A stretch of 64,000 nt of DNA, from positions 7,837 through 71,836 of the forward strand of contig CANQEJ010000001.1 of the NCBI GenBank assembly GCA_947594925.1. Direction: 5' to 3'. Within the stretch, counting starts at the first letter, position 1, and the number at the start of each line of letters is the position of its first letter. The notes under the pieces were generated by a model that had not been told where the DNA came from, ran no database searches, and was given only the letters and a program-made list of their open reading frames with translations. The translations under genes and the position numbers were made by a program. Source of the stretch: an uncultured Bacilli bacterium (lineage in GTDB: Bacteria; Bacillota_I; Bacilli_A; RF39; UBA660). This document shows, piece by piece, positions 1 to 64,000 of the stretch.

Positions 1-1
1 A

Positions 2-169
2 CCAATGCTGGAAATGTCTTATGGTCGACCTAATGAAATGTATTCGATGCTAGGAATAGAACTATTACAAAGAGAAATCGAACATTATAAAAAAGTCATT
101 AATTATGAAGCGATTTGCCAAGAAATAGAAGATGATATGAATAGATTGATATTTAAAAAGGATAAATGA
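2..169 (+). CDS. 3' end (55 codons) of an unidentified upstream gene, truncated by the window edge
   Basis: Open frame from position 2 to the TGA at 167-169 with no internal stop; no family recognised. Confidence 0.3.
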   Translation, partial: PMLEMSYGRPNEMYSMLGIELLQREIEHYKKVINYEAICQEIEDDMNRLIFKKDK

Positions 170-212
170 ACTTTTGTTTATCCTTTTTATATTATAAAAA
201 TTAACATTTTCA

Positions 213-1067
213 CTAACTTATAACTAATTCCTTTTGCAATAATTCAATAACTAAATTAATTGCACTCATTATTTCTTCATAATCAATATTAGATATATAA
301 TTCCTTTTATTTTGATAATTTTTAAAGTTTAACTTTAACTTATCACTCTTTTTTATCTTACTAAAAGTATATACGATTTTATCTAAATCAAAATCTACTT
401 TTCTCCTTTCAAAAGTGTTTTTTATCGCTTTTACTAAAACCTTTCTATCAATGTTATCATAATATCTAGTTAACAAAATATATAAATCATAAAAATCTTT
501 TGTTCTTGTATTCATAACATTATTTGAAATAAATGTTTCAAACTTTTCTGCAATAATAGTTTCAATATTAAAAGCCATAATGCTAATATAAGTTTCATCA
601 AACATACATTTATATCTATATTCTAATTCTCTTGGAGTAATTGGGTCACCTGCTGTTATATCAATGGATAATGGCACTTGTAAATGTTCTTTGTATCCTA
701 TTAAACTAACTCTAATTCCTCCATACTTATCATTTAATCTTATTTCACTTGATTTCTTTAAAATATAACTTATTCCATCTTTACAATCTACATTAATTAT
801 CTCATTTATAACTTTCTCTAGCTTCTTTGCGTCAAGCGGAATTCCTTTTATCATAGTATCCATATCTTGTGTAGTTCTACGATTATCACCAAATATTGCA
901 GATAATAACAATCCTCCTTTTAATATAAAATTGTATTTGTATGCACTTATTGATATTCTATATAAAAGTCTTTCAAAAAAATACATTTGCATAATATCTT
1001 GAGGCTCTAAATTATTTTCATGGGCTTTAGTCTTTACTTTAATTTTCAAATCTTCAGCATCAATCAC
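213..1067 (-). CDS. abiEii: AbiEii/AbiGii-family nucleotidyltransferase toxin (type IV TA / abortive infection)
   Basis: 284 aa; its start overlaps the upstream partner's stop (ATGA at 1067); the sequence resembles DUF1814 nucleotidyltransferase toxins. Confidence 0.75.
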   Translation of the reverse strand: MIDAEDLKIKVKTKAHENNLEPQDIMQMYFFERLLYRISISAYKYNFILKGGLLLSAIFGDNRRTTQDMDTMIKGIPLDAKKLEKVINEIINVDCKDGISYILKKSSEIRLNDKYGGIRVSLIGYKEHLQVPLSIDITAGDPITPRELEYRYKCMFDETYISIMAFNIETIIAEKFETFISNNVMNTRTKDFYDLYILLTRYYDNIDRKVLVKAIKNTFERRKVDFDLDKIVYTFSKIKKSDKLKLNFKNYQNKRNYISNIDYEEIMSAINLVIELLQKELVIS

Positions 1068-1660
1068 TATATTAGCACCTCCAGATATTTATTGATATCA
1101 TCTAGAATATTAAATTTTTTTGCATAATCAAGAAGTAAAGGAAGATTTCTTTTATTTTTATCCTTTAAATATTCTGTTATAGCATATTTAGTTATTTCTA
1201 TATCTTGATTATCCCTATTCCTAAGTAAATCACACATACATCTTTCTGCATTATAACATTTTATAAATTGTCCTTGAGGACTTTTAATTTCAATTATACC
1301 TAAATCAAATAATTCTTTTTTTACAAAATGTAGTTTAACTTTTTTTGCTTTCCTTAAACTTCCATTATATCCTCTATTTACTGTAACATGATATTCACGT
1401 GGAACTGACTGGCAAAGATCTAAAAAATATAAAGATGTTTCATAAGAAAAAACTGCATTATTTCCATAAATTAAATTAAAATATTCATCACCCCAAGTAG
1501 AAGGTAAAACATATAAACCTTTTTTTACTCTTTCTAGTTTTTTATTAGTAACTAATCTTGTCAAAAAAATCTTATTTATATTTTTACTTACTACTTCTTT
1601 TGTAGTGATAATTCCATTATTTTTTTTAGCCAAATTTAATATAATGTCTTCTTTTTTCAT
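1067..1660 (-). CDS. abiEi: AbiEi-family antitoxin / transcriptional regulator
   Basis: 197 aa; the N-terminus (IILNLAKKNNGIITTKEV...KGLYVLP) is winged-HTH-like; it sits immediately upstream of and translationally coupled to the AbiEii gene. Confidence 0.7.
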   Translation of the reverse strand: MKKEDIILNLAKKNNGIITTKEVVSKNINKIFLTRLVTNKKLERVKKGLYVLPSTWGDEYFNLIYGNNAVFSYETSLYFLDLCQSVPREYHVTVNRGYNGSLRKAKKVKLHFVKKELFDLGIIEIKSPQGQFIKCYNAERCMCDLLRNRDNQDIEITKYAITEYLKDKNKRNLPLLLDYAKKFNILDDINKYLEVLI

Positions 1661-1737
1661 ATTCTTTGTTCCTTTCTACATACAATTATATCATATATGT
1701 ATGTTAAAAGGAACATGTATTTTTATTTTTCATAAAA

Positions 1738-1768
1738 AAATGTTAACTTACTTTGTTCGTTAACATTT
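1738..1768. promoter_or_regulatory. Inverted repeat TGTTAAC-N11-GTTAACA in the abiEi upstream region, also downstream of secA
   Basis: Arms read at 1741-1747 and 1759-1765; each arm lies within the 8 bp palindrome TGTTAACA; candidate autoregulatory operator or shared terminator. Confidence 0.3.
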
Positions 1769-1781
1769 ACTTTAATTTTAA

Positions 1782-4268
1782 CTATTTACCACAACAGTTC
1801 TTATATTTCTTGTCACTTCCACAAGGACATGGTTCGTTTCTTCCTACTTTTTTTACTTTCTTAGGAGTAGCTTTGGCTTTTGTTTTTCCATCATTAGCTA
1901 ACATTTTTTCTGGTTGTTTTCTTTCTGTATTTTGTCTTACTTCAGCGTTCATCATATAGATAGCAATCTTAGCATCAATGTTATCAAGCATACGGTCAAA
2001 AATTTCATAACCTTCCATTGCATAAGCTTGTAATGGATTAGTTTGACCATAACCACGAAGACCAATAGCTTCTCTTAAGTGTTCCATTGAACTAATATGT
2101 TCAATCCAAGCATCATCAATAACACGTAAAGAAATAGCTCTTTCAAATTCATTAGATATTTCTTTTGGTAAATCTTTAATTTTATTTTCATATTCTTTAA
2201 TTACTAAATCAGATAAGTATTCAATAATTTCTTCATTAGATTTACCTTTAATATCATCAACATCAATATTATTCTTAGTTAAATTAACATTGAAATAATC
2301 TGTAATTTCAGATAAATCAGTATCTGTTAAATAACCTTCTGGTTCAATATGGGATTCGATTAAACCAGAAATATTTATCTTAAATGTTTCTAAAATACGC
2401 GCATGGATATCTTCATTATCTAATATTTCATTACGACGAGTATAGATAATATCTCTTTGTTCGTTCATAATATCATCATAATCAAGTAAATTCTTACGCA
2501 TATCGAAGTTGTTACCTTCCACTTTTTTCTGAGCAGACTCAATACTCTTAGTAAAAGTTTTAGAACGAATTGCTTGGTCATCAGTTATACCTAAACTTTG
2601 TAACATATTTTTAATTTTGTCAGTACCAAAACGACGCATTAAATCATCTTCAAATGATACAAAGAATTGGCTCATACCTGGGTCTCCTTGACGACCAGAA
2701 CGACCACGTAACTGATTATCAATACGACGAGATTCATGACGTTCTGTACCAATTACACATAGACCACCAAGTTCAACAACACCTTCGCCTAATTTAATAT
2801 CGGTTCCACGTCCAGCCATGTTAGTAGCAATAGTAATTGCTCCTTTTTGACCAGCTTTAGCAATAATCTCCGCTTCTCTTTCATGATTTTTAGCATTTAA
2901 AACTTCATGTTTTAAGCCTTCTTTTTTAAGTAAAGCGCTTAGGTGTTCATTGCTTTCAACTGAAATAGTACCAACTAGAATAGGTTGTCCTGTTTCATGA
3001 ATTTGTTTAATTGTTTTAATAATAGCTTTATATTTTCCTTTTTCATTAGAATAAACAAGGTCAGCTAAATCTTCACGAATAACTGGTTTATTAGTAGGAA
3101 TTTGAATAACATACATATTATAAATATTTCTAAATTCTTCTTCTTCTGTTTTAGCTGTACCAGTCATACCAGATAATTTATTATACATCCTAAATAAATT
3201 CTGGAAAGTAATAGTTGCTAAAGTCTTAGTTTCTTCATTAATCGTAACATGTTCTTTTGCTTCGATAGCTTGATGAAGACCATCACTAAATTGACGACCA
3301 TGCATTAAACGACCTGTAAATTGGTCAACAATAATTACTGCATCATTTTCGACAACATAATCTATATCTTTCTTAAAACCATAATTAGCTTTTAAAGCTT
3401 GATTAATATGATGAACTAAAACCGCATTATCTAAATCATATAAATTTTTAAGTCTAAAGATTTTTTCAACTTTTTCACTACCAATTTCTGATAAAGAAAC
3501 ATTTTTAGTTTTAACATCGACAACATAATCTTCTTCTTGTAGTGATTTAACAGCTCTATCCGCTTGTTCATATAAGTTTTTGGCATCAAATTTTCCACCA
3601 GAAATAATAAGTGGTGTACGTGCCTCGTCAATTAAAATAGAGTCTACTTCATCGACAATACAGAAGTTAAGTGGTCTTTGTACTCTATCTTCTTTACGAA
3701 TTACCATATTATCTCTTAAGTAGTCAAATCCTACTTCATTATTAGTAGAATATACGATATCACAATCATAAACTTCTTTTTTCTCTTTAGCTGAAAGTTC
3801 TCTTAAATTTAATCCTACTGTTAAACCTAAAAATCTAAATATTTCACCCATCCACTCTGAGTCACGTTTTGCTAAGAATTCGTTAACTGTGATAATATGA
3901 ACACCTTTACCAGTTAAGGCATTTAAATAAGCAGGCATTGTTTCTGTTAATGTCTTACCTTCACCAGTTTTCATCTCCGCAATATTACCAAAATGAATAG
4001 CTAGACCACCAATAATTTGAACATAGTAAGGTTTCTCCCCAATTAATCTAAATGCCGCTTCTCTTACGGTAGCAAAAGCTTCCACAATTAAATCATCAAG
4101 TTCAGCACCCTTATCTAATTTCTTTTTAAATTCTGCTGTCTTAGCCTTTAACTTATCATCACTTAATTTAGAATATTCATCTTCTAAAGCTACTACTTTA
4201 TCAGCAATGGCTTCAAACCTTTTTAATTCTTTGTATTCTGAGTCAATTAATTTTCTAAAAAATCCCAT
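1782..4268 (-). CDS. secA: Preprotein translocase ATPase SecA
   Basis: C-terminal zinc-finger tail CPCGSDKKYKNCCGK; DEAD-like motor motifs; start placed at MGFFRKL (ATG 4266-4268) behind a GGAGGA ribosome-binding site. Confidence 0.95.
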   Translation of the reverse strand: MGFFRKLIDSEYKELKRFEAIADKVVALEDEYSKLSDDKLKAKTAEFKKKLDKGAELDDLIVEAFATVREAAFRLIGEKPYYVQIIGGLAIHFGNIAEMKTGEGKTLTETMPAYLNALTGKGVHIITVNEFLAKRDSEWMGEIFRFLGLTVGLNLRELSAKEKKEVYDCDIVYSTNNEVGFDYLRDNMVIRKEDRVQRPLNFCIVDEVDSILIDEARTPLIISGGKFDAKNLYEQADRAVKSLQEEDYVVDVKTKNVSLSEIGSEKVEKIFRLKNLYDLDNAVLVHHINQALKANYGFKKDIDYVVENDAVIIVDQFTGRLMHGRQFSDGLHQAIEAKEHVTINEETKTLATITFQNLFRMYNKLSGMTGTAKTEEEEFRNIYNMYVIQIPTNKPVIREDLADLVYSNEKGKYKAIIKTIKQIHETGQPILVGTISVESNEHLSALLKKEGLKHEVLNAKNHEREAEIIAKAGQKGAITIATNMAGRGTDIKLGEGVVELGGLCVIGTERHESRRIDNQLRGRSGRQGDPGMSQFFVSFEDDLMRRFGTDKIKNMLQSLGITDDQAIRSKTFTKSIESAQKKVEGNNFDMRKNLLDYDDIMNEQRDIIYTRRNEILDNEDIHARILETFKINISGLIESHIEPEGYLTDTDLSEITDYFNVNLTKNNIDVDDIKGKSNEEIIEYLSDLVIKEYENKIKDLPKEISNEFERAISLRVIDDAWIEHISSMEHLREAIGLRGYGQTNPLQAYAMEGYEIFDRMLDNIDAKIAIYMMNAEVRQNTERKQPEKMLANDGKTKAKATPKKVKKVGRNEPCPCGSDKKYKNCCGK

Positions 4269-4320
4269 AATGCACTCCTCCATCTAGTATTCTATCATAA
4301 ACAAAAAGAGTTTTCACTCT

Positions 4321-4851
4321 TTATTTCATATTTATTAGACCATAATGGCCATCTTTTCTTCTATAAACAACAGAAACACACTCTTCTTTGATGTTTTTGA
4401 AAGCAAAAAAGTCATGATTTATAAGTTCCATTTGTAAAATTGCTTCCTCTTCATCCATTGGTTTTGATTCCACATTTTTTCTTTTAACAATCTTTTCTTC
4501 ATTTTCTTTTTCATTACTTTCATAATTAAATACGAAATCAACAGTATCTAAATTTTTATATTTATTATTAAGTCTTGTTTTATTTTTTCTAATTTGTCTT
4601 TCCAACTTATCTATTACTAAATCAGTTGCAGCATATAAATCTTTGTGAGATTCTTCAGCTCTTAAAGTAAAGCGATGGGTTGGAACAGTAACTTCAATTA
4701 TCTGCTCTAAACCTTTAACACGTACCTTAACCATAGCTTCTAATTCATCACTATTTTCAAAATAACGATTAAGTCGTTCTAATTTACTTTCTATATATTC
4801 TTTAATAGCAGGTGTTATTTCAACCTTCTCTCCACGGATATTAAGTTTCAT
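4321..4851 (-). CDS. hpf: Ribosome hibernation promoting factor, long form
   Basis: 176 aa; begins MKLNIRGEKVEITPAIKEYIE..., typical of HPF/RaiA. Confidence 0.9.
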   Translation of the reverse strand: MKLNIRGEKVEITPAIKEYIESKLERLNRYFENSDELEAMVKVRVKGLEQIIEVTVPTHRFTLRAEESHKDLYAATDLVIDKLERQIRKNKTRLNNKYKNLDTVDFVFNYESNEKENEEKIVKRKNVESKPMDEEEAILQMELINHDFFAFKNIKEECVSVVYRRKDGHYGLINMK

Positions 4852-4902
4852 TAATATACCACCTTTCTACTAAATTATATCATTAGTTTAAAAAAAAAAC
4901 TA

Positions 4903-5115
4903 CTAAATAGTAGTTAATTGTACTTCGGTTACCTCTTGTGCTTGTAACCCTTTTGAAGTTTCAATAAGCTTAAAGTCAACGATGTCACCTTCTTTTAAAG
5001 TCTTATAGCCATCTTTAACAATTGCAGAGTAATGCACAAAAATATCTTCTAAATCATTATATTTAATGAATCCAAAGCCTTTTTCAGCATTAAACCATTT
5101 GACTTTTCCTCTCAT
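4903..5115 (-). CDS. csp: Cold-shock protein (CspA family)
   Basis: MRGKVKWFNAEKGFGFI motif; start moved to the ATG at 5113-5115, which is preceded by a GAGGTG ribosome-binding site. Confidence 0.9.
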   Translation of the reverse strand: MRGKVKWFNAEKGFGFIKYNDLEDIFVHYSAIVKDGYKTLKEGDIVDFKLIETSKGLQAQEVTEVQLTTI

Positions 5116-5272
5116 TACTATCACACCTCACCTTCCACAATTAAACTTCTACTACTAATAATAATCACTCCTGCAATAGAATTCAACAAAAATCGGTCGA
5201 CAAAATTCGGCATTTCTATTGTAACAGCGACATGTAGAATTTTATCAAAGTTCTACTATCATGACATAAAAT

Positions 5273-5323
5273 ATGTCTAAAAATATCGTTTTAATGTCTA
5301 AAATGTATTTTCTGCCATATAAT
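5273..5323 (+). promoter_or_regulatory. LytTR-type binding site (two 10 bp direct repeats ATGTCTAAAA with a 21 bp period) plus a TATAAT -10 box upstream of agrB
   Basis: Repeats at 5273-5282 and 5294-5303; TATAAT at 5318-5323. Confidence 0.5.
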
Positions 5324-5428
5324 ACGATAATAAGCTATATTTAAATCGAAATTTTCACTTTTTAAAACAACCGATAAACTTTTAAAAAAATTTTCTGCTA
5401 AAATTAAATTGTAATAGGTAGTGATAAG

Positions 5429-6031
5429 ATGAAAAAGAAATTTCTAGATTATGCCATGCAACAAATACAAACTAATAATACATATGACGAAATAAAATTA
5501 GAAGAATTAAGATATGGACTTGAAACATTTTATATGTTAGTAACTAAATTATTAGTTTCAATTTTAATTGCTATTATTTTAGGAATTTTTAAAGAATTTG
5601 TGCTTTTTCTAATATTCTACACTCCCTTGCGTAGTTTAGGATTTGGCTTTCATGCAAAAAATAGTTTAGAGTGTTGGATCATAAGCATACCTTTATTTAT
5701 ATTAATTCCATTAGGAATAAAATATTTAAATTTTAACCTGTTATTAATTCAAATATGTTTAATTTTAAGTACTATTTCATTTTTGTTTTTTGCTCCCGCA
5801 GACACGAAGAATAAACCACTAATTAATAGCAAAAAAAGATTACTAAATAAAAGTATTTTAGTAATCGTCAGTATTATATATTTAATAATTACTATTTTTA
5901 TTAAACAAAATTTAGTCTTAAATGCTATCTTTTTTGCAAGTATTTGGCAAGCAATATGTGTAAATCCTTTGACGTACAAATTATTTGGTCAGCCTTTTAA
6001 TAATTATAAAACTTATTTAACAGAGGTTTAA
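5429..6031 (+). CDS. agrB: AgrB-family membrane peptidase that processes the AgrD propeptide
   Basis: Polytopic membrane protein; the catalytic pair is conserved in FHAKNSLECW (His then Cys seven residues later, as in S. aureus HAPSSFWC); FAPADTKNKP matches AgrB YAPAATKKKP. Confidence 0.85.
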   Translation: MKKKFLDYAMQQIQTNNTYDEIKLEELRYGLETFYMLVTKLLVSILIAIILGIFKEFVLFLIFYTPLRSLGFGFHAKNSLECWIISIPLFILIPLGIKYLNFNLLLIQICLILSTISFLFFAPADTKNKPLINSKKRLLNKSILVIVSIIYLIITIFIKQNLVLNAIFFASIWQAICVNPLTYKLFGQPFNNYKTYLTEV

Positions 6032-6081
6032 ATATATTAATATAAATTTAAACAAAATTTTTAAAAAGGAGGTATAGTTAC

Positions 6082-6195
6082 ATGTTTTCAAGTATTTTAG
6101 CCAGTATTGGTGAACTTTTCTCAAAAAGTGCCACTAGCTTTAGTTGGTTTTGGTATCATGATGAAACTAAATGTCCAAAATCTTTAATTAAATAA
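6082..6195 (+). CDS. agrD: AgrD-like autoinducing-peptide precursor (37 aa); absent from the supplied ORF track
   Basis: ATG at 6082 lies 10 nt after the ribosome-binding site AAAGGAGG; sequence MFSSILASIGELFSKSATSFSWFWYHDETKCPKSLIK has an amphipathic leader, an aromatic core and a charged PKSL tail; it sits directly after agrB. Confidence 0.65.
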   Translation: MFSSILASIGELFSKSATSFSWFWYHDETKCPKSLIK

Positions 6196-7467
6196 TTACG
6201 AAGAAATAATTAGTTTAATTGTTACAATAAATAAATTACTAATTATTTCTTTTTTTGTTTTTATATTATTATCAGATATTTTATTAATGTAATCTAGTCC
6301 TATTCCACTTTTAATCTTCTTTGTAGAATATTGCTTAGTACCTATTTTATTTATATCTAAGGTATCATTAAATGTATTAATTATCTTAATATCTATATCC
6401 TTTCCGTTTTGAACTATATTAATAAATAAACATTTTTCTTTAGTTTTTAAAGTGGCTTCAATCGCATTATCTAATGAGATGCCAACTATATCACATAACT
6501 TTGAATACAATTTCTTGTTAATTTTATTAAATGTATCAAAATTAACTGTACTTTTTATATCAAAATTAATATTTTTATTATTAATTGTATTCATTTTATA
6601 AAAAATTAAACCTTGCAAACCCTTTGGAATATTAGTCATTTTGATAACAATATTGTATTCAGAATTATACTTTTTCAGTTTTTCTTCAATTAATTCTCTA
6701 ACATCAGAATCAACATAAGTTTTAATTGCTGCCAAGTCATTATTTAAATTATGTCTAAGAGTACTATAATCTTCAGCAATTTGTTCATAAGCCTTTATAT
6801 TCTTTAATAATACTTCATTTTCCATTGATATTCTTTGTTTTTTCAAAAACATATTTAAAATAATTAAAATCATCGCCATTATCGAGATAATAGAAACTAT
6901 AATAACAAAAAATATTTTATAATCTTTATAATTTTCTCCATACACTATTGTAAACAAATTAATTATGATAATTACTATTCCAAATAACATTTCGATATTT
7001 AATCTATCTTTAATTTTATTATTGATTTTAAAAATAACATTATGCAAAAGTAACACTAACAAATATAAAACACTCGCAAATATAATTGTAATTATTGTTT
7101 TATACCAATAATTATCATTTACTATAGTTATATTAGAAGAAATTAATGATAATAATCCCGCAAAGACGAACTCTACAAATATAGAAACAACTGAAATCAT
7201 AAGTGTTATCAATATAGTATCAGATATTTCCTTTTTATAAATAATTTTAAACTCTATAATTATTAAAGATAAAGTACAGAAGATTCTAAAAAAATTATTA
7301 AAATATAAATTTGTAAACATACTGATAGTAGATAATATTAGGATTAATAAAAAATTTGTAATTTTTTTATTATTTGACACACTAGACGTGCATTTTTTAA
7401 AACATAATGTATGAATTATATAAGAATAAATTTCGCTCATGTATCCTAGAATTAATTCAATAGTCAT
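6196..7467 (-). CDS. agrC: AgrC-like sensor histidine kinase (polytopic N-terminus, C-terminal GHKL ATPase domain)
   Basis: About six transmembrane segments, then a His-kinase core with G-box (GIGLDYINKIS); its stop overlaps the start of the upstream LytTR regulator. Confidence 0.7.
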   Translation of the reverse strand: MTIELILGYMSEIYSYIIHTLCFKKCTSSVSNNKKITNFLLILILSTISMFTNLYFNNFFRIFCTLSLIIIEFKIIYKKEISDTILITLMISVVSIFVEFVFAGLLSLISSNITIVNDNYWYKTIITIIFASVLYLLVLLLHNVIFKINNKIKDRLNIEMLFGIVIIIINLFTIVYGENYKDYKIFFVIIVSIISIMAMILIILNMFLKKQRISMENEVLLKNIKAYEQIAEDYSTLRHNLNNDLAAIKTYVDSDVRELIEEKLKKYNSEYNIVIKMTNIPKGLQGLIFYKMNTINNKNINFDIKSTVNFDTFNKINKKLYSKLCDIVGISLDNAIEATLKTKEKCLFINIVQNGKDIDIKIINTFNDTLDINKIGTKQYSTKKIKSGIGLDYINKISDNNIKTKKEIISNLFIVTIKLIISS

Positions 7468-8168
7468 ACTACCTCTTCCTTATATTTTTTAGATAATAAA
7501 CTAATTTCTTCATTATTATCTAATAAAATCTTCCCGTTTTTCCAATCATATCTACTTACTCTATCTGTATTAACAATACAAGAACGATGCGTTTTCTTAA
7601 AACGACTATCTAACTCTTTTAAAACTTCACTAAATGTCATATTAATTTTAAAAACATTTTTAGTTGTCTTAATAATTAACTTTCGTTCATCTTTGTCTCG
7701 ACAAATATATAAAATATCTTTCATATAAATACGTAAATTAATTTGATTGTTTCGATATTTAAATACCTTATTATCTACTTTTTTACTTAAAATTAAATTT
7801 AAACAATCACTTAATCTTTTTTCCATATCATCAAATTTTTCAATAAACTTAAATACTTTTAAAACATTATTATAAACTTTTTGTTCATAACTTGTGTGAT
7901 TAGTTAAAAATATAATTTCACTATCCCAATCATTTTCTCTGATTTTTAAAGCAATATTAATACCCGTTATTTTACTTTTCAAACATATATCTAAAATATA
8001 AATTTTTCTTTCAGACAAATCTTCTATCTCTTTTAATAAACCATCATCACATTTATTAAAAAATAGCAATTTTATTGGTTCTTCATATTTAAATAAAAAA
8101 GGACTAATAATACTCTGAGTTTTAAGTTTTTCTTTTTCTTCATCTTCGACAACAATAATTTTTGTCAT
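7464..8168 (-). CDS. agrA: LytTR-family response regulator (AgrA-like)
   Basis: Receiver domain (MTKIIVVEDEE...) plus a C-terminal LytTR DNA-binding domain; start moved to the ATG at 8166-8168 behind an AAGGGAG ribosome-binding site. Confidence 0.8.
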   Translation of the reverse strand: MTKIIVVEDEEKEKLKTQSIISPFLFKYEEPIKLLFFNKCDDGLLKEIEDLSERKIYILDICLKSKITGINIALKIRENDWDSEIIFLTNHTSYEQKVYNNVLKVFKFIEKFDDMEKRLSDCLNLILSKKVDNKVFKYRNNQINLRIYMKDILYICRDKDERKLIIKTTKNVFKINMTFSEVLKELDSRFKKTHRSCIVNTDRVSRYDWKNGKILLDNNEEISLLSKKYKEEVV

Positions 8169-8238
8169 TAGTTCAACTCCCTTTATATTTAAATGATTAT
8201 AACACATTTTCTCTATTAGCAAAATAAAAATAATAGTT

Positions 8239-8838
8239 TTAAGCTATTATTTGGTTTAATTTTTCTATTAAATAAAAATCGCTATTATGGTAGACAAAAA
8301 CTTTGATAGGCACTTGTTCTTCTAGCTTTATTCCCAGTTGTTTTAAATCACTCGCATCTCCAATTAGAAATAATTCACTAGATTTTAAATTACTCTTAAT
8401 TAATATAACTATACTCTTTAAAAAATCATTAAAAATATGATAATCGAAAAAATAACTTTGTTCTTGCTCGGTTAAAATAGCATAATTTGCCGTTACATTT
8501 AAAGTCGGTTTTTCTAATAAAGTATTATAAGTAATAAATTTAATATGATTAAAAGATAACTTCTCTAAAATAGATGTTAATAATTCTTTATCACTTTTTA
8601 AGTAATTAGGAAATTCTAAAACGGTAATATTACGTCCCATTAAAGAATCATTAAGTTTATTCTTTTTGATTATTTTTTGCATATAACGATAAAAACTGTC
8701 AGTCTTAGCTACTCTATTATGGATAACTATATCTTTAGTTATTTCTTCTTTATATATTTGATTTTTTAAACATAAATATACATAATTATCCGTTATTATT
8801 AATCCTAAATTGTTTTTCAAAATATTCACTCCTATCAA
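8239..8838 (-). CDS. Hypothetical protein (199 aa)
   Basis: Long ORF co-oriented with the flanking genes; no family recognised. Confidence 0.5.
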   Translation of the reverse strand: MIGVNILKNNLGLIITDNYVYLCLKNQIYKEEITKDIVIHNRVAKTDSFYRYMQKIIKKNKLNDSLMGRNITVLEFPNYLKSDKELLTSILEKLSFNHIKFITYNTLLEKPTLNVTANYAILTEQEQSYFFDYHIFNDFLKSIVILIKSNLKSSELFLIGDASDLKQLGIKLEEQVPIKVFVYHNSDFYLIEKLNQIIA

Positions 8839-8845
8839 AAAAAGC

Positions 8846-9484
8846 TTATTCTGATAAAGCTTTTAAATCCATTTCATAAAATTTCTCCGGATTAATAAGT
8901 TGCCCTTTATTATAAACTTCAAACAATAAGCAATTTTTATTAGCATCATTTAATTTATTTTCCCCACTTGTAGCAATAATATCTCCTTGTTTTACTTCAT
9001 CGCCAACTTTTACTTTAATATCGCTAATACTTTGATAAGTTGTTTTAAGGTCGCTATTATGTTCAATAACTAACACGTTACCTAAAATTTCATCTTCTTT
9101 AATTTCTGCTACTTTTCCATCTAAGACTGCGACAATGTCATAAGGGTTTTCAGCTGTGTATAAAACACCAGAATTTTGCATATAAGTATTTTCATAATAT
9201 ATTAAAGATTTTTGTTGAGTTTCTTCATCTGCCTCATTTTCATAAAAGTTTTTACTTATAACAACATCTTGCGCTGTAAAAGGTTTAACTACTTTATCAT
9301 TAGTTAAATTCATAACAGGAGTTGCTTCTTCATCTAATAAAGCATTAACTACATATGAATTAATATCTTCTTTTACATAAGAATTTAAAGTCTTTCCTAT
9401 TAAGACAATACTAACAAACACTGATGTAATAGCAATTGTATAAATTGTGGGCAAAACAAATTTTTTTAACTTTCTTACTTTCAT
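8846..9484 (-). CDS. Membrane-anchored M23/LytM-domain protein with degenerate zinc ligands (SpoIIQ-like)
   Basis: N-terminal transmembrane segment; M23 fold pattern is present, but CLLFEV stands where HLHFE is expected and no HxxxD motif is seen; sits directly downstream of spoIID. Confidence 0.6.
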   Translation of the reverse strand: MKVRKLKKFVLPTIYTIAITSVFVSIVLIGKTLNSYVKEDINSYVVNALLDEEATPVMNLTNDKVVKPFTAQDVVISKNFYENEADEETQQKSLIYYENTYMQNSGVLYTAENPYDIVAVLDGKVAEIKEDEILGNVLVIEHNSDLKTTYQSISDIKVKVGDEVKQGDIIATSGENKLNDANKNCLLFEVYNKGQLINPEKFYEMDLKALSE

Positions 9485-9534
9485 GTTCTCACCTTCCTAC
9501 TTATAAGTGTGAACATTTTTTTCTATTTTATTCC

Positions 9535-10473
9535 TTAAATTTCTGTAACTTCCGTATCTTTATAATAATGCGTAAGAATTTGGTCATAACTTGCTCCACT
9601 TTTAGCCATGGCATCTGCTCCATACTGGCTCATACCTACACCATGTCCATAACCATTAGTAGTAATTTCTAGCGTATCATTATCTTTAATATTTATGACA
9701 AAATCAGTTGAACGTAGATTTAGTAAATTACGGACCTCCACCCCACTAAAACTTTGATTATTGATAATCAAACTATTAATTCGTCCCGAAGCACTATAAT
9801 TAATATCTTTAATTTCTATGTTAAAACAATTAATCCCTAATTTATTACAAAACTCTGTCTTTGATATCATAATAGTTTTAATAACATTTGCGGAAATTTC
9901 ATTTTCCCCTTCACTTTCCACACTAACTAAATAATCTTGTTTTTCTTTAAAAACATTAATAGCATCTTCTGTATAGCCATTACTCATAGCAAAATAATAT
10001 GACTTTATCACTTGATTATCGTGCTTAACTACCATATTTTTAGTTTCTTCGACAGCTTCTTTTATTTTATTATAATATTTAGAATATTCATCTTGCCATT
10101 TTTCTTGCATTTGATTTTGATTTAAATAAACTTGGTCGGCGGTAGTTGTCATTACATCATATTCATTATTTAAACTTTTTTTATACATTGCATATGTTCT
10201 AGAGGCGACTGCTTGAGCTTTTAAAGCCTCTTTTTCAAAACTCGCCGGCATTTCCCCAGCTACCACCCCTATTACATATTCTTCTAAATCCATTTCGGTA
10301 ATCGTTTCATCAGGATTTAAAACTTTTAAAGTATAGTTTTTAACTAAAGGTAACTCCTTTTCTTCTTTTTTTGACAAATTAAAATTAGTTTCCTTATGCA
10401 AGAAACTAATTACAGCTATTGGTAACAAAATTATCACTATACTTAAAAGAATTTTATTTTTCATGATTATCAC
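9535..10473 (-). CDS. spoIID: Stage II sporulation protein D (SpoIID lytic transglycosylase)
   Basis: SpoIID signature SYYFAMSNGYTED...GHGVGMSQYGA. Confidence 0.9.
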   Translation of the reverse strand: MIIMKNKILLSIVIILLPIAVISFLHKETNFNLSKKEEKELPLVKNYTLKVLNPDETITEMDLEEYVIGVVAGEMPASFEKEALKAQAVASRTYAMYKKSLNNEYDVMTTTADQVYLNQNQMQEKWQDEYSKYYNKIKEAVEETKNMVVKHDNQVIKSYYFAMSNGYTEDAINVFKEKQDYLVSVESEGENEISANVIKTIMISKTEFCNKLGINCFNIEIKDINYSASGRINSLIINNQSFSGVEVRNLLNLRSTDFVINIKDNDTLEITTNGYGHGVGMSQYGADAMAKSGASYDQILTHYYKDTEVTEI

Positions 10474-10691
10474 CTAGGAAATATTTTACTAAACTCCAAA
10501 AAATCAATAAAAAAGTTTGTTAATAAATATCCACTAATAAAACTCAAAATCATTACTAATATTCTTGTTTCAATTACTTTATTTTTCTTAATAAATTTTT
10601 CAAAATTGACAGCACTTAAAGCAAAAGCACTAATTAGAACAAAGACTACATAAATATAAACTTTATAATTCATTATATTCACCATTTTCAT
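10470..10691 (-). CDS. Small hypothetical membrane protein (73 aa)
   Basis: Two predicted transmembrane segments; start overlaps the rpiB stop. Confidence 0.35.
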   Translation of the reverse strand: MKMVNIMNYKVYIYVVFVLISAFALSAVNFEKFIKKNKVIETRILVMILSFISGYLLTNFFIDFLEFSKIFPR

Positions 10692-11118
10692 ATTTTATGA
10701 TTTTATCTACTCTTCTTATGTGTCTTTCTTCAGAAGAAAATTCAGTATTTAGGAAAGTTTTTATAATTTCTTTAATTTCTTCAAAATCCATTTGCGAAGA
10801 AAAAGCTAAAATATTAGCATTGTTATCTAATCTGGTCATTTTAGCATCATGGACACTATGAACATTAGCACAACGAATACCTTTAACTTTATTAGCGGCT
10901 ATGGATATCCCTATTCCCGTAGTACAAATTAATATGCCAAATTGCACTTCTTTTTGAGCCACGCTATGTGCTACTGCAAAGGCAAAATCTGGGTAATCAT
11001 CAGTAGGTGTATTAATCTTACTCAAATCTACTACTTCAACATGGTTTTGTAATAAATATTCTATTACCTTTAATTTCATTTCTCTACCAGCATGGTCAGT
11101 TGCTATTGCTATTTTCAT
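10663..11118 (-). CDS. rpiB: Ribose-5-phosphate isomerase B (RpiB/LacA family)
   Basis: MKIAIATDHAG...ICTTGIGISIAANK. Confidence 0.9.
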   Translation of the reverse strand: MKIAIATDHAGREMKLKVIEYLLQNHVEVVDLSKINTPTDDYPDFAFAVAHSVAQKEVQFGILICTTGIGISIAANKVKGIRCANVHSVHDAKMTRLDNNANILAFSSQMDFEEIKEIIKTFLNTEFSSEERHIRRVDKIIKYENGEYNEL

Positions 11119-11171
11119 TTTATCACCCTTTATATTTTTATTTTATCATAATAAGAGAAAAACTGCATAAA

Positions 11172-11384
11172 TTATGCAGCTTTTTTATCTTGATTTAAAC
11201 CAAATTTTTTATTGAATTTTTCTACTGTTCCTGTTCTTTTAGCTTGTTGTTTTCCTGTATAGAAAGAGTGACATTTATCACAAACTTCTGCATGGAATTC
11301 AGGGATTGTAGATTTTGTTGTAAATGTAGCTCCACAAGCACATGTTACTTTACAATCAACTAATTTTGGATGAATATCTTTCAT
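11172..11384 (-). CDS. rpmE: 50S ribosomal protein L31
   Basis: [18 protein letters not shown]...; zinc-ribbon cysteines present. Confidence 0.95.
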
Positions 11385-11487
11385 ATATTTTCTCCTTTCG
11401 CCATACTAAATCCATAGTATAGTAATTTCTCGTTCTTATGTATTATATCATAAAAGTTTAACATTACAACAATTATATGCAAAAAAA

Positions 11488-11784
11488 TTAAAATATATAC
11501 TTATATGTTAATTGGTTAGTTCCATGTCTTTGGATATATGCTTTTATTTCATCTTGTTTCTGGCCTAAATATATTTTTAGTCCCCCTACATCTTCATCTG
11601 ACAATTGCATTTCCGGAGTAACATTACCATATTTGTCAACTGCCTCTTTATGTTGTTGGTAATAGTTATATTTTCGAAGTTGCATCCATTTCCTGAAATA
11701 CTCTTTATCTTCAAGCATTGCTTCTGGTAACTCTGAGTTAAATTGATTATAAAATGCTAGTTGCATATATCTATCCTGCCACAA
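11488..11784 (-). CDS. Hypothetical protein (98 aa)
   Basis: ORF lying between murA and rpmE; no family recognised. Confidence 0.4.
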   Translation of the reverse strand: MWQDRYMQLAFYNQFNSELPEAMLEDKEYFRKWMQLRKYNYYQQHKEAVDKYGNVTPEMQLSDEDVGGLKIYLGQKQDEIKAYIQRHGTNQLTYKYIF

Positions 11785-11837
11785 ACTAGAGTTTTTTTCT
11801 ATTCCTTCTTCAATTACTTCTACCTTTAAAAGATAGT

Positions 11838-13097
11838 TTAGATTTCATCAATTTTAATAACTGCCCCCACTGAAGAGAGTTTTCCTACAATTTTTTCATA
11901 TCCTCGTAAGATATGTTCAATATTCGTTATAATCGTTGTTCCTTTAGCAATCATACCCGCTACTAACATAGCTGCTCCCGCTCGCAAATCGGTAGCAATT
12001 ACTTCTCTTCCAACTAAATTTGTTTTTCCTTTAATAATTGCTTTTTTATCAAACAATCTAATATCGGCACCCATCGAATTTAAATGTTTAATATGACGCA
12101 TACGGTTTTCATAAATTGTTTCTTCAAAAAGACTTTCCCCATCACATTGGGTCAAAAGGGTACTCATCGGTTGACCTAAGTCTGTTGGAAACCCGGGATA
12201 CACTAAAGTACGCACATTAACAGGCTTTAATTTTTTAGTTTTATTAACAATTATTTTAGTTCCTTTTATTTCAAAATCAGCCCCTGCTTCATGTAATTTA
12301 GTTAAAACCGATTCTAAATGTTCTTTAATAATTCCTTCTATTACTAAATTTTTCCCTAAAAGGCTCCCAATAATCAAATAAGTACCAGCTTCAATTCGGT
12401 CTGGAATAACTTCGACAATTCCTTTGCCTAATTGCGAAACACCTTGGACTTTAATTTCACTTGTTCCAGCACCACTAATCTTAGCTCCCATTGAATTTAA
12501 AAAGGCAGCAACATTAACAATCTCCGGCTCCATAGCAGCATTATAAATATAAGTTGTTCCATCAGCTTTAACAGCAGCTAACATTATATTTAAAGTTGCC
12601 CCAACACTAGCAATATCTAAAAATATCTCGGCACTATGTAAATTTTTAGCTTCAATAATAAACTTATCGCCCTCTTGCTTAATTTTTGCCCCCATCTTTT
12701 CAAAACCTTTTAAATGGAAATCAATAGGACGACTACCAATATTACAACCACCGGGAAAAGAGATTTCAACATAACGATATTTAGCTAATAAAGCTCCCAT
12801 ATAATAATAAGAAGCACGTAATTTAGAAGAAAATTCATTAGTTATTTCTTTATTCTGACAATTATTATTATTTATTTTAATAGTTTCATTTTTATAAGTG
12901 ATATCACTACCTAGATATTCTGTAATAGCTTCTAAGGCTTTAACATCACTAATAGCAGGAACATTATAAATAGTTGCTTCTTCTGCTAAAATGGCAGCAG
13001 GAATTAAAGCTACTACCGAGTTTTTAGCACCACCAATTTTAATCGTTCCCGAAAGTTCATGTTCTCCTTCGATAACAAGTCTTTTTATAAATACCAC
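11838..13097 (-). CDS. murA: UDP-N-acetylglucosamine 1-carboxyvinyltransferase
   Basis: 419 aa; the EPSP/MurA fold is recognisable throughout. Confidence 0.95.
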   Translation of the reverse strand: MVFIKRLVIEGEHELSGTIKIGGAKNSVVALIPAAILAEEATIYNVPAISDVKALEAITEYLGSDITYKNETIKINNNNCQNKEITNEFSSKLRASYYYMGALLAKYRYVEISFPGGCNIGSRPIDFHLKGFEKMGAKIKQEGDKFIIEAKNLHSAEIFLDIASVGATLNIMLAAVKADGTTYIYNAAMEPEIVNVAAFLNSMGAKISGAGTSEIKVQGVSQLGKGIVEVIPDRIEAGTYLIIGSLLGKNLVIEGIIKEHLESVLTKLHEAGADFEIKGTKIIVNKTKKLKPVNVRTLVYPGFPTDLGQPMSTLLTQCDGESLFEETIYENRMRHIKHLNSMGADIRLFDKKAIIKGKTNLVGREVIATDLRAGAAMLVAGMIAKGTTIITNIEHILRGYEKIVGKLSSVGAVIKIDEI

Positions 13098-13179
13098 CCT
13101 TCCCTTAAAAGTCTTTCTTTCCTTTATTATAACAACTAAGCTTCGGGAAAGAAAACAATTTAACTCTTTCCTTTACAGT

Positions 13180-13716
13180 TTAAGAAAATAAATAACTAGT
13201 AGCAACTATAAAAAGTAAAATAATTCCAAAAATGGTTGCTATTTTTCCTAACCGTAACTTAGAATATCTTCCCATAACTAAACCTAAAAAAGTAAAAGTA
13301 AAACTACAACTAGCAAAAACAACAGATGCTAAGAAAAAATTATCAGTTAAAGCTGGAAGACCAATTCCTGTTGTAAAAGAATCAAAACTAACACTTAAAG
13401 AAAACATTAAAATTCCTAATAAATTTAACTTAACAACTTCTTCTTTTTTAGAAATTACATCTTTAATCATTAATAAAGCGATAAAAAATAAAATTATACT
13501 TACTAAATATTTGGGATTTATTATTAGAATTTTTAAAATATATTTACCAATCATTAGTCCTAATAAAGGCATTATAAAATGCATAATACCTACCAAGGAG
13601 GAAATCTGCCATATCTTTTTAGAACTTATTCCTAGTGTCCCAATACTAAGTGATAAAGAAAAAGTATCCATACTTAAAGCGATGCCAATACTAAATAAGG
13701 ATAAAAGTAGAGCCAT
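13180..13716 (-). CDS. MntP/YtaF-family membrane protein (putative manganese efflux pump or sporulation protein YtaF, DUF204)
   Basis: Duplicated SMD-F style repeats (ALSMDTFSLSL...SVSFDSF) in a six-transmembrane protein. Confidence 0.65.
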   Translation of the reverse strand: MALLLSLFSIGIALSMDTFSLSLSIGTLGISSKKIWQISSLVGIMHFIMPLLGLMIGKYILKILIINPKYLVSIILFFIALLMIKDVISKKEEVVKLNLLGILMFSLSVSFDSFTTGIGLPALTDNFFLASVVFASCSFTFTFLGLVMGRYSKLRLGKIATIFGIILLFIVATSYLFS

Positions 13717-13756
13717 TTAAAAATCCCCCTAAATAATTATATTAAGGAAGACTTTT

Positions 13757-14278
13757 TTATTTCCATATTTTCGATATAATTTCTTTTACAAATGATTTAT
13801 ATTCAACCTCAGAAACATCATTATCCGTTGCTTCTAAAAGACACAAGGGCGGAAATAAAACACACCACCAATTTTTGCCTTGCCCTTTTCCTAAAGTAAC
13901 AACTAAAGATTCATATTCTCCTTCATCATAAGTAATGCCTTTAAAAACTTTCTTCGGAAAATAATTATAACCATAACTTACTTCAAAATCATTACTATTT
14001 ACAATACTTTGAACATCTTGTTTTATATTACCAAGATTACTTTTAAGAATATCTCGACTTTCATTAATAGTTTTAGCATCTTTTAACATTAAAGCTAAAT
14101 CTTTATTTAAAGTATTTTTTACTTCATACTTTAACTTTTGGTCTTTTTGGTTATCACTACTTGCTATAACGCGAAAACGAATAGCTTCATCAGGGATAAT
14201 AATGTTTTCTGTAATACCTTTGGGAATTACAACACTACAACAAATTATTACCAAAGAAATTATCATAAATTTTTTCAT
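13757..14278 (-). CDS. spoIIR: Stage II sporulation protein R
   Basis: IPDEAIRFRVIASSD and NWWCVLFPPLC motifs; adjacent to prmC-prfA, as in B. subtilis. Confidence 0.85.
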   Translation of the reverse strand: MKKFMIISLVIICCSVVIPKGITENIIIPDEAIRFRVIASSDNQKDQKLKYEVKNTLNKDLALMLKDAKTINESRDILKSNLGNIKQDVQSIVNSNDFEVSYGYNYFPKKVFKGITYDEGEYESLVVTLGKGQGKNWWCVLFPPLCLLEATDNDVSEVEYKSFVKEIISKIWK

Positions 14279-14325
14279 AAAAATTGCTACCTTTCTAACT
14301 TTCTTATGGGTAGCATTTATTATTT

Positions 14326-15048
14326 TTATTCACAATTATTTAAAACAAAGATATAACGGTCAAAATTATTTAAATCTTTTTCACCATATATTTTAGCTTC
14401 CGGATAAAACTTTTTAAATATAGAAATAACTTTATCTTTTTGATTATACCCCATTTCTAAAGCTATTATACTTTTCTTTTTTAAGACATTTTTACTTTTT
14501 TTCGCAATATTTTCATAAAATATTAATCCATCATTTAAAGCAAAAATAGCATCTTGCGGTTCATACTTTGTTTTCGGGTCAGTTGGTTCTTGATAAGAAA
14601 CATATGGAGGATTACTAATAATTAAATCATAGTTTCCTTGCCACTCTTCTTTTAAAATATCAAGTTTTTGAAAATTAATTGTAGCTTTATTATTTAAAGC
14701 ATTTTGTTTAGCTATCTCTAAAACATTATTTTTATAATCTAAAGCAGATACATTAGATGTTATTTCTTTTTTTAAAGCAATCGCAATACATCCACTACCA
14801 GTAGCTAAATCTAAGATATTAGGATTTTCAAAATTATATTTTTTTAGTAAATTTAAAGTTTTTTCTACCAAATATTCCGTTTCAAAGCGTGGAATTAAAA
14901 CATTTTCATCAACTTTTATTTTATATCCATAAAAGTCGACATCCCCAATTAAATATTGTAAAGGGTATCCCTCTTGATATTTTTTTAAAGCTTCCCCTCT
15001 TTTTGCTTTCGGAATATATTTTTCTAAAAGTTCTAAATCTTTAACCAT
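14326..15048 (-). CDS. prmC: Release-factor glutamine N5-methyltransferase PrmC (HemK)
   Basis: NPPY motif and SAM-binding GSGCIA motif. Confidence 0.9.
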   Translation of the reverse strand: MVKDLELLEKYIPKAKRGEALKKYQEGYPLQYLIGDVDFYGYKIKVDENVLIPRFETEYLVEKTLNLLKKYNFENPNILDLATGSGCIAIALKKEITSNVSALDYKNNVLEIAKQNALNNKATINFQKLDILKEEWQGNYDLIISNPPYVSYQEPTDPKTKYEPQDAIFALNDGLIFYENIAKKSKNVLKKKSIIALEMGYNQKDKVISIFKKFYPEAKIYGEKDLNNFDRYIFVLNNCE

Positions 15049-16103
15049 TATTCACCCGCAAGTTTACGTCTTTGGTCTTCTGTAATTAAAGCTTCAATAA
15101 TCTTTTCTAAATCTCCTTGCATAACTTTATCTAAAGTATTAATCGTAAATCCAATACGATGGTCAGTTACTCTATTTTGTGGATAGTTATAAGTTCTTAT
15201 CTTCTCGGCTCTATCACCAGTACCAATTTTACTACGTCTTTCTTCTCCTAATTCTTTATCTCTTTGTTGTAATTTTAAATCATAAAGACGAGCTCGTAAA
15301 ATTTTAAAGGCCTTTTCCTTATTTTTAATTTGACTTCTTTCCGTTTGAGCATAGACAACAATTCCTGTTGGAATATGTGTAAGACGCACAGCAGAATCCG
15401 TTGTGTTAACTCCTTGACCACCATTTCCACTGGCTCTTGTAATATCAATTCTTACTTCACTCATATCTAAATCATCATCAATTTCTTCAACTTCAGGCAT
15501 AACTAAAACCGTCGCTGTTGAAGTATGAACACGACCTTGAGTTTCTGTTACAGGAACTCTTTGAACGCGATGGGCTCCACTTTCGTATTTTAACTTAGAA
15601 TAAACATTTTCACCTTTAATCATTAAACTAATTTGCGAAAATCCTCCAGCTTCTCCTTTTTCTTCTTCCATTACTTCTAAACGCCAACCTTGTTTTTCGG
15701 CATATTTTTTATACATATCAAAAAGGTCACCAGCAAAAATATTACCTTCATCTCCCCCAGCAGCTCCTCTTATTTCCATAATAATATTTTTATCATCATT
15801 TTCATCTTTAGGAATAAGCATAATCTCTAATTCTTTAGTTAATGCTTCTTTTTGTTCTTCTAAAGCCGGTAACTCTTGGGATGCTAAATCGGCTAATTCT
15901 GGGTCCTTAAGCATCTCTTTTGAACCTTCTATTTCCATTTCTACTTGTTTATAACTATTATACTTGTTAACAATCTCTTCTAAGTCACTCTGTTCTTTAG
16001 ATAAACTTTTCATTTTATTATAATCATTTAAAACTTCCGGTGTTGATAGTTCTTCTGTTATAACTTTGTATCTGCTTACAATATCTTCTAATCTTTCTAT
16101 CAT
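15048..16103 (-). CDS. prfA: Peptide chain release factor 1
   Basis: GGQ motif and the RF1-specific PVT tripeptide. Confidence 0.95.
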   Translation of the reverse strand: MIERLEDIVSRYKVITEELSTPEVLNDYNKMKSLSKEQSDLEEIVNKYNSYKQVEMEIEGSKEMLKDPELADLASQELPALEEQKEALTKELEIMLIPKDENDDKNIIMEIRGAAGGDEGNIFAGDLFDMYKKYAEKQGWRLEVMEEEKGEAGGFSQISLMIKGENVYSKLKYESGAHRVQRVPVTETQGRVHTSTATVLVMPEVEEIDDDLDMSEVRIDITRASGNGGQGVNTTDSAVRLTHIPTGIVVYAQTERSQIKNKEKAFKILRARLYDLKLQQRDKELGEERRSKIGTGDRAEKIRTYNYPQNRVTDHRIGFTINTLDKVMQGDLEKIIEALITEDQRRKLAGE

Positions 16104-16118
16104 TATTTCACCTCGTAT

Positions 16119-16550
16119 TTAATCTAAATTTTCATTTTCTTCATCTTCAGGGTCAATTACTGCCAAATCCTTTAAATCATCTTCCATGATATCATCATCT
16201 TCGGAATTATCATCAAATATTTCTTCTTCCTCTTCTTCTTCATCATCACTAGCTTCAATAAACATATCTTCTTCTTCATCGTCATCAATAACTACTTTTT
16301 GAATATGGTTTTCTCTTAAGTCCCAAAAACCATTTTCTAACATTAAAAATCTTTTCTCCGTTGAAATTAATTCAAAAAAAGCAGCGATTTGCGTTTCAAA
16401 AACATTATCATCTAAATCTAATATTTCACAAACTTTTTTAAACAAATCATTTATTTTCATTTTAGAGCCAGCTTCTTTTAATATCATATAAGCTAAATCA
16501 TCATATGACATATTTTCTAACTCTTCTTTTGATAAATCTTTTATTTTCAT
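16119..16550 (-). CDS. rpoE: RNA polymerase delta subunit
   Basis: N-terminal HARE-HTH-like domain followed by a long poly-Asp/Glu tail; start at the ATG at 16548-16550 behind a GGAGG ribosome-binding site. Confidence 0.85.
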   Translation of the reverse strand: MKIKDLSKEELENMSYDDLAYMILKEAGSKMKINDLFKKVCEILDLDDNVFETQIAAFFELISTEKRFLMLENGFWDLRENHIQKVVIDDDEEEDMFIEASDDEEEEEEEIFDDNSEDDDIMEDDLKDLAVIDPEDEENENLD

Positions 16551-16624
16551 ATCTTTTTCCTCCACGTTTTTCTAGAACATTATACGATATTTTTATATAA
16601 ATGTGTTAATTTTTTCAGATATTT

Positions 16625-16981
16625 TTAATTCTTTACAATGACAACCTTATTTAAAGCATCATCACTCTCTATTTTATAGACTATTTCTAGATAATCTTTT
16701 TCCCTTTTATAATGGGCTTTTTCCACTTCAATATCTAGTGTTATATCTTCTTTTTTAAGATATATATTACATAAATTATTTTCCCTAATTTCTAAAGAAA
16801 ATTCATATTCATCATCAATTCTTTTAAAAATTAAAGCTTGATTTTCAAAAATTATTTTAGTTAAAACATCATCCATATAAGATATAGTATTAGCAAGTTT
16901 ATTATATTTTACTTGAATATTTTTATTCTCATATACTTTTTCATCATCTTTATATAAAGTAACTTTGGCTAAATCTAGCAA
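16625..16981 (-). CDS. Hypothetical protein, possibly DUF1934 (YwiB-like), upstream of rpoE
   Basis: Size and position match the ywiB gene that precedes rpoE in B. subtilis; sequence similarity is weak. Confidence 0.35.
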   Translation of the reverse strand: MLDLAKVTLYKDDEKVYENKNIQVKYNKLANTISYMDDVLTKIIFENQALIFKRIDDEYEFSLEIRENNLCNIYLKKEDITLDIEVEKAHYKREKDYLEIVYKIESDDALNKVVIVKN

Positions 16982-17096
16982 TAAATCACCCTCAGTCTTG
17001 TAGGCAATTATAACATGATGCTATATATTGTGCAATAAAAACCTAATTAATTAAATTTAACTTATAAATATTTAAACTTTTTTCATAATAATAAAC

Positions 17097-19070
17097 GTGA
17101 AAGGTCGAAACTATATGAAAAAACTTTCTTTTTTTATTAAAAGTTGCATTTTTCTTTGTGTATTAGGAATTTTAACAATTTTTGGTTTATATACTTATGC
17201 TTATTTTAGTCCAAAGATAGAACTTAAAAGTGCCAATCAATTTTTTATATATGATAATGAAGAAAAGATTGTCTATGAAGGTTCTCAAACTACAGAGTGG
17301 GTTAAATTAGAAGATATTTCCCCTAACCTTATTAATGCTGTTATTAGTGTGGAAGATAAAAATTTTTATCAACATAAAGGCTTTGATTATTTAAGAATTG
17401 CCAAAGCTTTATTTAATAATTTAAAAAGTCGAAATATCGTCCAGGGTGCCTCGACCATTAGTCAGCAATATATTAAAAATATGTATTTAGATTTTGATAA
17501 AACTTGGTCCCGCAAGATTGAAGAAGCTTTTTTAACTCTAGAATTAGAAATGCACTATTCGAAAGATGAAATATTAGAAGGTTATTTAAACACCATTAAT
17601 TATGGACAAGGAAACTATGGAGTGGAAAATGCTAGTCAATATTATTTTAATAAAAGCGCTAAAGATTTAACCTTAGAAGAAGCCACTATTTTAGCTGGTA
17701 TTCCTAAAAGTCCTAGTAATTATAATCCGGTAAGTAATTTAGAAAAAGCTGTTAAAAGAGCTAATTTAGTAGCAGATTCCATGGTTAAAAATGAATATAT
17801 TACCGAAGAAGAAAAAGCTAAATTAAACTATAGTAATTTAAATATAGTAGGTAAAAGAAAAACTAATAATCTTCAAACTTTAATGTATTATCAAGATGCC
17901 GTCTTAGATGAGCTTAAAACCTTAGATAATATTCCAAAATCTTTAATTGATTCTGGTGGTCTTAAAATCTATACAACCCTTGATTTAAAGGCCCAGGAAA
18001 CTTTAGAAAATGCCATTTTAAATAATATGGATGAAAATACTAATTTAGAAGTAGCTAGTGTCATTATTAATCCTCAAAATGGTGGTGTTTCCGCTTTAGT
18101 AGGAGGCTACGATTATGCTAAAAGTCAATATAACCGAGCTATAAGTTCTAAAAGACAAGTTGGTTCAACTATGAAACCTCTTCTTTACTATGCTGCTTTA
18201 GAAAATAATTTCACTGCTGCTACTACCTTTTTATCAGCACCGACAACCTTTACTTTAGCCAATGATAAAACCTATGCTCCTTCTAATTACAATAATAAAT
18301 ATGGCAATAAAGAAATAACTATGGCAGCAGCTATTTCCTATTCAGATAATATTTACGCTGTTAAAACTCATCTTTTTTTAGGAGAAGATATGCTGGTTAA
18401 TATGGCTCATAAAATGGGAATTAAAGAAAAGCTCCAAGCTAATGCTTCGCTTCCTTTAGGAACTTCTGAAATGACTATGTTAGATTTTGCTAATGCTTAT
18501 ACAACTTTAGCGAGTGGCGGCTACAAAAAGGACTTACATTTTATTAAAAAGGTAGAAGATTTAAATGGTAATGTTTTATATGAATATAAAGGAAAAAAAG
18601 ATTTAGTGTTAAATGAAAATTATGTTTATATTTTAAATGAACTATTAACATCAACTTATAATAGTGCTTTTATTGATTATAATACGCCAACAGTTATGTC
18701 TCTATCTTCGCAACTTTCCCAAAAATATGCTCTTAAAACTGGTTCAACAGGGACAGATTGTTGGATAGTAGGATATAACAAAAATCATTTAATGCTGGTT
18801 TGGAACGGCTATGATGATAGTAGTGAAGTCAAAGTTAGTGATGGAACAATATCTAAAAAAATATGGTTAGAAACAACCGAAAGTTTAATGCAAAATAAAA
18901 ATAATACTTGGTATACTGCTCCTAAAAATATTATCGGCATGCCCCTAAATGCTATAACGGGAAAATATGACGAAAGTAGTAAAAACTCAAATATTTTCTA
19001 TTTTGTTAAAGGAAGTGAACCTGGCAGTAACAATGAAGTCCTAGTTTCTAAAACAGCCGAAGCAGAATAA
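17097..19070 (+). CDS. Class A penicillin-binding protein (glycosyltransferase GT51 plus transpeptidase)
   Basis: QGASTISQQ glycosyltransferase motif; STMKP (SxxK) transpeptidase motif; the true start may be the ATG at 17115. Confidence 0.9.
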   Translation: MKGRNYMKKLSFFIKSCIFLCVLGILTIFGLYTYAYFSPKIELKSANQFFIYDNEEKIVYEGSQTTEWVKLEDISPNLINAVISVEDKNFYQHKGFDYLRIAKALFNNLKSRNIVQGASTISQQYIKNMYLDFDKTWSRKIEEAFLTLELEMHYSKDEILEGYLNTINYGQGNYGVENASQYYFNKSAKDLTLEEATILAGIPKSPSNYNPVSNLEKAVKRANLVADSMVKNEYITEEEKAKLNYSNLNIVGKRKTNNLQTLMYYQDAVLDELKTLDNIPKSLIDSGGLKIYTTLDLKAQETLENAILNNMDENTNLEVASVIINPQNGGVSALVGGYDYAKSQYNRAISSKRQVGSTMKPLLYYAALENNFTAATTFLSAPTTFTLANDKTYAPSNYNNKYGNKEITMAAAISYSDNIYAVKTHLFLGEDMLVNMAHKMGIKEKLQANASLPLGTSEMTMLDFANAYTTLASGGYKKDLHFIKKVEDLNGNVLYEYKGKKDLVLNENYVYILNELLTSTYNSAFIDYNTPTVMSLSSQLSQKYALKTGSTGTDCWIVGYNKNHLMLVWNGYDDSSEVKVSDGTISKKIWLETTESLMQNKNNTWYTAPKNIIGMPLNAITGKYDESSKNSNIFYFVKGSEPGSNNEVLVSKTAEAE

Positions 19071-19072
19071 AA

Positions 19073-19100
19073 AAAGATACTAATTTACCGTAGTATCTTT
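19073..19100. terminator. Bidirectional hairpin shared by the convergent PBP and noc genes
   Basis: Perfect 10 bp stem AAAGATACTA / TAGTATCTTT with an 8 nt loop, flanked by an A-tract and a T-tract; it overlaps the last codons of noc. Confidence 0.45.
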
Positions 19101-20411
19101 ATTAATTTTTATAATTATTTGATATTCATTATCTAAATCAACTTCTTCACTATCCACATTAAAGCCCTTTTCTTTTAGAATATCAATGACATCTCTAGCT
19201 TCATTAATTGCACTTTTTAAATCTAGACCTGCTGCTTCTTTTTGTTTTTCCTCATAGTTAGGGTCTAATAAATCAACTTGGTCCATTGGGTCAAATAAAG
19301 TCTCTAGTTTTGGCTCATTAGCACTAGGTGCTGGAGTTAAATCAATAACTGGTTTATCACTATTTGGGGTTGGAACTGGTGTAGGAGCTGGTTGTGGAGC
19401 AACATTGAAGAATTTATTTTCCTCTTGTACCTGACCATTAGGTATAGGATTTTGAATTGGTTGATTATTTATAGGTTGATTACTTATAGGAGGTGTTTGA
19501 TTTATATTATTTGGCATCGTATTTGGCATAGCAGTTGGACTACTATTAAATATCGCTGTATCTCCTGTTAAAGTATTCATATTAGCAGATTCATCTTCTA
19601 AAAAATTAAAGAACTTATTTTGTGGTTTATCACCGGGAGCAGTTTCCGTAGTTGGTTTCGGTGGCTCTGGTCTTGGTGCTTGATTATCAAAGTTAAAAAA
19701 GGTATTATTAACCGGGTCATTAACCGGAGCAATATCAGTGGCATTATCTCTTATATTATCCACATCTTGAGTTATAGTTACCAAAGGTATTCCATCATTT
19801 GTATTCATTTGATCCTTTTTTATTTCGACATCTAACTGTCTTACAGTTAACCTTTCATTTATAATTTTTGCTAGCCACTCTTTTTGCTTTTCTTTATTAT
19901 TCACCGCAAGTAAACTGCGCGCATGTCTTTCGGAAATCTGGCCATTTAATAAAGCTTGTTGTACAGATTCATCTAGATTTAATAAACGTAATTTATTAGC
20001 AATAGCTGGTTGAGATACACCCATTTTCTTGGCTAATTGTTCTTGAGTTAGATATCCTTTATCTAAAATATTTTTATAACTTCGTGCTTCTTCGATAGCA
20101 GTTAAATCTTTTCTTTGGACGTTTTCAACTAAAGCTACCTCCGCACTAGTTTGGTCATCTATATTAGATATAATTGCTGGTACAGTAGTAAGTCCTGCCA
20201 TTCCGGCGGCACGATAACGACGTTCTCCGGCAATTATTTCATATTTAGCACCCATCTTACGTAATACTAATGGCTGAATTATTCCGTGTTGTTTAATAGA
20301 TTCTGAAAGTTCTAATAATTCTTGTTCATCAAAATTAACACGTGGTTGAAATTGATTAGGAATAATATCAGTTAGAGCTATTTGTAAAACTTCTTGATTT
20401 GTATTATTCAT
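19080..20411 (-). CDS. noc: ParB-family protein, Noc-like (nucleoid occlusion), with a long Pro/Asn/Gln-rich C-terminal extension
   Basis: ParB N-terminal domain (IPNQFQPR...IAGERR); HTH region GVSQPAIANKLRLL...ISERHARSLLAVNNKEKQ resembles B. subtilis Noc as recalled; lies immediately downstream of rsmG, the Noc position in Bacilli. Confidence 0.7.
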   Translation of the reverse strand: MNNTNQEVLQIALTDIIPNQFQPRVNFDEQELLELSESIKQHGIIQPLVLRKMGAKYEIIAGERRYRAAGMAGLTTVPAIISNIDDQTSAEVALVENVQRKDLTAIEEARSYKNILDKGYLTQEQLAKKMGVSQPAIANKLRLLNLDESVQQALLNGQISERHARSLLAVNNKEKQKEWLAKIINERLTVRQLDVEIKKDQMNTNDGIPLVTITQDVDNIRDNATDIAPVNDPVNNTFFNFDNQAPRPEPPKPTTETAPGDKPQNKFFNFLEDESANMNTLTGDTAIFNSSPTAMPNTMPNNINQTPPISNQPINNQPIQNPIPNGQVQEENKFFNVAPQPAPTPVPTPNSDKPVIDLTPAPSANEPKLETLFDPMDQVDLLDPNYEEKQKEAAGLDLKSAINEARDVIDILKEKGFNVDSEEVDLDNEYQIIIKINKDTTVN

Positions 20412-20465
20412 ACTAAATGCCCCTTTTTATTTTATTCTATAATTTATTTTAGCAATTTTTCCATT

Positions 20466-21176
20466 TTATTTCAATGGTTTCTTTTTTATTTTATCATAAC
20501 TTCTTGGATATTCTTTTGGGGTTGGTCCTTCTTTTCTTATTTTAATAATTGTTCTTTCGGAATTTTCCTTTGGTAATAAAAATTTAATTACTTGTTCTTC
20601 TTTACCTTGTAAAATTTGTAAAGATTTTTGGATATTAATATTTTCATCTTTACCTTTTAAAGCTATAAAATAACCATTAACTTTAACAAAAGGCAAACAT
20701 AGTTCTAATAAAATATCTAAGCTAGCTACAGCTCGAGCTGTCACTAAATCATACTCTTCTCTTGTTTTTAAGGCATACTCTTCACAACGACCATGAATTA
20801 AATTAACATCTTTCAATTCTAAAGTTTTAACAACTTCATTTAAAAACAAAATCTTTTTATTATTAGCATCGATAATATCTAATTTTAAATGAGGAAAACA
20901 AATTTTTAAAACTATTCCCGGAAATCCTGCGCCACTTCCGACATCTAAAACATTTTCTACATGAGTTAAATCTAGAGCTTTAACAATAGTTAAACTATCG
21001 TAAAAATGTTTTAAATAAACGTCTTCTTCTTTTATAATGGCGGTTAAGTTCATTTTCTGGTTCCAAAAAACTAACAATTCATAATAAGTATGTAATTGTT
21101 CTTTTTGCTTTGATGTTAGAATAATATTTAATTTTTCTATTTCCTTATTAAATTCTTCTTTATTCATTTTTTCCAT
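20466..21176 (-). CDS. rsmG: 16S rRNA m7G527 methyltransferase RsmG (GidB)
   Basis: SAM methyltransferase fold with GSGAGFPG motif; synteny with mnmG. Confidence 0.9.
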   Translation of the reverse strand: MEKMNKEEFNKEIEKLNIILTSKQKEQLHTYYELLVFWNQKMNLTAIIKEEDVYLKHFYDSLTIVKALDLTHVENVLDVGSGAGFPGIVLKICFPHLKLDIIDANNKKILFLNEVVKTLELKDVNLIHGRCEEYALKTREEYDLVTARAVASLDILLELCLPFVKVNGYFIALKGKDENINIQKSLQILQGKEEQVIKFLLPKENSERTIIKIRKEGPTPKEYPRSYDKIKKKPLK

Positions 21177-23022
21177 ATTCCTTTTTTAAATAAACAGTTA
21201 ATACCGCAATATCCGCTGGATTTACTCCACTAATTCTTGTAGCCTGCGCAATAGTGGCCGGACGAATAGCCATTAGTTTACTTCTTGCTTCACTAGCTAA
21301 ATTACGCACTAAATTATAATCTATATCTTCGGGAATTTGTTTACTTTCTAAAGCTAAAAGTTTTTCTACTTCTTTATTAGTTTTTTCAATATATCCTTCA
21401 TATTTAATTGCAATTTCCACTTGTTCTAATACTAAAGGAGAATAATCCATTTCTAAAAAGCTTTTCAAAAAATCAATATTTATCTCTGGTCTTTTTAATA
21501 ATTTTGCTAAAGATTCTGAACGACTAGGTATTTCTAAACCCGCTTTAGTAAATATATTTTTCGTTTCTTCATTTATTTTTAAATTAGTTGTTAATAACTT
21601 GTTAGTAAGTTCTTTTATAGCAGTTTCTTTAGTAATTAATCTTTGATATTGTTCTTCATTTATTAAACCTACTTCATAACCATATTTTCTTAATCTTAAA
21701 TCGGCATTATCTCCTCTTAAAATTAGACGATATTCAGCTCGTGATGTTAGTAATCGATATGGCTCTTTAGTTCCTTTTGTTACTAAATCATCAATTAAAA
21801 CCCCAATATAAGCTTCATTTCTTTTTAAAACTAGAGGTTTTTTATTATCTATTTTTAATACCGCATTTATCCCGGCCATTAAACCTTGACAAGCCGCTTC
21901 TTCATAACCACTTGTACCATTTATCTGGCCTGCTGTGAATAAATTTTCAATAACTTTTGTTTCCAAAGAGTTTTTTAATTGTAAGGGATTAATTGCATCA
22001 TACTCTATAGCATAAGCATTTTTTAAAATTTTAGCGTTTTCAAAACCTCTTAAACTATGAACCATTTCTATTTGTACATCTCTTGGCATACTAGTTGAAA
22101 AACCTTGTAAATACCACTCATCATTTAAAATAGTTTCAGGTTCAAAGAAAAGTTGATGGCGTTCTTTATCTTTAAAACGAACAATTTTATCTTCAATAGA
22201 TGGACAATATCTTGGTCCTACACCTTCTACATATCCTCCATACATACTCGATTTTTCTAAATTATTATTAATAATTTCATGGGTTTTACTATTTGTATAA
22301 ACTAAATAACAACTCTCTTGTTTATCTATATCATATACAGGTGCATCATCAAAACTAAAAGTATAATATCTATCATCGCCCTTTTCTTCTTCTAGTTTTG
22401 TTAAATCTACGCTATTTTTATCTATTCTGGGCGGTGTTCCGGTTTTTAATCTCTGAATTTCAAAACCTAAGTTTCTTAAATTATCACTTAAATTTTTAGA
22501 TTCTTTTTCGCCATGTGGACCACCAGGTGTTTTTTCCGAACCTACTAATATCTGGGCTTTTAGATAAGTTCCAGTTGTTAATATGACACAAGTTCCTAAA
22601 ATTTCTTCTTTAGAAGCAAGGATAACTCCCTTTATTTTTTTATCTTCTATTATTAAATCTTCCACCATTGCTTCTTTTATTTCTAAATTTTTATTAGCTT
22701 GTAATACTTCTAACATTTTTTGCGGATATACTTTTTTATCCGCTTGAGCTCTTAAAGAACGAACAGCAGGACCTTTTTTAGAGTTTAACATTTTTATTTG
22801 TAATAAAGATTTATCTGCTACTTTTCCCATAATGCCCCCAAGAGCATCTATCTCACGCACGACAATTCCTTTCGCTGTTCCCCCTATCGAAGGATTACAA
22901 GGCATATCGGCAATATTTTGAATATTAGCAGTTATTAAAAGAGTTTTCTTGCCCATCTTGCTAGCAGCATACGCCGCCTCACAACCAGCATGTCCTCCTC
23001 CTACTACAATTATATCGTACAT
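21160..23022 (-). CDS. mnmG: tRNA uridine-5-carboxymethylaminomethyl synthesis enzyme MnmG (GidA)
   Basis: FAD-binding N-terminus MYDIIVVGGGHAGCEAA; 620 aa. Confidence 0.95.
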   Translation of the reverse strand: MYDIIVVGGGHAGCEAAYAASKMGKKTLLITANIQNIADMPCNPSIGGTAKGIVVREIDALGGIMGKVADKSLLQIKMLNSKKGPAVRSLRAQADKKVYPQKMLEVLQANKNLEIKEAMVEDLIIEDKKIKGVILASKEEILGTCVILTTGTYLKAQILVGSEKTPGGPHGEKESKNLSDNLRNLGFEIQRLKTGTPPRIDKNSVDLTKLEEEKGDDRYYTFSFDDAPVYDIDKQESCYLVYTNSKTHEIINNNLEKSSMYGGYVEGVGPRYCPSIEDKIVRFKDKERHQLFFEPETILNDEWYLQGFSTSMPRDVQIEMVHSLRGFENAKILKNAYAIEYDAINPLQLKNSLETKVIENLFTAGQINGTSGYEEAACQGLMAGINAVLKIDNKKPLVLKRNEAYIGVLIDDLVTKGTKEPYRLLTSRAEYRLILRGDNADLRLRKYGYEVGLINEEQYQRLITKETAIKELTNKLLTTNLKINEETKNIFTKAGLEIPSRSESLAKLLKRPEINIDFLKSFLEMDYSPLVLEQVEIAIKYEGYIEKTNKEVEKLLALESKQIPEDIDYNLVRNLASEARSKLMAIRPATIAQATRISGVNPADIAVLTVYLKKEYGKNE

Positions 23023-23029
23023 TTTATCA

Positions 23030-24376
23030 CTACTTTCCTAAACAGAAGTTTTTAAATAATTCATCTAAAAGCTCATCTTTATAAGTTTCACCTGTAATTT
23101 CTCCTAATAAATCATAAACTTTCTTTAAATCTATTTCTAACATATCAACTGGCGTTTGAATACTTATTTGCTCTTCAATATTTTCTAAAATCTTTTGACA
23201 TTGTCTTAATAAAGCAATTTGTCGAGCATTACTAACATAAGTAAAATCTTGAGTATTTATTTTATTTAAATGAAATTCTTCTATCATTTTTTCCTTTAAA
23301 GCATCTATTCCAGATAATTCTATTGTATTTCCGTAAACTACATCTTTATCTTTAATATCTATTTCTAACTTTTGGTCATTTTTATTGACAAAGATAATTC
23401 TTTTTTTTTCTTCGATATATTCTAAAATTTCTTTATCTTCTTTAGTTAATTTTTCTAAACCATTTAAAACACAAATGATTAAATCAACTTCATTTATCAT
23501 TTCTTTTGATTTAATAACACCAATTTGTTCTACTTTATCTTGGGTATTTCTAATTCCGGCAGTATCAATAAAGTTAAATTTTATTCCTTCAATTGTAATG
23601 CTTCCCTCAACAATATCTCTAGTTGTACCTGCTATATCAGTTACAATTGCTTTATTTTCTTCTATTAATTTATTAAGTAAACTACTTTTTCCTACATTAG
23701 GACGTCCAACAATCGCTACATTAATACCATCTTTAATAATCTTACCATCTTTCGCCGTTTTTAAAATATCTTTAAGTTTTCCTAAAATTTTACTGTTTTT
23801 TTCTTTTAATAATTCTAAAGTTATTTCTTCGGCATCTTCATATTCTGGATAGTCAATATTAACAGCAATATTAGCAAGAACATCCAAAATATCTTTTCGA
23901 AGCTCTTTTATAATCGCCGATAATTTACCAGTAAGACCCTTTAAAGATAAATTACGACTAGCTTCCGTTGTTGAGGAGATTAAATCACTTACGGCTTCGG
24001 CTTGAACTAAATCAATTCGTCCATTTAAGAAAGCTCTTTTAGTAAATTCCCCACCTTCAGCAAGACGACAACCTAAAGTTAAAAGAATTTCTAATATTTT
24101 TTGAACTGTTGCTAAAGACCCATGACAATTAATTTCCACAATATCTTCTAAAGTATAAGTCTTTGGAGCTTTCATTATCATTACTAAAACTTCATCAATT
24201 ATTTTATCTTCATAAGTAATAAATCCATAATGAATTGTATGACTATTTACTTTAGTTAAATCTTTACCTTTAAATATCTTATTTACTATTTCAATAGACT
24301 TTGGACCACTTAATCTAATAATAGATATTGCCCCTACTCCTAAAGCCGTGGAAATAGCACATATTGTATCACTCAT
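23030..24376 (-). CDS. mnmE: tRNA modification GTPase MnmE (TrmE)
   Basis: G-domain GRPNVGKSSLLN; C-terminal CxGK. Confidence 0.95.
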   Translation of the reverse strand: MSDTICAISTALGVGAISIIRLSGPKSIEIVNKIFKGKDLTKVNSHTIHYGFITYEDKIIDEVLVMIMKAPKTYTLEDIVEINCHGSLATVQKILEILLTLGCRLAEGGEFTKRAFLNGRIDLVQAEAVSDLISSTTEASRNLSLKGLTGKLSAIIKELRKDILDVLANIAVNIDYPEYEDAEEITLELLKEKNSKILGKLKDILKTAKDGKIIKDGINVAIVGRPNVGKSSLLNKLIEENKAIVTDIAGTTRDIVEGSITIEGIKFNFIDTAGIRNTQDKVEQIGVIKSKEMINEVDLIICVLNGLEKLTKEDKEILEYIEEKKRIIFVNKNDQKLEIDIKDKDVVYGNTIELSGIDALKEKMIEEFHLNKINTQDFTYVSNARQIALLRQCQKILENIEEQISIQTPVDMLEIDLKKVYDLLGEITGETYKDELLDELFKNFCLGK

Positions 24377-24421
24377 ATCGGTCTTCCTTTCTAGTAAAAA
24401 ACAATAAGTTTTTCCTTATTG

Positions 24422-25030
24422 TTAATTAACTTTTTTAATAACAACGTGACGATTAGGTTCTTCCCCTTCACTAATAGTTGTTATTCCTTTAAAATTAGTT
24501 AAAGCATTATGAACAATTCTTCTTTCATAAGAATTCATATTTTCAAGACTAGCATCTATACCACTTTGTATTACTTCTTTTGCCGTTTTCTTAGCTAATC
24601 TTTCTAATTGGGCATTTTTCTTATCTTTATAATTTTCTACATCTAATAAGATATATGGTAACATACCCGTTTCCTTACTAATCATCTGACGAACTATTAA
24701 TTGTAAGGCTGTTAAAGTTTGTCCATTTTTTCCTATTAAAATCGCATTATTAGAAGAAAACATCTTAATATAAATTTGTTCTTCTCTTATTCTACTTTCA
24801 AAACTTACATCCAAACCCATTTTCTTTAAAAGTTCTTGAAGAAAATTTTTCGTTTCTTCTAAAATATCTTCTAACTTAACAACTGTTACTTCTTCAACAG
24901 TACCTTTAAAAAGTCCACCCTTTTTTGATGCAGTTTTATAAATAATTTGGTCACGTTCTAGATTATTAGCCTTTAATATTTCTTCTAAAACCTTTTCTTC
25001 ATCTTTTCCACTTTGTTCATATACTTTCAT
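24422..25030 (-). CDS. jag: Jag/KhpB RNA-binding protein (KH and R3H domains)
   Basis: Positioned between yidC and mnmE; R3H-like C-terminus. Confidence 0.8.
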   Translation of the reverse strand: MKVYEQSGKDEEKVLEEILKANNLERDQIIYKTASKKGGLFKGTVEEVTVVKLEDILEETKNFLQELLKKMGLDVSFESRIREEQIYIKMFSSNNAILIGKNGQTLTALQLIVRQMISKETGMLPYILLDVENYKDKKNAQLERLAKKTAKEVIQSGIDASLENMNSYERRIVHNALTNFKGITTISEGEEPNRHVVIKKVN

Positions 25031-25047
25031 AACTACTTACCTTCTTA

Positions 25048-26031
25048 CTATTTTTTCTTTTTTTTCGTATCTTTCTTTTTATCCTTTTTCGTGCCTTTTA
25101 AAATTAAGTTCTGTAATACCATTATACCATTAGTTACTATCCAATATAAAGCAATTGCTACTGGTAAAGTAATCGAAACAACAGAAATCATAATAATCAT
25201 AAATTTTGACATCATTTGCATCTGCTTTTCAGCTTCGCCACCAGCTCCATTAGAAGCCATATTTATTTTAAATGATAAGTAAGTTGTTAATAAGATTAAA
25301 ATTATAATTAAAATACAAATTATTTTAACTGACCAAGCTCCTGTTGTAATTCCTAATAATGTTGTTGTTCCTAGTTTAATTCCAAATAAACTTTCTTCAA
25401 AAATAGCAGGTACTCTATTAATTGCTTCTAAGAAAGCAAAGAATAATGGAAGTTGAATAAAGGATACTAAACAACCAGAAACTGGATTAATATTATATTT
25501 CTTATAAACCAACATTGTTTCCTGACTTTTGGCCATCATTGATTCATTATCAGTTCTATTTTGATATTTCTTTTCAATACGATTTATCTCCGGTTGAGCT
25601 TGTTTCATATTTTCAGAAGTTTCAAAACTCTTTTTCGATAATGGCAATAAAACTAAACGAATTAAAGCCCCAACAACCATAACAGCAACACCAAAATTGC
25701 CAAGTAGCTTTCCTACTTTAATAATAACCCAAGCCAGTGGTTTTACAAAAATGCTTTCCCATAAACCATGATATTTAGTACTATTTAATTTAAAATGCTC
25801 ACAATCTGGTAATTTTTTTAATTTTGTTTGCATTTGTTTTTCGTACTTTTCATAAATTTCCGTTAAACTTTTATCAGTTGGCTTACATAAAATATCATTA
25901 CGGACCGACTGACCTGTTTCTTCATTTTTAACTAATTGTTTATCTTTAGTAGTTATATAATTAGATGCTCCACAACCTGTACAACTTAATAACATTATTA
26001 TAGCTAAAAACAACGATAACTTTTTTTTCAT
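25048..26031 (-). CDS. yidC: Membrane protein insertase YidC/SpoIIIJ, probable lipoprotein
   Basis: LSCTGC lipobox; Oxa1-family core; Lys-rich tail. Confidence 0.9.
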   Translation of the reverse strand: MKKKLSLFLAIIMLLSCTGCGASNYITTKDKQLVKNEETGQSVRNDILCKPTDKSLTEIYEKYEKQMQTKLKKLPDCEHFKLNSTKYHGLWESIFVKPLAWVIIKVGKLLGNFGVAVMVVGALIRLVLLPLSKKSFETSENMKQAQPEINRIEKKYQNRTDNESMMAKSQETMLVYKKYNINPVSGCLVSFIQLPLFFAFLEAINRVPAIFEESLFGIKLGTTTLLGITTGAWSVKIICILIIILILLTTYLSFKINMASNGAGGEAEKQMQMMSKFMIIMISVVSITLPVAIALYWIVTNGIMVLQNLILKGTKKDKKKDTKKKKK

Positions 26032-26360
26032 TATTTCACCTTTTTTTCTAGTAAACTTTTCATACTTGTTAATAGTTTATCATACTTTTCATCTTTACAG
26101 GACTTTTTTGCAATTATTATATAATCATTATATGGCTTAAATAACTTAATATTATCAGTAACGATATTTTTAATTCTTCTTCGTACTTTATTTCTTTGCA
26201 CAGCATTACCAATTTTTTTTCCAACAGCAAAACCAAACTTAGGATTTTCATAATTGCTTTTCATTATATATATAATATAATACTCATCTTTAATAGCTCT
26301 ACCATCTTTAATAATTTGATTAAAATAACGATTATCTTTTACTATATCTTTTTTTTTCAT
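26031..26360 (-). CDS. rnpA: RNase P protein component
   Basis: 109 aa basic protein between rpmH and yidC. Confidence 0.9.
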   Translation of the reverse strand: MKKKDIVKDNRYFNQIIKDGRAIKDEYYIIYIMKSNYENPKFGFAVGKKIGNAVQRNKVRRRIKNIVTDNIKLFKPYNDYIIIAKKSCKDEKYDKLLTSMKSLLEKKVK

Positions 26361-26369
26361 AAATTAGTC

Positions 26370-26405
26370 CTTTTTAGAAGAAAAAACCATAAGCTATTAT
26401 GGTTT
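26370..26405 (-). terminator. Hairpin plus U-tract immediately after rpmH (attenuator/terminator before rnpA)
   Basis: 9 bp stem AAACCATAA / TTATGGTTT at 26384-26405, followed on the minus strand by a T-run. Confidence 0.45.
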
Positions 26406-26526
26406 ATTTAGATAATACTTTACGACCTTTTTTTCTTCTTGCTTTTAATATTTTTGTTTCTTTTCTAGCAAAAAAACCATGTTTCTTTGCTTTTTTACGA
26501 TTATTTGGTTGATATGTTCTTTTCAT
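26404..26526 (-). CDS. rpmH: 50S ribosomal protein L34; absent from the supplied ORF track
   Basis: Reverse translation gives [40 protein letters not shown]; a GGAGGTGC ribosome-binding site lies upstream. Confidence 0.9.
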
Positions 26527-26623
26527 TTTTGCACCTCCAAACCTTTGTTAAAGTCAATTTATTATATTATGAGACACTCTTAAAAGTCAAGAAAGATAAA
26601 ATATTTTCCGAAAAAAAATCAGA

Positions 26624-26962
26624 TTATTCTGATTTTCTTAAACTTCTTACCGCTCCATTATCGCAAGTTAAATTATTTTCAATAAAGAAACAACATTTAT
26701 CTATACAATATTCTAAATCTAAATCTTCCCGCGCATCCTCTTTGGCTTTTTCTACAACATAATTATACATATCCATTGCATTTAAAGTATCATAATCAGC
26801 AATCACATCAGCTATTTTACTTAGTTTTAAATCATCAAAACGCCCTTCATTTTCCTTATCAACTGCTAATAAAATTAAATATTTAACACTACCTGGAGCT
26901 ATATTTAATTTTAAAGTATCAACATTTTTTGTATCATTTTCAACCATTAAACGACTTATCAT
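26624..26962 (-). CDS. Hypothetical protein (112 aa)
   Basis: ORF between rpmH and oriC; C-terminal cysteine cluster (CIDKCCFFIENNLTC); no family recognised. Confidence 0.4.
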   Translation of the reverse strand: MISRLMVENDTKNVDTLKLNIAPGSVKYLILLAVDKENEGRFDDLKLSKIADVIADYDTLNAMDMYNYVVEKAKEDAREDLDLEYCIDKCCFFIENNLTCDNGAVRSLRKSE

Positions 26963-27083
26963 CTAAAATTCCTCCCATCGCTTTCTTCCTATATTATAAT
27001 CCTTCTCTATTTTATAAGTCAAATTAAGAAAAAATATAATCTTTACTAGGAAGTTTAACTTTGTTAAAATAATAACCAATAAA

Positions 27084-27779
27084 TTGCGAGGGATAATTAT
27101 GCAAAAAACACCTTATAATGTAATTATTAACAATAATAGCTATGATTATAATACTGATAAAAATATAATTCATGATGGTATTAATAATGCTCTTACTTAT
27201 AATAAGGAAAAACATAATTTTAATTCCATCTCTCACGAATATCTTTTTATTCTTTACTTAAAAAAAGAAGTTCTGCAAGACCCAGTTACGGCATTACAAT
27301 TTTTACTTTTTTGTGATAAGTTCTATCTTGAATATCCAATAATTTTTAACTTATTTGACCCTCTTTCCGCCGTTTTAATTGAAATAGGAAAAATGGAATA
27401 TACCGCGCAATATATTAAATTTTTACAAGAAGATAATGACAAAGGTGAACAAAAAATTCAAAGATTATTTAAGTTTGGGGAAATAGCGACAGATTTTCTT
27501 ATTAGAGTAAAAGGATATAGTTTAATTAATTGTTCTGGTCAAAAAGTCATTATAACAGCTAGAAATAATTGTGAAAAAGAATTTGAAGATTATCTAGTTC
27601 AGGGTTATACATTACAAAGAAAAAGACAATATATTTTTAAATATAATGGTTCAAGAAATAGTGCTTATTTTGAAATAAGACCTGTAATACCAACTAGAGA
27701 AAGTTATTTTCCTATTGAAGAAATAATTGAAGTTAATCCGAATAAATATCAAAAAATTTTAAATAATCCTTATTTATAA
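27084..27779 (+). CDS. Hypothetical protein (231 aa)
   Basis: ORF divergent from the previous gene, directly upstream of the oriC DnaA boxes; no family recognised. Confidence 0.45.
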   Translation: MRGIIMQKTPYNVIINNNSYDYNTDKNIIHDGINNALTYNKEKHNFNSISHEYLFILYLKKEVLQDPVTALQFLLFCDKFYLEYPIIFNLFDPLSAVLIEIGKMEYTAQYIKFLQEDNDKGEQKIQRLFKFGEIATDFLIRVKGYSLINCSGQKVIITARNNCEKEFEDYLVQGYTLQRKRQYIFKYNGSRNSAYFEIRPVIPTRESYFPIEEIIEVNPNKYQKILNNPYL

Positions 27780-27791
27780 ACAATACCTTTC

Positions 27792-28044
27792 TGTGCATAA
27801 ATATTTTCTTTTTAACGAAAATACTTGCTATTAACACCTTTTTAAGAATAATCCACAATATTATTAACAACTAAAACTTGGTAAATACTAATTTTTTTTT
27901 ATTTATTAACAATTAAGAATAAAATTGTGCATAAAGTTATAAATAATGTTTATATAATTTTCAAAAAAATTTGTGGATAATGTTGATAAGTGTCTTTTTT
28001 TCAGTTATTATAGAACATAAACTTGTTTATAAGTATGTGGATAA
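27792..28044. promoter_or_regulatory. oriC upstream DnaA-box cluster and dnaA promoter region
   Basis: Perfect TGTGGATAA boxes at 27972-27980 and 28036-28044; one-mismatch boxes at 27792-27800, 27849-27857, 27926-27934 and 27981-27989. Confidence 0.75.
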
Positions 28045-28127
28045 TTTGTTGATTAAATTATTTTACTTTTATTTTTAAAAAAAGTGGTATACAATGAAGA
28101 TGTTATTAAGGTAGTGGGGTGATAGGG

Positions 28128-29480
28128 ATGAGTAATGAAAATTTATGGGAAGATTTTCTTGATATTATTTGTAAGAAAACTAATCCTGTTTCTTTTAATA
28201 CTTGGTTTAACAATATCACCTTACAAAATATAGATGAGAATAATATAACAATAAAAGTTCCTTATGCTATGCATAAAAAAGTTTTAGGTGATAATTATTA
28301 TTCTTTAATTGAAGATGCTTTTATGTCATTAACAGGAATTAACTATGATATAAATTTTGTTTTAGAAGAAGAAATAACGGAAAAGAAAGATAATACCGAA
28401 ATAATTAATTTAAATAAAGAAAAAGAAAAGGTCTGGGAATCTAATTTAATTCCAAGTTATACTTTTGATAATTTTGTTGTTGGAGACACTAATCGTTTTG
28501 CGAAAACCGCAGCAGTTGCTGTCACAGAACAACCTGGTAAAATATATAATCCTTTATTTATCTATGGTAAAAGTGGGTTAGGGAAAACGCATTTAATGCA
28601 TGCCATTGGTAATCAAATTATGAAAACTACTAATTTAAAAGTTTTATATACAACTAGTGATATGTTTATGAACGACTTTACCGGTATTGCTAAAAATGAT
28701 GGTAACAATTTAGAATATGCAAATCTATTTAAAGAAAAATATCGTAATGTTGATGTATTAATTATCGATGATATCCAATATTTAGTAGGAGCCGAAAAAA
28801 CTCAACAAGAGTTTTTCCATACTTTTAATGCTTTGCATCAAGCTAATAAACAAATAATTATTAGTTCTGACCGTTCTCCAGATGATTTAAAAAAATTAGA
28901 AGAACGTCTAAGAAGTCGATTTACTTGGGGCCTTCCGGTTGATATTTATCCACCAGACTTTGACCTGCGTTGTCGGATTTTAAAAAATAAGATTAAAAAT
29001 TTAGATATTGCTAGCTTAATAGAAGAAGATGTTATCGAATATATTGCTAATTCTTGTGATAATGATGTCCGTTATTTGGAAGGAGCTATTACTAGATTAT
29101 GCGCCTATGCGGCAATGACTGTTCCTAAAGAAATTAATATGGAATTTGCTAGTGAAGCTTTAAAAGATTATATAACTAAAAATATCTATGATAACGGAGA
29201 TATCCCTAGTATTCAAAAAGCTGTCTGTGAATATTATGGTATTACTGTTGATGAACTAAAATCAAAAAAGAGAAGTAACAAAATTGCTTATCCCAGAATG
29301 CTGGCCATGTATTTAGCACGGATGCTTACTGATGAATCTTTTCCTCGTATAGGTTTAGAATTTGGAGGAAGAGACCACTCAACTGTAATTCATGCTTGCG
29401 ATAAAATTGAACAAGATTTAAAAACAGATGAACAGTTAAAAGAAATAATAAAAACTATAAAAAATAAAATAACTTGTTAA
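28128..29480 (+). CDS. dnaA: Chromosomal replication initiator DnaA
   Basis: AAA+ Walker A GKSGLGKTHL; C-terminal DnaA-box-binding domain; start placed at ATG 28128 (MSNENLW). Confidence 0.97.
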   Translation: MSNENLWEDFLDIICKKTNPVSFNTWFNNITLQNIDENNITIKVPYAMHKKVLGDNYYSLIEDAFMSLTGINYDINFVLEEEITEKKDNTEIINLNKEKEKVWESNLIPSYTFDNFVVGDTNRFAKTAAVAVTEQPGKIYNPLFIYGKSGLGKTHLMHAIGNQIMKTTNLKVLYTTSDMFMNDFTGIAKNDGNNLEYANLFKEKYRNVDVLIIDDIQYLVGAEKTQQEFFHTFNALHQANKQIIISSDRSPDDLKKLEERLRSRFTWGLPVDIYPPDFDLRCRILKNKIKNLDIASLIEEDVIEYIANSCDNDVRYLEGAITRLCAYAAMTVPKEINMEFASEALKDYITKNIYDNGDIPSIQKAVCEYYGITVDELKSKKRSNKIAYPRMLAMYLARMLTDESFPRIGLEFGGRDHSTVIHACDKIEQDLKTDEQLKEIIKTIKNKITC

Positions 29481-29611
29481 TAAATAATAAATTATCCACA
29501 TTTAATAGACAATGAAATTTAATAAAATAATAAGGAATAACCACTTAATATAAAGTTATCAACATTATGAACACTATTATTAATATTATTTAAAAGAAAG
29601 AAGGAATATAT
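29481..29611. promoter_or_regulatory. oriC downstream part: DnaA boxes and an AT-rich candidate unwinding region between dnaA and dnaN
   Basis: Perfect TTATCCACA at 29492-29500; TTATCAACA at 29556-29564; the surrounding sequence is extremely AT-rich. Confidence 0.6.
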
Positions 29612-30730
29612 ATGAAATTTACCATTGAAAAAAATATTTTATTAGAAAATTTAACTTATGTAACTAAAGCAATCTCAATTAAAAACATAATACCTATCTT
29701 AAATGGTATTAAATTTGAATTAACAGATACGGGTTTAGCATTAACTGCTAGTGATTCTGAATTAACCATTAAAACATTTATCTCTGAAAAAGACATTACT
29801 AAAATAGAAAAAACAGGAACTATTATTATTCAAAGTAAATTTATAACTGATATTATCAGAAAGATGCCATCTGATACAATTAACTTTGAAGTTATTGATG
29901 GTTTAAAAATAAAAATATACACAGACAATAATCAGTATAATTTAAATTGTTTAGACCCAAAAGAATATCCAACTTTAAAATTAGAAGAAAGTAAAACTCC
30001 TCTTACTATCAAAAGTGATATTTTTAAAGAGTTAATTAATCAAACATCGTTTGCTATATCTACCCAAGAATTAAGACCTATTTTAACTGGTATTAATTTT
30101 AAAATAGTAGGGGACTTATTAGAAGTTGTGGCAACAGATTCTTATCGTTTAGCAAAGAAAAATATTCATCTTGAAGAAGCTATTAAAGAAGATGTTAACA
30201 TTGTTATTCCTGGAAAGAATTTAATTGAGTTTGAAAAAATCTTAGGAGAAGATGATGATTTAGAGTTACATATCTTTAATTCGAAAATTTTATTTAAATA
30301 TAAAAATATTTTATTTCAAAGTAATTTATTAAATGGAACTTTCCCTAATACAACTAATTTAATTCCAACTGAGTTTGAAATTATTGCTAAAACTAGTTTA
30401 AGAGATTATTTCTCTGCTATAGATAGAGCATCTTTATTAACTCAAGGTAAAGATAAGAATATTGTTAAAATGAAAATAGATAATAGTAGTATGATTATTA
30501 ATTCTTATGCATCAGAAATTGGTAAAGTTGAAGAAAAAGTATTAGTTGATATTGACGAAAAAGCTAAAATAGATATTTCCTTTAGTGCTAAATATATGTT
30601 AGAAGCTTTACGAACTATTAAAGATAAAGAAATTTTAATTCTTTTAAATACAGATGTTAAACCAATTGTTATTAAATCGGTTAATGATGAATCTCTAATT
30701 CAATTAATATTACCAGTAAAAACTTATTAA
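29612..30730 (+). CDS. dnaN: DNA polymerase III beta sliding clamp
   Basis: 372 aa; three-domain clamp; synteny. Confidence 0.95.
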   Translation: MKFTIEKNILLENLTYVTKAISIKNIIPILNGIKFELTDTGLALTASDSELTIKTFISEKDITKIEKTGTIIIQSKFITDIIRKMPSDTINFEVIDGLKIKIYTDNNQYNLNCLDPKEYPTLKLEESKTPLTIKSDIFKELINQTSFAISTQELRPILTGINFKIVGDLLEVVATDSYRLAKKNIHLEEAIKEDVNIVIPGKNLIEFEKILGEDDDLELHIFNSKILFKYKNILFQSNLLNGTFPNTTNLIPTEFEIIAKTSLRDYFSAIDRASLLTQGKDKNIVKMKIDNSSMIINSYASEIGKVEEKVLVDIDEKAKIDISFSAKYMLEALRTIKDKEILILLNTDVKPIVIKSVNDESLIQLILPVKTY

Positions 30731-30875
30731 AAGATATGCTAGATTTTTAAAATAAAGGTTTAGCTAATTAAAGAAATTCAAAAAAATAAGAAGCTTAATA
30801 AGCTTTTTTCTTTTTTCGACAAATATAGACTTTAACTTATGGTATAAGAAGAACAAAAAAAGAGGGGGCAGGATT

Positions 30876-31334
30876 ATGCTAAATTATAGAATTAATGAAG
30901 AAACATTAGCTATATTTCCATATCATAAGAAAAGTAAGGTTTATGAAAATAGAAAAAGTTTTATAGTTAATGAAAGTGCTTATAGTATTATTGAAGATAG
31001 TTGTAAATATTTTGGTAGTTCTTTTGAAGGGCGCAAAAAAGGATCTGTATTCTTAACAGGTATTACTTATAAAACCCCAATTATTATTGAAGAAACTAAG
31101 GAAATTATCTTTTTTCCTACAACATCACCCAGAAGAAATTATTGTTCTTGGATATCTTTAAATAACTTAGAAAATTATTATGAAGAGAAGGGAAAAATCA
31201 AATTAGTTTTTAATAATAAAAAAGAAATTCTATTAGATGTTTCATATGGAGTAATTAATAATCAAGTTTTAAGGGCTTCAAGACTAGAATCTACTTTAAG
31301 AAAAAGTAAGAAAAATAAAGAAAAAATTCAATAA
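30876..31334 (+). CDS. comK: ComK-family competence transcription factor
   Basis: YFGSSFEGRKKGS, PIIIEETKEIIFFPTTSPRRNYCSWIS and VSYGVINNQVLRASRL align with B. subtilis ComK blocks FFGSSYAGRKAGT, PIMVDPSNQIFLFPTLSSTRPQCGWIS and ISYNSFENQVYRTAWL. Confidence 0.75.
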   Translation: MLNYRINEETLAIFPYHKKSKVYENRKSFIVNESAYSIIEDSCKYFGSSFEGRKKGSVFLTGITYKTPIIIEETKEIIFFPTTSPRRNYCSWISLNNLENYYEEKGKIKLVFNNKKEILLDVSYGVINNQVLRASRLESTLRKSKKNKEKIQ

Positions 31335-31340
31335 TCAATA

Positions 31341-31370
31341 AAGTATGAAAAAACTTCATACTTTTTTTGA
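31341..31370 (+). terminator. Rho-independent terminator after comK
   Basis: Stem AAGTATGAA / TTCATACTT with a 5 nt loop, then TTTTTTT. Confidence 0.45.
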
Positions 31371-31471
31371 AAATAGTTTAAATTTAGGCTCATTTTGTGA
31401 TATAATTATTAATAGGTATAGGAGTACATAGATACCTACTATTTTAATATATAAACACAAAAGAGGCCAAT

Positions 31472-34475
<3,004 letters not shown>

Positions 34476-34487
34476 GAGGGTTTAGTT

Positions 34488-36935
34488 ATGGATAAAATAG
34501 TTGAAAATAATATTGAAAATGAAGTAAAAACTTGTTTCTTAAATTATTCCATGAGCGTTATTGTAGCCCGTGCCTTACCAGATTTACGTGATGGTTTAAA
34601 ACCTGTACATCGTCGTATTTTATATTCAATGTATGAATCTGGATATACACCTGACAAACCTCATAAAAAGAGTGCGAGAATTGTCGGAGACGTTATGGGT
34701 AAATATCATCCACACGGCGACTCTTCAATTTATGATGCTATGGTTCGTATGGCTCAGACTTTTAGTTTTAGACATGTTTTAGTTGATGGTCATGGAAATT
34801 TTGGTAACTTAGATGGTGATGGAGCGGCTGCTTACCGTTATACCGAAGCGCGTTTATCAAAATTATCTTTGGAAATGGTTCGTGATATTAATAAGAATAC
34901 TGTTGATTTTATTCCAAACTTTGATGAAAGTGAACAAGAACCAGAAATATTACCAAGTAGATTTCCTAATATTTTAGTAAATGGAACAATGGGAATAGCA
35001 GTTGGTATGGCCACAAATATTCCTCCTCATAACTTAGGTGAGGTTATAGATGGATGTGTTGCTTACATTGATAATCCTGATATTGATACTGATGGTTTAA
35101 TGCAACATATTAAAGGACCAGATTTTCCTACCGGAGCTGTTATTTTAGGAAACAGTGGAATTAAAAAAGCTTATGAAACTGGCCGTGGTAGTATAACTAT
35201 TCGTGGTAAAGTAGAAATAGATGAAAGTGGAAATAAAACAAGAATAATAGTTAATGAACTTCCTTATCAAGTAAATAAAGCGGAATTCCAATCTCGTATT
35301 GGCCAACTTGTAAGAGATAAAATTATTGATGGTATTACAGATATTCATGAAGAATCAAATCTTGAAAATCCTGTCCGTGTTGTAATTTATCTTCGTAAAG
35401 ATGCTAATGCTAATGTTATTTTAAATAATTTATATAAACACACGCAATTACAAACATCATATGGTATAAATTTATTAATGTTAGACCAAAAACGTCCTAA
35501 AGTATTATCTCTAAAAGAAATTATTTCGAAATATATTGATTATCAAAAAGAAATTATTATTAGAAGAACTAAATTTGATTTAGAAAAAGCGGAAGCTCGT
35601 GTCCATATTTTAGATGGCTTAAAAATAGCTCTAGATAATCTAGATGAAGTTATTAAAATAATAAGAGGGTCAAATACGGATATTGAAGCGAAAGAGCAAT
35701 TAATTTCCCGTTTTGGTTTAGATGATGTTCAAGCTGATGCTATCTTAGAAATGCGTTTGCGTCGTTTAACTGGCTTAGAACGTGATAAAATCGAAAAAGA
35801 ATTAGCAGAATTAATGGCCAGTATTGCTGAATATCATGCAATTTTAGCTAGTGAAGAAAGAATTCTTGGTATTATTAAAGATGAATTAATTGAAATCAAG
35901 AATAAATATGCTGATGAAAGACGTACCGATATTGACATGACAGCTATTGAATATATTGAAGATGAATCTTTAATACCTGTGGAAAACATTATGGTAGCTT
36001 TAACTAATAAAGGATATATAAAACGTACACCTGTTGATAACTTCCGTTCTCAAAATAGAGGAGGAATAGGTGTAAAGGGTATGTCAACTAACGATGAAGA
36101 TTTTGTCGAACATTTGATTAATTTATCTACTCATGATTACGTATTATTCTTTACAAACAAAGGAAAAGTCTATCGTCTAAAAGGATACGAAATTCCTGAA
36201 TTTAGTCGTCAATCTAAGGGATTACCGATAATTAATCTTTTACAAATAGAAAAAGATGAAATGATTTCTTCCGTTATTGCAATTAATTCTGAAGAAGATG
36301 TTAGTTACTTACTATTTGTTACTAAGAACGGTTTAGTTAAGAAGACAAAAGTTGAAGAATTTGATAAAATAAGAAATACTGGTAAGATATGTATTAATCT
36401 TAAAGATACTGATGAATTAATCTCTGTTAAAAAAACGACGGGTAATGAATATATTCTTCTTGGTTCTAACTTAGGACGTATGGTTAAATTTAATGAAAAT
36501 GAAGTTAGAGTAATGGGCCGTACCGCCAGTGGAGTAAAAGGAATTAATTTAAATGGTGGCAAATGTGTAGGTGCAGAAATTGTTACTGATGATAAAGAGA
36601 TTTTAATTGTAACCGAAAAAGGTTATGGAAAGAAAACAGCTATTTCTGAATATAGAGAAACTAAACGTGGCAGCAAGGGTGTTAAAGCTCTAAATATTAC
36701 TGATAAAAATGGAACTATCTCGGCATTGAAATTAGTAGAAGAAAATAAAGATTTAATGATAGTTACTAATAGTGGTATTATTATGAGAATGCCATTAGAC
36801 CAAATATCTACACTAGGAAGAGTTACTCAAGGAGTTCGCCTAATCAATTTAAAAGACAATCAGGAAGTAGCTACAATTAGTTTAGTTGATAAAGAAGAAC
36901 AAGATGTTTCACGTGAAACATTAGATGAAGAATAA
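34488..36935 (+). CDS. gyrA: DNA gyrase subunit A
   Basis: Active-site region [11 protein letters not shown]; GyrA-box in the C-terminal beta-pinwheel; the last codons contain parS copy 1. Confidence 0.97.
36904..36921. promoter_or_regulatory. parS: parS site, copy 1 (ATGTTTCACGTGAAACAT; the 16 bp core TGTTTCACGTGAAACA matches the parS consensus perfectly)
   Basis: Perfect 18 bp palindrome read directly from the sequence; lies inside the gyrA 3' end. Confidence 0.8.
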
Positions 36936-36942
36936 TAATAAA

Positions 36943-36975
36943 AAAAGAAGACTATAAAAGTAGTTTTCTTTTTTT
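36943..36975 (+). terminator. gyrA terminator hairpin
   Basis: Stem AGAAGACTA / TAGTTTTCT (one G-U pair) followed by a T-run; sits between parS copies 1 and 2. Confidence 0.4.
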
Positions 36976-36993
36976 ATGTTTCACGTGAAACAT
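36976..36993. promoter_or_regulatory. parS: parS site, copy 2 (perfect 18 bp palindrome)
   Basis: Identical 18-mer, intergenic. Confidence 0.8.
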
Positions 36994-37066
36994 TGATAAT
37001 TATTTTAAATTTATTTGCTAGTGTACCGTAATTTTGTTTTAATTAATATAGAAAGTAGGTAATAAT

Positions 37067-37966
37067 ATGTTTTATCGAATATTCAAATTAAAGAGAACCC
37101 CACTATGGAATATTATTTCTTTATTACTTTTATTTATTAGCGTTTACGCAACCTCCAAAGCGGAATTTCAATTATTTAAAATCTTAATTTTTTTAGCTTT
37201 AATAGTTAGTTTAATTCCTATAATAAAAATATTGCTTAAAGAAAATCCTAAAGATGGATATATTTATTCTCCCATAGTAATTGATAATAATAGTAATATT
37301 TATTTATTAAAAGAAAAAATAAATGTTATAACAATCGCATTACCAATAGTTTTATTATTTATATTAATTACTGGTGATTATACTAATGCTTTATTATTTG
37401 ATTATATAGTAATGATTTTCCCCTTATTTATTGATATAAATGATTTATTTAGAATATTAAATGAAAATAGACTAGCTAAAAATGAAGATTCATTAATTAA
37501 ATTAATCCAAAAAGGGCGAAATATATTTTATAATGTGTCTAAAGTAAATAGTTTAAAGAAAGAGAATTTTAAGTTTAAAATAGATAATAATCCTAAATTA
37601 GTTAGCTTATCCTTTAATTATGAAAATTATGAAGAATTATTATTAAAATTAAACTATGTTTCACGTGAAACATTGGAAGATAAACCAGAAATTAATAATA
37701 GTAATAATCCAGGTGAACAAAACATTTTTACTCAAATGCCTAATATTACAGTGCCTCAAGAAGTTCCTCAAACTGTAACTGTTCCTGAAAATAATGTCCT
37801 AAATAGTAATAATAGTAATAATAGTAATAATACTTCAATTGCTAATCAAGAACCAAATCAAAATATAAACAGTCCTGTTGATAACTCGAATAATTCCAAT
37901 AACAATAACGATGTTTCACGTGAAACATCAACTAATTCATCAGACATATTTAACAATTTTAAATAA
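37067..37966 (+). CDS. Hypothetical membrane protein with an Asn/Ser-rich low-complexity C-terminus; contains parS copies 3 and 4
   Basis: 299 aa ORF with several predicted transmembrane segments in the N-terminal half; no family recognised. Confidence 0.45.
   Translation: MFYRIFKLKRTPLWNIISLLLLFISVYATSKAEFQLFKILIFLALIVSLIPIIKILLKENPKDGYIYSPIVIDNNSNIYLLKEKINVITIALPIVLLFILITGDYTNALLFDYIVMIFPLFIDINDLFRILNENRLAKNEDSLIKLIQKGRNIFYNVSKVNSLKKENFKFKIDNNPKLVSLSFNYENYEELLLKLNYVSRETLEDKPEINNSNNPGEQNIFTQMPNITVPQEVPQTVTVPENNVLNSNNSNNSNNTSIANQEPNQNINSPVDNSNNSNNNNDVSRETSTNSSDIFNNFK
37656..37673. promoter_or_regulatory. parS: parS site, copy 3 (perfect 18 bp palindrome)
   Basis: Identical 18-mer inside the ORF 37067-37966. 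Confidence 0.8.
37802..37832 (+). repeat. Tandem 9 bp repeat (AATAGTAAT) x3.4 encoding an NSN run
   Basis: Read directly; in-frame within the ORF 37067-37966. Confidence 0.5.
37911..37928. promoter_or_regulatory. parS: parS site, copy 4 (perfect 18 bp palindrome)
   Basis: Identical 18-mer near the 3' end of the ORF 37067-37966. Confidence 0.8.
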
Positions 37967-37983
37967 TGTTTCACGTGAAACAT
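37966..37983. promoter_or_regulatory. parS: parS site, copy 5 (perfect 18 bp palindrome)
   Basis: Identical 18-mer starting at the last base of the ORF's stop codon. Confidence 0.8.
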
Positions 37984-38026
37984 CAAAAAAGTTGTTAAAT
38001 AAATTATTTTTTGATAGTATCTATAT

Positions 38027-38105
38027 GTGCAACAAATATATTGTAAACTGGTCAGAATCGGAAGATAGCAGCCACGTCAATCCCTGTTTGTGTGCACTTT
38101 TTTAT
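38027..38105 (+). ncRNA. ffs: Small (4.5S-type) signal recognition particle RNA
   Basis: GGTCAGAATCGGAAGATAGCAGCCACG matches the conserved SRP RNA domain IV (E. coli GGUCAGGUCCGGAAGGAAGCAGCCAAGG); a closing helix GTGCAACAAA...TTTGTGTGCAC is followed by a T-run. Confidence 0.55.
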
Positions 38106-38119
38106 TTAGGAGTTTTTCT

Positions 38120-38539
38120 ATGAAAGATAAATATATGTTAAATTGTTTGAATTATGCTTTAAAAAAAGTGGATAACGATGAATTACCTATTGCAGCTCTG
38201 TTGATAAAAGATAATAAAATAGTTTGTAAAAGTGTGAATAATAAAAACTTAAAAAACAATGTTTTAGGACATGCTGAGATTAGGTGTATCCAAAAAGCTA
38301 GTAAAAAACTAAAACGTTGGAACTTAAGCGACTGTGAATTATATGTTACCTTAAAACCATGTGAGATGTGTGAATTAGTCATCAAAGAATCACGAATAAA
38401 ATCAACATATTACTTATTAGATAGATTAGAGACAAAAAAAGTATATCAAAAGAGCCAATTTATACCTATTACGGGTATGGAAAAAGAAAAAAAACAATAT
38501 CAAGAAAAATTAAAAAAATTCTTTGAAAATAAGAGATAA
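38120..38539 (+). CDS. tadA: tRNA-specific adenosine deaminase (TadA-like, CDA fold)
   Basis: HAE...PCEMC zinc-binding motifs; located before dnaX as in B. subtilis; start at the ATG at 38120 behind an AGGAG ribosome-binding site. Confidence 0.75.
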   Translation: MKDKYMLNCLNYALKKVDNDELPIAALLIKDNKIVCKSVNNKNLKNNVLGHAEIRCIQKASKKLKRWNLSDCELYVTLKPCEMCELVIKESRIKSTYYLLDRLETKKVYQKSQFIPITGMEKEKKQYQEKLKKFFENKR

Positions 38540-38589
38540 AACGACTGTTTATATGATATAATAAACATGTAATTAAGGGTGGTGACAAC

Positions 38590-40209
38590 ATGGATTATAA
38601 AGTATTATATCGTAAATACCGACCGCTAACTTTTGATGATGTGACAGGTCAGGGGGCTGTTGTTAAAACATTAAAAAATGCTATTATGCAACAAAAAATA
38701 TCACATGCTTATATCTTTACTGGTCCAAGAGGGACAGGCAAAACATCGCTAGCTAAAATCTTTGCTAGAAGCATAAACTGTGAGAATTGTCAAGATGGAA
38801 ACCCTTGTATGACATGTGAAATGTGTAAATCGTTTAATGATAATCCCGATATTATTGAAATTGATGCAGCATCTAATAATGGTGTTGATGAAATAAGAGA
38901 GTTAATTAATAATATAAAACTTGCTCCAAGCAATTCTAAATATAAAGTATATATAATAGATGAAGTGCATATGCTATCGCAAAGTGCTTTCAATGCTCTG
39001 TTATTAACTTTAGAAGAACCTCCTGCCCATGTTGTATTTATCTTAGCTACAACGGATATTCAAAACGTGCCAATAACAATTCTTTCTAGAACGCAGCGTT
39101 TTGATTTTACAAGGATATCTCCTTCGGATATAGAAAAAAGGTTAGCTTATGTATGTGAACAAGAAAACATCAAAATTACATCAGAAGCTCTTTCAGAAAT
39201 AGCTTATTTAGCTGAGGGTGGATTAAGAGATGCCTTAAGTATTTTAGACCAGTTAGCTTCGCAAACTGTTGATGAAATAACAATAGATACAGTATTAAAT
39301 ACCTTTGGAACAATATCAACGGCGAAAATTGCTGAGTTTATTAATACAATTGAAAATAATGATATCCAAGGTATGTTAGAAATATTACAGGAATTTAAAA
39401 ATTCGAGCATTGATAGCAAGGTGTTTATAAATAAATTATTAAATGCTTTAAAGGATTTAGCATTTGACATTAAAACTAGTAAAGTCGAAGAAAAAAACTT
39501 GACTTTTGAAGATATCAAAAAATTAATTCTAGAATTAAATGATACTCTTTCTAATAAACTTATGAGTGTCGACCCTTATATTTTAATTGAGATGATTGTC
39601 TTAAGCTATATGGGTAAACAAGAAACACCTGATATTTTAGAAAAAACCGCAGAATATTTCCCGGGAAATAGTGAAGAAGATAAAAAAACTCCCGAAAAAG
39701 TCATAAATGAACCAAAAAAAGAAGAAAAAAATACTGTAAATGATACAAAATTAGAAGAATTTAAAAAAATTAGAATTAATAACTGTTTGGCAGCTGCTCA
39801 AAAAAGTTTCTTAATTGATTTAAAAAACAAATGGCAAGAATTTATAAAATTTATTAAAACTGTGGATAACAATATATACTTAAATATTTGTGATACCAAT
39901 TTAATTGTTTCTTCAGATTGTTATTTTATAATTGAAACAATAACTGATAGCTCAGCAGGTTTAATTAATATTAGTACAGAAAAGATAGAAGAATATTTTA
40001 ATAAGCAGTATAATTTAAAATATAAAATAATTGCTGTTAATAGCGATGAGTGGAATATTATAAAGAAGCAATATATAAATGACTTAAATAATCATATAAA
40101 ATATGAAATAAAGGAAGAAGTTCCATTGTATATTGAAAATAAAGAAGATATTGAAAATATAGCAGGGGATATTTTTGATAAAAATAAAATAGAAATAGTA
40201 AAGGAATAA
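38590..40209 (+). CDS. dnaX: DNA polymerase III subunits gamma/tau
   Basis: Walker A GPRGTGKTS; zinc module CENCQDGNPCMTCEMC; SRT sensor motif. Confidence 0.95.
   Translation: MDYKVLYRKYRPLTFDDVTGQGAVVKTLKNAIMQQKISHAYIFTGPRGTGKTSLAKIFARSINCENCQDGNPCMTCEMCKSFNDNPDIIEIDAASNNGVDEIRELINNIKLAPSNSKYKVYIIDEVHMLSQSAFNALLLTLEEPPAHVVFILATTDIQNVPITILSRTQRFDFTRISPSDIEKRLAYVCEQENIKITSEALSEIAYLAEGGLRDALSILDQLASQTVDEITIDTVLNTFGTISTAKIAEFINTIENNDIQGMLEILQEFKNSSIDSKVFINKLLNALKDLAFDIKTSKVEEKNLTFEDIKKLILELNDTLSNKLMSVDPYILIEMIVLSYMGKQETPDILEKTAEYFPGNSEEDKKTPEKVINEPKKEEKNTVNDTKLEEFKKIRINNCLAAAQKSFLIDLKNKWQEFIKFIKTVDNNIYLNICDTNLIVSSDCYFIIETITDSSAGLINISTEKIEEYFNKQYNLKYKIIAVNSDEWNIIKKQYINDLNNHIKYEIKEEVPLYIENKEDIENIAGDIFDKNKIEIVKE
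39656..39669. promoter_or_regulatory. Noc-binding-site-like palindrome ATTTCCCGGGAAAT (perfect match to the B. subtilis NBS consensus), inside dnaX
   Basis: Read directly from the sequence; a GC-rich 14-mer in an AT-rich genome. Confidence 0.55.
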
Positions 40210-40220
40210 GGTGAAAGAAA

Positions 40221-40520
40221 ATGAATATGCAAAACTTAATGGCTCAAGCTCATAAAATTCAAAAAGAAATGATGAAAAAGAAAGAAGAAATTGGTAAAAA
40301 AGAATTTACTGGTAAATCTGAATTAGTTGAAGTGGTTTTTAATGGTAATAAAGAATTAGTTTCCTTAAATATTAAAAAGGATAAACCTTTTGATGTTGAT
40401 GATATTGAAATATTAGAAGACATGTTAAAAATAGCAATAAAAGAAGCTTTAGACAAAGCAAGCAAAGAAGTAAGTGAACAAATGGGAGCCACTGCCGGAC
40501 CTCTAGGTGATTTATTTTAA
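40221..40520 (+). CDS. YbaB/EbfC-family nucleoid-associated protein
   Basis: 99 aa protein between dnaX and recR; conserved synteny. Confidence 0.9.
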   Translation: MNMQNLMAQAHKIQKEMMKKKEEIGKKEFTGKSELVEVVFNGNKELVSLNIKKDKPFDVDDIEILEDMLKIAIKEALDKASKEVSEQMGATAGPLGDLF

Positions 40521-41125
40521 TGATATATCCTGATGATTTAAATTTTGCTATCGAGAATTTCAAAAAAATTCCGGGCGTTGGTGAAAAGAGTGCAGAAAGA
40601 CAAGTTCTATCTATCTTAAAATTATCTGAAGAAGAAGTAACTGATTTTGCTAATAGTTTAATAAATGCTAAAAAAAGATTACACCCTTGCGAAATATGTG
40701 GAAACTTAACTAGTAATGACATATGTGATATCTGCGCCAATGAAAAACGTGATAAAAATCTAATTTGTATTCTAGAAGATTTCAAAAGTTTAGTGGCTTT
40801 TGAAAAATCTGGAAACTTCACCGGAACATATCATGTATTAAATGGCTTAATTTCGCCAATTGATGACCGAGGCCCTGAAGATATCAATTTAGCAAGTCTT
40901 CTCAAACGAATTGAAAATGTCGATGATTGTGAAATAATTATAGCTTTAAAATCAAGTGTTGAGGGAGAAGCTACCACGATGTTCATAAATAAGATTGTCA
41001 AAAATAAAAATGTTAAAATATCTCGCTTGCCATACGGAATTCCTATGGGAGCTGATATAGATTATCTTGACCCAATTTCTCTTGATAAAGCTTTAAAAGA
41101 CCGAAAAATTATATCAGAAGAATAA
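40520..41125 (+). CDS. recR: Recombination protein RecR
   Basis: C4 zinc finger CEICGNLTSNDICDIC; Toprim domain. Confidence 0.95.
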   Translation: MIYPDDLNFAIENFKKIPGVGEKSAERQVLSILKLSEEEVTDFANSLINAKKRLHPCEICGNLTSNDICDICANEKRDKNLICILEDFKSLVAFEKSGNFTGTYHVLNGLISPIDDRGPEDINLASLLKRIENVDDCEIIIALKSSVEGEATTMFINKIVKNKNVKISRLPYGIPMGADIDYLDPISLDKALKDRKIISEE

Positions 41126-41138
41126 TTTCCCGGGAAAT
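41125..41138. promoter_or_regulatory. Noc-binding-site-like palindrome ATTTCCCGGGAAAT (perfect), starting at the last base of the recR stop codon
   Basis: Read directly from the sequence. Confidence 0.55.
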
Positions 41139-41189
41139 AAAGTTCTAAATAATCTCGACATGCATAAGATTTCCAATAAGGAGATACTT

Positions 41190-41378
41190 ATGATTAGAAA
41201 AATAGGAACAATAATTAGAAAAGTATGTACGGCAGTATTTGTAATTTATGGTTTGAATTTTATTTTATCATCTATTAATATATTTATCCCGATAAATTTA
41301 ATAAATGTTGGAGTGGTTTCTTTTTTAGGATTTCCGGGATTATTCTCGCTAATCTTAATGTTTTTTGTCCTAAAGTAA
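41190..41378 (+). CDS. bofA: BofA-family protein (inhibitor of pro-sigma-K processing)
   Basis: IFIPINLINVGVVSFLGFPGLFSLILM aligns with B. subtilis BofA IHVPINLVTTAISGILGIPGIAALVVI; follows recR as in B. subtilis; start at ATG 41190 after an AAGGAG ribosome-binding site. Confidence 0.6.
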   Translation: MIRKIGTIIRKVCTAVFVIYGLNFILSSINIFIPINLINVGVVSFLGFPGLFSLILMFFVLK

Positions 41379-41385
41379 AGAGGTA

Positions 41386-42243
41386 ATGGTTGTGATTGAA
41401 AGTAGTAAAATAAAAGAATTAATAAAAAAATACCATGAGAATAAACTTTCCCATGCTTTTTTGTTTGTTACCAATGATTTAAATAAATGTCGTAAAGATA
41501 TCAAAGAATTCATTAAACAAATAAGCTGTCCGCAAAACTACCAAGAAAATTGTGAAGAGTGTAATTTATGTTATCAAATTGAAAACAACATAATTCCTAA
41601 CATCAAAGAAATTTATCCAGAAGGACAATTAATCAAAAAAAATCAAATTTTAGAATTAAAGGATGCCTTTAAAGCTAAACCTTTATATATTACCAATAAC
41701 ATTTATATTATAAACAATGCCGAGAAGTTAAACTCATCTTCTGCTAATACTATGTTAAAATTCTTAGAAGAGCCCGAAGCTAATATTTTAGGATTCTTTC
41801 TAACCAATAATAAAGAAGCAATGTTAGAAACAATCAAAAGTCGTTGCCAAATAATAAATATCAGATACGAAAATCAAAGTTTATTAGAAGAACTTAATAG
41901 TACTGCAGAAGAGATAGTTTTATTTCAAAAACTAGGCAGTTCATATCTTTTAAAAATTATAAATAAAGAAGAAAATGGTATATACCTAAATAAAAAAGTG
42001 TTACTTCCCAACCTGCCGGATAGGTTATCTGTTAATAAATTTTTTAATTATCTATATTTAATTTCTAATGAAATAATCAATCAAAAAAACATCCCAAAAG
42101 AATTTGCTTTTTTAGAAAATATGGAATTAAAAAAACTAATATCTTTACAAAAAGCTTTATATAATGTCTTGGAAAGAATAGCATTTAATGTTAATATTGA
42201 GTTGTTACTTGATAACTTTGTATTAGAAATGGAGAAAATATAA
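41386..42243 (+). CDS. holB: DNA polymerase III delta-prime subunit
   Basis: KLSHAFLF motif; AAA+-like fold without a Walker A; followed by ricT, as in the B. subtilis order. Confidence 0.75.
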   Translation: MVVIESSKIKELIKKYHENKLSHAFLFVTNDLNKCRKDIKEFIKQISCPQNYQENCEECNLCYQIENNIIPNIKEIYPEGQLIKKNQILELKDAFKAKPLYITNNIYIINNAEKLNSSSANTMLKFLEEPEANILGFFLTNNKEAMLETIKSRCQIINIRYENQSLLEELNSTAEEIVLFQKLGSSYLLKIINKEENGIYLNKKVLLPNLPDRLSVNKFFNYLYLISNEIINQKNIPKEFAFLENMELKKLISLQKALYNVLERIAFNVNIELLLDNFVLEMEKI

Positions 42244-43028
42244 TGCAAACATATGGTGTATCTTTTAAAGAAAGAGGAAAAATATATTATTTTAACTTTG
42301 AAAATCCTGATTTAACTGCGAGACAGGAAGTTATAGTAGAAACTGAAAATGGTGAACAATTTGGTTACATTGTAAAAAAAATTACAGATAATAAAGGCAT
42401 TGAAAATATCAAAATGATTTTAAGAATAGCAACTGAAGAGGACCGAAAAAAAGTAGAACAAAATAAAAAAGATGCCTTAAAAGCTTTAGAAAATGCTCGC
42501 AAACTAGCAGAGAAATTCAACCTTGATATGAAATTTATCGATGCTAACTTTAACTTTGAGAGAAAACAATTGTTATTTAATTTTACTGCTGATGAAAGAG
42601 TAGACTTTCGTGAGTTAGCTAAAGCTCTTGCAGGTATATATCGTACTCGTATTGAACTGCGCCAAGTTGGTGTTCGTGATAAAGCCAAAGAAGTGGGAGG
42701 TATTGGGCAATGTGGTCGTTGCTTATGTTGTAAAAACTTTTTAGAACATGTGGGCTCTATTTCTATTAACATGGTAAAAAATCAAAATATTGCTATTAAT
42801 CCTTCCAAAATTAATGGACAGTGTGGCCGTCTACTTTGTTGTCTAACATATGAAGATGAAGAGTATACAAGATGTCAAAAAGGTATGCCTTTAGTAGGTG
42901 ATATTGTTAAAACAGAGTATGGTGAAGGTAAAGTAGTAAGTGTCGATATATTAAATAGAGCGTATAAAGTTGACGTTGATGGCAACAAGTATGAAGTAAG
43001 GTTAAATTGTGAAAACTGTTCTAAATGA
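42243..43028 (+). CDS. ricT: RicT/YaaT (PSP1 C-terminal domain) protein
   Basis: PSP1 domain with a C-terminal cysteine cluster (GQCGRCLCC...GQCGRLLCC). Confidence 0.8.
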   Translation: MQTYGVSFKERGKIYYFNFENPDLTARQEVIVETENGEQFGYIVKKITDNKGIENIKMILRIATEEDRKKVEQNKKDALKALENARKLAEKFNLDMKFIDANFNFERKQLLFNFTADERVDFRELAKALAGIYRTRIELRQVGVRDKAKEVGGIGQCGRCLCCKNFLEHVGSISINMVKNQNIAINPSKINGQCGRLLCCLTYEDEEYTRCQKGMPLVGDIVKTEYGEGKVVSVDILNRAYKVDVDGNKYEVRLNCENCSK

Positions 43029-43710
43029 TTTATATGATTATGATATGCAAATATATCAATTAGAAGAGGGATTTAAATTTTCTTTAGATTCTCTTTTACT
43101 AGCTGAATTTGTTCAACCGAAAAATTCAAAGCAAATTATTCTTGATTTATGTACAGGAAATGCTTCTGTACCTTTAGTTCTTTCTAGCAAATATAAAAAC
43201 AAAATATATGGTATGGAATTACAAGAACCAATCTATAACTTAGCCGTTAAATCAGTTAAACATAACCATAAAGAAAACCAGATTTTTCTAATCAATGATA
43301 ATATTAGTAACTCTTTAAATTATTTTTCCAAAGAAGAAATAGATATAATTACTTGTAATCCTCCTTATTTTAAATATGAAGATACATCCATTATTAATGC
43401 ATCTTCCTTAAAAGCTATTGCGCGACATGAAGTTAAAATAACCCTAAAAGATATAATAGAATTAGTTAGTGGCCTTCTTAAAAATAATGGCGAATTTTAT
43501 TTAGTTCATCGTTCTTCAAGATTAGAAGAAATCATTAAGATTATGTCTTCTTATAATCTCCATATAAAAAAACTAGTTCCAATATACACAACTTCTAATA
43601 AAGAGGCACCTCTAATTTTGATAAAAGCTGTAAAAAATGGTAAGCCTGGTTTAAAACTGTTGCCTGCTGTATATTCTAGTACTCTTTCTACCTTTAAAAA
43701 TTTGTTTTAA
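43009..43710 (+). CDS. SAM-dependent N6-adenine methyltransferase (YabB / tRNA m6A37 TrmN6-like)
   Basis: TCNPPYF motif; GTG start; syntenic with B. subtilis yabB. Confidence 0.65.
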   Translation: MKTVLNDLYDYDMQIYQLEEGFKFSLDSLLLAEFVQPKNSKQIILDLCTGNASVPLVLSSKYKNKIYGMELQEPIYNLAVKSVKHNHKENQIFLINDNISNSLNYFSKEEIDIITCNPPYFKYEDTSIINASSLKAIARHEVKITLKDIIELVSGLLKNNGEFYLVHRSSRLEEIIKIMSSYNLHIKKLVPIYTTSNKEAPLILIKAVKNGKPGLKLLPAVYSSTLSTFKNLF

Positions 43711-43752
43711 AATAGGTTTAGTTATGCTAGAATAAAAAGTCAGGAGGAAACC

Positions 43753-44382
43753 TTGATGAAAAAAGAGAAAATAGAAATAAATTCTGAGTGCATTGCTGCT
43801 ATGGCTTTACTTTATAACTATATAGCTAATCAAAGTAGGTCTTTAAATTACTTTGAAATAACTAGTTTTAATAAAATGATGCAAAACTTATTAAGATATC
43901 AAAAATCTTTATATACAATTAAAGATTTAACTCATTTAAAAAAATCATCAGAAAAAGAACCAGATTTTGGTTTTTCAAAAGTAGGAAAAGATTACGATTT
44001 AGAATACCTAATTGAAAACTTAGAACAACTAAAGCTTGTTTATAACTATCTAATTCCTAGTGAAATTAAAACCATATCTTTAAGAGGCTTTTTAAGTAAT
44101 CAAAAAACTGAAAACCCTCTTTTAGAAATAAATGTAAATGGAAACGATTTACCAATTAATGAAGAGTTTGTATCTCAAACTGGTGTAATGAAAGTATATT
44201 CTTGTAATGGTAAAGGGTCTTTAGAAAAAGTAAATGCCTTTTTGGAAAATAAAGGCTATAGAAATATTACAACTAAATTAAAAAGCCCATTTAATCAAGA
44301 AAAAATTGGCTGGCTAGTAGAATATACTTGTGATATGCCAGAATACACTTTAGCATTAAATAAAAAGTTAGAAAGGAAATAA
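43753..44382 (+). CDS. Hypothetical protein, paralogue A of a tandem pair
   Basis: Shares an N-terminal AxxLLYNYI block and a C-terminal IGWLVEYTCDMPEYT block with the next ORF. Confidence 0.5.
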   Translation: MMKKEKIEINSECIAAMALLYNYIANQSRSLNYFEITSFNKMMQNLLRYQKSLYTIKDLTHLKKSSEKEPDFGFSKVGKDYDLEYLIENLEQLKLVYNYLIPSEIKTISLRGFLSNQKTENPLLEINVNGNDLPINEEFVSQTGVMKVYSCNGKGSLEKVNAFLENKGYRNITTKLKSPFNQEKIGWLVEYTCDMPEYTLALNKKLERK

Positions 44383-44388
44383 AGGATT

Positions 44389-45090
44389 ATGTCTTCAAAA
44401 GAAAAAATTTTAGTCGAAAAAGAAATAGTATTAGCATTAGGTTTATTATATCAATACTTAACTGCTATGACACCTGATATATCTTCTTATGACTTACAAA
44501 AATATGTGAGAAAAATCAATAGAAATTTGCAACTTTTAAATTCTGATTATGAAATTGGCCAAAATAATATTTCATCATCAAAAGAAAAAATGAATTCTTT
44601 AGGAATTACAAATGCTGATTTAAGTCTTAACTATACTATTTCCGATGTAAAAACCTTATTAACATTTTTAATGTATACTATTCCTGAAGATATTGTTAAT
44701 GCTTCTTTAGTAGGAAGCTTCTGTTCATATTATGAAAATGCTAATAATGCTATAGGTGTTGATAGTAGCAAGTTAAAAGTGCAAGAAACTAAGGAATATG
44801 TTTCCGGAACAATGGGTATTTATACCTTTGCTGCTTCCGATGCGAAGAAATTAGTATATAAAGATTTAGAATTACAAGGTGGTCAAGATATTAGTGTTAC
44901 AGAAACAGGAACCTTTCAAAAAGATGATATTGGTTGGTATGTAAGATATTCTTGTCAAATGCCTCAATATAAAATTGATATGGATAATATAGAACAAATA
45001 TATCGTTCTTCTGTCGAAGTTATAGAATATCAAGATAGTGGGTCAGATTGGCAACCAGATTTAAGTTGTCGAAAAATTCGAAAAAAATAA
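44389..45090 (+). CDS. Hypothetical protein, paralogue B of a tandem pair
   Basis: LGLLYQYL and IGWYVRYSCQMPQYK blocks match paralogue A. Confidence 0.5.
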   Translation: MSSKEKILVEKEIVLALGLLYQYLTAMTPDISSYDLQKYVRKINRNLQLLNSDYEIGQNNISSSKEKMNSLGITNADLSLNYTISDVKTLLTFLMYTIPEDIVNASLVGSFCSYYENANNAIGVDSSKLKVQETKEYVSGTMGIYTFAASDAKKLVYKDLELQGGQDISVTETGTFQKDDIGWYVRYSCQMPQYKIDMDNIEQIYRSSVEVIEYQDSGSDWQPDLSCRKIRKK

Positions 45091-45123
45091 ATAGTTTTGA
45101 TAAAATAAAAAAGGTGGTGGGTT

Positions 45124-45678
45124 ATGAAATTAATTGTTGGTTTAGGAAACCCTGGCGAAGAATATGCCATTACAAGACATAATATTGGTTTTATGATACT
45201 AGATACATACTTAGGTAAAGTAAAATGGAAAACTAAAAATAGTGCTTTATATTACGAAACAACAATTAACAACGAAAAATATCTTTTTTTAAAACCTCTT
45301 ACTTTCATGAATTTATCAGGAGAAGCTGTGCGCAAATATGTTGATTACTATAATATACCTTTAGAAGATATCTTAATAATTCATGATGACCTCGATTTAC
45401 CAGTTGGCAGTATTAGATTAAAACAAGATAGTAGTGCAGGGGGTCATAATGGTATTAAATCAATAATTGCTCATTTGGGTACTCAAAACTTTAAACGTTT
45501 AAAAGTAGGTATTTCTAACAATAAAGAGTTAGATACTAAAGACTATGTTTTAGGTAAATTTTCGAAAAAAGAAATAGATATCCTAAATAATATTCTTTCT
45601 CAAACTCATAATATAATTGAAGATTTTTCTATTATGAATTTTACTGACTTAATGAGTAAATATAATAAAAGAGGTTGA
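45124..45678 (+). CDS. pth: Peptidyl-tRNA hydrolase
   Basis: MKLIVGLGNPG...TRHN motif. Confidence 0.95.
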   Translation: MKLIVGLGNPGEEYAITRHNIGFMILDTYLGKVKWKTKNSALYYETTINNEKYLFLKPLTFMNLSGEAVRKYVDYYNIPLEDILIIHDDLDLPVGSIRLKQDSSAGGHNGIKSIIAHLGTQNFKRLKVGISNNKELDTKDYVLGKFSKKEIDILNNILSQTHNIIEDFSIMNFTDLMSKYNKRG

Positions 45679-48600
45679 CTATGAATTTTTTGGAAAACAT
45701 TGTAAACTTTGAAGATAATACAAATATAACCGGTTTAACTTTTGAGTTAAATGTTTTTTACGTGTTAACAAAATTTCATAAAGCTAAAAAAAATATTTTA
45801 GTAGTAACTAATAGCTTATACGAGGCCAATCAGTTTTACAGTAACTTAAGCACTTATACAAAAGATGTTTTACTTTTTCCTATGGACGACTTTTTAACTT
45901 CGGTAGCCTTAGCAATGTCTCCTGACTTAAAAGTTAAAAGACTAGAAACTCTCGAAAGCATCAAAGAAAATACACCAAAAATAGTAATTACGAACCTAAT
46001 GGGTTATTTAAAATTCTTACCTAACCCAGATGAAACAAAAAAATACCTTTCTAAAATCAAAGTTAAAGATAAAATAAAAAGGGATGAAATAATTTCTACT
46101 TTAGAAGATTTAGGCTATAAAAAAGATTCTCTAGTTACAGCTACTGGAGAATATGCCGTGCGCGGTTATATAATTGATGTTTTCCTACTGGAAGAAGAAC
46201 ACCCTGTCCGTATAGAATTATTTGGTGATGAAATAGATTCTATCCGTTATTTTAATGAAGAAACGCAAATATCAATTACTAAAAAAGAAGAGATAAACTT
46301 ACGTCCCTTTGCGGAAATTGCCACAAAAAAGCACGCATCTTTGGCGACTTATTTAGATAATCCCCTTGTTATATTTTATAATTATGACCAAATCCAAGCT
46401 GGCTATGAAAAGCTGGAAAAAGATATGTTTGAATATAAACTATCGCAAAATATTGCCCCTGATTATAAATACATGTTTGAATTAAATGAACTAAACCCAA
46501 AACAAACAAACTATATCAGTATGTTTCATAATAAGATAAATAAAATCCCTAACTTTAATTATGAGACTAAAGATATAACAAACTTTGACAGTAACTTTGC
46601 TAAATTAAAAGACTTTGCTTTAGGGATGAAACTACAAAATAAAAAAGTAATTTTCTTCCTATCTCGGGCAAAACAAATAAGTAAAATAAATGAATTACTT
46701 GAAAGTGACACTAAAATAATTGGTGATATCAAAGAAGCAAAACCAGGTACAATTAATATCCTTAATAAAAAAATCAATAATGGTTTTATGCTAGCCGATT
46801 TAGTAATTATTAGTGAATATGATATTGAAAATATTACTAAAAGAAAAATTAATTATAAAAACTCTTATAAATTAGGAAATAGAATAAGTAGTTTTAATGA
46901 TATCAAAAAGGGTGATTATGTAGTTCATGCTGCTCATGGTATTGGTATCTATAATGGTGTGGTTACTTTAAACAAAAGTGGCATGCAAAAAGATTACTTA
47001 CAAATAAATTATAAAGATAACGATAAAATATATATCCCAGTTGAAAAGATAAATACTATTTATAAATATGCTAATAAAGAAGATGCACACCCTAAAATAA
47101 ATAAATTAAATTCTATATCATGGCAAAAAACTAAACAAACTTTAAAAAAGAAAATAAAAGATATTTCTGCCGAGTTAATTCGTCTTTATGCTGAAAGAAA
47201 AAAAATCAAAAAAGAAAAATATCTAGATTTTCCCGAAGAAGCTATCTTTGCTTCCGAATTTGCTTATGAAGAGACACGTGACCAATTAAAAGCAATTCAT
47301 AATGTCAATGATGATTTGCGTAGTGAAAATCCCATGGACCGTCTTTTATGTGGAGATGTTGGCTATGGAAAGACGGAAGTAGCATTAAGAGGGATGTTTA
47401 AAACCATCTTAAATGGCTATCAGGTATTATATTTATGTCCAACGACCATTTTATCAAAACAACAATATAATACTGCTTTAGAAAGATTTAAAAACTTTGG
47501 CATCAATATTGGTTTATTAAATCGTTTTACAGCCAAAAAAGAACAAACTAGAATAATCAATGCCTTAAAAGATGGAACCATAGATTTAGTTTTTGGTACC
47601 CATAGATTACTTAGTAATGACATTGTTTGTAAAAAATTGGGTCTTCTAATTGTTGATGAAGAGCAACGTTTTGGGGTTACTCATAAAGAAAAAATAAAAG
47701 CATTAAAAAAAGATGTTAATGTTCTAACCTTATCTGCTACACCAATACCTCGTACTTTAAAATTAGCTTTATCAGGACTTCGTGATTTATCCATCATTGA
47801 TACACCACCCGTTAATCGTTATCCAGTTCAAACATATGTAGTATCAGAAGAAGATGTTTTAATTCAAGATGCTATTTATAAAGAATTATCTAGAGGTGGC
47901 CAGGTTTTTATGCTTTATAATCGAGTAGAAAGTATCGAAAACCAGGTCGATAAAATCAAAAACTTAGTTCCCGAAGCGCGCATAAACTATGCCCATGGGC
48001 AAATGCCTAAAGACCAACTTGAAGACATTATGGAAAACTTTATAAACTATGAATTTGATGTTTTAGTTTGTACAACTATTATTGAAACAGGAATTGATAT
48101 TCCTAATGCCAATACTTTAATTATTATCGATGCCGACCGTTTTGGTCTGTCGCAACTTTATCAAATTAGAGGACGAGTTGGTCGTAGTGACAAAATAGCT
48201 TATGCATATTTCATGTACAACAAAGGAAAAGTATTAAATGATGATGCTGTTAAAAGATTACAAGCCATTAAAGAGTTTACAGAGTTAGGTAGTGGTTACA
48301 AAATTGCCATGCGGGACCTAGCTATTAGAGGAGCAGGAGATATCTTAGGTAGCGAACAAGCTGGCTTTGTTGATACAGTTGGTATTGACTTATTTATGAA
48401 AATGATTGAAGATGAAATAGCCGAACTTAATGGTAATACTCCTCAGGTTGAAGACACTTCTAACAAATCATTAATAGAAGTAGATACGCACATAAGCGAT
48501 AACTATGTATCTGATGAAGAAATAAAAATAGAAGTTCATAAAAAAATAAATGAAATTGATAGTTTAAGTAAACTAAAAGAAGTGCAAAGAGAATTAGAAG

Positions 48601-48917
48601 ACCGTTTTGGTAAGATAGATGACAAAATGGAAATATACATGTATGAAGAGTGGTTTGAAAAACTAGCTATAGCTTTAAAAGTAGAACGAGTAGTTCAAAA
48701 TGAACGTGAAGTAGAAATTGAAATCCCTGAAGAAATATCTAACCAATTAGAGGGAGATAAACTATTCTTAGCAGTTTATAATATCAATCCTAAATTTACT
48801 TTAAGATATATGTCTAAAAAGATATATATAAAATTACCAATTAAAAATCTTGAAAAACATTTTATCTATTATCTAGTAAATTTATTAGGCTTTATTCGTA
48901 ATGAAATAAGTTTATAA
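45675..48917 (+). CDS. mfd: Transcription-repair coupling factor
   Basis: 1080 aa; superfamily 2 helicase motifs (GDVGYGKTEVA, DEEQRFG); follows pth as in B. subtilis. Confidence 0.95.
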   Translation: MTMNFLENIVNFEDNTNITGLTFELNVFYVLTKFHKAKKNILVVTNSLYEANQFYSNLSTYTKDVLLFPMDDFLTSVALAMSPDLKVKRLETLESIKENTPKIVITNLMGYLKFLPNPDETKKYLSKIKVKDKIKRDEIISTLEDLGYKKDSLVTATGEYAVRGYIIDVFLLEEEHPVRIELFGDEIDSIRYFNEETQISITKKEEINLRPFAEIATKKHASLATYLDNPLVIFYNYDQIQAGYEKLEKDMFEYKLSQNIAPDYKYMFELNELNPKQTNYISMFHNKINKIPNFNYETKDITNFDSNFAKLKDFALGMKLQNKKVIFFLSRAKQISKINELLESDTKIIGDIKEAKPGTINILNKKINNGFMLADLVIISEYDIENITKRKINYKNSYKLGNRISSFNDIKKGDYVVHAAHGIGIYNGVVTLNKSGMQKDYLQINYKDNDKIYIPVEKINTIYKYANKEDAHPKINKLNSISWQKTKQTLKKKIKDISAELIRLYAERKKIKKEKYLDFPEEAIFASEFAYEETRDQLKAIHNVNDDLRSENPMDRLLCGDVGYGKTEVALRGMFKTILNGYQVLYLCPTTILSKQQYNTALERFKNFGINIGLLNRFTAKKEQTRIINALKDGTIDLVFGTHRLLSNDIVCKKLGLLIVDEEQRFGVTHKEKIKALKKDVNVLTLSATPIPRTLKLALSGLRDLSIIDTPPVNRYPVQTYVVSEEDVLIQDAIYKELSRGGQVFMLYNRVESIENQVDKIKNLVPEARINYAHGQMPKDQLEDIMENFINYEFDVLVCTTIIETGIDIPNANTLIIIDADRFGLSQLYQIRGRVGRSDKIAYAYFMYNKGKVLNDDAVKRLQAIKEFTELGSGYKIAMRDLAIRGAGDILGSEQAGFVDTVGIDLFMKMIEDEIAELNGNTPQVEDTSNKSLIEVDTHISDNYVSDEEIKIEVHKKINEIDSLSKLKEVQRELEDRFGKIDDKMEIYMYEEWFEKLAIALKVERVVQNEREVEIEIPEEISNQLEGDKLFLAVYNINPKFTLRYMSKKIYIKLPIKNLEKHFIYYLVNLLGFIRNEISL

Positions 48918-48923
48918 CTTGTT

Positions 48924-50123
48924 TCATTTTTCATTTAGTAACCAATCAACAACATTTATTTTTTTAATTCCATTATAATCTGTAGCTAAATCATTGTCTA
49001 AAGTTAAAATTGTTTTTGGATAATAATCATTAGTATTTTCTAGTGGTCTTAATTCTCTTTTTAAAGTATCTTCATCTCTTACCGATAAAGCAACTTGATA
49101 ATATTCTATACCCTCATGATTTTGGACAATAAAGTCAATTTCATATTTATCTACTTTACCAATATAAACTTGGTAACCGCGACGTAATAACTCTAAATAA
49201 ACTATATTTTCTAATACATGCCCACTTTGAGCATTAGCTTTATTGCCTAAAAGAGCATATCTTAAGCCCGCATCGCAAACATAATATTTAAAATCGCGAG
49301 ACAAGTATCTTTTTCCTTTAATTTCATATCTTTCTATTTTATAAATAAGAAAACTTTCTAAAAAGGCATTAATATAATTTTCAACAGTATGACTACTTAT
49401 AGTAATATGATTAGAATTTAAAGTATCACTAATCTTTTTAATTGATATAGGACTACCAATACTATCAAAAATAAATTTTATAATACTCTCTAAAAGAATT
49501 TTATCATTTATATTATTTCTAGTCATTATATCTTTATAAACTATAGTAGAAAAAATACCATCTAAATAATCTCTTAAATTTTCTTCATTGTCATTAAATT
49601 CAATAGTTCCGGGCATGCCACCATTTTGCATATAGTCTAAAAATAATTCTTGTTTATTAGTAGACTTCGGAAAAGCACTAGCATATTCTTTAAAAGATAA
49701 GGGAAGCATTTTAATTTCGATATATCTTCCTGAAAGAAAAGTGGCTAATTCTCCTGATAAAAGATAAGCATTTGAACCAGTTATATATAAATCAACATTT
49801 TCCTTAATATAAAGCCCATCAACAGCTTTTTCAAAATTTTTAATATTTTGAATTTCATCTAAAAAAATATAGTACTTTTTATTATCTTTTAATTTTTTAT
49901 TTATATAATTATATAATTCTAAATAATCTTTAAAATTATATTCAGGGTCTTCTAAGTTTAATTTGATAATTTGAGTATCTTTGATATTTATCGATTTTAA
50001 ATAATCAATATATAAATTAAATAATGTAGATTTCCCACATCTTCTAATACCTGTTATGACTTTAATAATATTCTTATCTTTTAAGGATATTAATTTATTT
50101 AAATATGTATCTCTTGCTATCAT
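48924..50123 (-). CDS. AAA+ ATPase of the DUF4143 / COG1373 type
   Basis: Walker A GIRRCGKST; Walker B IFLDEIQ; C-terminal DUF4143-like region. Confidence 0.7.
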   Translation of the reverse strand: MIARDTYLNKLISLKDKNIIKVITGIRRCGKSTLFNLYIDYLKSINIKDTQIIKLNLEDPEYNFKDYLELYNYINKKLKDNKKYYIFLDEIQNIKNFEKAVDGLYIKENVDLYITGSNAYLLSGELATFLSGRYIEIKMLPLSFKEYASAFPKSTNKQELFLDYMQNGGMPGTIEFNDNEENLRDYLDGIFSTIVYKDIMTRNNINDKILLESIIKFIFDSIGSPISIKKISDTLNSNHITISSHTVENYINAFLESFLIYKIERYEIKGKRYLSRDFKYYVCDAGLRYALLGNKANAQSGHVLENIVYLELLRRGYQVYIGKVDKYEIDFIVQNHEGIEYYQVALSVRDEDTLKRELRPLENTNDYYPKTILTLDNDLATDYNGIKKINVVDWLLNEK

Positions 50124-50174
50124 ACCATCACCAATTTAATTATAAATTAATGTGTTTTAAAAGTCAATTAAATC

Positions 50175-50230
50175 GCAAAATATTTCAAAAGCTTCTAATT
50201 TTTACATAGTTTTTGCAAAATATTTCAAAA
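50175..50230. promoter_or_regulatory. Two 16 bp direct repeats GCAAAATATTTCAAAA, 40 bp apart, in the divergent intergenic region
   Basis: Copies at 50175-50190 and 50215-50230. Confidence 0.3.
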
Positions 50231-50303
50231 AATACATATTAAAATATTTGCCTTGTTTAGCTCAATTAATTTAGTTATAATATAAACATAGGAAGTGGAG
50301 AAT

Positions 50304-50960
50304 ATGCTTGATAAGTATCAACTAACAAGAAATGAAAGTGTATTTTTAGCTAAAAAAGAATTAGTTTCTAATATATACAATAGTGCTAAATTAGAAGGAA
50401 TTGATGTTACTTATCAAGATACTAAAACAATTTTAGACGGTGTTAATGTACCTTCTATGAAATTAGATGAAATAAATTGTATTTTAAATTTGCGAGATGC
50501 CTGGCAATATTTAATGAAGAATATTAACCAAGAATTAAGTGTTGATTATATTTGTCAAATAAATTCTTATGTTTCTCGTAATGAATCTTTAGAGTGGGGA
50601 AAATTACGAACTGGTAAAGTTGGAATAAGAGGTGCCCATTATATTCCTGAAATTCCTGATAAAGGGCAAATTGAAAGCCAAATAAAAATTTATTTAAAAC
50701 AAGAAAGCAAAACTAAAGCAGCTATAGAATTAATGTTATATTTAATGAGAACCCAAATGTTTTGGGATGGAAATAAAAGAACTAGTATGCTTATTGCTAA
50801 TAAAATAATGATAGAAAATGGTTGTGGCATAATAAGCATTAAAGAAGAATATATAAATGATTTTAACAAATTATTAACTGAATATTACAATTCTAACGAT
50901 ATGAAAAAAATTACTCAATTTATTTATGATAAATGTATCTATGGTATAGATAAAGATTAA
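50304..50960 (+). CDS. Fic/Doc-family protein with a degenerate active-site motif
   Basis: N-terminal NSAKLEG block; core QMFWDGNKRTS where HxFx(D/N)GNKR is expected, so the catalytic His is replaced by Gln. Confidence 0.5.
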   Translation: MLDKYQLTRNESVFLAKKELVSNIYNSAKLEGIDVTYQDTKTILDGVNVPSMKLDEINCILNLRDAWQYLMKNINQELSVDYICQINSYVSRNESLEWGKLRTGKVGIRGAHYIPEIPDKGQIESQIKIYLKQESKTKAAIELMLYLMRTQMFWDGNKRTSMLIANKIMIENGCGIISIKEEYINDFNKLLTEYYNSNDMKKITQFIYDKCIYGIDKD

Positions 50961-51035
50961 TTTATATTTTTTATAAATATTAGTATTTTTTGTCGAAAAT
51001 CCTCCACAATATAAATAGAAGTGGAGGCTTTTATT

Positions 51036-51572
51036 TTGAAATCAACTGGAGTAATAAGAAGAATAGATGATTTAGGGCGAATTGTAATTCCTAAAGAAAT
51101 AAGACGCAATTTAAAAATAAGAGATGGCGAAAATATGGAAATATTCATTGATTTAGATGCTATAGTCTTAAAAAAATATTCTAAATTAGATGATATGTTA
51201 TCAGTTACCGATAGAATATGTAAAATGCTTCATGAAATAATGGATTATAATGTTGCTATCACCGACCGGGAACATATAATATCCAGTTATGGAAAAGAAG
51301 AATTTAAAAATTTAAAAAATAAAAATATTAGTGAAGATTTAACTTACTTAATAGATAAAAGAGATACCTTAAATGCACAAAGTTCTAAAACTCTTAAATT
51401 GACTGAAGATACCTTAATAGAAGGATACTTTCTCATAATTCCTTTAATAAGTTCTGCTGATAGTATGGGGTTAATTATAATTCATGACTTAAAACCTTTA
51501 TCTGAAAAAGCGGAAATAGGGGCGAAGATAGCTAACTTTTTAATATGTGAACAAGTAGATATTGATTTTTAA
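51036..51572 (+). CDS. spoVT: Stage V sporulation protein T (AbrB-type N-domain plus GAF-like C-domain)
   Basis: KSTGVIRRIDDLGRIVIPKEIRRNL matches the AbrB/SpoVT swapped-hairpin domain; TTG start at 51036 behind GGAGG; follows mfd as in B. subtilis. Confidence 0.8.
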   Translation: MKSTGVIRRIDDLGRIVIPKEIRRNLKIRDGENMEIFIDLDAIVLKKYSKLDDMLSVTDRICKMLHEIMDYNVAITDREHIISSYGKEEFKNLKNKNISEDLTYLIDKRDTLNAQSSKTLKLTEDTLIEGYFLIIPLISSADSMGLIIIHDLKPLSEKAEIGAKIANFLICEQVDIDF

Positions 51573-51599
51573 ATTTGGTAAAATAAATATGGTGATTAT

Positions 51600-52349
51600 A
51601 TGTTAACAGATACCCATTGCCATATTTTTAAATGTGACTTTGAAAACATTGAGGAAGTACTTAATACTGCTTGTGAAAATGGAGTTAATAGATTTATAAA
51701 TAATGCTACAGATAGAAATAGTTGTGAAGAATTAATTGATCTTTTAGCTACGTATCCAAGTATGTATGGAGCTTTAGGAATTCATCCAGAATTTGCTGAT
51801 AGTTATAAACAAAAAGATTTAGAATTTATCAAAGCTAATCTTAATACTCCAAAAATAATTGCAATTGGAGAAATAGGACTTGATTATTACTATACTAAGG
51901 AAAATAAAGATAAACAAATAGAGCTTTTTGAAAAGCAATTAAACCTAGCCGAAAAATGCAATCTGCCAGTTATTATCCATAATCGTAACGCAACTGATGA
52001 TATATTAAGAATTCTAAAAAAACATCATAATAGAGGAGTAATACATGCTTTTAATGGTAGTATTGAAACAGCTAGAGAATTTCTAAAACTAGGGTTTAAA
52101 TTAGGAATTAATGGAGTAGTTACTTTTAAAAATTGTAATTTAAAAGAAACCTTAACTAAACTGGAAATTACCGATTTAGTCTTAGAAACGGACTGTCCAT
52201 ATCTTACTCCTGTACCTTATCGTGGTCAAAAAAATGAACCGAAGAACATCAAAATAATAGCAGAATTCCTTGCTGATTTATATAATTTATCAATAAGTCA
52301 AGTAGAAAATATTACCAATATGAATATTAGGCACATTTTTGACATTTAA
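51600..52349 (+). CDS. tatD: TatD-family metal-dependent hydrolase (YabD)
   Basis: MLTDTHCHI...; TIM-barrel metal ligands. Confidence 0.9.
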   Translation: MLTDTHCHIFKCDFENIEEVLNTACENGVNRFINNATDRNSCEELIDLLATYPSMYGALGIHPEFADSYKQKDLEFIKANLNTPKIIAIGEIGLDYYYTKENKDKQIELFEKQLNLAEKCNLPVIIHNRNATDDILRILKKHHNRGVIHAFNGSIETAREFLKLGFKLGINGVVTFKNCNLKETLTKLEITDLVLETDCPYLTPVPYRGQKNEPKNIKIIAEFLADLYNLSISQVENITNMNIRHIFDI

Positions 52350-52392
52350 TATAATATATGTTAAAATTTTTATTGTAACAGGAGGGTGTTAT

Positions 52393-52995
52393 ATGAACCA
52401 TTGCCTAATAAAAAAGATAAGCATTGTTTTAAAAACCATTGTTATATTTTTACTGGTAATGATTTTAGAAAGTCAAACAAATACGATGGTTTTAAATGCC
52501 CGAAATAGTAATTTAAATAAACAAGTTGATGTCCAAGCTTTAGCTATATTAGATATTTCGACAGTAAGCGAAGAAGAGAAAGCTGTTGCTCAGATGTTAA
52601 ATGACCAAATTACTGAAGAAAATCAAATTGTTAAAGAAGATGTTACGCCAGTTAAAAGTTATTCTAGTAAAATGACTGGTTATGTATATAATTGTCCTTT
52701 ATGTTCAGGACGTCTTGCTTGTGATGCTAGTATTGATTTATCAGATGGTACAATTAATTATAATGATAAAACTTATGGTGATGTAAGAATTGTTGCTTCT
52801 TCTAAAAATTTAGAGTGCGGTTCTATTGTTTCTATTAATGCGGAAAAAGTTTCTAGTGAACCAATCATTGCTATCGTTTTAGATAGAGGTGTAACAGGAC
52901 ATAAATTAGATTTACTAATGCCAAGTGAACATGCAGCTCGTAGTCAAATTGGTAATACTCCTATTACTTATGATGTACTAAGAGAAGGTTATTAA
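52393..52995 (+). CDS. 3D-domain protein (YabE/YuiC-like)
   Basis: C-terminal 3D-domain pattern (VASSKNLECGSIVSIN...VLDRGVTGHKLDLLM); N-terminal transmembrane segment; start at ATG 52393 behind GGAGGG. Confidence 0.55.
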   Translation: MNHCLIKKISIVLKTIVIFLLVMILESQTNTMVLNARNSNLNKQVDVQALAILDISTVSEEEKAVAQMLNDQITEENQIVKEDVTPVKSYSSKMTGYVYNCPLCSGRLACDASIDLSDGTINYNDKTYGDVRIVASSKNLECGSIVSINAEKVSSEPIIAIVLDRGVTGHKLDLLMPSEHAARSQIGNTPITYDVLREGY

Positions 52996-53120
52996 AATTT
53001 ATAAAAAATATACTCTTGAAAAAAGAGTTTTTTTATGACAAAAATAAGTAAATTTTTAGGACTTCATATTGTTTATACTCTTTTTAATTTATATAATATC
53101 TAAGGAAAGTAGTGATATTA

Positions 53121-55352
53121 ATGGAAAAAGCATGGCATAATTTTAAAGGAGAAAACTGGAAACAAAAAATAGATGTTGCTCTTTTTATCAAAGAAAATTA
53201 TACTGAATATACAGAAGATGAAAGTTTTTTAGTAGGTCCAACTGATAAAACTAAAGCAGTTTGGCAAGTTTGTGAAAAAGCTTTAAAAGAAGAACTAGAT
53301 AAAGGAATATATGATGTTGAAGTAAATGAAGTATCGGGAATTAATAACTTTAAACCGGGTTATATCTGTAAAGAAGATGATGTCATTGTTGGCTTACAAA
53401 CAGATGGACTTCTTAAAAGAATAGTTAATCCTTTTGGTGGTATGAGGATGGTTAAATCCGCTTTATCTGCCTATGGTTATGAACTTAATAAAGATATAGA
53501 TAAATATTTTAATAAATATCGCAAAACTCATAATGACGGAGTTTTTGATGCCTATACAACTGATATTAGAAAAGCTCGTCATTGTGGTTTACTAACTGGT
53601 CTTCCCGATGCTTATGGAAGAGGAAGAATAATAGGTGATTATCGTCGTATTGCTTTATATGGTATTGATTTTTTAGTCGAAGAAAAGAAAAAAGATTTAC
53701 TTAAACTAGAACAAGAAGAATTAACAGAATATGTAATTCGTTTAAGAGAAGAAGTAAGTATGCAAATTAAAGCTTTACAAGAAATTAAAGATATGGCGCA
53801 AAGTTATGGTTTTGATATTTCGCTTCCTGCAACTAATGCTAAAGAAGCGACACAATGGTTATACTTTGGTTACTTAGCAGCCATTAAAGAAAATAACGGA
53901 GCAGCTATGAGCTTAGGTCGTACTTCAACTTTCTTAGATATTTATATAGAAAGAGATTTACAAGAAGGAATCTTAACTGAAAAAGAGGCACAGGAGATTA
54001 TTGATAACTTTATCATTAAATTGCGTATGGCTCGTCATCTAAGAACGCCAGAATATAATGAACTTTTTGCTGGGGACCCAACTTGGGTTACCGAAAGTAT
54101 TGGTGGTATGCTTGATGAAAAACACTCTTTAGTTACTAAAACATCTTTTAGATATTTACATACTTTAACTAACTTAGAAAGTTCTCCAGAACCTAATATG
54201 ACCGTTTTATGGAGTGATAAACTTCCTGATAAATTTAAAAAATATTGTGCTAAAATGTCTATCAATACTGATGCAATTCAATATGAAAATGATGAATTAA
54301 TGCGTCCAATTCATGGTTACGACTATGCCATAGCTTGTTGTGTTTCTGCCATGACTGTTGGTAAACAAATGCAATTTTTTGGAGCGCGTTGTAACTTAGC
54401 TAAAGCATTATTATATGCTATTAATGGCGGTGTTGATGAAGTTAAAGGCGACCAAGTTATTGATGGCTTTGAAAAAATGACTGATGAATATTTAGATTAT
54501 GATAAAGTAATGACTGTCTATGATAAAATGCTTGATAAAGTAGCGAAAATTTATGTTGATGCCATGAATATAATCCATTTTATGCATGATAAATATGCGT
54601 ATGAAGCTGGTCAAATGGCTTTACATGATACAGACCCAGAAAAATTAATGGCTTTTGGTATCGCCGGTTTCTCTGTGGCTATCGATTCTTTATCAGCAAT
54701 TAAATATGCTAAAGTAAAACCAATTCGTAATGAACAAGGGGTTGCTATTGATTTTGAAATAGAAGGGGACTTCCCCAAATATGGTAATGATGATGACCGT
54801 GTTGATAGTATGGGTATAGATTTAGTTCAGAGATTTTTTAACAAATTATCCCAATATAAACTTTATAAAAATGCTAAGCATACTTTATCAATCTTAACAA
54901 TTACATCTAATGTTGTCTATGGTAAAAAAACCGGCTCTACCCCTGATGGTAGAAAAGCTGGTGAACCTTTTGCACCGGGAGCAAATCCAATGCATGGTAG
55001 AGATGCTAGTGGGGCTTTAGCTTCTTTAAACTCTGTTGCTAAAATCCCATATCCTAATGTTTGTGAAGATGGAATATCTAATACCTTCTCCATTATTCCT
55101 AATACCCTAGGACATAGTGAAGACGAAAGAAAAGCCAATCTAGTAAACATTATGGATGGCTACTTTAAACAAGGTGCTCATCATTTAAACGTTAACGTTT
55201 TAAATAGAGAAACGCTAGAAGATGCAATGGAAAACCCCGATAAATATCCAAATTTGACAATTAGAGTATCCGGTTATGCAGTTAGATTTATTCGTCTTTC
55301 TCGCGCCCATCAATTGGAAGTTATAAGTAGAACTTTTCACGGAAGTATTTAA
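53121..55352 (+). CDS. pflB: Formate C-acetyltransferase (pyruvate formate-lyase)
   Basis: Glycyl-radical motif RVSGYAVRF; active-site CC pair. Confidence 0.95.
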
Positions 55353-56044
55353 TGCAAGGGTATATTTCAAGTGTTGAACCCATGGGCTTAGTAGATGGTC
55401 CAGGGCTAAGATATGTGGTCTTTATGCAAGGTTGTAAATTAAGATGTCTTTATTGTCACAATCCTGAAACATGGCAAATGACCGAAGATAAAAAAATGAC
55501 TTCTGAGGAACTATTTCAAAAAATAAAACGTTATAAAAATTACTACACTAATGGTGGTGTTACGTTTAGTGGGGGCGAACCCTTATTACAAAAAGACTTC
55601 TTAATAGATATTTTAAAAAAATGCCAGGCAGAAAAAATTCATACTGCCCTAGATACTGCTGGTGTGGGTGTAGGTGGTTATGAAGAAATATTAAAATATG
55701 TTGATTTAATTATCTTAGATATTAAAGCGGTAGATGAACAAAACTACCAAACCATAACCGGTTCTAACATGGCAGAATTTAATAAATTTTTAGATGTTGC
55801 TATAAAGATGAACAAAGATTTTTGGTTAAGAAGTGTCATAGTACCAGGTTTAAATGATACAAAAGAATACATCTTAGCTTTAAAAAAGTACATTTCTAAA
55901 ATTCCTAACGTCTTAAAAGTAGAATTGCTTCCTTATCATTTATACGGAGTGGATAAATATAAAGAACTAAACATAAAATATCCTTTAGAAAAAACACCAC
56001 CAATGGATTTAGATAAAATAAAAGAATTGGAAAAATATTTATGA
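55352..56044 (+). CDS. pflA: Pyruvate formate-lyase activating enzyme (radical SAM)
   Basis: CKLRCLYCHNPE radical-SAM cluster; translationally coupled to pflB. Confidence 0.9.
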   Translation: MQGYISSVEPMGLVDGPGLRYVVFMQGCKLRCLYCHNPETWQMTEDKKMTSEELFQKIKRYKNYYTNGGVTFSGGEPLLQKDFLIDILKKCQAEKIHTALDTAGVGVGGYEEILKYVDLIILDIKAVDEQNYQTITGSNMAEFNKFLDVAIKMNKDFWLRSVIVPGLNDTKEYILALKKYISKIPNVLKVELLPYHLYGVDKYKELNIKYPLEKTPPMDLDKIKELEKYL

Positions 56045-56499
56045 GAAAATATTCTAAGTATATATATCATGGAAAAAATTGGGATGTTATATTTTGCGAT
56101 TGGAAACAACATTTTTTAGGATATTGCGTAATTAGTAATCAAAAAGAACATTTAGGAAGTCTAACAACTGAGGAGTGGCAAGAATTAGGAATATTAGAAA
56201 AAGAACTAGAAAGAGTAATGAAAAAATTATTTAATGCTACTATGTTTAATTTTTGTTGCCTTATGAATAATGCATATCGAGATGATGAAAATCCACATGT
56301 CCATTTTCATTTTATTCCCAGATATAAAAATACAGTTGAAATTTTTAATAAATCTTTCATAGATAAATTTTTTGGTTACAATTTTTATAAATGGAACAAT
56401 GATAAAATAAATAAGCAAAAAGATATTTTCAAAAAAGAAGAAAAAGAAATTATATTTAATTTAATTAAAAAAGAATTTTTTATAAAAAACAGTAAATGA
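56041..56499 (+). CDS. HIT-family hydrolase
   Basis: Histidine triad HVHFHFIP. Confidence 0.65.
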   Translation: MRKYSKYIYHGKNWDVIFCDWKQHFLGYCVISNQKEHLGSLTTEEWQELGILEKELERVMKKLFNATMFNFCCLMNNAYRDDENPHVHFHFIPRYKNTVEIFNKSFIDKFFGYNFYKWNNDKINKQKDIFKKEEKEIIFNLIKKEFFIKNSK

Positions 56500-56631
56500 C
56501 TCCATAAAATAATTGGAAAGGCTTTATCCTAATATAAAGCTTTTTTTTATGAAAAAACTTTAAAAATATCGCCAAGCGACTTATAATAAGAAACAAAGAG
56601 AAATTAATACCTACTTAGAAGGGAGATAAAA

Positions 56632-57726
56632 ATGGATTTATCAAACATAGAACAAGAAAATGAAAAATTATTAATAGCTAGTAAACTTATCAATGCTAAA
56701 AACTTTGCTAAAGCTAAAACAATTTTAGAAGAATATATAATGAAAGTAACACCTCTAATTAAACAAGACTCTAAAGAGGAAGACTTATGTTTTAGTAATG
56801 TGGGAGAATTTTATGTTTATATTCAAAAATTTAAACCTAAAAAAAATATTATATGGGTAAATTGTAAACTAGATATTGCTTATCAATGGCTTGCTTATAT
56901 AGCTAATGAAGAGCAAAAATTTAAAGAGGCCTTAGATTATATCAAAAAAGGTTTAATTTACAATCCTATGAATACGGATTTATATTATGAAAAAATAGAA
57001 ACTTATAAATTTCAAAAAGATTGGGATAATCTATATAAAGTAACAGACGAAGTGTATCCACTTATATTAACTTCTCGTGACTTAGCTAAATATTATCGAG
57101 CTTTAGGTTATTATTTTATCGAAAAAGGCATATTTGAGGTAGCCTATGCCTTATATATGTTTAGTTTAGAATATGATGAAAGCATAGTAGCTAAAAAAGA
57201 AATAAATTATATAAGAGAAACAATTAACAATCCACAATTTAATATGACCTTACCAGATGCTATTACTATCTTTCTAAAAAATAATATAAATGTGGGTGCT
57301 CCTAAAGAAAATGTTCAATTTTTAAAGAAACTTTTAAATGAAGAAAGCTTAATTAAAAATGATGAAGAAACAAAATTTGATATCGAAGAAAATTTGTTTC
57401 GTTTAACTAATGATGATACTTATTTCCATAGTTTATTTCTCGACCTAGATATTGGTAAAGAAGAAATAAGTGAAGAAGCAACTCTAAGACTTTTAAACAA
57501 AGATAAATTTATGAAAAATATGTTATCAAACGATTATCAACTTGAATACATTATTGATACAAAAGAAAATTCTTATAAAGGGTTTATCCACATTGCTGAT
57601 GATGACATCCAAGAAGAAGGTTTAGATAAAGACTGTCCTTATAAAATAGAATTAGTAGGGATATTTAGCTCTGATAATCGCGAGCACAGTTTCATCGAAT
57701 TTAAAATAGCTAACAGGGAGGAATAA
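56632..57726 (+). CDS. Hypothetical helical-repeat (TPR-like) protein
   Basis: 364 aa; its stop overlaps the start of the next ORF. Confidence 0.45.
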   Translation: MDLSNIEQENEKLLIASKLINAKNFAKAKTILEEYIMKVTPLIKQDSKEEDLCFSNVGEFYVYIQKFKPKKNIIWVNCKLDIAYQWLAYIANEEQKFKEALDYIKKGLIYNPMNTDLYYEKIETYKFQKDWDNLYKVTDEVYPLILTSRDLAKYYRALGYYFIEKGIFEVAYALYMFSLEYDESIVAKKEINYIRETINNPQFNMTLPDAITIFLKNNINVGAPKENVQFLKKLLNEESLIKNDEETKFDIEENLFRLTNDDTYFHSLFLDLDIGKEEISEEATLRLLNKDKFMKNMLSNDYQLEYIIDTKENSYKGFIHIADDDIQEEGLDKDCPYKIELVGIFSSDNREHSFIEFKIANREE

Positions 57727-58958
57727 TGAAAGCCAAAATAAAACTACTAGATATTCAAAAGAAAATGACTAATGATAATTTACAAGATTTTAGACTACTT
57801 GTTAAAGTCATAAATAAAATAGATAATCAAGATAAACACTTTGATATTTTATATAATATGCTCTTAGAAAAATATGATAATTTATTAAATGAAGTATTTC
57901 AAAACTTAGATAATAAAAGAGGTTCAGTTAAAGGTGATTTCTATAAATATGTAAAACTAGCTCCTTTAGTTTTAGAACATCCCTTACCTAATATAGAAAT
58001 AGAAGACATGTTAGAAGTAAATCTAAATAAGACAATCAAAATTACTTATGATTTTTTTAACAGTCTAAATGAAGAGTATGGTTATCGTTTTTTAAATATA
58101 TTAAATGAACCATTAATTGATGAAAAAAATAAAAAGGTTTATGCTAATACAATTTTTAATTCCGAATTAAACCCTCGTTATGATTTACCTATTGATACAG
58201 GAGTTTTTAATAATGGTATGACTAATATTGTTTATAATAACACCTTAGATGATGTTATTTCTTTAGTTCATGAAATAACTCATAAATTTTCCTATCAAAA
58301 TGAAGGTAAGAATAAGTTAGAGCAAAGAACAATTTTTAATGTTTTCCAAGAAGTTCCTCCTATAACTATGGAATTTCTTCTAAGAGACTATTTACAAAAA
58401 CTATATCCTGATGAAGATATTAATAAATATTTTCTTTCCCGTTTTCAAGATACATATAATCAAACCAAAAGATTATTTTTGGAATATGTTTTATACAAAA
58501 TATATAAGTTAAATGAAAATTATTTAAGCTTAGATATTATTAAGAGTTATTTTGCTAATCTAGATTATAACTCATTAGAATACAAGCTATTTGGTGATGT
58601 TGATGAATTTGATGAAATGTTAATAGATATTGTCAATCCTGATGATGGGGAAAATCCTTTAAGATTTCCTGATGCTAGTCCTTATTTATTAGGAACACTT
58701 TTAGGAATAGATTTATATTTAAAAATTAAAGCTAATCCCGATGCTCTAAAAGATTTTTATACTCTAATTGAAATATTAGGTAATAATGATTTAAATATTA
58801 AGACTGATTTACAAACTTTAAAAGAATTAGGAATTAATCTTTTTAATGAAGCTGGTAAGCTTGTTATTAGTGATGATATAATCTCGCAATTTCAAGCTAG
58901 TTATAGCACAATGCTAAATGATTTTACGGTTTCTTTTAAAGATAATTTACAAAGATAA
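57726..58958 (+). CDS. Hypothetical protein with an HExxH motif (putative zinc metallopeptidase)
   Basis: LVHEITHKF motif; no further family assignment. Confidence 0.45.
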   Translation: MKAKIKLLDIQKKMTNDNLQDFRLLVKVINKIDNQDKHFDILYNMLLEKYDNLLNEVFQNLDNKRGSVKGDFYKYVKLAPLVLEHPLPNIEIEDMLEVNLNKTIKITYDFFNSLNEEYGYRFLNILNEPLIDEKNKKVYANTIFNSELNPRYDLPIDTGVFNNGMTNIVYNNTLDDVISLVHEITHKFSYQNEGKNKLEQRTIFNVFQEVPPITMEFLLRDYLQKLYPDEDINKYFLSRFQDTYNQTKRLFLEYVLYKIYKLNENYLSLDIIKSYFANLDYNSLEYKLFGDVDEFDEMLIDIVNPDDGENPLRFPDASPYLLGTLLGIDLYLKIKANPDALKDFYTLIEILGNNDLNIKTDLQTLKELGINLFNEAGKLVISDDIISQFQASYSTMLNDFTVSFKDNLQR

Positions 58959-59049
58959 AATAAATTAGCACTCATATATTGACAAGTGCTAATTTTTAGT
59001 ATTATAATTTAATTAGCAAACCCAATAAATGAGTGCTAGGAGGAAATAT

Positions 59050-60915
59050 ATGAAAAAAGAATTTAAAGCAGAATCAAAAAGATTAATGGAGTTAATGATT
59101 AATTCAATATATACTAATAAAGAAATATTTTTAAGAGAAATAATTTCTAATGCTTCTGATGCTATTGATAAATTACATTATAAATCATTAACTGATAGAA
59201 AGATTAAAGTTAAAAAAGATGATTTTGCCATTTTTGTTAATATTGATAAAGATAAAAGAACCCTAACTATTAGTGATAATGGTATAGGTATGAATAAAGA
59301 GGAGTTAGAAACTAATTTAGGAACTATTGCCAAGAGTGGTTCATTTGATTTTAAAAATGATAATAAGAAAAAAGAAAATATAGATATCATTGGTCAATTT
59401 GGTGTTGGTTTCTATTCAGCGTTTATGGTTTCTTCGCAAGTAGAAGTTATATCTAAAGCTTTTGGTAGTGATGAAGCTTATAGTTGGGTATCAAGTGGTA
59501 TTGATGGCTATACAATAAAAAAATGTGAAAAAGAAAATTATGGTACAGATATAATTTTAACTATCAAAGATGATGATAAAGAATATGACCAATATTTAGA
59601 AGAATATAATATTAAAAGTTTAATTAAAAAATATTCTGATTATATTACTTATCCAATTAAGATGGAAGTTACCAAAACTAAAGAAAAAGAAGGAAAAGAA
59701 AACGAATTTGAAGAATATAAAGAAATAGAAGTGATTAATAGTTTAGTTCCTTTATGGAAAAGAAATAAAAAAGATATTAAACAAGAAGATTATGATACTT
59801 TCTATTCTGATAAATTCTTTGATTATGAAAAACCCTTGGCACAGATACATACAGCAGCTGAAGGGACAATTGAATACAACTCTTTAATCTATATTCCTTC
59901 TCATGCTTCTTATGATTATTACTCTAAAGATTATGAAAAAGGTTTACAATTATATTCTAATGGGGTCTTAATCATGGAAAAATGTGCTGATTTAGTTCCT
60001 GATTACTTTAGCTTTGTTAAAGGAGTAGTAGATTCTCCAGATTTATCTTTAAATATCTCACGTGAAACTTTACAACAAAATCGTGTCTTAAAAACTATTG
60101 CTACCAATATTGAAAAAAGAATAAAATCTGAGCTTTTAGAAATGCAAGAGAAAAAAGAAGTTGATTACTTAAAATTCTGGGAAGCTTTTGGTATGCAAAT
60201 TAAAGTTGGGGTTTATAACGATTTTGGTATGAACAAAGAGAAATTACAAGATTTATTAATGTTTTATTCTTCCAAAGAAGAAAAACTTATTACACTAGCT
60301 GATTATGTCAAACGTCATAAAGATTATAAAGATATTTATTATGCTTGTGGAAATACAACAGAACAAATTGCTATGCTTCCTCAAGTAGAAGCTGTTATTG
60401 AACATGATAAAGAAGTCTTATTCTGTACAGATTATGTTGATGAATTTGTTTTAAAAACATTAATGAAATACGATGATAAAGAATTTAAAAATGTTTGCTC
60501 AGATAATATAGATTTAGATACAGAAGAGGAAAAAGAAGCTTTAAATAAATTAAATGAAAAATCTAAAGATATGTTAAATTTAATTAAAGATACAATAGCT
60601 GTTAAAGATGTTAAATTCACAAACAAGTTAAAAAATCATCCTGTTTGTTTAACCTCTGCAGGCGAAATATCTGTAGAGATGGAAAAAGTCATGAAACAGA
60701 TGCCAACCGCTGAAAATATCAATGCTGAAAAAATTCTAGAAATTAATGAAAACCACCCAATTGCTAAAAAATTACAAAATCTATATAAAAAAGATAAAGA
60801 AGAATTAAAAGCATATAGTAAAGTCTTATATGCCCAAGCCAGATTGATAGAAGGACTTCCTGTTGAAAATCCGACAGAAATTACTAATTTAATATGTGAT
60901 ATGTTATCTAAATAA
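59050..60915 (+). CDS. htpG: Chaperone HtpG (Hsp90)
   Basis: GHKL N-domain IISNASDAIDK; start at ATG 59050 behind AGGAGG. Confidence 0.95.
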   Translation: MKKEFKAESKRLMELMINSIYTNKEIFLREIISNASDAIDKLHYKSLTDRKIKVKKDDFAIFVNIDKDKRTLTISDNGIGMNKEELETNLGTIAKSGSFDFKNDNKKKENIDIIGQFGVGFYSAFMVSSQVEVISKAFGSDEAYSWVSSGIDGYTIKKCEKENYGTDIILTIKDDDKEYDQYLEEYNIKSLIKKYSDYITYPIKMEVTKTKEKEGKENEFEEYKEIEVINSLVPLWKRNKKDIKQEDYDTFYSDKFFDYEKPLAQIHTAAEGTIEYNSLIYIPSHASYDYYSKDYEKGLQLYSNGVLIMEKCADLVPDYFSFVKGVVDSPDLSLNISRETLQQNRVLKTIATNIEKRIKSELLEMQEKKEVDYLKFWEAFGMQIKVGVYNDFGMNKEKLQDLLMFYSSKEEKLITLADYVKRHKDYKDIYYACGNTTEQIAMLPQVEAVIEHDKEVLFCTDYVDEFVLKTLMKYDDKEFKNVCSDNIDLDTEEEKEALNKLNEKSKDMLNLIKDTIAVKDVKFTNKLKNHPVCLTSAGEISVEMEKVMKQMPTAENINAEKILEINENHPIAKKLQNLYKKDKEELKAYSKVLYAQARLIEGLPVENPTEITNLICDMLSK

Positions 60916-60917
60916 AA

Positions 60918-60958
60918 GGGGCTGAGTGGAAATGAATAATTTCTACTCAGTTCTTTTT
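60918..60958 (+). terminator. htpG terminator hairpin (element copy A)
   Basis: GGGGCTGAGTGGAAAT / ATTTCTACTCAG stem followed by a T-run. Confidence 0.6.
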
Positions 60959-61297
60959 TAATGCTAAAAAAATTAAAAGGCGCTAGAAAACATAATTTCT
61001 AACGCAATATGTGAAGCATCTAATTGACGAAAGAAGATGTTTTACATAGATTATTTTAACATAATAAAAATTGTTTTTATAGTTTCCTCAAATAAATATC
61101 ATGAGGAATACAAAAATGATAATTTTAGCAAAAATTTAAACAAATAAAAATTAATATGTAATATACAAAAACAGTTAAATATAATAATAAAATGCATCTT
61201 GTTAATATTGTACTTAAGTGTTTAAAGTAAAGATTTAAAAATATTTTATATACTATATGATAAATATTGTGTAATTATTAAAATTTTAAATCAAAAA

Positions 61298-61340
61298 GGG
61301 TTGAGTGAAATTATTCATTTCCACTCAGCCCCTTTTTTAG
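61298..61340. repeat. Inverted copy (copy B) of the htpG terminator hairpin element
   Basis: The reverse complement of 61298-61332 nearly matches 60918-60950; flanked by an A-run and a T-run. Confidence 0.5.
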
Positions 61341-61380
61341 TAAAAAAATTGATTAATTATTAATATGTTTTATAATATTA

Positions 61381-62178
61381 TTGGTGATGGATGTGGACAA
61401 CTTTAAACATAAAAAAAGTTTAGGCCAAAATTTTTTAAAAGATAATACCATTTTAGATAATATAGTTAAGGCTATAGATTTAAAGGAAAATGATTTGGTT
61501 TTAGAAATTGGCCCTGGACAAGGAGCATTAACTAAAAAATTACAAACTAAAAATGTAAACTTAATTTGCTATGAAATAGATGAACGTACTAAACCTTATT
61601 TAGAAAAGCTTAGCAATGCTAAAACCGAAATAATCTATGCCGATTTTTTAAAAGTTGATATAAAAAAAGATATAGAAAAATATCAATATCATAATTTATA
61701 TGTCATTGCTAATCTTCCTTATTACATTACAACTCCAATAATAAAAAAGATAATTGATAGTAAAATAGATGTCGATGGGATGCTTTTAATGGTTCAAAAA
61801 GAAGTAGCTGACCGTTTTGGAGCAAAGCCTAAATCAAAAGATTATGGTTCTTTAACAATTTATCTAAATTATTATTTTAATATTACTAAACTATTTAATG
61901 TGCCCGCATCTTGTTTTGACCCTGCTCCAAAGGTAGATAGCGCTGTAGTAAAATTTCAAAAAAGAAAAGAAGAATTTCCTGTTATAAATGAAGAAATGTT
62001 TTTTAAATTAGTTCAAGACGCTTTTAAACAAAAAAGAAAAAACTTAAAAAACAACTTAACAAATTATGATTTAAAAAAGATTGAAAGCGTTTTAACGAAT
62101 TATAATTTATCTTTACAAAATAGAGCGGAAGAAATACCTATTGAAGTATTTATCGACCTGGCTAATAAATTAAACTAA
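61381..62178 (+). CDS. rsmA: 16S rRNA dimethyladenosine transferase RsmA (KsgA)
   Basis: KKSLGQNFL and NLPY motifs. Confidence 0.9.
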   Translation: MVMDVDNFKHKKSLGQNFLKDNTILDNIVKAIDLKENDLVLEIGPGQGALTKKLQTKNVNLICYEIDERTKPYLEKLSNAKTEIIYADFLKVDIKKDIEKYQYHNLYVIANLPYYITTPIIKKIIDSKIDVDGMLLMVQKEVADRFGAKPKSKDYGSLTIYLNYYFNITKLFNVPASCFDPAPKVDSAVVKFQKRKEEFPVINEEMFFKLVQDAFKQKRKNLKNNLTNYDLKKIESVLTNYNLSLQNRAEEIPIEVFIDLANKLN

Positions 62179-62221
62179 TATCATAATGATAAATTTACCA
62201 TATAATATTATGGTGAACATT

Positions 62222-62998
62222 ATGAAAATAAAAAAAGGTGATTATGTTACAAGAAAGTCTTATGAAAATGATACTGTTTTTTTAGTTTTAAATGTTAGAG
62301 ATAATATTTGTTATTTAAAAGGGGTAGATGTTCGTCTTTACGCGGATAGTGTGGAAAATGATTTAATAAAAGTTAATAAACCAGAAAAAAATGATGCTTT
62401 TATTAAGAAGTTTAAAGATGAATTTTTAATGGATAGAAATGACTATTTCTACTTGCCTCCTCGAGCGCTTCACGTGGACGGAGATATGGAATATTTGGAG
62501 CGTTGTTTAAAGTTTTATAAAGAAGCGGGAGTACAAGCTGTTGGTAAATGTATTGCTGAGAAAGATATTGCTAAAGAACTGCCGCAACTTTTAACTAGTA
62601 TTAATCCGGATATTGTCATAATTAGTGGTCATGATGCATATTATAGAAAAAAAGGAGATATCCACGATATCAACAATTACAAAAATAGTGCTAATTTTGT
62701 TAATGCCGTTAATGTTGCCCGAAAGTATGAAAAAAGTCATGAAAAGTTAGTAATTATAGCAGGAGCTTGTCAAAGTAATTACGAAGAGTTAATTAAAGCT
62801 GGTGCTAATTTTGCTTCAAGTCCAAAAAGAGTAAATATTCATGCTTTAGACCCTGCGATAATTGCCGTATCCCTAGCTTTAACTGAACGCAATAAAGAAA
62901 TTGACTTAGTAAATCTGTTAGAAAAAACTAAATATGGTAAAGATGGTATGGGCGGTTTAAAATGTAATGGTTTAATGTATGTGGGTTATCCAAGATAA
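62222..62998 (+). CDS. yabG: Sporulation-specific protease YabG
   Basis: KKGDYVTRKSYENDTVFLV...VDVRLYADS aligns with the B. subtilis YabG N-terminus; ksgA-yabG-veg order conserved. Confidence 0.7.
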   Translation: MKIKKGDYVTRKSYENDTVFLVLNVRDNICYLKGVDVRLYADSVENDLIKVNKPEKNDAFIKKFKDEFLMDRNDYFYLPPRALHVDGDMEYLERCLKFYKEAGVQAVGKCIAEKDIAKELPQLLTSINPDIVIISGHDAYYRKKGDIHDINNYKNSANFVNAVNVARKYEKSHEKLVIIAGACQSNYEELIKAGANFASSPKRVNIHALDPAIIAVSLALTERNKEIDLVNLLEKTKYGKDGMGGLKCNGLMYVGYPR

Positions 62999-63008
62999 GG
63001 GGGATTTT

Positions 63009-63221
63009 TTGAACTTAGATAGTATAAAAGAAGAGATAAGTCAAAATTTAAATCAAGCAGTATCAGTGACGGTTTATGGTATGCGTAATAAAACTAATAA
63101 TTACGTGGGGATTATATCCGGTATTTATCCCAATATCTTCACGGTTTTAGCCGATGGAGAAAATAAAAGTTTTTCCTATGCTGATGTTGCTACAAAAGAA
63201 ATTAAAATTGAATATTTATAA
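63009..63221 (+). CDS. veg: Veg protein
   Basis: FSYADVATKEIKIEY matches the Veg C-terminus; TTG start after AAGGGGGG. Confidence 0.7.
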   Translation: MNLDSIKEEISQNLNQAVSVTVYGMRNKTNNYVGIISGIYPNIFTVLADGENKSFSYADVATKEIKIEYL

Positions 63222-63311
63222 TTGTTAAATTTTAACAATTTTTGTTGATTTATTTTTAAATATGCTATACACTAATATTAAGTTGAAAGATACTTTAGAA
63301 GGAGAGTTGTT

Positions 63312-63578
63312 ATGCAAATTACATCAGTAAGAGTACATAAGACTGAGAAAGAAAATTCACGAATGAAAGGTATTGCCACAGTTGTAATAGATAATTCTTT
63401 TGCTGTTCATGATATTAGAATTATTGAAAAAGATGACCATCTATTTATAGCTATGCCTAGTAGAAAAACTGCTACTGGTGAATATAAGGATATCGCTCAT
63501 CCAATCAATCATGATGTACGCAAACTATTCGAAGATGCAATTCTAGAAGAATATAATAAACCAGAAACAGAAGAATAA
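63312..63578 (+). CDS. spoVG: Septation / sporulation protein SpoVG
   Basis: MQITSVRVHK...VHDIRIIEKDDHLFIAMPS...DIAHPIN. Confidence 0.95.
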   Translation: MQITSVRVHKTEKENSRMKGIATVVIDNSFAVHDIRIIEKDDHLFIAMPSRKTATGEYKDIAHPINHDVRKLFEDAILEEYNKPETEE

Positions 63579-63600
63579 TTAAAAACTTCTGTTTTTTAAT
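63565..63600 (+). terminator. spoVG terminator
   Basis: Stem AAACAGAAG / CTTCTGTTT then TTTTTT. Confidence 0.5.
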
Positions 63601-63616
63601 ATGAAAGGTGATAAAG

Positions 63617-64000
63617 ATGAAATACGATATTTGTGTTTTCGGCGGATGTGCTTTAGATCAAACTTTTTTTCAAAATAAAGATGGCAGTTATAATGAAATA
63701 CCAGATATTATTTCGCCAGGAGGAAAAGGTTCAAATCAAGCCGTTGCTGCTGCTAAGGCCGGAGCCAAAACAACCATAATCACGCGCATTGGCAAAGATA
63801 CTATTGGGAAAAATATTTTAGAAAATTTAATAACTTATGGTGTCGATACTTCCAATGTGGAAATGATAGATAATTTAAGTAATGATTATTCTAATATTTA
63901 TGTTAATGAGCACACTAAAGATTATGATATTAAACGTTATGTAGGAGCTATAAATAGTTTTACACCAGATATGATAAATAAATATCAAGATGTTCTGCTT
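63617..64000 (+). CDS. PfkB-family carbohydrate kinase (ribokinase-like), 3'-truncated by the window end
   Basis: GGKGSNQAVAAAKAG ribokinase N-terminal motif. Confidence 0.7.
   Translation, partial: MKYDICVFGGCALDQTFFQNKDGSYNEIPDIISPGGKGSNQAVAAAKAGAKTTIITRIGKDTIGKNILENLITYGVDTSNVEMIDNLSNDYSNIYVNEHTKDYDIKRYVGAINSFTPDMINKYQDVLL

Follow-up and report, generated by a model that had tools for sequence, protein, structure and literature searches.

In the stretch of DNA analyzed here (the window, 64 kb of an uncultured Bacilli bacterium), a 37-codon open reading frame (ORF) that directly follows agrB is very probably a genuine agrD gene and, as such, encodes the signal precursor of a complete peptide quorum-sensing system of the agr type. 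Its product carries a serine, Ser21, in the register that most related peptides fill with the canonical ring-forming cysteine, and the signal predicted from it is a lactone built on a Trp/Phe-rich core. The evidence is drawn from family models, from the organization of related loci, and from a census of the ring position across related peptides.

An AgrD-family peptide encoded directly after agrB

The sequence-only reading had drawn attention to a 37-codon ORF between agrB and a convergent kinase gene, preceded by a perfect ribosome-binding site. The coordinates, frame, and neighbors of this ORF were confirmed, and the ribosome-binding site is indeed present (Table 1). The gene starts 50 nt 3' of agrB on the same strand. 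We refer to seven loci whose AgrB is 56 to 66% identical to that of the window as the near clade; the ORF itself, an AGGAGG at the same distance before it, its frame, its length, and its place behind agrB are shared by all seven. In the tail codons of these genes, changes are mostly in the third position (CCA/CCT, TCT/TCA, TTA/CTT, and TGT/TGC). Gene calls for an identical 37-amino-acid product exist on at least 11 public contigs, which come from several samples, and the context never varies. The length of the ORF is itself uninformative because short ORFs are abundant in DNA of 24 to 27% GC, with dozens of 25 to 50 amino acids in the ORF list of the window.

Table 1. Features of the agr locus in window coordinates, with the Thr-type agrD genes of related loci in the last row
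Feature	Position	Strand	Details
Direct repeat TGTCTAAAA-N12-TGTCTAAAA, candidate LytTR regulator binding site in the agrBD promoter	5274..5303	+	Exact repeat, 21-bp period
TATAAT, candidate -10 box	5318..5323	+	14 nt after the second repeat
agrB, membrane cysteine protease/cyclase	5429..6031	+	PF04647, E 3.3e-35
agrD ribosome-binding site AAAGGAGG	6065-6072	+	9 nt between GGAGG and ATG
agrD, 37 codons	6082..6195	+	ATG 6082, TAA stop 6193-6195; TIGR04223; homologues follow agrB in every related locus
agrD leader M1-F20 (predicted)	6082-6141	+
agrD core S21-H26, SWFWYH (predicted)	6142-6159	+
agrD follower D27-K37, DETKCPKSLIK	6160-6192	+
Hairpin and U-run, candidate intrinsic terminator of agrBD	6198..6262	+	Detected by folding
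AgrC-like sensor histidine kinase	6196..7467	-	NF046015 (AgrC) E 7.7e-8 over residues 37-403; weak HATPase_c match
AgrA-like response regulator (receiver and LytTR)	7464..8222	-	PF04397 (LytTR) E 2e-14; NF046049 (AgrA) E 9.1e-17
Thr-type agrD loci	L001 4654-4767; L002 4652-4765; L003 4426-4542; L016 2443-2559; L017 3154-3270

The translation, MFSSILASIGELFSKSATSFSWFWYHDETKCPKSLIK (37 amino acids), has the tripartite layout that had been claimed for it, with an amphipathic leader (hydrophobic moment of 1.28 versus 0.55 in shuffles; p ~0.005), a short core with Ser at the nucleophile position, and an acidic follower with a conserved Pro. The boundary between leader and core is placed where the register shared with Cys-type relatives would put it.

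A search against AgrD family models had been proposed as a check, and its outcome depends on the model. Against the NCBIfam model TIGR04223, named "AgrD family cyclic lactone autoinducer peptide," the window peptide scores 24.1 bits, above the curated cutoff of 19 (E 2.9e-5), and residues 2 to 37 align with profile positions 3 to 38 of 38; an E value of 0.01 or better is reached by only 6 of 11 near-clade peptides. The staphylococcal-type Pfam model of AgrD, PF05931, gave no match to the window peptide at E values of up to 10. PF05931 is a narrow model, for which a few Cys-type relatives carry a precomputed match, and the missing match is no argument against membership in the broader TIGR04223 family. 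Public gene callers predict the ORF but give it no name, which the NCBI model would supply. Membership in the AgrD family, as originally proposed, is supported by the curated model, by the adjacency to agrB, and by more than 120 related peptides.

Partner genes and synteny of the locus

The FGFH75...C82W motif of AgrB is invariant in five near-clade AgrBs. H75 and C82 lie seven residues apart, as do His77 and Cys84 of Staphylococcus aureus AgrB, which we take to be the catalytic pair of that enzyme. A PDB sequence search with AgrB or its profile found no solved AgrB structure.

The kinase is built from a polytopic N-terminal sensor and an HPK10-type kinase core, in which the H-box (LRHNLNND), the N-box (LDNAIEA), and GIGL are conserved. 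As the scores of kinase and regulator fall far below the staphylococcal equivalog cutoffs, we call the two proteins AgrC-like and AgrA-like and not orthologues. The regulator, called with 234 or 247 amino acids in public annotations, probably starts at an internal ATG. Between its gene and that of an M23 peptidase, a 199-amino-acid ORF (8239-8838, minus strand) without a Pfam match recurs at the same place in near-clade loci with 35 to 50% identity, and it may be cotranscribed with the regulator and kinase genes.

A genome scan with AgrB gave 15 loci, nearly all in metagenome-assembled genomes of uncultured gut Bacilli (rabbit, mouse, and Hadza human), and a scan of metagenome contigs with an AgrB alignment gave two further loci. 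The sequence-only reading had looked to a conserved small ORF beside agrB in related genomes, and such an ORF is present directly after agrB in every locus from both scans. Furthermore, the order hpf-csp-agrB-agrD, followed by the convergent kinase, regulator, orf, and M23 peptidase genes, recurs in each of the 17 related loci that were examined, and the same synteny is seen in L025 and L027, which were found independently and have Ser and Thr, respectively, at the ring position.

Within this shared framework, identity to the window is uneven. It is 94 to 100% for csp, 71 to 91% for hpf, 81 to 85% for the M23 peptidase, and 59 to 70% for the regulator, and it falls to 56 to 66% for AgrB, 46 to 66% for AgrD, and 33 to 37% for the kinase, in which near-clade orthologues share 19 to 28% of the sensor half and 41 to 45% of the kinase half. 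This is the familiar hypervariability of agrB, agrD, and the sensor part of agrC that accompanies diverging signal-receptor specificities, with the sensor half of the kinase lowest.

Several further observations concern these loci and the window at large. In L014 (4001-4581), AgrB matches in two overlapping pieces (residues 1 to 137 and 121 to 194) and the frame ends after 145 amino acids, which points to a frameshifted gene, a pseudogene, or an error of assembly. The window also contains dnaA (28119-29480), dnaN (29612-30730), and recF (31472-32572), together with a sign flip of the GC skew near 28 kb; these indicate that the window includes the chromosomal replication origin, at a distance of about 22 kb from the agr locus. 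The only Rfam match at gathering level in the window is the small bacterial SRP RNA RF00169 (38016-38113, plus strand; 53.4 bits).

The predicted ring-forming residue

A profile of near-clade peptides retrieved 181 peptides at E values of up to 10, and 120 of these were read; members are already labeled "cyclic lactone autoinducer peptide" in several sources. We aligned 126 related peptides on the start of the acidic follower (D/E-E) and counted the residue six positions upstream (position -6), which is Cys in 95 peptides, Thr in 19, and Ser in 9; the other three have Cys at -7. Apart from these three, no peptide among the 126 has a residue at -6 that could not serve as a nucleophile. Ser21 of the window peptide falls at -6, in the register of the canonical Cys, and this register supports its assignment as the homologue of the ring-forming Cys. 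The earlier proposal that Ser replaces Cys at the ring position is supported by this register, in which the homologous residue is S21 and not S19.

In the 28 hydroxyl-type peptides, -6 is S or T without exception, and ring positions 2 to 6 vary. An S or T fixed at -6 among varying core positions is the pattern that selection for a nucleophile predicts. The codons point in the same direction: the nucleophile is encoded by AGT in the window, by TCA (Ser) in L005, and by ACT in the Thr neighbors, and such differences indicate that the hydroxyl group is selected, as opposed to the shared ancestry of one codon.

The register also bears on whether another residue might close the ring, either Ser19 or Thr18, which would give a larger ring, or the tail residue Cys31, if cleavage occurred further downstream. 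Ser19 and Thr18 are likewise hydroxyl residues, S or T is common at their positions in the clade, and nine-residue rings such as that of GBAP are known (PMC12312760); Cys31, for its part, is invariant across the subfamily. However, -6 alone aligns with the Cys of the family and holds S or T in 28 of 28 hydroxyl-type peptides, whereas N, A, V, and P occur as well at positions -8 and -9, and Cys31 is equally present in the 95 peptides with a canonical Cys, where it sits beside Pro inside the conserved follower motif. Closure through any of these three residues is therefore quite improbable, and Ser21 is the preferred nucleophile.

As had been pointed out before, the sole Cys of the window peptide, C31 (6172-6174), lies directly before PKSL in the follower that is predicted to be removed. 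In the near clade, D, E, C, P, S, and L of the follower pattern D-E-x-x-C-P-K-S-L are invariant, and DEPECPKSLIK, with the Cys included, recurs as the usual follower in a large AgrD subfamily whose ring nucleophile may be Cys, Ser, or Thr and most of whose members keep the canonical Cys. Since Cys-type peptides share the Cys before PKSL, it is a trait of the follower and not a replacement nucleophile. That the tail Cys compensates for loss of the ring Cys had been suggested by the first 15 loci, and this idea was dropped when about 95 peptides were found to carry both cysteines. The residue could have a role in recognition by AgrB or in something else.

Taken at face value, an agrD gene without its Cys could also be a decayed or chance ORF from which a signal is no longer made, given that Cys is the norm at the ring position and that short ORFs are frequent in AT-rich DNA. 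Against this stand the S or T residue maintained across a diversifying clade; the conserved ribosome-binding site, frame, length, and tail, the codons of which have changed synonymously; the intact catalytic motif of AgrB, kinase, and regulator; the conserved repeats of the promoter; and the Ser-type autoinducing peptides (AIPs) proven functional elsewhere (PMC5322536). Decay or chance is, on this evidence, barely credible.

Threonine at the ring position in related peptides

The least ordinary result lies mostly outside the window: the commonest ring-position residue in the near clade is Thr, which accounts for 19 of the 28 hydroxyl-type peptides. Thr-type peptides include P0129 to P0136, P0138, P0143, and P0152, with P0143 and P0152 outside the near clade, and the peptide of L002 reads ...STF-TWWLLA-DEPECPKSLLK. 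The AGT codon of Ser in the window is one step from ACT for Thr. In a neighbor-joining tree of AgrB, which is rough and without support values, the Ser-type L025 and the Thr-type L027 stand separately among Cys-type lineages. There is, in our estimate, an even chance that the ring nucleophile of the AIP varies within this lineage of gut Bacilli, with repeated changes among Cys, Ser, and Thr at a single orthologous agr locus on the chromosome.

The searchable literature, which is limited and in which absence is no proof of novelty, yielded no description of a Thr-linked AIP. If AgrB does close rings through Thr, the signals of these relatives would be threonine-linked AIP lactones, and the clade would present a natural series on the tolerance of AgrB for O- versus S-nucleophiles, in which one could also ask whether linkage chemistry affects the specificity or lifetime of the signal. 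The window locus is thus an entry point to Thr-type relatives that may extend the known chemistry of AgrB.

Ring size and final form of the signal

In S. aureus AgrD, whose follower is DEVEVPKEL, five residues separate the end of the ring from the conserved Pro. The same spacing of five residues is found in Clostridium thermocellum (PMC5322536). Applied to the window peptide, this ruler would place the end of the ring at H26 and give a six-residue ring, SWFWYH. In some relatives, a one-residue insertion in the tail (DEPAECP) breaks the ruler; it was accordingly dropped as decisive for ring size, and SWFWY stays a candidate for the same reason. The predicted lactone ring therefore has six residues (SWFWYH) or five (SWFWY). 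The calculated [M+H]+ values are 907.389 for cyclic SWFWYH and 770.330 for SWFWY, and 1054.457 and 1141.489 for the N-extended forms F-SWFWYH and SF-SWFWYH. The sequence-only reading had named SWFWY and SFSWFWY as candidates, of which the first coincides with the shorter predicted ring and the second would correspond to a ring with a two-residue exocyclic tail.

The N-terminal junction differs between the two groups of peptides. In Cys-type relatives, (Q/N)-A precedes the Cys in 86 of 95 peptides, whereas the hydroxyl clade has (S/T)-F before its S or T. As Phe and not Ala precedes the nucleophile here, N-terminal processing may differ from that of the Cys-type relatives.

It is conceivable, if unlikely, that the mature signal is not a lactone at all. 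The leader could be cut directly before Ser21, and an O-to-N acyl shift could then yield a head-to-tail (homodetic) cyclic penta- or hexapeptide, like the clostridial cAIPs. Such a route would share its precursor and the AgrB step with the lactone route. Tail-free thiolactone AIPs are converted to lactams within minutes in Ruminiclostridium, and the same work leaves open what becomes of Ser lactones without a tail (PMC8251862). The strongly conserved (Q/N)-A, a small-residue junction, that precedes Cys in most Cys-type relatives resembles a site for cutting directly before the nucleophile, but the junction of the Ser/Thr clade is (S/T)-F, not Ala, and the lactone of Staphylococcus pseudintermedius is stable and retains a four-residue exocyclic tail (PMC12312760). 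The sequence itself fits either form of the signal, of which the lactone is the likelier.

Upstream repeat, probable terminator, and a proposed circuit

About 150 bp 5' of agrB, a unit of ~9 to 10 nt, TGTCTAAAA, occurs twice with a spacer of 12 bp. LytTR operators, such as those of AgrA, usually consist of nine-base repeats with a 12-base spacer. With up to three mismatches allowed, the 64-kb window contains no second pair of this kind, and no other target promoter with the repeat was found in it. In L001, L002, L003/L004, L005, L016, L017, and L006, too, the repeat precedes agrB by about 150 bp; it is conserved in all near-clade loci and in L006, and spacers and flanks differ. The direct repeat is a candidate autoinduction site that the regulator would bind, and its conservation upstream of agrB is in keeping with a possible autoinduction loop. 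The TATAAT downstream of it might serve as a -10 box; in a consensus scan for promoters and terminators, it was not significant in this AT-rich DNA.

The same scan missed the hairpin that follows agrD because its stem is AT-rich, and the structure was detected by folding. With a ΔG of -16.3 kcal/mol (z of -3.8; none of 200 shuffles as stable) and UUUUUUUGUUUUU after it, it is a probable intrinsic terminator of agrBD. Of five relatives folded, L001, L002, L003, and L005 have a comparable hairpin and U-run after agrD, and that of L017 is weaker (z of -1.4). In 6193-6262, the stop codons of agrD and of the kinase gene adjoin with zero intergenic bases, and the hairpin is built from codons of the kinase C terminus (KKEII...LIISS). 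As it lies inside the 3' end of the kinase gene, about 60 nt would be common to the two convergent transcripts.

The gene, its family membership, the Ser21/Cys register, the locus architecture, and the conserved repeats are observed here; by homology with staphylococcal, enterococcal, and clostridial systems, we infer the chemical steps, the ring size, the N-terminal cut, and the regulator binding that would connect them. The amphipathic leader, from M1 to about F20, would bring the 37-residue precursor to the membrane, where AgrB, through His75 and Cys82, may recognize the acidic, Pro-containing follower DETKCPKSLIK and cleave it off, with the new C terminus presumably held on AgrB as an acyl-enzyme thioester. 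Attack on this thioester by the side-chain hydroxyl of Ser21 would then form the lactone ring, either SWFWYH or SWFWY, and a second protease would trim the leader during export. The Trp/Phe-rich cyclic peptide could in turn be sensed by the convergently encoded, polytopic AgrC-like kinase, and phosphorylation of the LytTR regulator by this kinase would lead to binding at TGTCTAAAA-N12-TGTCTAAAA and to increased transcription of agrBD, closing an autoinduction loop.

When placed in context, the locus represents a complete and apparently functional agr-type circuit in an uncultured, low-GC gut lineage, with assemblies from rabbit, mouse, and human gut, and it supplies a defined candidate signal together with a candidate operator site. 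In practical terms, the SWFWYH or SWFWY lactone offers itself as a target for synthesis.

Comparison with known systems

Ser in place of Cys is a rare but documented variant, with Ser-lactone AIPs described in several studies (PMC12312760, PMC5322536, and PMC8251862). They include RIPT[STGFF] of S. pseudintermedius and GBAP of Enterococcus faecalis (PMC12312760), as well as the Ser lactone of C. thermocellum, which was confirmed by LC-MS/MS (PMC5322536); AgrD2 of Clostridioides difficile, NSA[SSWVA], is listed with Ser at the ring position in the table of a primer (PMC12312760). A six-residue ring is known in Clostridium acetobutylicum (PMC12312760, PMC4916163), and large-scale mining of gut AIPs already uses a "Cys or Ser" rule (PMC11953309). 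Six-residue rings, split agrBD and agrCA operons, and the absence of RNAIII have all been documented before. Given these precedents in linkage, ring size, and operon structure, the window locus leaves knowledge of AIP chemistry unchanged.

Close counterparts are the AgrD peptides of S. pseudintermedius and Staphylococcus intermedius, which share with the window peptide its predicted processing by AgrB, Ser at the Cys position, hydrophobic aromatic ring residues, and an AgrC/AgrA-type pair (PMC12312760). S. pseudintermedius, however, has a single agrBDCA operon with RNAIII, a five-residue ring, and a four-residue exocyclic tail. In the window, by contrast, agrBD is convergent with the regulator and kinase genes, the acidic tail begins six residues after the predicted nucleophile, the core is rich in Trp, and no RNAIII-like effector is evident.

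Similarly, the E. faecalis system, in which FsrD gives rise to GBAP (QN[SPNIFGQWM]), relies on a Ser lactone formed by an AgrB homologue, and FsrA, the LytTR regulator of this system, acts directly, with no RNAIII involved (PMC12312760). It differs in its nine-residue ring and in its fsrBDCA operon.

The arrangement of agrBD and agrCA as separate units has counterparts in C. acetobutylicum and C. difficile, as do the candidate six-residue macrocycle, in C. acetobutylicum, and the Ser, which is listed for AgrD2 of C. difficile (PMC12312760, PMC4916163). The window locus differs from these in its core, in its uncultured, low-GC gut Bacilli host, and in its follower motif, DE(P)xCPKSLIK, with Cys.

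Another parallel is offered by AgrD of C. thermocellum (Clo1313_2818), the source of a tail-free Ser-lactone pentapeptide, which likewise uses a Ser nucleophile in a member of the Bacillota outside the staphylococci and in which the five-residue gap from the ring end to the conserved Pro of the follower matches the distance from H26 to P32 in the window (PMC5322536). The junctions differ, with Ala before Ser in C. thermocellum and Phe before Ser here. Moreover, agrD of C. thermocellum is an orphan without neighboring agrB, agrC, or agrA, whereas the window locus has all four genes.

What the first reader, a model, noticed from the sequence alone, without database searches (positions are those of the whole stretch)
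19080..20411. Noc-like ParB homologue without soj-spo0J, without the N-terminal membrane helix, and with a 160 aa disordered C-terminal insert carrying three FFNF motifs
The gene sits directly downstream of rsmG, the Noc position in Bacilli. A convergent PBP gene follows it instead of soj-spo0J. Its HTH region (VSQPAIANKLRLLNL...ISERHARSLLAVNNKEKQ) carries Q, K and R at three positions that published ParB/Noc specificity work places as R, T/H and G in ParB but Q, K and R in Noc, as I recall it. The protein starts about 15 residues earlier than B. subtilis Noc, so it lacks the amphipathic membrane-targeting helix. Instead, between the DNA-binding core and the C-terminal dimerisation helix, it carries a Pro/Asn/Gln-rich linker with three short aromatic motifs (NTFFNF, NKFFNF, NKFFNV). 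These might take over membrane or partner binding.
Basis: inference. Interest (0 to 1): 0.7.

Follow-up and report, generated by a model that had tools for sequence, protein, structure and literature searches.

The report
Noc variant lacking its membrane helix
This gene encodes a nucleoid-occlusion (Noc) type ParB protein from a large group of uncultured gut Bacilli; it has lost the N-terminal membrane-anchoring helix that Noc is known to need and instead carries a long acidic disordered linker with conserved paired-phenylalanine motifs, so Noc must reach its effector function differently here.

Summary
ORF 19080-20411(-) is a 443-aa ParB-family protein directly downstream of rsmG. It has Noc-type DNA-specificity residues (Q134, K140, R162; N145 replaces the fourth Noc lysine) and a Noc-type C-terminal domain. 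There is no room for an N-terminal extension, and a roughly 180-aa disordered insert carries three xxFFNx motifs.

New evidence:
- Perfect Noc-binding sites (ATTTCCCGGGAAAT) occur twice in the window and 23 times in 80 related loci, against 0.003 expected. The Noc-NBS system is therefore real in this clade.
- The window also holds five perfect parS sites within 1.1 kb near oriC. A separate parS-binding ParB almost certainly exists elsewhere, so "without soj-spo0J" describes synteny, not absence.
- The architecture is a large family of more than 150 clusters at 50% identity. All members lack the N-terminal helix and all have acidic linkers.
- Only the middle motif (PNKFFNFLEDExANMN) is widely conserved.

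I read the protein as a CTP-dependent, NBS-binding Noc whose effector module moved into the linker. That module most likely tethers to the membrane. However, the acidic context and conserved polar residues keep a protein-partner motif as a strong rival. This is a new variant of a known kind, of moderate interest.

The parts
19080..20411 (-). Whole gene: a 443-aa Noc-like ParB-family protein
   Evidence: ORF. Pfam ParB_N plus HTH_ParB. TIGR04285 nucleoid_noc at 285.9 bits. Start codon, ribosome-binding site and upstream in-frame stop.
20446..20474 (-). Promoter-like site (TTGAAA-17-TG-TAAAAT) just upstream of the gene, overlapping the rsmG stop codon
   Evidence: Consensus scan, 10 of 12 positions with an extended -10 TG. 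This is a consensus match only.
20115..20393 (-). N-terminal CTP-binding domain (residues 7-99) with GERRxRA (G62-R65) and ENxQR (E96, N97, Q99, R100) motifs. It begins about 22 residues later than B. subtilis Noc, so helices alpha1 (the membrane-targeting sequence) and alpha2 are absent.
   Evidence: Pfam ParB_N at E=2.5e-33. Invariant columns in the 52-sequence alignment. Alignment to PDB 7ol9 and 7nfu.
19815..20111 (-). Helix-turn-helix DNA-binding domain (residues 101-199)
   Evidence: Pfam HTH_ParB at E=4.3e-33. AlphaFold2 pLDDT above 90.
19926..20012 (-). Stretch holding the four specificity positions: Q134 (20010-20012), K140 (19992-19994), N145 (19977-19979) and R162 (19926-19928). These correspond to positions 173/179/184/201 in Caulobacter ParB numbering.
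   Evidence: Alignments to Noc and Spo0J structures. The family is Q-K-(N/S/T)-R. Meaning of the positions comes from PMC7383237.
19260..19805 (-). Insert of about 180 aa (residues 203-384) between Noc-model positions 196 and 202. It is Pro/Asn/Thr/Asp/Gln-rich, has net charge -13 and is predicted disordered.
   Evidence: Profile coordinates. AlphaFold2 pLDDT below 50 for about residues 230-367. Composition. Family linkers have a median length of 163 aa and are all acidic.
19728..19790 (-). Conserved segment just after the DNA-binding domain (residues 208-228, IPLV..P.I..I.NNA.DIN). It has a weakly predicted helix at 217-223. Its role is unknown.
   Evidence: P209 and D226 are nearly invariant. 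pLDDT is about 58.
19689..19709 (-). FF motif 1 (NNTFFNF, residues 235-241). It is found only in the closest relatives.
19575..19625 (-). Conserved island PQNKFFNFLEDESANMN (residues 263-279), the family hallmark. F267 and F268 are invariant. K266, N269, L271, E272, E274 and N277 are at least 90% conserved. The island lies about 66-78 aa after the DNA-binding domain.
   Evidence: Alignment. Present in 70 of 80 species loci. Spacing. Hydrophobic moment 0.52-0.63, the highest in the linker apart from the 11-aa LETLFDPMDQV window at 369 (0.646) at its C-terminal edge. pLDDT is slightly above 50 only at residues 266-273.
19401..19421 (-). FF motif 3 (ENKFFNV, residues 331-337). It is clade-specific; in more distant relatives this position reads IEVLDD.
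   Evidence: Weak DNA-level similarity to motif 2 (repeat family D5, 85% over 20 nt).
19092..19298 (-). Noc-type C-terminal dimerisation domain (residues 372-440: two helices and two strands)
   Evidence: Matches TIGR04285 positions 202-255 at E=5e-6. AlphaFold2 pLDDT 84-94.
39656..39669 (.). Perfect Noc-binding site ATTTCCCGGGAAAT, located inside dnaX. It is a presumed nucleation site for this protein.
   Evidence: flanks
41125..41138 (.). Perfect Noc-binding site ATTTCCCGGGAAAT, located at the end of recR
   Evidence: flanks
20466..21176 (-). rsmG (gidB), the conserved upstream neighbour. This is the canonical Noc position.
   Evidence: TIGR00138 at 177 bits. The same order is seen in relatives.

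Best explanation
The gene encodes the nucleoid-occlusion protein (Noc) orthologue of a large clade of uncultured gut Bacilli.

**Shown or strongly inferred**
- It keeps the ParB-type CTP-binding domain.
- Its helix-turn-helix carries the NBS-specific residues Q173, K179 and R201.
- It has a Noc-type dimerising C-terminal domain.
- Its cognate 14-16 bp NBS palindromes are maintained in these genomes.
- It should therefore nucleate on NBS sites, close into a CTP clamp and spread, as B. subtilis Noc does.

**Inferred**
- The N-terminal amphipathic helix, which in canonical Noc is both the membrane anchor and the CTP-gated element, is missing.
- The effector function has therefore been transferred to the long disordered linker between the DNA-binding and C-terminal domains.
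- In that linker, a conserved island (PNKFFNFLEDExANMN) and extra clade-specific NKFF copies provide short hydrophobic, amphipathic contacts.
- Summed over many spread Noc clamps, these contacts would tether NBS-flanking DNA to the cytoplasmic membrane and exclude the divisome.
- Membrane binding would then depend on avidity and not on the CTP-triggered release of an N-terminal helix.

**Sub-probabilities**
- Noc-type NBS binder: about 0.9.
- The linker island is the effector element: about 0.75.
- That effector acts by direct membrane insertion rather than through a partner protein: about 0.4.

A separate canonical ParB, encoded elsewhere, serves the parS cluster.
For: **Noc identity**
- Domain hits.
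- CTP motifs GERR and ENxQR are invariant in the family.
- Q134, K140 and R162 align to Noc Q/K/R and differ from Spo0J R/H/G.
- The literature says Q173 and R201 switch specificity and one lysine at 179 or 184 suffices. NBS-specific variants are Q/R types, while dual binders mostly have T or S at position 201 (PMC7383237).

**Cognate NBS sites**
- The window has 2 perfect NBS.
- In 1.37 Mb of window plus related loci there are 25 perfect NBS against 0.003 expected.
- 25 of all 30 CCCGGG hexamers lie inside an NBS, with an extended palindrome AATTATTTCCCGGGAAATAATT.

**The N-terminal helix is missing**
-.
- It is also missing in all 80 species loci and in all 146 representatives at 50% identity.
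- By contrast, 120 canonical Bacillaceae Noc all start MKHxFSRFFGxGEK, are QKKR, and have no internal N[KR]FF.

**The island as effector**
- It is the only strongly conserved linker element and is present in 70 of 80 species.
- Its hydrophobic moment of 0.52-0.63 equals or exceeds that of known membrane-targeting peptides.
- An ungapped position-specific scoring matrix (PSSM) built from the island finds its best match in B. subtilis and G. thermoleovorans Noc exactly at the N-terminal helix plus alpha2 (SFSRFFGLGEKEQE, PFSRLFSFGEKEQE). Shuffle p-values are 0.054 and 0.0075.
- Paired Phe residues are 1.6-fold enriched in linkers across the wider family.

**Why an effector is needed**
Canonical Noc needs its membrane helix for nucleoid occlusion (PMC8429893).
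Against: - The linker is acidic in every family member (median net charge -24.5), and the island itself is typically -2. Known membrane-targeting helices, including Noc's, are cationic, and a K2E change weakens Noc binding.
- Several polar residues of the island (N265, N269, E272, E274, N277) are nearly invariant. That fits a specific protein interface better than a generic amphipathic helix.
- Profile methods see no significant similarity between the island and the canonical N-terminus. The best hhalign hit is PNKF~PNRF at P=0.12.
- AlphaFold2 predicts coil with pLDDT 50-60 for the island.
- About 30-45% of the more divergent family representatives lack a recognisable island.
- No biochemical data exist for any member.
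Confidence: 0.4

Rival explanations
1. The protein has the same Noc-type NBS-binding clamp, but the NKFF island is a short linear motif that binds a specific protein. The partner could be a membrane or divisome protein such as FtsA, SepF, EzrA, MinD/MinJ or DivIVA. Alternatively, the island could mimic the FtsZ C-terminal tail. Occlusion or tethering would then be indirect, or Noc would act as a direct division inhibitor as SlmA does.
For: Polar as well as aromatic residues in the island are nearly invariant. The context is acidic and disordered, as is typical of linear motifs. The island sits at a fairly fixed distance (66-78 aa) from the DNA-binding domain, while the rest of the linker varies from 22 to 286 aa. 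Some lineages carry multiple copies.
Against: No protein partner is known for any Noc. The motif was not found in any other protein in 1.4 Mb of clade sequence, so there is no sign of a shared docking motif. No candidate partner genes were present in the held loci to test. The Gln required for a beta-clamp-binding motif is not conserved.
Confidence: 0.27
2. The aromatic motifs are 'stickers' in a disordered 'spacer' region. They drive self-association or condensation of Noc-DNA complexes into higher-order assemblies. They would not contact the membrane or a partner protein.
For: The wider family shows variable numbers of short Phe motifs. Examples are SFNSFGAGPQE repeated about 8 times in P0316 and FNFGQP repeated 4 times in P0310. 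F-x(0-2)-F is 1.6-fold enriched over shuffled linkers. The spacers are Pro/Asn/Gln/Ser-rich.
Against: The strong net negative charge of the linkers disfavours homotypic condensation. The main island is conserved in sequence, not just in composition. This reading also leaves the loss of the membrane anchor unexplained.
Confidence: 0.12
3. The linker is a fast-evolving, functionally neutral spacer. In this clade Noc no longer tethers DNA to the membrane. It would keep another role instead, for example control of replication initiation as reported for S. aureus Noc, or chromosome organisation.
For: The linker is highly variable in length (95-357 aa) and sequence. 25 of 119 divergent representatives lack any Phe pair. 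A replication role for Noc appears in the literature (PMC5540599, listed; title and abstract only, not read).
Against: F267 and F268 are invariant and eight neighbouring positions are nearly invariant across proteins that are only about 50% identical. That indicates purifying selection on the island.
Confidence: 0.1
4. The protein is the chromosome's centromere-binding ParB (Spo0J equivalent) and serves the five parS sites in the window. It would not be a Noc.
For: It is the only ParB-family gene in the 64 kb around oriC. Public annotations call its relatives 'ParB/RepB/Spo0J family partition protein'. It scores below the Noc model cut-off.
Against: Q at position 173 and R at 201 are invariant in the family. 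parS-specific variants invariably have R173, and G is preferred at 201. Perfect NBS sites are massively enriched in the clade. The C-terminal domain matches the Noc model. No ParA lies adjacent.
Confidence: 0.03

Closest known systems
Bacillus subtilis / Geobacillus thermoleovorans Noc (YyaA; PDB 7ol9, 7nfu, 7ng0, 6y93)
   Same: It occupies the same genomic slot after rsmG. It has the same CTP-binding N-terminal domain and helix-turn-helix (E about 1e-55 to the PDB chains). It shares the NBS-type specificity residues Q173, K179 and R201, the same NBS palindrome in the genome and the same type of C-terminal domain.
   Different: It lacks the first roughly 22 residues, which are the membrane-targeting helix alpha1 and the conserved helix alpha2 that holds it autoinhibited. 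Position 184 is N/S/T instead of the near-universal K (versus QKKR in 119 of 120 canonical proteins). The short basic linker is replaced by a 95-357 aa acidic disordered linker carrying the NKFF island. soj-spo0J does not follow it. It scores below the NCBIfam Noc cut-off.
Chromosomal ParB / Spo0J (PDB 6sdk, 1vz0, 4umk)
   Same: It has the same fold and CTP-clamp domains, with a bit score equal to that for Noc over the first 200 residues.
   Different: Spo0J has R/H/T/G at the four specificity positions and binds parS. This protein has Q/K/N/R. It has no ParA partner gene adjacent, and its C-terminal domain matches the Noc model.
N-terminal membrane-targeting sequences of Noc (MKHSFSRFFGLGEKEQE) and SepF (MSMKNKLKNFFSMEDEE; the SepF sequence is from my own memory and was not verified here)
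   Same: A basic residue followed by a Phe pair, a small residue, a hydrophobic residue and then an acidic run. The hydrophobic moment is comparable. The best PSSM match of the island in canonical Noc falls on this segment.
   Different: The island is internal, not terminal. It has only one basic residue and is net negative. It is present in one to three copies. The similarity is not significant by hhalign or hmmsearch, so this is an analogy at best.
SlmA (the Escherichia coli nucleoid-occlusion factor)
   Same: It is a functional analogue: a site-specific DNA-binding protein that blocks division over the nucleoid.
   Different: SlmA is an unrelated TetR-family fold that acts by binding the FtsZ tail directly. 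It is relevant only if the partner-motif rival is correct.

Membership tests
Noc (nucleoid occlusion protein, TIGR04285) | ParB-type N-terminal CTP-binding domain with GERRxRA and ENxQR motifs | tested here: met
   Pfam ParB_N at E=2.5e-33. G62, E63, R64, R65, E96, N97, Q99 and R100 are invariant in the family.
Noc (nucleoid occlusion protein, TIGR04285) | Specificity-switching residues Q173 and R201, plus at least one permissive Lys at position 179 or 184 | tested here: met
   Q134, K140 and R162. The rule comes from PMC7383237.
Noc (nucleoid occlusion protein, TIGR04285) | Lys at position 184, which is almost invariant in described Noc proteins | tested here: not met
   N145 here and N/S/T across the clade. 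119 of 120 canonical Noc are QKKR.
Noc (nucleoid occlusion protein, TIGR04285) | Cognate NBS palindromes in the genome | tested here: met
   2 perfect sites in the window. 25 perfect sites in 1.37 Mb against 0.003 expected.
Noc (nucleoid occlusion protein, TIGR04285) | Noc-type C-terminal dimerisation domain | tested here: met
   The C-terminal 78 aa match model positions 202-255 at E=5e-6. The domain is folded in AlphaFold2.
Noc (nucleoid occlusion protein, TIGR04285) | N-terminal 10-aa amphipathic membrane-targeting helix (alpha1) and conserved helix alpha2 | tested here: not met
   The protein starts at the equivalent of B. subtilis Noc residue 23-26. There is an in-frame stop six codons upstream of the ATG. 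The helices are also absent in all relatives examined.
Noc (nucleoid occlusion protein, TIGR04285) | Whole-protein score at or above the curated NCBIfam cut-off (315 bits) | tested here: not met
   285.9 bits. Relatives are annotated only as ParB/RepB/Spo0J family proteins.
Noc (nucleoid occlusion protein, TIGR04285) | Gene order rsmG-noc-soj-spo0J | tested here: inconclusive
   The rsmG-noc part is kept. soj-spo0J is absent within +-10 kb in the window and in 80 relatives. Synteny is typical of the family but does not strictly define it.
Noc (nucleoid occlusion protein, TIGR04285) | CTP-dependent membrane binding and inhibition of division over the nucleoid | not testable with these tools
   This needs liposome co-sedimentation and in vivo assays.
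Chromosomal ParB / Spo0J | R173 and a small residue (G/S/T/C) at position 201, giving parS specificity | tested here: not met
   Q134 and R162.
Chromosomal ParB / Spo0J | Partner ParA/Soj gene adjacent | tested here: not met
   No Soj hit in the window or in 80 loci.

The most novel reading that the evidence does not exclude
In a very large, so far undescribed Noc subfamily of uncultured gut Bacilli, the membrane or effector contact has been moved out of the CTP-gated N-terminus. It now sits in a long acidic disordered tether as one or more NKFF-type motifs. Nucleoid occlusion in this subfamily would then run without the CTP-controlled release of an N-terminal helix. It would work either by avidity-driven membrane insertion or by recruiting an as yet unknown protein partner. 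That would be a second, mechanistically distinct way to couple a ParB-type CTP clamp to the cell envelope.
Probability: 0.5. Interest if true: 0.7.

Novelty: new variant of a known kind. Interest (0 to 1): 0.55.

Why it matters
The current model of Noc rests on the N-terminal amphipathic helix. That helix is required for nucleoid occlusion, and its exposure is the output of the CTP switch (PMC8429893).

This finding shows a subfamily of more than 150 clusters at 50% identity that keeps the NBS sites, the CTP motifs and the Noc C-terminal domain. Yet it lacks that helix entirely. So either the effector contact has been rebuilt inside a disordered linker, or Noc has a helix-independent function.

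The subfamily offers a natural experiment on how ParB-type CTP clamps are wired to outputs. It also supplies a defined 16-residue peptide to test.

In practical terms, these proteins are currently annotated as generic ParB partition proteins because they fall below the Noc model cut-off. That would mislead inferences about chromosome segregation in these uncultured gut lineages.

Tried and rejected
1. Homology of the island to the canonical N-terminal helix. I ran hhalign and hmmsearch of a 132-sequence island profile against 120 canonical Noc. They gave only a trivial PNKF~PNRF match (P=0.12). The ungapped PSSM result is therefore treated as suggestive analogy, not homology.
2. A second ParB or a Soj nearby. 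tblastn found none in the window and none in 80 related loci with +-10 kb flanks. About 1.3 kb beyond the left end and 4.7 kb beyond the right end were inspected through contigs of near-identical strains, and they also had none.
3. A beta-clamp-binding motif (QxxLF type). Rejected because the Gln is not conserved; the family consensus is PNKFF.
4. A motif shared with other proteins of the clade. A PSSM scan of all ORFs in 1.4 Mb found only chance-level partial hits.
5. Mimicry of the FtsZ tail. Not testable, because no ftsZ, sepF or minD is present in the held loci.
6. Recent DNA duplication as the origin of the three motifs. Only a weak 20-nt similarity links motifs 2 and 3.
7. AlphaFold2 evidence for a helix or docking of the island. 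There is none, only pLDDT 50-60 and coil.
8. Literature. No paper in the searchable library links Noc to these lineages or describes a long-linker Noc.
Full report
**What is there**

The window spans a replication origin. GC skew changes sign near 27-28 kb and dnaA starts at 28119. On the minus strand the order is rnpA-yidC-jag-mnmE-mnmG-rsmG, followed by the ORF in question at 19080-20411. This ORF is 443 aa and converges on a PBP1A-family gene at 17097-19070. The ATG at 20411 has an AAAGGGG ribosome-binding site, and an in-frame TAA lies six codons upstream. The short N-terminus is therefore real and not an annotation artefact. A promoter-like site lies just upstream.

Pfam finds ParB_N at residues 7-99 and HTH_ParB at 101-199. 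The best NCBIfam model is nucleoid_noc (TIGR04285). It scores 285.9 bits in two stretches, just under the 315-bit cut-off. The last 78 residues on their own match positions 202-255 of that model at E=5e-6. So the protein is a Noc with about 180 residues inserted between model positions 196 and 202.

AlphaFold2, run with a 52-sequence alignment, gives three regions:
- Residues 1-204 are confidently folded.
- Residues about 230-367 have pLDDT below 50, which indicates disorder.
- A helix-helix-strand-strand domain at 370-440 is folded.

**Noc or ParB?**

Alignment to the solved B. subtilis and G. thermoleovorans Noc and to B. subtilis Spo0J places Q134, K140, N145 and R162 at the four positions that determine specificity. 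According to Jalal et al. 2020 (PMC7383237):
- Q173 and R201 switch recognition from parS to NBS.
- A single lysine at position 179 or 184 is sufficient to permit this.
- parS-specific variants always have R173.
- Dual binders mostly have T or S at position 201.

The protein is therefore predicted to be NBS-specific, even though it lacks the usual K184.

The genome agrees with this prediction:
- The window has two perfect ATTTCCCGGGAAAT sites.
- In 80 orthologous loci from different species plus the window (1.37 Mb, 27.6% GC) there are 25 perfect sites, where 0.003 are expected.
- 25 of the 30 CCCGGG hexamers present lie inside such a site.
- The palindrome extends to AATTATTTCCCGGGAAATAATT.

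This is strong cis-evidence that a Noc-NBS system operates throughout the clade.

**The parS cluster and the missing soj-spo0J**

The window also contains five perfect TGTTTCACGTGAAACA sites within 1.08 kb (36905-37982), about 9 kb from dnaA, against 0.07 expected. A Q173/R201 protein should not bind these. I therefore infer that a canonical ParB is encoded elsewhere in the genome. The searches I could run found none:
- No second ParB paralogue in the window.
- No ParB or Soj within +-10 kb of the orthologue in any of 80 related genomes.
- None in the few kb beyond the window ends, as seen in near-identical strains.

It is probably not correct as a statement about the genome. I could not inspect the rest of any genome.

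**The family**

A word-indexed search returned more than 100 clusters (at 90% identity) of 384-639 aa, all with the same architecture. A full HMMER scan of representatives at 50% identity returned 150 of 150 top hits with this long architecture, at 242-982 aa. All of them start within a few residues of the PNRFQPR motif, and none has an N-terminal extension.

The genome records are uncultured gut MAGs (metagenome-assembled genomes). They are labelled Bacilli, Tenericutes, Mycoplasma sp., Candidatus Coprovivens, Ventrenecus, Onthocola, Coprobacillus sp. CAG:605, Firmicutes CAG:460 and Clostridium CAG:609. All 77 of the 80 orthologues for which the four positions could be read have Q-K-(N/S/T)-R.

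As a contrast, I examined 120 canonical Bacillaceae Noc of 251-294 aa:
- All start MKHxFSRFFGxGEK.
- 119 are QKKR.
- None has an internal N[KR]FF.

The two architectures are thus mutually exclusive in the sets examined. This amounts to essentially one phylogenetic contrast.

**The linker and its motifs**

The island P-N-K-F-F-N-F-L-E-D-E-x-A-N-M-N corresponds to window residues 263-279. F267 and F268 are invariant, and K266, N269, L271, E272, E274 and N277 are at least 90% conserved, in proteins that otherwise share about 50% identity and have unalignable linkers.

- The island is present in 70 of 80 species.
- It lies 66-78 residues after the DNA-binding domain, whereas the distance to the C-terminal domain ranges from 22 to 286 residues.
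- Motifs 1 and 3 occur only in the closest relatives. Other lineages have their own extra NKFF copies.
- In more divergent representatives the island is split, altered or absent. Some instead carry arrays such as SFNSFGAGPQE repeated about 8 times or FNFGQP repeated 4 times.
- Paired Phe residues are 1.6-fold enriched over shuffled linkers.

A second conserved segment (IPLV..DIN, residues 208-228) follows the DNA-binding domain. Its role is unknown.

**Mechanism**

In canonical Noc, the first 10 residues form the membrane-targeting helix. This helix is required for nucleoid occlusion. In the apo state it is held against the N-terminal domain together with the conserved helix alpha2, and it is thought to be released by CTP-induced clamp closure (PMC8429893). 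Both helices are absent here. The CTP motifs, the NBS sites and the dimerisation domain are all under selection. The island is therefore the obvious candidate for the effector element.

Arguments for a direct membrane role:
- The island is amphipathic. Its hydrophobic moment of 0.52-0.63 is the highest in the linker apart from one window (0.646, residue 369) at its C-terminal edge, and it equals or exceeds that of known targeting peptides.
- Its pattern is basic residue, Phe-Phe, small residue, hydrophobic residue, acidic run. This mirrors SFSRFFGLGEKEQE of Noc.
- An ungapped PSSM of the island finds its best match in both solved Noc sequences exactly there, with shuffle p-values of 0.054 and 0.0075.

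Arguments against a direct membrane role:
- Profile-profile and HMM searches find nothing significant.
- AlphaFold2 leaves the island as low-confidence coil.
- Every linker in the family is strongly acidic, with a median net charge of -24.5, and the island is typically -2. Known membrane-targeting helices are cationic.
- The conserved polar residues look more like a specific protein interface.

I therefore commit to 'effector element relocated to the linker' at about 0.75. Within that, direct membrane tethering is the single most likely mode (about 0.4 overall), and a protein-partner linear motif is a close rival (about 0.27). Sticker-type self-association and a neutral spacer are less likely.

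**Comparison and novelty**

The protein works like Noc in DNA recognition and probably in CTP-dependent clamping. It fails three membership criteria: the N-terminal helices, K184 and the curated score cut-off. I file it as a new variant of a known kind, not as a plain member. I found no paper that describes a long-linker or helix-less Noc, or that links Noc to these lineages. Public records name the relatives only as ParB/RepB/Spo0J partition proteins.

**Verdict**

- The Noc interpretation is strongly supported, and new NBS evidence adds to it.
- The 'no soj-spo0J' claim holds locally, but the parS cluster argues for a ParB elsewhere.
- The functional role of the FF motifs remains an inference with a serious rival.
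- Interest is moderate (0.55). This is a large, unrecognised Noc subfamily that challenges the generality of the N-terminal-helix/CTP-switch model, and it offers a short peptide that can be tested directly.

Noticed in passing
window 36905-37982: Five perfect parS sites (TGTTTCACGTGAAACA) lie within 1.08 kb, about 9 kb from dnaA. Three are inside coding sequence and are read as the peptide VSRET: the gyrA C-terminus ([10 protein letters not shown]) and twice in ORF 37067-37966. This is a dense centromere-like cluster with no ParB or ParA gene in the window.
   Followed up: partly
L029 5872 and 9901; also about 5.8-6.0 kb in L017, L019, L023, L028, L036, L040, L041 and L048: In many relatives a perfect NBS sits at a recurrent position in the jag-mnmE intergenic gap, about 4.1 kb upstream of noc. 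In L029 another lies directly between rsmG and noc. The window itself has no NBS at these positions.
   Followed up: partly
window 37067-37966 (+): A 299-aa predicted membrane protein with an Asn/Ser-rich tail. It has no NCBIfam match and hosts two of the parS sites within its coding sequence.
   Followed up: no
window 213-1660 (-): An AbiEi/AbiEii (PF13338/PF08843) toxin-antitoxin or abortive-infection pair at the left edge of the window.
   Followed up: no
window 5429-8222: An Agr-like quorum-sensing locus: AgrB (5429-6031, +), a 423-aa protein with no Pfam hit on record (6196-7467, -), which I guess from its position could be the sensor kinase, and a LytTR regulator (7464-8222, -). In the near-identical contig L082, a 37-aa ORF lies next to agrB.
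   Followed up: no
window 13757-14278, 62186-62998; L084/L085 beyond the right end: Sporulation genes are present (spoIIR and a yabG-like U57 peptidase; spoVG, yabP and yabQ lie just outside the window). Yet several related MAGs are labelled Tenericutes or Mycoplasma sp. This organism looks like a spore-forming member of the uncultured Bacilli orders.
   Followed up: no
P0316 and P0310 (family representatives at 50% identity): Some distant family members carry tandem arrays of short Phe motifs in the linker. P0316 has APSFNSFGAGPQE about 8 times, and P0310 has FNFGQP 4 times. These resemble FG-repeat or sticker-spacer sequences.
   Followed up: partly
window 19070-19100: The inverted repeat AAAGATACTA...TAGTATCTTT spans the 9-bp gap between the convergent PBP gene and noc. 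It overlaps the noc stop codon and is probably a shared bidirectional terminator. The terminator scan did not flag it.
   Followed up: no

Follow-up and report, generated by a model that had tools for sequence, protein, structure and literature searches.

The closest described counterpart of the locus analyzed here is the parS/Spo0J system of Bacillus subtilis, reportedly described by Lin and Grossman in 1998, which recruits SMC and whose origin-proximal sites are tolerated in coding sequence. The canonical parS consensus is a 16-bp inverted repeat, tGTTNCACGTGAAACa (Jalal 2020, PMC7383237); the parS-type motif is also written ATGTTNCACGTGNAACAT, and the motif of the Noc-binding site (NBS) is TATTTCCCGGGAAATA. 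Clustered parS arrays are known from several bacteria: Streptomyces coelicolor and Listeria innocua have as many as 20-23 origin-proximal sites, smaller clusters are found in Caulobacter, Pseudomonas and Corynebacterium, and copy number varies among relatives (PMC7333895). There is also precedent for a ParB-parS-SMC pathway without ParA in species that additionally have Noc, and in Staphylococcus aureus and Streptococcus pneumoniae, which lack ParA/Soj, ParB-parS is presumed to act via SMC (PMC7142367; PMC7333895).

In the window, by which we mean the whole 64-kb stretch of DNA, the 18-mer ATGTTTCACGTGAAACAT is present in five exact copies (starts 36904, 36976, 37656, 37911 and 37966) and nowhere else; its chance expectation is zero, with no match in 100 dinucleotide-preserving shuffles. 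All five copies of its 16-bp core, TGTTTCACGTGAAACA, match parS at every one of the 16 consensus positions and are identical to the B. subtilis palindrome. A scan of the 64-kb window recovers no further match to this core at two or fewer mismatches, the nearest off-array match (at 60054) having three. Copy 1 (36904..36921), a perfect 18-bp palindrome, lies in the last codons of gyrA (34488..36935, plus strand; Pfam DNA_topoisoIV and DNA_gyraseA_C), where it is read D-V-S-R-E-T. This gene is followed on the plus strand by an intrinsic-terminator-like hairpin (36938..36977; an inverted repeat with 17-nt arms at 36938-36954 and 36961-36977, a 6-nt loop and then a T-run), and copy 2 (36976..36993) starts at the foot of its 3' arm. 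Copies 3 (37656..37673) and 4 (37911..37928) are situated within a 299-aa open reading frame (ORF299; 37067..37966, plus strand), both read as VSRET, while copy 5 (37966..37983) overlaps the end of ORF299 by one base, the final one of its stop codon, with the SRP RNA gene (ffs; 38016..38113, plus strand; Rfam RF00169, 53.4 bits) 33 bp downstream. The five occurrences, the perfection of the core, the flanking of the gyrA terminator by two copies and the two VSRET readings in ORF299 had all been reported in a first-pass annotation of this DNA, and each is reproduced exactly. Copy 1, which is also coding and also yields VSRET, had been overlooked; the coding copies therefore number three of five (copy 1 in gyrA, copies 3 and 4 in ORF299). 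The palindrome has only two stop-free frames, giving VSRET and MFHVKH, the third containing a TGA. The parS site internal to B. subtilis spo0J, by comparison, encodes VPRET.

One could envisage that the match of the 18-mer to parS is accidental and that it is instead a dispersed repeat, an element forming a hairpin or terminator, or an operator bound by some unrelated regulator that recognizes CACGTG. On the minus strand one copy does score as terminator-like, and copies 2 and 5 are at gene ends; however, more than half of the copies sit inside ORFs, and the exact agreement with the entire consensus speaks against an accident. Furthermore, the similarity among the five copies ends at the 18-mer, the flanks being plain AT-rich sequence, and the flanking homology typical of mobile repeats is accordingly absent, as is any additional copy in the 64 kb. 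The distribution of the sites in related genomes, given below, makes this explanation highly improbable.

The array is located about 7-9 kb to the right of a bipartite oriC, as the first-pass annotation had proposed in placing it near the origin. DnaA-box clusters flank dnaA, the left half of oriC (27792..28044) lying upstream of this gene and the right half (29492..29564) between dnaA and dnaN, and the GC skew changes sign at about 27-28 kb of the window. Most of the spacer between gyrA and the SRP RNA gene is occupied by ORF299, whose product has a hydrophobic N-terminal half and an N/P/Q-rich tail. It gave no Pfam or NCBIfam match and no homolog among 80 relatives, and in a database of 5.8 billion proteins only copies at least 99% identical were recovered. 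Given that it is a species-specific orphan, we rejected ORF299 as a conserved host gene or as the parS reader; it is outside the conserved design of the spacer.

The comparison set comprised the genomes of 80 related uncultured gut Bacilli with DnaA identities of 60-92%, which together with the window provided 81 origin regions (1.33 Mb); the gyrA 3' end is present in 49 sequences (48 relatives and the window). All 49 have parS-type sites in the spacer that is anchored by gyrA on the left and by the SRP RNA gene with tadA on the right. This spacer, 36 kb in total, holds 165 of the 166 parS-type sites, with a single site in the other 1.29 Mb of the 81 origin regions, an enrichment of about 5,900-fold over the surrounding sequence. 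The spacer ranges in length from 155 to 1446 bp across relatives, its resident ORF is not conserved, and the only 12-mers common to at least 40 of 46 genomes in it are derived from parS or from the SRP RNA. An A at -1 and a T at +1 are retained in 162 of 165 sites, which points to selection on an 18-bp site. Five relatives (L004, L006, L019, L022 and L008, the last from the 1.19-Mb contig DAJPHG010000001.1) likewise have a parS site shortly ahead of the gyrA stop, at a distance of 27-64 bp. This positional conservation strongly supports the centromere-like (parS) reading, which had already been advanced in the first-pass annotation. The lone site outside the spacer, and the exclusive oriC-adjacent location kept down to 60% DnaA identity, are contrary to what a repeat, terminator or unrelated operator would predict.

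What does not stand is the earlier description of the array as unusually dense. The number of sites per spacer ranges from 1 to 14 with a median of 3, the density across the clade is 4.6 sites per kb of spacer, and five sites are thus normal for this clade and fewer than the published arrays attain. Relative to the clustered arrays of other bacteria, with which they share the multiplicity of sites near oriC and the variation in copy number among relatives, the arrays of this clade differ in their very high density, in being restricted to the one gyrA-ffs/tadA spacer, and in a turnover by tandem duplication that is visible in relative L068, whose array consists of 13.5 tandem 40-bp units with one parS each. 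The array of relative L066 is made up of nine copies of a position-5 variant, TGTTACACGTGTAACA. Array copy number turns over in these relatives while the motif persists. In B. subtilis the sites, several of them imperfect, are scattered across hundreds of kb, whereas here five perfect sites are packed into 1.1 kb at a single locus. Judged by their sequence and position, the five palindromes are a genuine cluster of parS sites, a type of feature that is real and conserved, yet ordinary.

The sites might alternatively be relics of a system whose ParB has been lost, with no protein reading them, and the failure of our searches (below) to locate a cognate ParB in the origin regions and contigs covered is in line with such a loss. 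Unread sites would nevertheless be expected to decay, whereas 118 of the parS-type sites are perfect 16-mers and nearly all retain the flanking A and T amid diverged surroundings. New copies are also still arising, as in the tandem array of L068, and we consider a relic state very hard to credit.

The sole ParB-family gene in the window (19080..20411, minus strand) adjoins rsmG and codes for a 443-aa protein with the Pfam domains ParB_N and HTH_ParB. Its Noc-like character, noted in the first-pass annotation, is confirmed by the specificity residues: in an alignment, positions 173/179/184/201 read Q-K-N-R, three of the four being as in the Q-K-K-R of Noc. Among its homologs Q173, K179 (L in one) and R201 are found in 259 of 259 parsable sequences, with position 184 a conserved N as opposed to the K of Noc. 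The genome also contains sites that such a protein is expected to read: a perfect NBS at 39655..39670, inside dnaX, and a second at 41124..41139, at the recR stop, with a perfect 14-bp core ATTTCCCGGGAAAT; 69 perfect NBS 16-mers are present across the window and the related loci. The protein thus resembles Noc of Bacillus and Staphylococcus in Q173, K179, R201, an ERHAR motif, its rsmG neighbor and the perfect NBS palindromes in its genome. S. aureus likewise keeps noc next to rsmG, its spo0J lying at another locus, and we infer the same organization here.

There are also differences from Noc. The N-terminal amphipathic membrane-targeting helix is absent, no extension preceding the ParB_N domain, position 184 is N rather than K, and the protein has a linker that is long and disordered and contains a conserved motif, NKFFNFLED, which might replace the amphipathic helix. 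With the NCBIfam Noc model TIGR04285 it scores 285.9 bits, under the cutoff of 315; the corresponding values for hand-entered B. subtilis reference sequences are 373 for Noc and 257 for Spo0J. Since only about 29 bits separate the Noc-like protein from Spo0J (286 versus 257), this model was dropped as a basis for classification. The N-terminal 200 residues are more similar to B. subtilis Spo0J (49%) than to B. subtilis Noc (39%), again with hand-entered references. On the strength of its specificity residues and the NBS sites, the local ParB-family protein is predicted to be a Noc paralog that reads NBS and not parS. The five palindromes themselves are not part of this Noc/NBS system.

The sites across the window and the related loci fall into two non-overlapping classes, 166 purely parS-type and 71 purely NBS-type, with no hybrid among the 237. 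That the two types never hybridize argues for two separate readers. It bears directly on another explanation, namely that the clade has lost Spo0J/Soj and that a single Noc-like Q-K-N-R protein nucleates on both parS and NBS, merging the centromere/SMC-loading and nucleoid-occlusion roles. Such a history is in keeping with the occurrence of just one ParB-family gene across all origin regions examined, with a deletion of soj-spo0J being the simplest path to rsmG-noc, with the greater overall similarity of the local protein to Spo0J than to B. subtilis Noc and its score below the Noc equivalog cutoff, and with the conserved N in place of K at position 184. However, a dual reader should tolerate hybrid sites (G1 with C6, or A1 with A6), and in L066, where the protein carries V173, the nine parS-type sites nonetheless retain the parS-defining G1 and A6. 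A covariation search of 21 kb of this relative revealed no alternative NBS-like palindrome and carries no weight either way. Published work links Q173 to an A in position 1 and R201 to a C in position 6, which are the NBS bases, and in a deep mutational scan R173 was invariable in parS-specific variants, position 184 was permissive, and dual-specificity variants mostly had T or S, not R, at 201 (Jalal 2020, PMC7383237). This mutational landscape suggests that the dual state is avoided, and the QKNR variant does not figure in the accessible part of the supplements of that study (PMC7383237). Moreover, the parS and NBS sequences are the same as those of B. subtilis, which makes the inheritance of both readers the more parsimonious history. 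We accordingly regard a single protein serving both classes as unlikely.

Searches for the remaining components of a ParABS system gave no candidates near the origin. A tblastn search with B. subtilis Soj (hand-entered query) found no Soj/ParA match in the window, in agreement with the first-pass annotation, or in the 80 origin loci, and one with B. subtilis Spo0J (likewise hand-entered) matched only the Noc-like gene in the same sequences. Canonical ParABS systems combine a ParA/Soj Walker ATPase gene with a ParA-activating LG-R/K-GL peptide on ParB, and the local protein (N-terminus MNNTNQEVLQ...) is devoid of this peptide. No R173-type, parS-specific ParB is encoded in the 64-kb window or within 10 kb on either side of dnaA in the 80 relatives. 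Same-species ENA contigs extend the window to the right by roughly 4 kb, in which veg, spoVG, yabP, yabQ and divIC are encoded along with an ABC transporter and a transposase, with no second ParB found; a look-up past the left edge found nothing. HMMER, run exhaustively over 1.84 billion representatives using the N-terminal half of the Noc-like protein as query, returned 150 matches, all of the QKxR family at 60% or greater identity, and never reached paralogs. In B. subtilis soj-spo0J is next to noc, whereas this arrangement is missing in the origin regions of the present clade: neither soj nor spo0J was ever beside the Noc-like orthologs on contigs of 58-112 kb, the order there being rsmG...Noc-like...PBP. 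The simplest route from an ancestral rsmG-noc-soj-spo0J to rsmG-noc, a deletion of soj-spo0J, would leave no canonical ParB.

In light of the above, we propose, with good though not complete confidence, that the five palindromes are an origin-proximal parS centromere array loaded by a canonical parS-specific ParB, with the Noc paralog being separate. Under this proposal, ParB/Spo0J dimers, encoded elsewhere on the chromosome, would nucleate on each parS copy, bind CTP, close as clamps and slide to the flanking DNA. Several adjacent sites would raise the loading rate, so that ParB would accumulate densely across gyrA, ffs and dnaX, some 8 kb away from oriC. This zone would recruit SMC-ScpAB and thereby organize and separate newly replicated origins. 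The Noc paralog beside rsmG would read the separate NBS sites, two of which are in the window. Given that there is no ParA near the origin and no ParA-activating N-terminal peptide on the local protein, the system probably works without ParA, by analogy with S. aureus and S. pneumoniae. The absence of ParA applies here to the origin region. In those two species parB has been identified and binding tested, whereas here a cognate ParB is predicted.

Together these observations place a centromere array of the textbook type in a lineage of gut Bacilli that is uncultured and has a reduced genome, and allow a clean annotation that distinguishes parS from NBS sites and both from a protein of the Noc type. 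A larger payoff would follow only if these genomes have no canonical ParB; were a dual reader real, a large clade would possess a naturally dual-specificity ParB/Noc in which the centromere role and that of nucleoid occlusion are united. The clade also offers a natural data set of parS arrays that keep a single location despite turnover in copy number, with 1 to 14 sites, tandem amplification and a genome-wide switch of the base at position 5. Such turnover bears on the question, raised earlier (PMC7333895), of why parS sites cluster.

The window represents a Firmicute origin region of 27% G+C, in which rnpA, yidC, jag, mnmE, mnmG, rsmG and a ParB-family gene lie on the minus strand left of oriC, and dnaA, dnaN, comK, recF, gyrB and gyrA on the plus strand to its right. 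Clusters of DnaA boxes (27792-28044 and 29492-29564) and a switch in the sign of the GC skew at 27-28 kb place the parS array ~7-9 kb from oriC, in agreement with the first-pass annotation, which had set it next to the origin. The ComK-family gene (30876-31334) sits between dnaN and recF, a slot that in Bacillus usually holds the small S4-like yaaA/rlbA. The window's left edge encodes an AbiEii toxin/AbiEi antitoxin pair (type IV toxin-antitoxin/abortive infection; 213-1660), and an agr-like quorum-sensing module (5429-8222) combines AgrB (by Pfam), a polytopic protein that is kinase-like and lacks Pfam matches, and a LytTR response regulator. Genes for AAA_14/DUF4143 ATPases (48924-50123, minus strand, in the window; 6175-7380 and 13957-15165 in the related origin locus L085) recur at differing positions among the clade's origin regions and thereby point to a gene family that is mobile or dispersed.

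Exactly five copies of the 18-mer ATGTTTCACGTGAAACAT lie in the window, at 36904, 36976, 37656, 37911 and 37966, as first annotated, and none in any of 100 dinucleotide-preserving shuffles. Scanning the whole window for its 16-bp core with up to 2 mismatches recovered no further copies; the sole 3-mismatch match is at 60054. Reading of the sequence places copy 1 within the final codons of gyrA and copy 2 directly beside the gyrA terminator hairpin (36938-36977), on the side of its 3' arm. Copies 3 and 4 fall inside a 299-aa ORF (ORF299, 37067-37966), and copy 5 starts at the last base of its stop codon, with the SRP RNA gene (38016-38113) 33 bp further on. The longest tadA ORF (GTG at 38090) begins inside the 3' end of this RNA gene; the true start is likely the ATG at 38120, which has AGGAG ahead of it. 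The first-pass reading of copies 3 and 4 as VSRET was correct and extends to copy 1, so that all three coding copies use this frame; this is expected, given that TGA interrupts one frame of the palindrome, leaving MFHVKH and VSRET as the others. Similarity between copies stops at the borders of the 18-mer.

A DnaA scan, taking one genome per species, gathered 80 related loci, all from uncultured gut Bacilli MAGs (labelled Bacilli, Tenericutes or 'Mycoplasma sp. CAG:776') sampled from rabbit, mouse, chicken and human, with DnaA identities of 60%-92%. The gyrA 3' end is included in 49 sequences (48 loci and the window), and all of them carry parS-type sites between the end of gyrA and tadA/ffs, with 1-14 sites per genome (median 3), intergenic in most relatives. 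The spacers, 155-1446 bp long, total 36 kb of the 1.33 Mb of origin-region sequence and hold 165 of the 166 parS-type sites (~5,900-fold enrichment); the 18-mer is thus not a dispersed repeat across these origin regions. The only spacer 12-mers common to at least 40 of 46 genomes derive from parS or the SRP RNA gene. The A at -1 and T at +1 are kept in 162 of the 165 sites, indicating that the selected unit is the 18-mer of the first-pass annotation.

The arrays turn over, yet their motif is retained. In the relative L068, 13.5 tandem 40-bp units (18990-19530; 95% matches), each with a parS, look like a recently amplified centromere array. L066 has nine copies at ~110-bp spacing (19225-20242), all of the position-5 variant TGTTACACGTGTAACA, and neither canonical parS nor NBS (Noc-binding site) in its 21 kb; L017, L020 and L024 use the variant TGTTCCACGTGGAACA. 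ORF299, an orphan specific to the species, lies outside the conserved design of the spacer. It has no Pfam or NCBIfam match and no counterpart among the relatives' loci, and a database of 5.8 billion proteins holds only copies at least 99% identical to it. Its N-terminal half is hydrophobic and its tail rich in N, P and Q. Since a frame of this length is unlikely to be accidental in 26% G+C DNA, ORF299 probably arose recently as a gene of this lineage alone. The equivalent spacer of the close relative L004 encodes an unrelated small membrane protein (19958-20569); the longest version of its ORF opens by crossing a parS in the MFHVKH frame.

With a motif conserved at a fixed address amid array turnover, chance repeats, mobile repeats and relic sites can be dismissed for these origin regions. 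As judged from the sequences, the site pattern shows purifying selection to act on a putative protein-binding site that keeps its place on the chromosome, which is what is predicted for a centromere or loading site; the first-pass centromere-like (parS) reading is thereby supported. Origin-proximal parS sites, numbering from 1 to ~23, are long established (PMC7333895). The five perfect sites in 1.1 kb form a dense array, though not an unusually dense one as first claimed: it is typical of the clade and not different in kind.

The sole ParB-family protein of the window (443 aa; 19080-20411, minus strand) has ParB_N and HTH_ParB domains. At the specificity positions 173, 179, 184 and 201 (of Caulobacter) ParB carries RTAG and Noc QKKR; alignment to B. 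subtilis Spo0J and Noc gives Q, K, N and R in the window protein. Jalal et al. 2020 (PMC7383237) report R173 as invariable in parS-specific variants, and ascribe the selection of A at position 1 to Q173 and that of C at position 6, which turns the site into an NBS, to R201. Q173 and R201 occur in 31/31 orthologues of the loci and 259/259 parsable database homologues, and K179 in all but one of these. In the L066 protein V replaces Q at position 173 and position 184 is T; the variant sites and altered residues of this genome may represent a co-evolving site and reader. The window, at 27% G+C, contains two perfect NBS palindromes with a ATTTCCCGGGAAAT core, TATTTCCCGGGAAATA inside dnaX (39655-39670) and one at the recR stop (41124-41139; core at 41125); in relatives NBS recur in conserved places, ~2.5 kb ahead of dnaA, ~4 kb past its start and, near dnaX, ~11 kb downstream. 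The protein is accordingly the predicted NBS reader. Its identity is 49% with Spo0J and 39% with B. subtilis Noc, and its score against the NCBIfam Noc model 286 bits (cutoff 315; B. subtilis Noc 373, Spo0J 257). The family (window protein and homologues P0001-P0266) has no N-terminal amphipathic helix. Hence the first-pass label holds: the protein is Noc-like by its DNA-reading head and gene position, though not a certified Noc equivalog. The family's linker is disordered and hypervariable (total lengths 240-980 aa), with a conserved, often repeated motif P-x-N-K-F-F-N-F-L-E-D, present three times in the window protein. The motif resembles the N-terminal membrane-targeting sequence SRFFGLGE of B. 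subtilis Noc and may have taken over membrane binding from a new position in the protein.

When every T-N-TT-N-C-N-C-G-N-G-N-AA-N-A 16-mer in the window and loci was tallied, 166 sites were pure parS-type, 71 pure NBS-type and none hybrid, and two such strictly separate classes argue for two separate reader proteins. Neither an R173-type ParB nor Soj/ParA was found in the window (as first noted for parA/soj), the 80 origin loci, the surroundings of Noc-like orthologues (contigs up to 112 kb) or ~4 kb past the right window edge (same-species ENA contigs); exhaustive search of representative proteins returned the Noc-like family only. These absences could also mean that soj-spo0J was deleted and that the QKNR protein reads both parS and NBS, which we consider improbable because dual reading goes against the specificity rules in the literature and the lack of hybrid sites. 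As the clade's parS and NBS both match the B. subtilis sites exactly, the most parsimonious history would be that both readers were inherited. The best-supported arrangement would be that of Staphylococcus aureus, with noc beside rsmG, Spo0J encoded elsewhere and no Soj. S. aureus lacks Soj, and its ParB-parS acts through SMC (PMC7142367; PMC7333895).

We infer that the five sites would nucleate ParB dimers, which would then bind CTP, close as clamps and slide onto neighbouring DNA. Close spacing would multiply the flux of loading and concentrate ParB in a zone beside oriC, which would load SMC-ScpAB to align the chromosome arms and help part sister origins; ParA-driven transport is probably absent. 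The modest added value lies in the strict gyrA-ffs address kept throughout a deep uncultured lineage, and further in the visible turnover of its arrays and the identity of the reader protein.

Follow-up and report, generated by a model that had tools for sequence, protein, structure and literature searches.

The window analysed here is a stretch of 64,000 nt from an uncultured Bacilli bacterium (RF39; UBA660; GCA_947594925.1, contig CANQEJ010000001.1, positions 7,837-71,836 of the forward strand). A sign change in the GC skew at about 27-28 kb puts oriC ~9 kb to the left of a parS array and 11.5-13 kb to the left of two short palindromes, referred to here as NBS 1 and NBS 2 for their correspondence to Noc-binding sites (NBS). 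The following features, given in window coordinates, are relevant to the analysis.

19080-20411, minus strand: Noc-orthologous ParB-family gene (443 aa), just downstream of rsmG; the only ParB-family gene in the window
20466-24376, minus strand: rsmG-mnmG-mnmE, immediately upstream of the noc-like gene; conserved ORI cluster
28119-29480, plus strand: dnaA, near the sign change in GC skew
36904-37983, no strand: parS array of five perfect 18-bp palindromes, ATGTTTCACGTGAAACAT, from the end of gyrA to the SRP RNA and tadA
38590-40209, plus strand: dnaX (clamp-loader tau/gamma), which hosts NBS 1
39655-39670, no strand: NBS 1, a perfect 16-bp palindrome, TATTTCCCGGGAAATA, in the variable linker of dnaX
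40520-41125, plus strand: recR, with its TAA stop at 41123-41125
41124-41139, no strand: NBS 2, AATTTCCCGGGAAATA, perfect over its 14-bp core and matching at 15 of 16 positions overall

The initial annotation had pointed to two perfect copies of the 14-bp Noc-binding-site consensus, one inside dnaX and the other at the recR stop codon, and had judged a chance origin very unlikely. Our scan of the whole window recovered ATTTCCCGGGAAAT exactly at 39656-39669 and 41125-41138, and found no further copy in the remaining ~60 kb, even at two to three mismatches. Not one of 100 dinucleotide-preserving shuffles of the window contained an exact match, and, given the base composition of related DNA taken together, ~1e-4 matches per 64 kb would be expected, so that both statements hold. 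The identification of the palindromes as NBS is likewise borne out in pooled origin DNA from relatives (901 kb, or about 0.9 Mb), where the exact 16-bp site occurs 24 times versus ~0.0002 expected. Both window sites carry A1 and C6, the states typical of NBS, and neither matches the parS consensus TGTTNCACGTGAAACA. Because the stretch common to the two copies is only 15 nt long, an origin as parts of a longer repeated element was rejected. A restriction-site reading of the CCCGGG hexamer was also discarded, as the window holds three such hexamers in 64 kb, two of which are NBS 1 and NBS 2 themselves.

The site in dnaX is read in frame as TAT TTC CCG GGA AAT, encoding Y-F-P-G-N. A peptide of this kind is selectable in principle, and the location of NBS 1 within a coding region would be compatible with the matches being accidental or a by-product of constraint on the DnaX protein. 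However, the peptide appears as an isolated island, [Y/N]FPGN, in 84 of 120 DnaX homologues (47-69% identical) within a linker that is otherwise unalignable, and it is specified by rare codons (TTC, 14%; CCG, 9.5%). The probability of exactly these codons given the peptide YFPGN is 0.0035, which points to selection acting on the DNA of NBS 1. Furthermore, the same 16-mer recurs in non-coding DNA of relatives. Together with the shuffled-sequence controls, these observations leave chance or coding constraint effectively refuted, with a vanishingly small probability. The dnaX site was verified at the DNA level in five related loci (L051, L052, L054, L058 and L059) and is present in about 40% of related loci. 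It would represent a clear case in which constraint on a predicted DNA-binding site becomes visible in the protein, where the linker holds YFPGN as a conserved island.

At the second site, the first base of the 14-mer doubles as the final A of the TAA stop of recR, and the remainder falls within the intergenic gap between recR and a bofA-like ORF. The recR-stop site is also found in the close relatives L051, L052, L054 and L064, and is kept in only 3 of 65 more distant, distinct loci. A hairpin-terminator reading of NBS 2 was dropped because no T-run follows it, and a promoter and terminator scan returned nothing at either window site.

The position of NBS 2 upstream of the bofA-like ORF raises the possibility that the palindromes are operators, and that the cognate protein is mainly a repressor, comparable to KorB or an autoregulating ParB, of bofA and the genes downstream of it, and of its own operon in relatives. 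In four related loci (L011, L016, L033 and L050), NBS abut an extended -10 element (TGnTATAAT, ~5 bp downstream) and thus cover the -35 of the mnmE-mnmG-rsmG-noc promoter, an overlap that suggests autoregulation by a ParB-fold clamp. Against repression as the main role, the noc operon of the window itself carries no NBS, a consensus scan detected no sigma-70-like promoter at NBS 1 or NBS 2, and NBS 1, the most conserved site, lies deep within a coding region. Many sites of relatives are similarly located inside genes or inside the parS array. We therefore regard a function primarily as operators as improbable.

The DNA sampled from this lineage is origin-proximal (~±35 kb around oriC). A fused query of Noc(1-200) and RecR, searched against genome contigs, recovered noc loci of the lineage; its RecR half matched unrelated organisms only, and the dnaX-recR region of relatives was therefore obtained via DnaX homologues and a RecR-alignment scan of metagenomes. 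The resulting metagenome loci were thus collected by RecR alignment and not by the noc-like gene, and are kin to each other, so that the following counts come from non-independent observations: NBS occur in 23 of the 27 distinct loci that span the full ±10 kb, and 42 of 60 NBS fall within a 6-kb interval that begins 4 kb before the recR start and ends 2 kb after it. Rightward of oriC there is one NBS per 6.9 kb, versus one per 53 kb around noc, a difference of ~8-fold.

This concentration coincides with the parS array. In the window, the parS 16-mers start at 36905, 36977, 37657, 37912 and 37967 (array 36905-37982), such that the two NBS lie 1.7-3.2 kb from the five-site array, itself 1.7 kb upstream of the first of them. 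An equivalent array was present in all 32 related loci that span the gap between gyrA and tadA, with 2-11 parS copies per array in L051-L063. L051, L052 and L054 reproduce the arrangement of the window, with NBS in dnaX and at the recR stop and the array 2-3 kb upstream in each, and NBS and parS sites are intermingled in L062 as well as in many of the metagenome loci. Co-clustering of parS and NBS is conserved across the lineage. The initial annotation had considered proximity to the origin to be the unusual property of these sites, which did not stand, since the ~70 NBS of Bacillus subtilis are distributed along most of its chromosome, with only the terminus free of them (PMC4331003). The unusual feature is instead the closeness of NBS to the parS array, to which the initial annotation did not refer. 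Hybrid parS/NBS sites were absent from the 901 kb of related origin DNA, and the two motifs are therefore read separately.

The ParB-family protein encoded at 19080-20411 comprises a ParB_N CTPase domain (Pfam match, E = 2.5e-33), an HTH, a disordered linker of ~170 aa rich in P, N and Q, and a Noc-like C-terminal domain consisting of a helix plus two strands. The CTPase motifs GERRYRAA and ENVQRKDL are present, and residues G62, E63, R64, R65, E96, N97, Q99 and R100 are invariant in the family. Sequence comparison gave E values of ~1e-55 to Noc and Spo0J versus 1.6e-12 to KorB. Alignment to the Spo0J and Noc structures further identified the specificity residues 173/179/184/201 (Caulobacter ParB numbering) as Q/K/N/R, matching three of the four residues of Noc (Q173, K179, K184 and R201). 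The signature QK[N/S/T]R is shared by all 120 closest homologues, with N, S or T at position 184, where known Noc proteins almost always have K. According to Jalal 2020 (PMC7383237), one lysine, at 179 or at 184, suffices. One family member, P0084, is labelled at NCBI only as a 'ParB/RepB/Spo0J family partition protein'.

The N-terminus departs from this resemblance. The protein begins MNNTNQEVLQI..., which leaves just 7 residues ahead of the first conserved strand, and an in-frame stop lies upstream of its start; it lacks the N-terminal amphipathic membrane helix, as do all 120 closest homologues. These are equally short at the N-terminus, apart from a few exceptions with probably wrong upstream start calls. 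The helix (about residues 1-15) is necessary for Noc function (Adams 2015, PMC4331003), and was predicted in every Noc homologue examined in that work. The protein also scored 285.9 bits against TIGR04285 (nucleoid_noc), below the 315-bit cut-off, compared to 315.0 for a Noc from Bulleidia and 244.8 for a canonical ParB. Of the initial annotation's interpretation, a matching ParB-family protein with Q173, K179 and R201 at the noc position is supported, whereas a functional Noc in the sense of nucleoid occlusion is not: the membrane helix is missing and the family score falls short. Conserved NKFFNFLEDE-type motifs occur in the linker, with a hydrophobic moment comparable to that of known Noc helices. 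AlphaFold2 did not fold the NKFFNFLEDE motif as a helix and gave only a small rise in confidence there.

These features bear on whether the two sites simply belong to an ordinary chromosome-wide Noc system, as two of several dozen NBS that are scattered everywhere but at the terminus, serve classical nucleoid occlusion and lie near parS incidentally. The motif is identical to the NBS of B. subtilis and Staphylococcus aureus, the gene occupies the noc position, and two sites per 64 kb approximates the mean frequency in B. subtilis (~70 per genome, PMC4331003). Some relatives also carry NBS 6-9 kb from recR, or across oriC. In contrast, the helix required for Noc function is absent family-wide, NBS are ~8-fold denser beside the parS array than in the noc region and often interleaved with parS, and the remaining 60 kb of the window are devoid of NBS at three mismatches. 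Overall, we consider a conventional Noc system a possible but rather doubtful account.

The partner expected at the parS array was not encountered nearby. Neither the window nor 38 related loci spanning noc ±10 kb contain soj or spo0J, and tblastn searches of the window and of 2.16 Mb of mostly origin-region DNA of the lineage recovered neither ParA nor a canonical ParB. ParAB was likewise absent when the organism's own genome was extended by ~4-6 kb through YabG. Because the search spanned only about ±20 kb around oriC, a ParB encoded elsewhere in the genome is likely. ParBs retrieved with an AT-rich Erysipelotrichales ParB as seed lie on contigs that could not be assigned to the lineage. For L056, which carries parA-parB, no DivIC in common with the window species could be detected, and L057 is a classical rsmG-noc-parA-parB genome.

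Perfect parS arrays in every locus, set beside a search that returned no ParA or canonical ParB, could alternatively indicate that a single ParB-family protein reads both parS and NBS and acts as centromere binder and Noc at once, a reading with which the unusual position 184 would also agree. Nonetheless, Q173 and R201 are NBS-specific states, hybrid sites do not occur, and Bulleidia combines a QKNR Noc with a separate canonical ParB. As a ParB outside the searched interval is likely in any case, we view a single reader of both motifs as very unlikely.

We instead favor the interpretation that the two palindromes are genuine, selectively maintained sites, probably loading sites for the Noc orthologue at 19080-20411 within a conserved origin module. 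On this reading they are true Noc-type sites, and the Noc system takes a form here that is new and coupled to the origin and to parS. The module comprises the parS array in the gap between gyrA and tadA, followed by NBS that lie in the linker of dnaX and directly behind recR. Judging from the conserved specificity residues, Q173 would read A1 and R201 would read C6, with K179 being permissive, and a Noc-like dimer may nucleate on each NBS. The intact ParB_N domain, with its invariant GERR and ENxQR motifs, would bind CTP and convert to a closed clamp, which could then spread over several kb in a CTP-dependent manner, as in Noc and ParB. A second nucleoprotein domain would thereby arise 9-13 kb right of oriC, abutting or overlapping the ParB-parS complex. 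The most likely output would be to mark or tether the origin region just after its replication, in a role that resembles nucleoid occlusion or organises the origin. In place of the N-terminal helix, membrane contact may be provided by the NKFFNFLEDE motif of the linker, which is conserved and weakly amphipathic.

More tentatively, Noc could have been repurposed in this lineage as an origin-specific partner of ParB, with NBS moved to the parS array to form a composite two-clamp 'centromere', the N-terminal anchor lost, and the FFN motif of the linker serving a new interaction with the membrane or a partner protein; at present this extension appears less probable than not. The lineage is a large, widespread group of uncultured, small-genome gut Bacilli, which kept the NBS code and the DNA-reading residues of Noc, dropped the membrane helix and concentrated the sites beside the parS array. 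If confirmed, the arrangement would provide a natural experiment in the re-wiring of a ParB paralogue after duplication, and it would be a case in which two CTP-switch clamps load next to each other within a short DNA segment.

For Firmicutes, the textbook factor of nucleoid occlusion is Noc, the mechanism of which is defined by dispersed NBS, spreading that depends on CTP and a membrane helix at the N-terminus. Nucleoid occlusion by Noc and NBS in B. subtilis and S. aureus has reportedly been the subject of work by Wu (2009), Adams (2015), Jalal (2020, 2021) and Pang (2017). The system described here shares with both species an identical palindrome core, a protein of the ParB-family CTPase fold encoded just downstream of rsmG, the residues Q173, K179 and R201, and a Noc-like C-terminal domain. 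Unlike its B. subtilis and S. aureus counterparts, the window protein has no N-terminal amphipathic membrane helix, carries N184 in place of K, possesses the ~170-aa linker with NKFFNFLEDE between its DNA-binding and C-terminal domains, and remains under the TIGR04285 cut-off. The genomic setting differs as well: soj and spo0J are not adjacent to the noc-like gene, and NBS in the sampled region lie beside or inside the parS array near oriC instead of being scattered.

Relative to ParB (Spo0J) and parS, the fold and the CTP-binding motifs are the same and the sites are clustered near oriC, in genes and intergenic gaps and, in some relatives, near the protein's own operon. However, NBS differ from parS at the discriminating positions A1 and C6, the window protein has Q173 and R201 versus the invariant R173 and G201 of ParB, its N-terminus lacks the ParA-interacting LG(K/R)GL peptide, and no gene for ParA lies in the vicinity. 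With KorB and other ParB-family regulators the system has in common the palindromes that overlap the mnmE-mnmG-rsmG-noc promoter in several relatives, although the window sites are not at recognisable promoters and similarity to KorB is remote. A closer counterpart is the 269-aa Noc of Bulleidia sp. (Erysipelotrichales, L037), which carries the QKNR signature and a C-terminal domain of the same type and is 52% identical over the N-terminal 200 residues. In contrast to the window protein, Bulleidia Noc retains its N-terminal helix (MRKSIFELFDAK...), lacks a long linker and attains the TIGR04285 cut-off, and its gene stands in the order rsmG-noc-soj-spo0J, with a canonical spo0J alongside.

The 14-bp Noc-binding site (NBS) ATTTCCCGGGAAAT has two exact matches in the 64-kb window, within dnaX and at the recR stop codon, precisely where the initial annotation had located them. 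Its view that two perfect copies exceed chance also holds, as a calculation using the base frequencies of related DNA predicts ~1e-4 matches per 64 kb and 100 dinucleotide-preserving shuffles of the window gave no match. No further copies were detected in the window at 2-3 mismatches. The two sites share a common stretch of only 15 nt, which marks them as independent motif occurrences rather than copies of a longer repeat.

Window features considered here
19080-20411, minus strand: ParB-family gene encoding the Noc-like protein
36904-37983: parS array running from the gyrA 3' end to the SRP RNA/tadA, with five perfect sites (16-mers 36905-37982) in 1.1 kb
39656-39669: core of NBS 1, in dnaX (38590-40209), a perfect 16-bp palindrome TATTTCCCGGGAAATA, read in the dnaX frame as TAT TTC CCG GGA AAT (Y-F-P-G-N)
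41125-41138: core of NBS 2, AATTTCCCGGGAAATA, whose first core base is the final A of the recR stop codon (TAA), the rest being intergenic and ahead of a small bofA-like ORF

The change of sign in GC skew at ~27-28 kb and the dnaA start at 28119 place oriC at the centre of the window. To its left, on the minus strand, lies the usual Firmicute origin cluster of rnpA, yidC, jag, mnmE, mnmG and rsmG, followed by the ParB-family gene and a class A PBP gene. To its right are dnaA, dnaN, comK, recF, gyrB, gyrA, SRP RNA, tadA, dnaX, ybaB, recR, the bofA-like ORF and holB, with the SRP RNA placed as in the B. subtilis order scr-dnaX-ybaB-recR. The comK homologue (30876-31334) adjoins oriC between dnaN and recF, a position kept in every related locus that was inspected (L051, L052, L054, L058, L059, L062 and L063). 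The small bacterial SRP RNA (38016-38113; Rfam RF00169, 53.4 bits) falls between the parS array and tadA/dnaX, and an AbiEii toxin and AbiEi antitoxin pair, a type IV toxin-antitoxin/abortive-infection module, occupies the left end of the window (213-1660). Sporulation-associated genes were observed at 9535-10473, 41160-41378, 51021-51572 and 62186-62998, and at 10480-12698 of the related locus L060. Within the window, Pfam confirmed spoIID and yabG, and just past it spoVG, yabP, yabQ and divIC; the bofA-like ORF and a spoVT-like one, both in the window, are putative assignments from relatives only. In this lineage of ~1.2-Mb chromosome-scale contigs, sometimes labelled 'Tenericutes', such genes may reflect live sporulation or remnants.

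Conservation was assessed in uncultured gut MAGs named 'Bacilli bacterium', 'Tenericutes' or 'Erysipelotrichaceae' (24-31% GC, chromosome-scale contigs up to ~1.2 Mb). Their origin-region DNA (901 kb) contains 24 exact 16-bp NBS versus 0.0002 expected, and no hybrid parS/NBS sites. The peptide [Y/N]FPGN occurs in 84 of 120 DnaX homologues (47-69% identical), within an otherwise unalignable linker, and two further homologues carry YFLGN, equivalent to a one-mismatch NBS. TTC and CCG are rare codons in the window (14% of Phe and 9.5% of Pro, respectively), and a YFPGN peptide is expected to be encoded by exactly the NBS codons with a probability of 0.0035, which argues for selection on dnaX DNA rather than on the peptide. 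The dnaX-linker site was confirmed in DNA from five loci (L051, L052, L054, L058 and L059), the first three of which have a second NBS a few bases from the recR stop. A sample of 65 distinct metagenome loci anchored on RecR had the dnaX site in 20 of the 50 covering that position, and the recR-stop site in only 3 of 65, restricting the latter to close relatives. More distant relatives possess additional positionally conserved NBS at two places that are unoccupied in the window: a methyltransferase gene following a PSP1-domain gene, ~2.2-2.4 kb beyond the recR stop, and the end of mfd, ~6.3-7.4 kb beyond it (L062 14725 and 18876; L063 14702 and 18874; also L067, L100, L108 and L138).

The single ParB-family gene of the window encodes a 443-residue protein with ParB_N and HTH_ParB domains, and a tblastn search of the window found no second ParB-family gene or ParA. 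Alignment to solved structures placed it about equally near B. subtilis Spo0J and Geobacillus Noc (~190 bits each). Against NCBIfam TIGR04285 (Noc) it scored 285.9 bits, below the 315-bit cut-off and above a canonical ParB at 244.8; one homologue, P0084, is labelled by NCBI only as 'ParB/RepB/Spo0J family partition protein'. Four positions (173/179/184/201, Caulobacter ParB numbering) encode NBS versus parS specificity (Jalal et al. 2020, PMC7383237). Here they read QKNR, as opposed to QKKR in classical Noc, and Q and R replace the terminal R and G of the ParB code, which has two variable positions between. Of the NBS bases, Q173 reads adenine 1 and R201 reads cytosine 6, one lysine at 179 or 184 is enough to permit binding, and most dual-specificity variants carry T or S at 201 (PMC7383237). 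Because Q173, K179 and R201 match these rules, the Noc-like protein is predicted to be NBS-specific. QK[N/S/T]R is found in all 120 closest database homologues (384-639 residues), and a Bulleidia genome with the order rsmG-noc-soj-spo0J encodes a 269-residue Noc that is also QKNR alongside a separate canonical ParB, so that N184 appears to be a lineage variant of Noc rather than a sign of altered specificity. The CTP-binding boxes GERRYRAA and ENVQRKDL are intact and invariant across the family. Judged from sequence, the window sites are probably genuine NBS, with predicted binding by a Noc orthologue.

The suggestion of a functional Noc, made in the initial annotation, is supported only in part: this orthologue has NBS-type residues, but the N-terminal membrane helix is absent. 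Adams et al. (2015, PMC4331003) showed that Noc cannot function without that amphipathic helix, and it was predicted in all Noc homologues that they examined. The protein instead begins MNNTNQEVLQI, seven residues ahead of the first conserved strand; an in-frame upstream stop excludes a longer form, and all 120 homologues are likewise short, save for a few whose start was probably called too far upstream. An AlphaFold2 model is confident for residues 1-205 and 375-440 and disordered for the P/N/Q-rich linker between (~205-375), and the C-terminal domain is Noc-type, a helix and two strands resembling the Bulleidia Noc C-terminus. At ~235-340 the linker holds xNKFFNFLEDE, along with one or two FFN copies that are weaker. 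All 120 homologues have one or more FF motifs in the linker, with the core NKFFNF in 89, usually continued as ...LEDE, and F267 and F268 are invariant. The hydrophobic moment of the motif (0.50-0.53) is comparable to those of Noc N-terminal helices (0.43-0.56, B. subtilis Noc included), making it a possible relocated weak membrane anchor; a partner-binding motif is also possible.

NBS 1 lies only 1.7 kb from the parS array, in which every site sits in an 18-bp palindrome ATGTTTCACGTGAAACAT. Equivalent arrays of 2-11 parS occur in 32 of 32 related loci covering the gyrA/tadA gap; L058 has 11 perfect copies, mostly ~105 bp apart, a spacing that suggests a tandem-repeat origin. Some relatives carry the variant TGTTCCACGTGGAACA throughout the array (L059 9184-9384; L062 8965-9327), with the NBS unchanged. 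A 299-residue ORF (37067-37966), hydrophobic in its N-terminal half and N-rich in its tail, spans two parS within the window array; it has no Pfam match and no called gene lies in the same gap of relatives, so it may be spurious or genome-specific. Although parS arrays are perfect and universal in this lineage, their reader is not among the genes found there: neither ParA nor a canonical (R173/G201) ParB was found in the window and ~4-6 kb beyond its right end, or in ~2.16 Mb of fetched DNA, mostly lineage origin regions (L002-L143). We argue from its residues that the Noc-like protein is not a parS reader, and given the perfect parS we expect the genome to encode a canonical ParB elsewhere, beyond the origin regions searched.

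The arrays of L062 and many metagenome loci have NBS interleaved among their parS sites. At least one NBS is present in 23 of 27 distinct loci covering the full ±10 kb, and 42 of the 60 sites fall in a 6-kb stretch around the recR start (-4 kb to +2 kb). Their density is one per 6.9 kb on the parS/dnaX/recR side; around noc, across oriC, it is one per 53 kb (686 kb sampled). For S. aureus Noc, spreading covers 8-10 kb around each site; with similar spreading here, Noc-like and ParB domains would overlap. We favour a role coupled to the origin and parS, on the grounds of this co-clustering and of the lost canonical membrane helix. Classical nucleoid occlusion over the whole chromosome, as with the ~70 NBS over most of the B. 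subtilis chromosome (PMC4331003), is possible, because the sampled DNA is origin only.

In some relatives, site placement suggests a regulatory role, namely autoregulation of mnmE-mnmG-rsmG-noc. One to three NBS in the jag/mnmE gap lie directly upstream of an extended -10 (TGnTATAAT), covering the -35 region of the operon promoter, and another lies at the mnmE/mnmG junction (L011 5912-5941 and 7345; L016 5894-5982; L033 5946; L050 5853-5930 and 7335). The window, however, has no NBS in that gap or junction, and no recognisable promoter occurs at either of its two sites. Neither the NBS code nor the Noc family is novel; what is new, on the sequence comparisons made here, is an apparent Noc orthologue without a membrane helix, its inserted linker with a conserved motif, and conserved placement of putative NBS within and beside the origin parS array, with one site embedded in dnaX.
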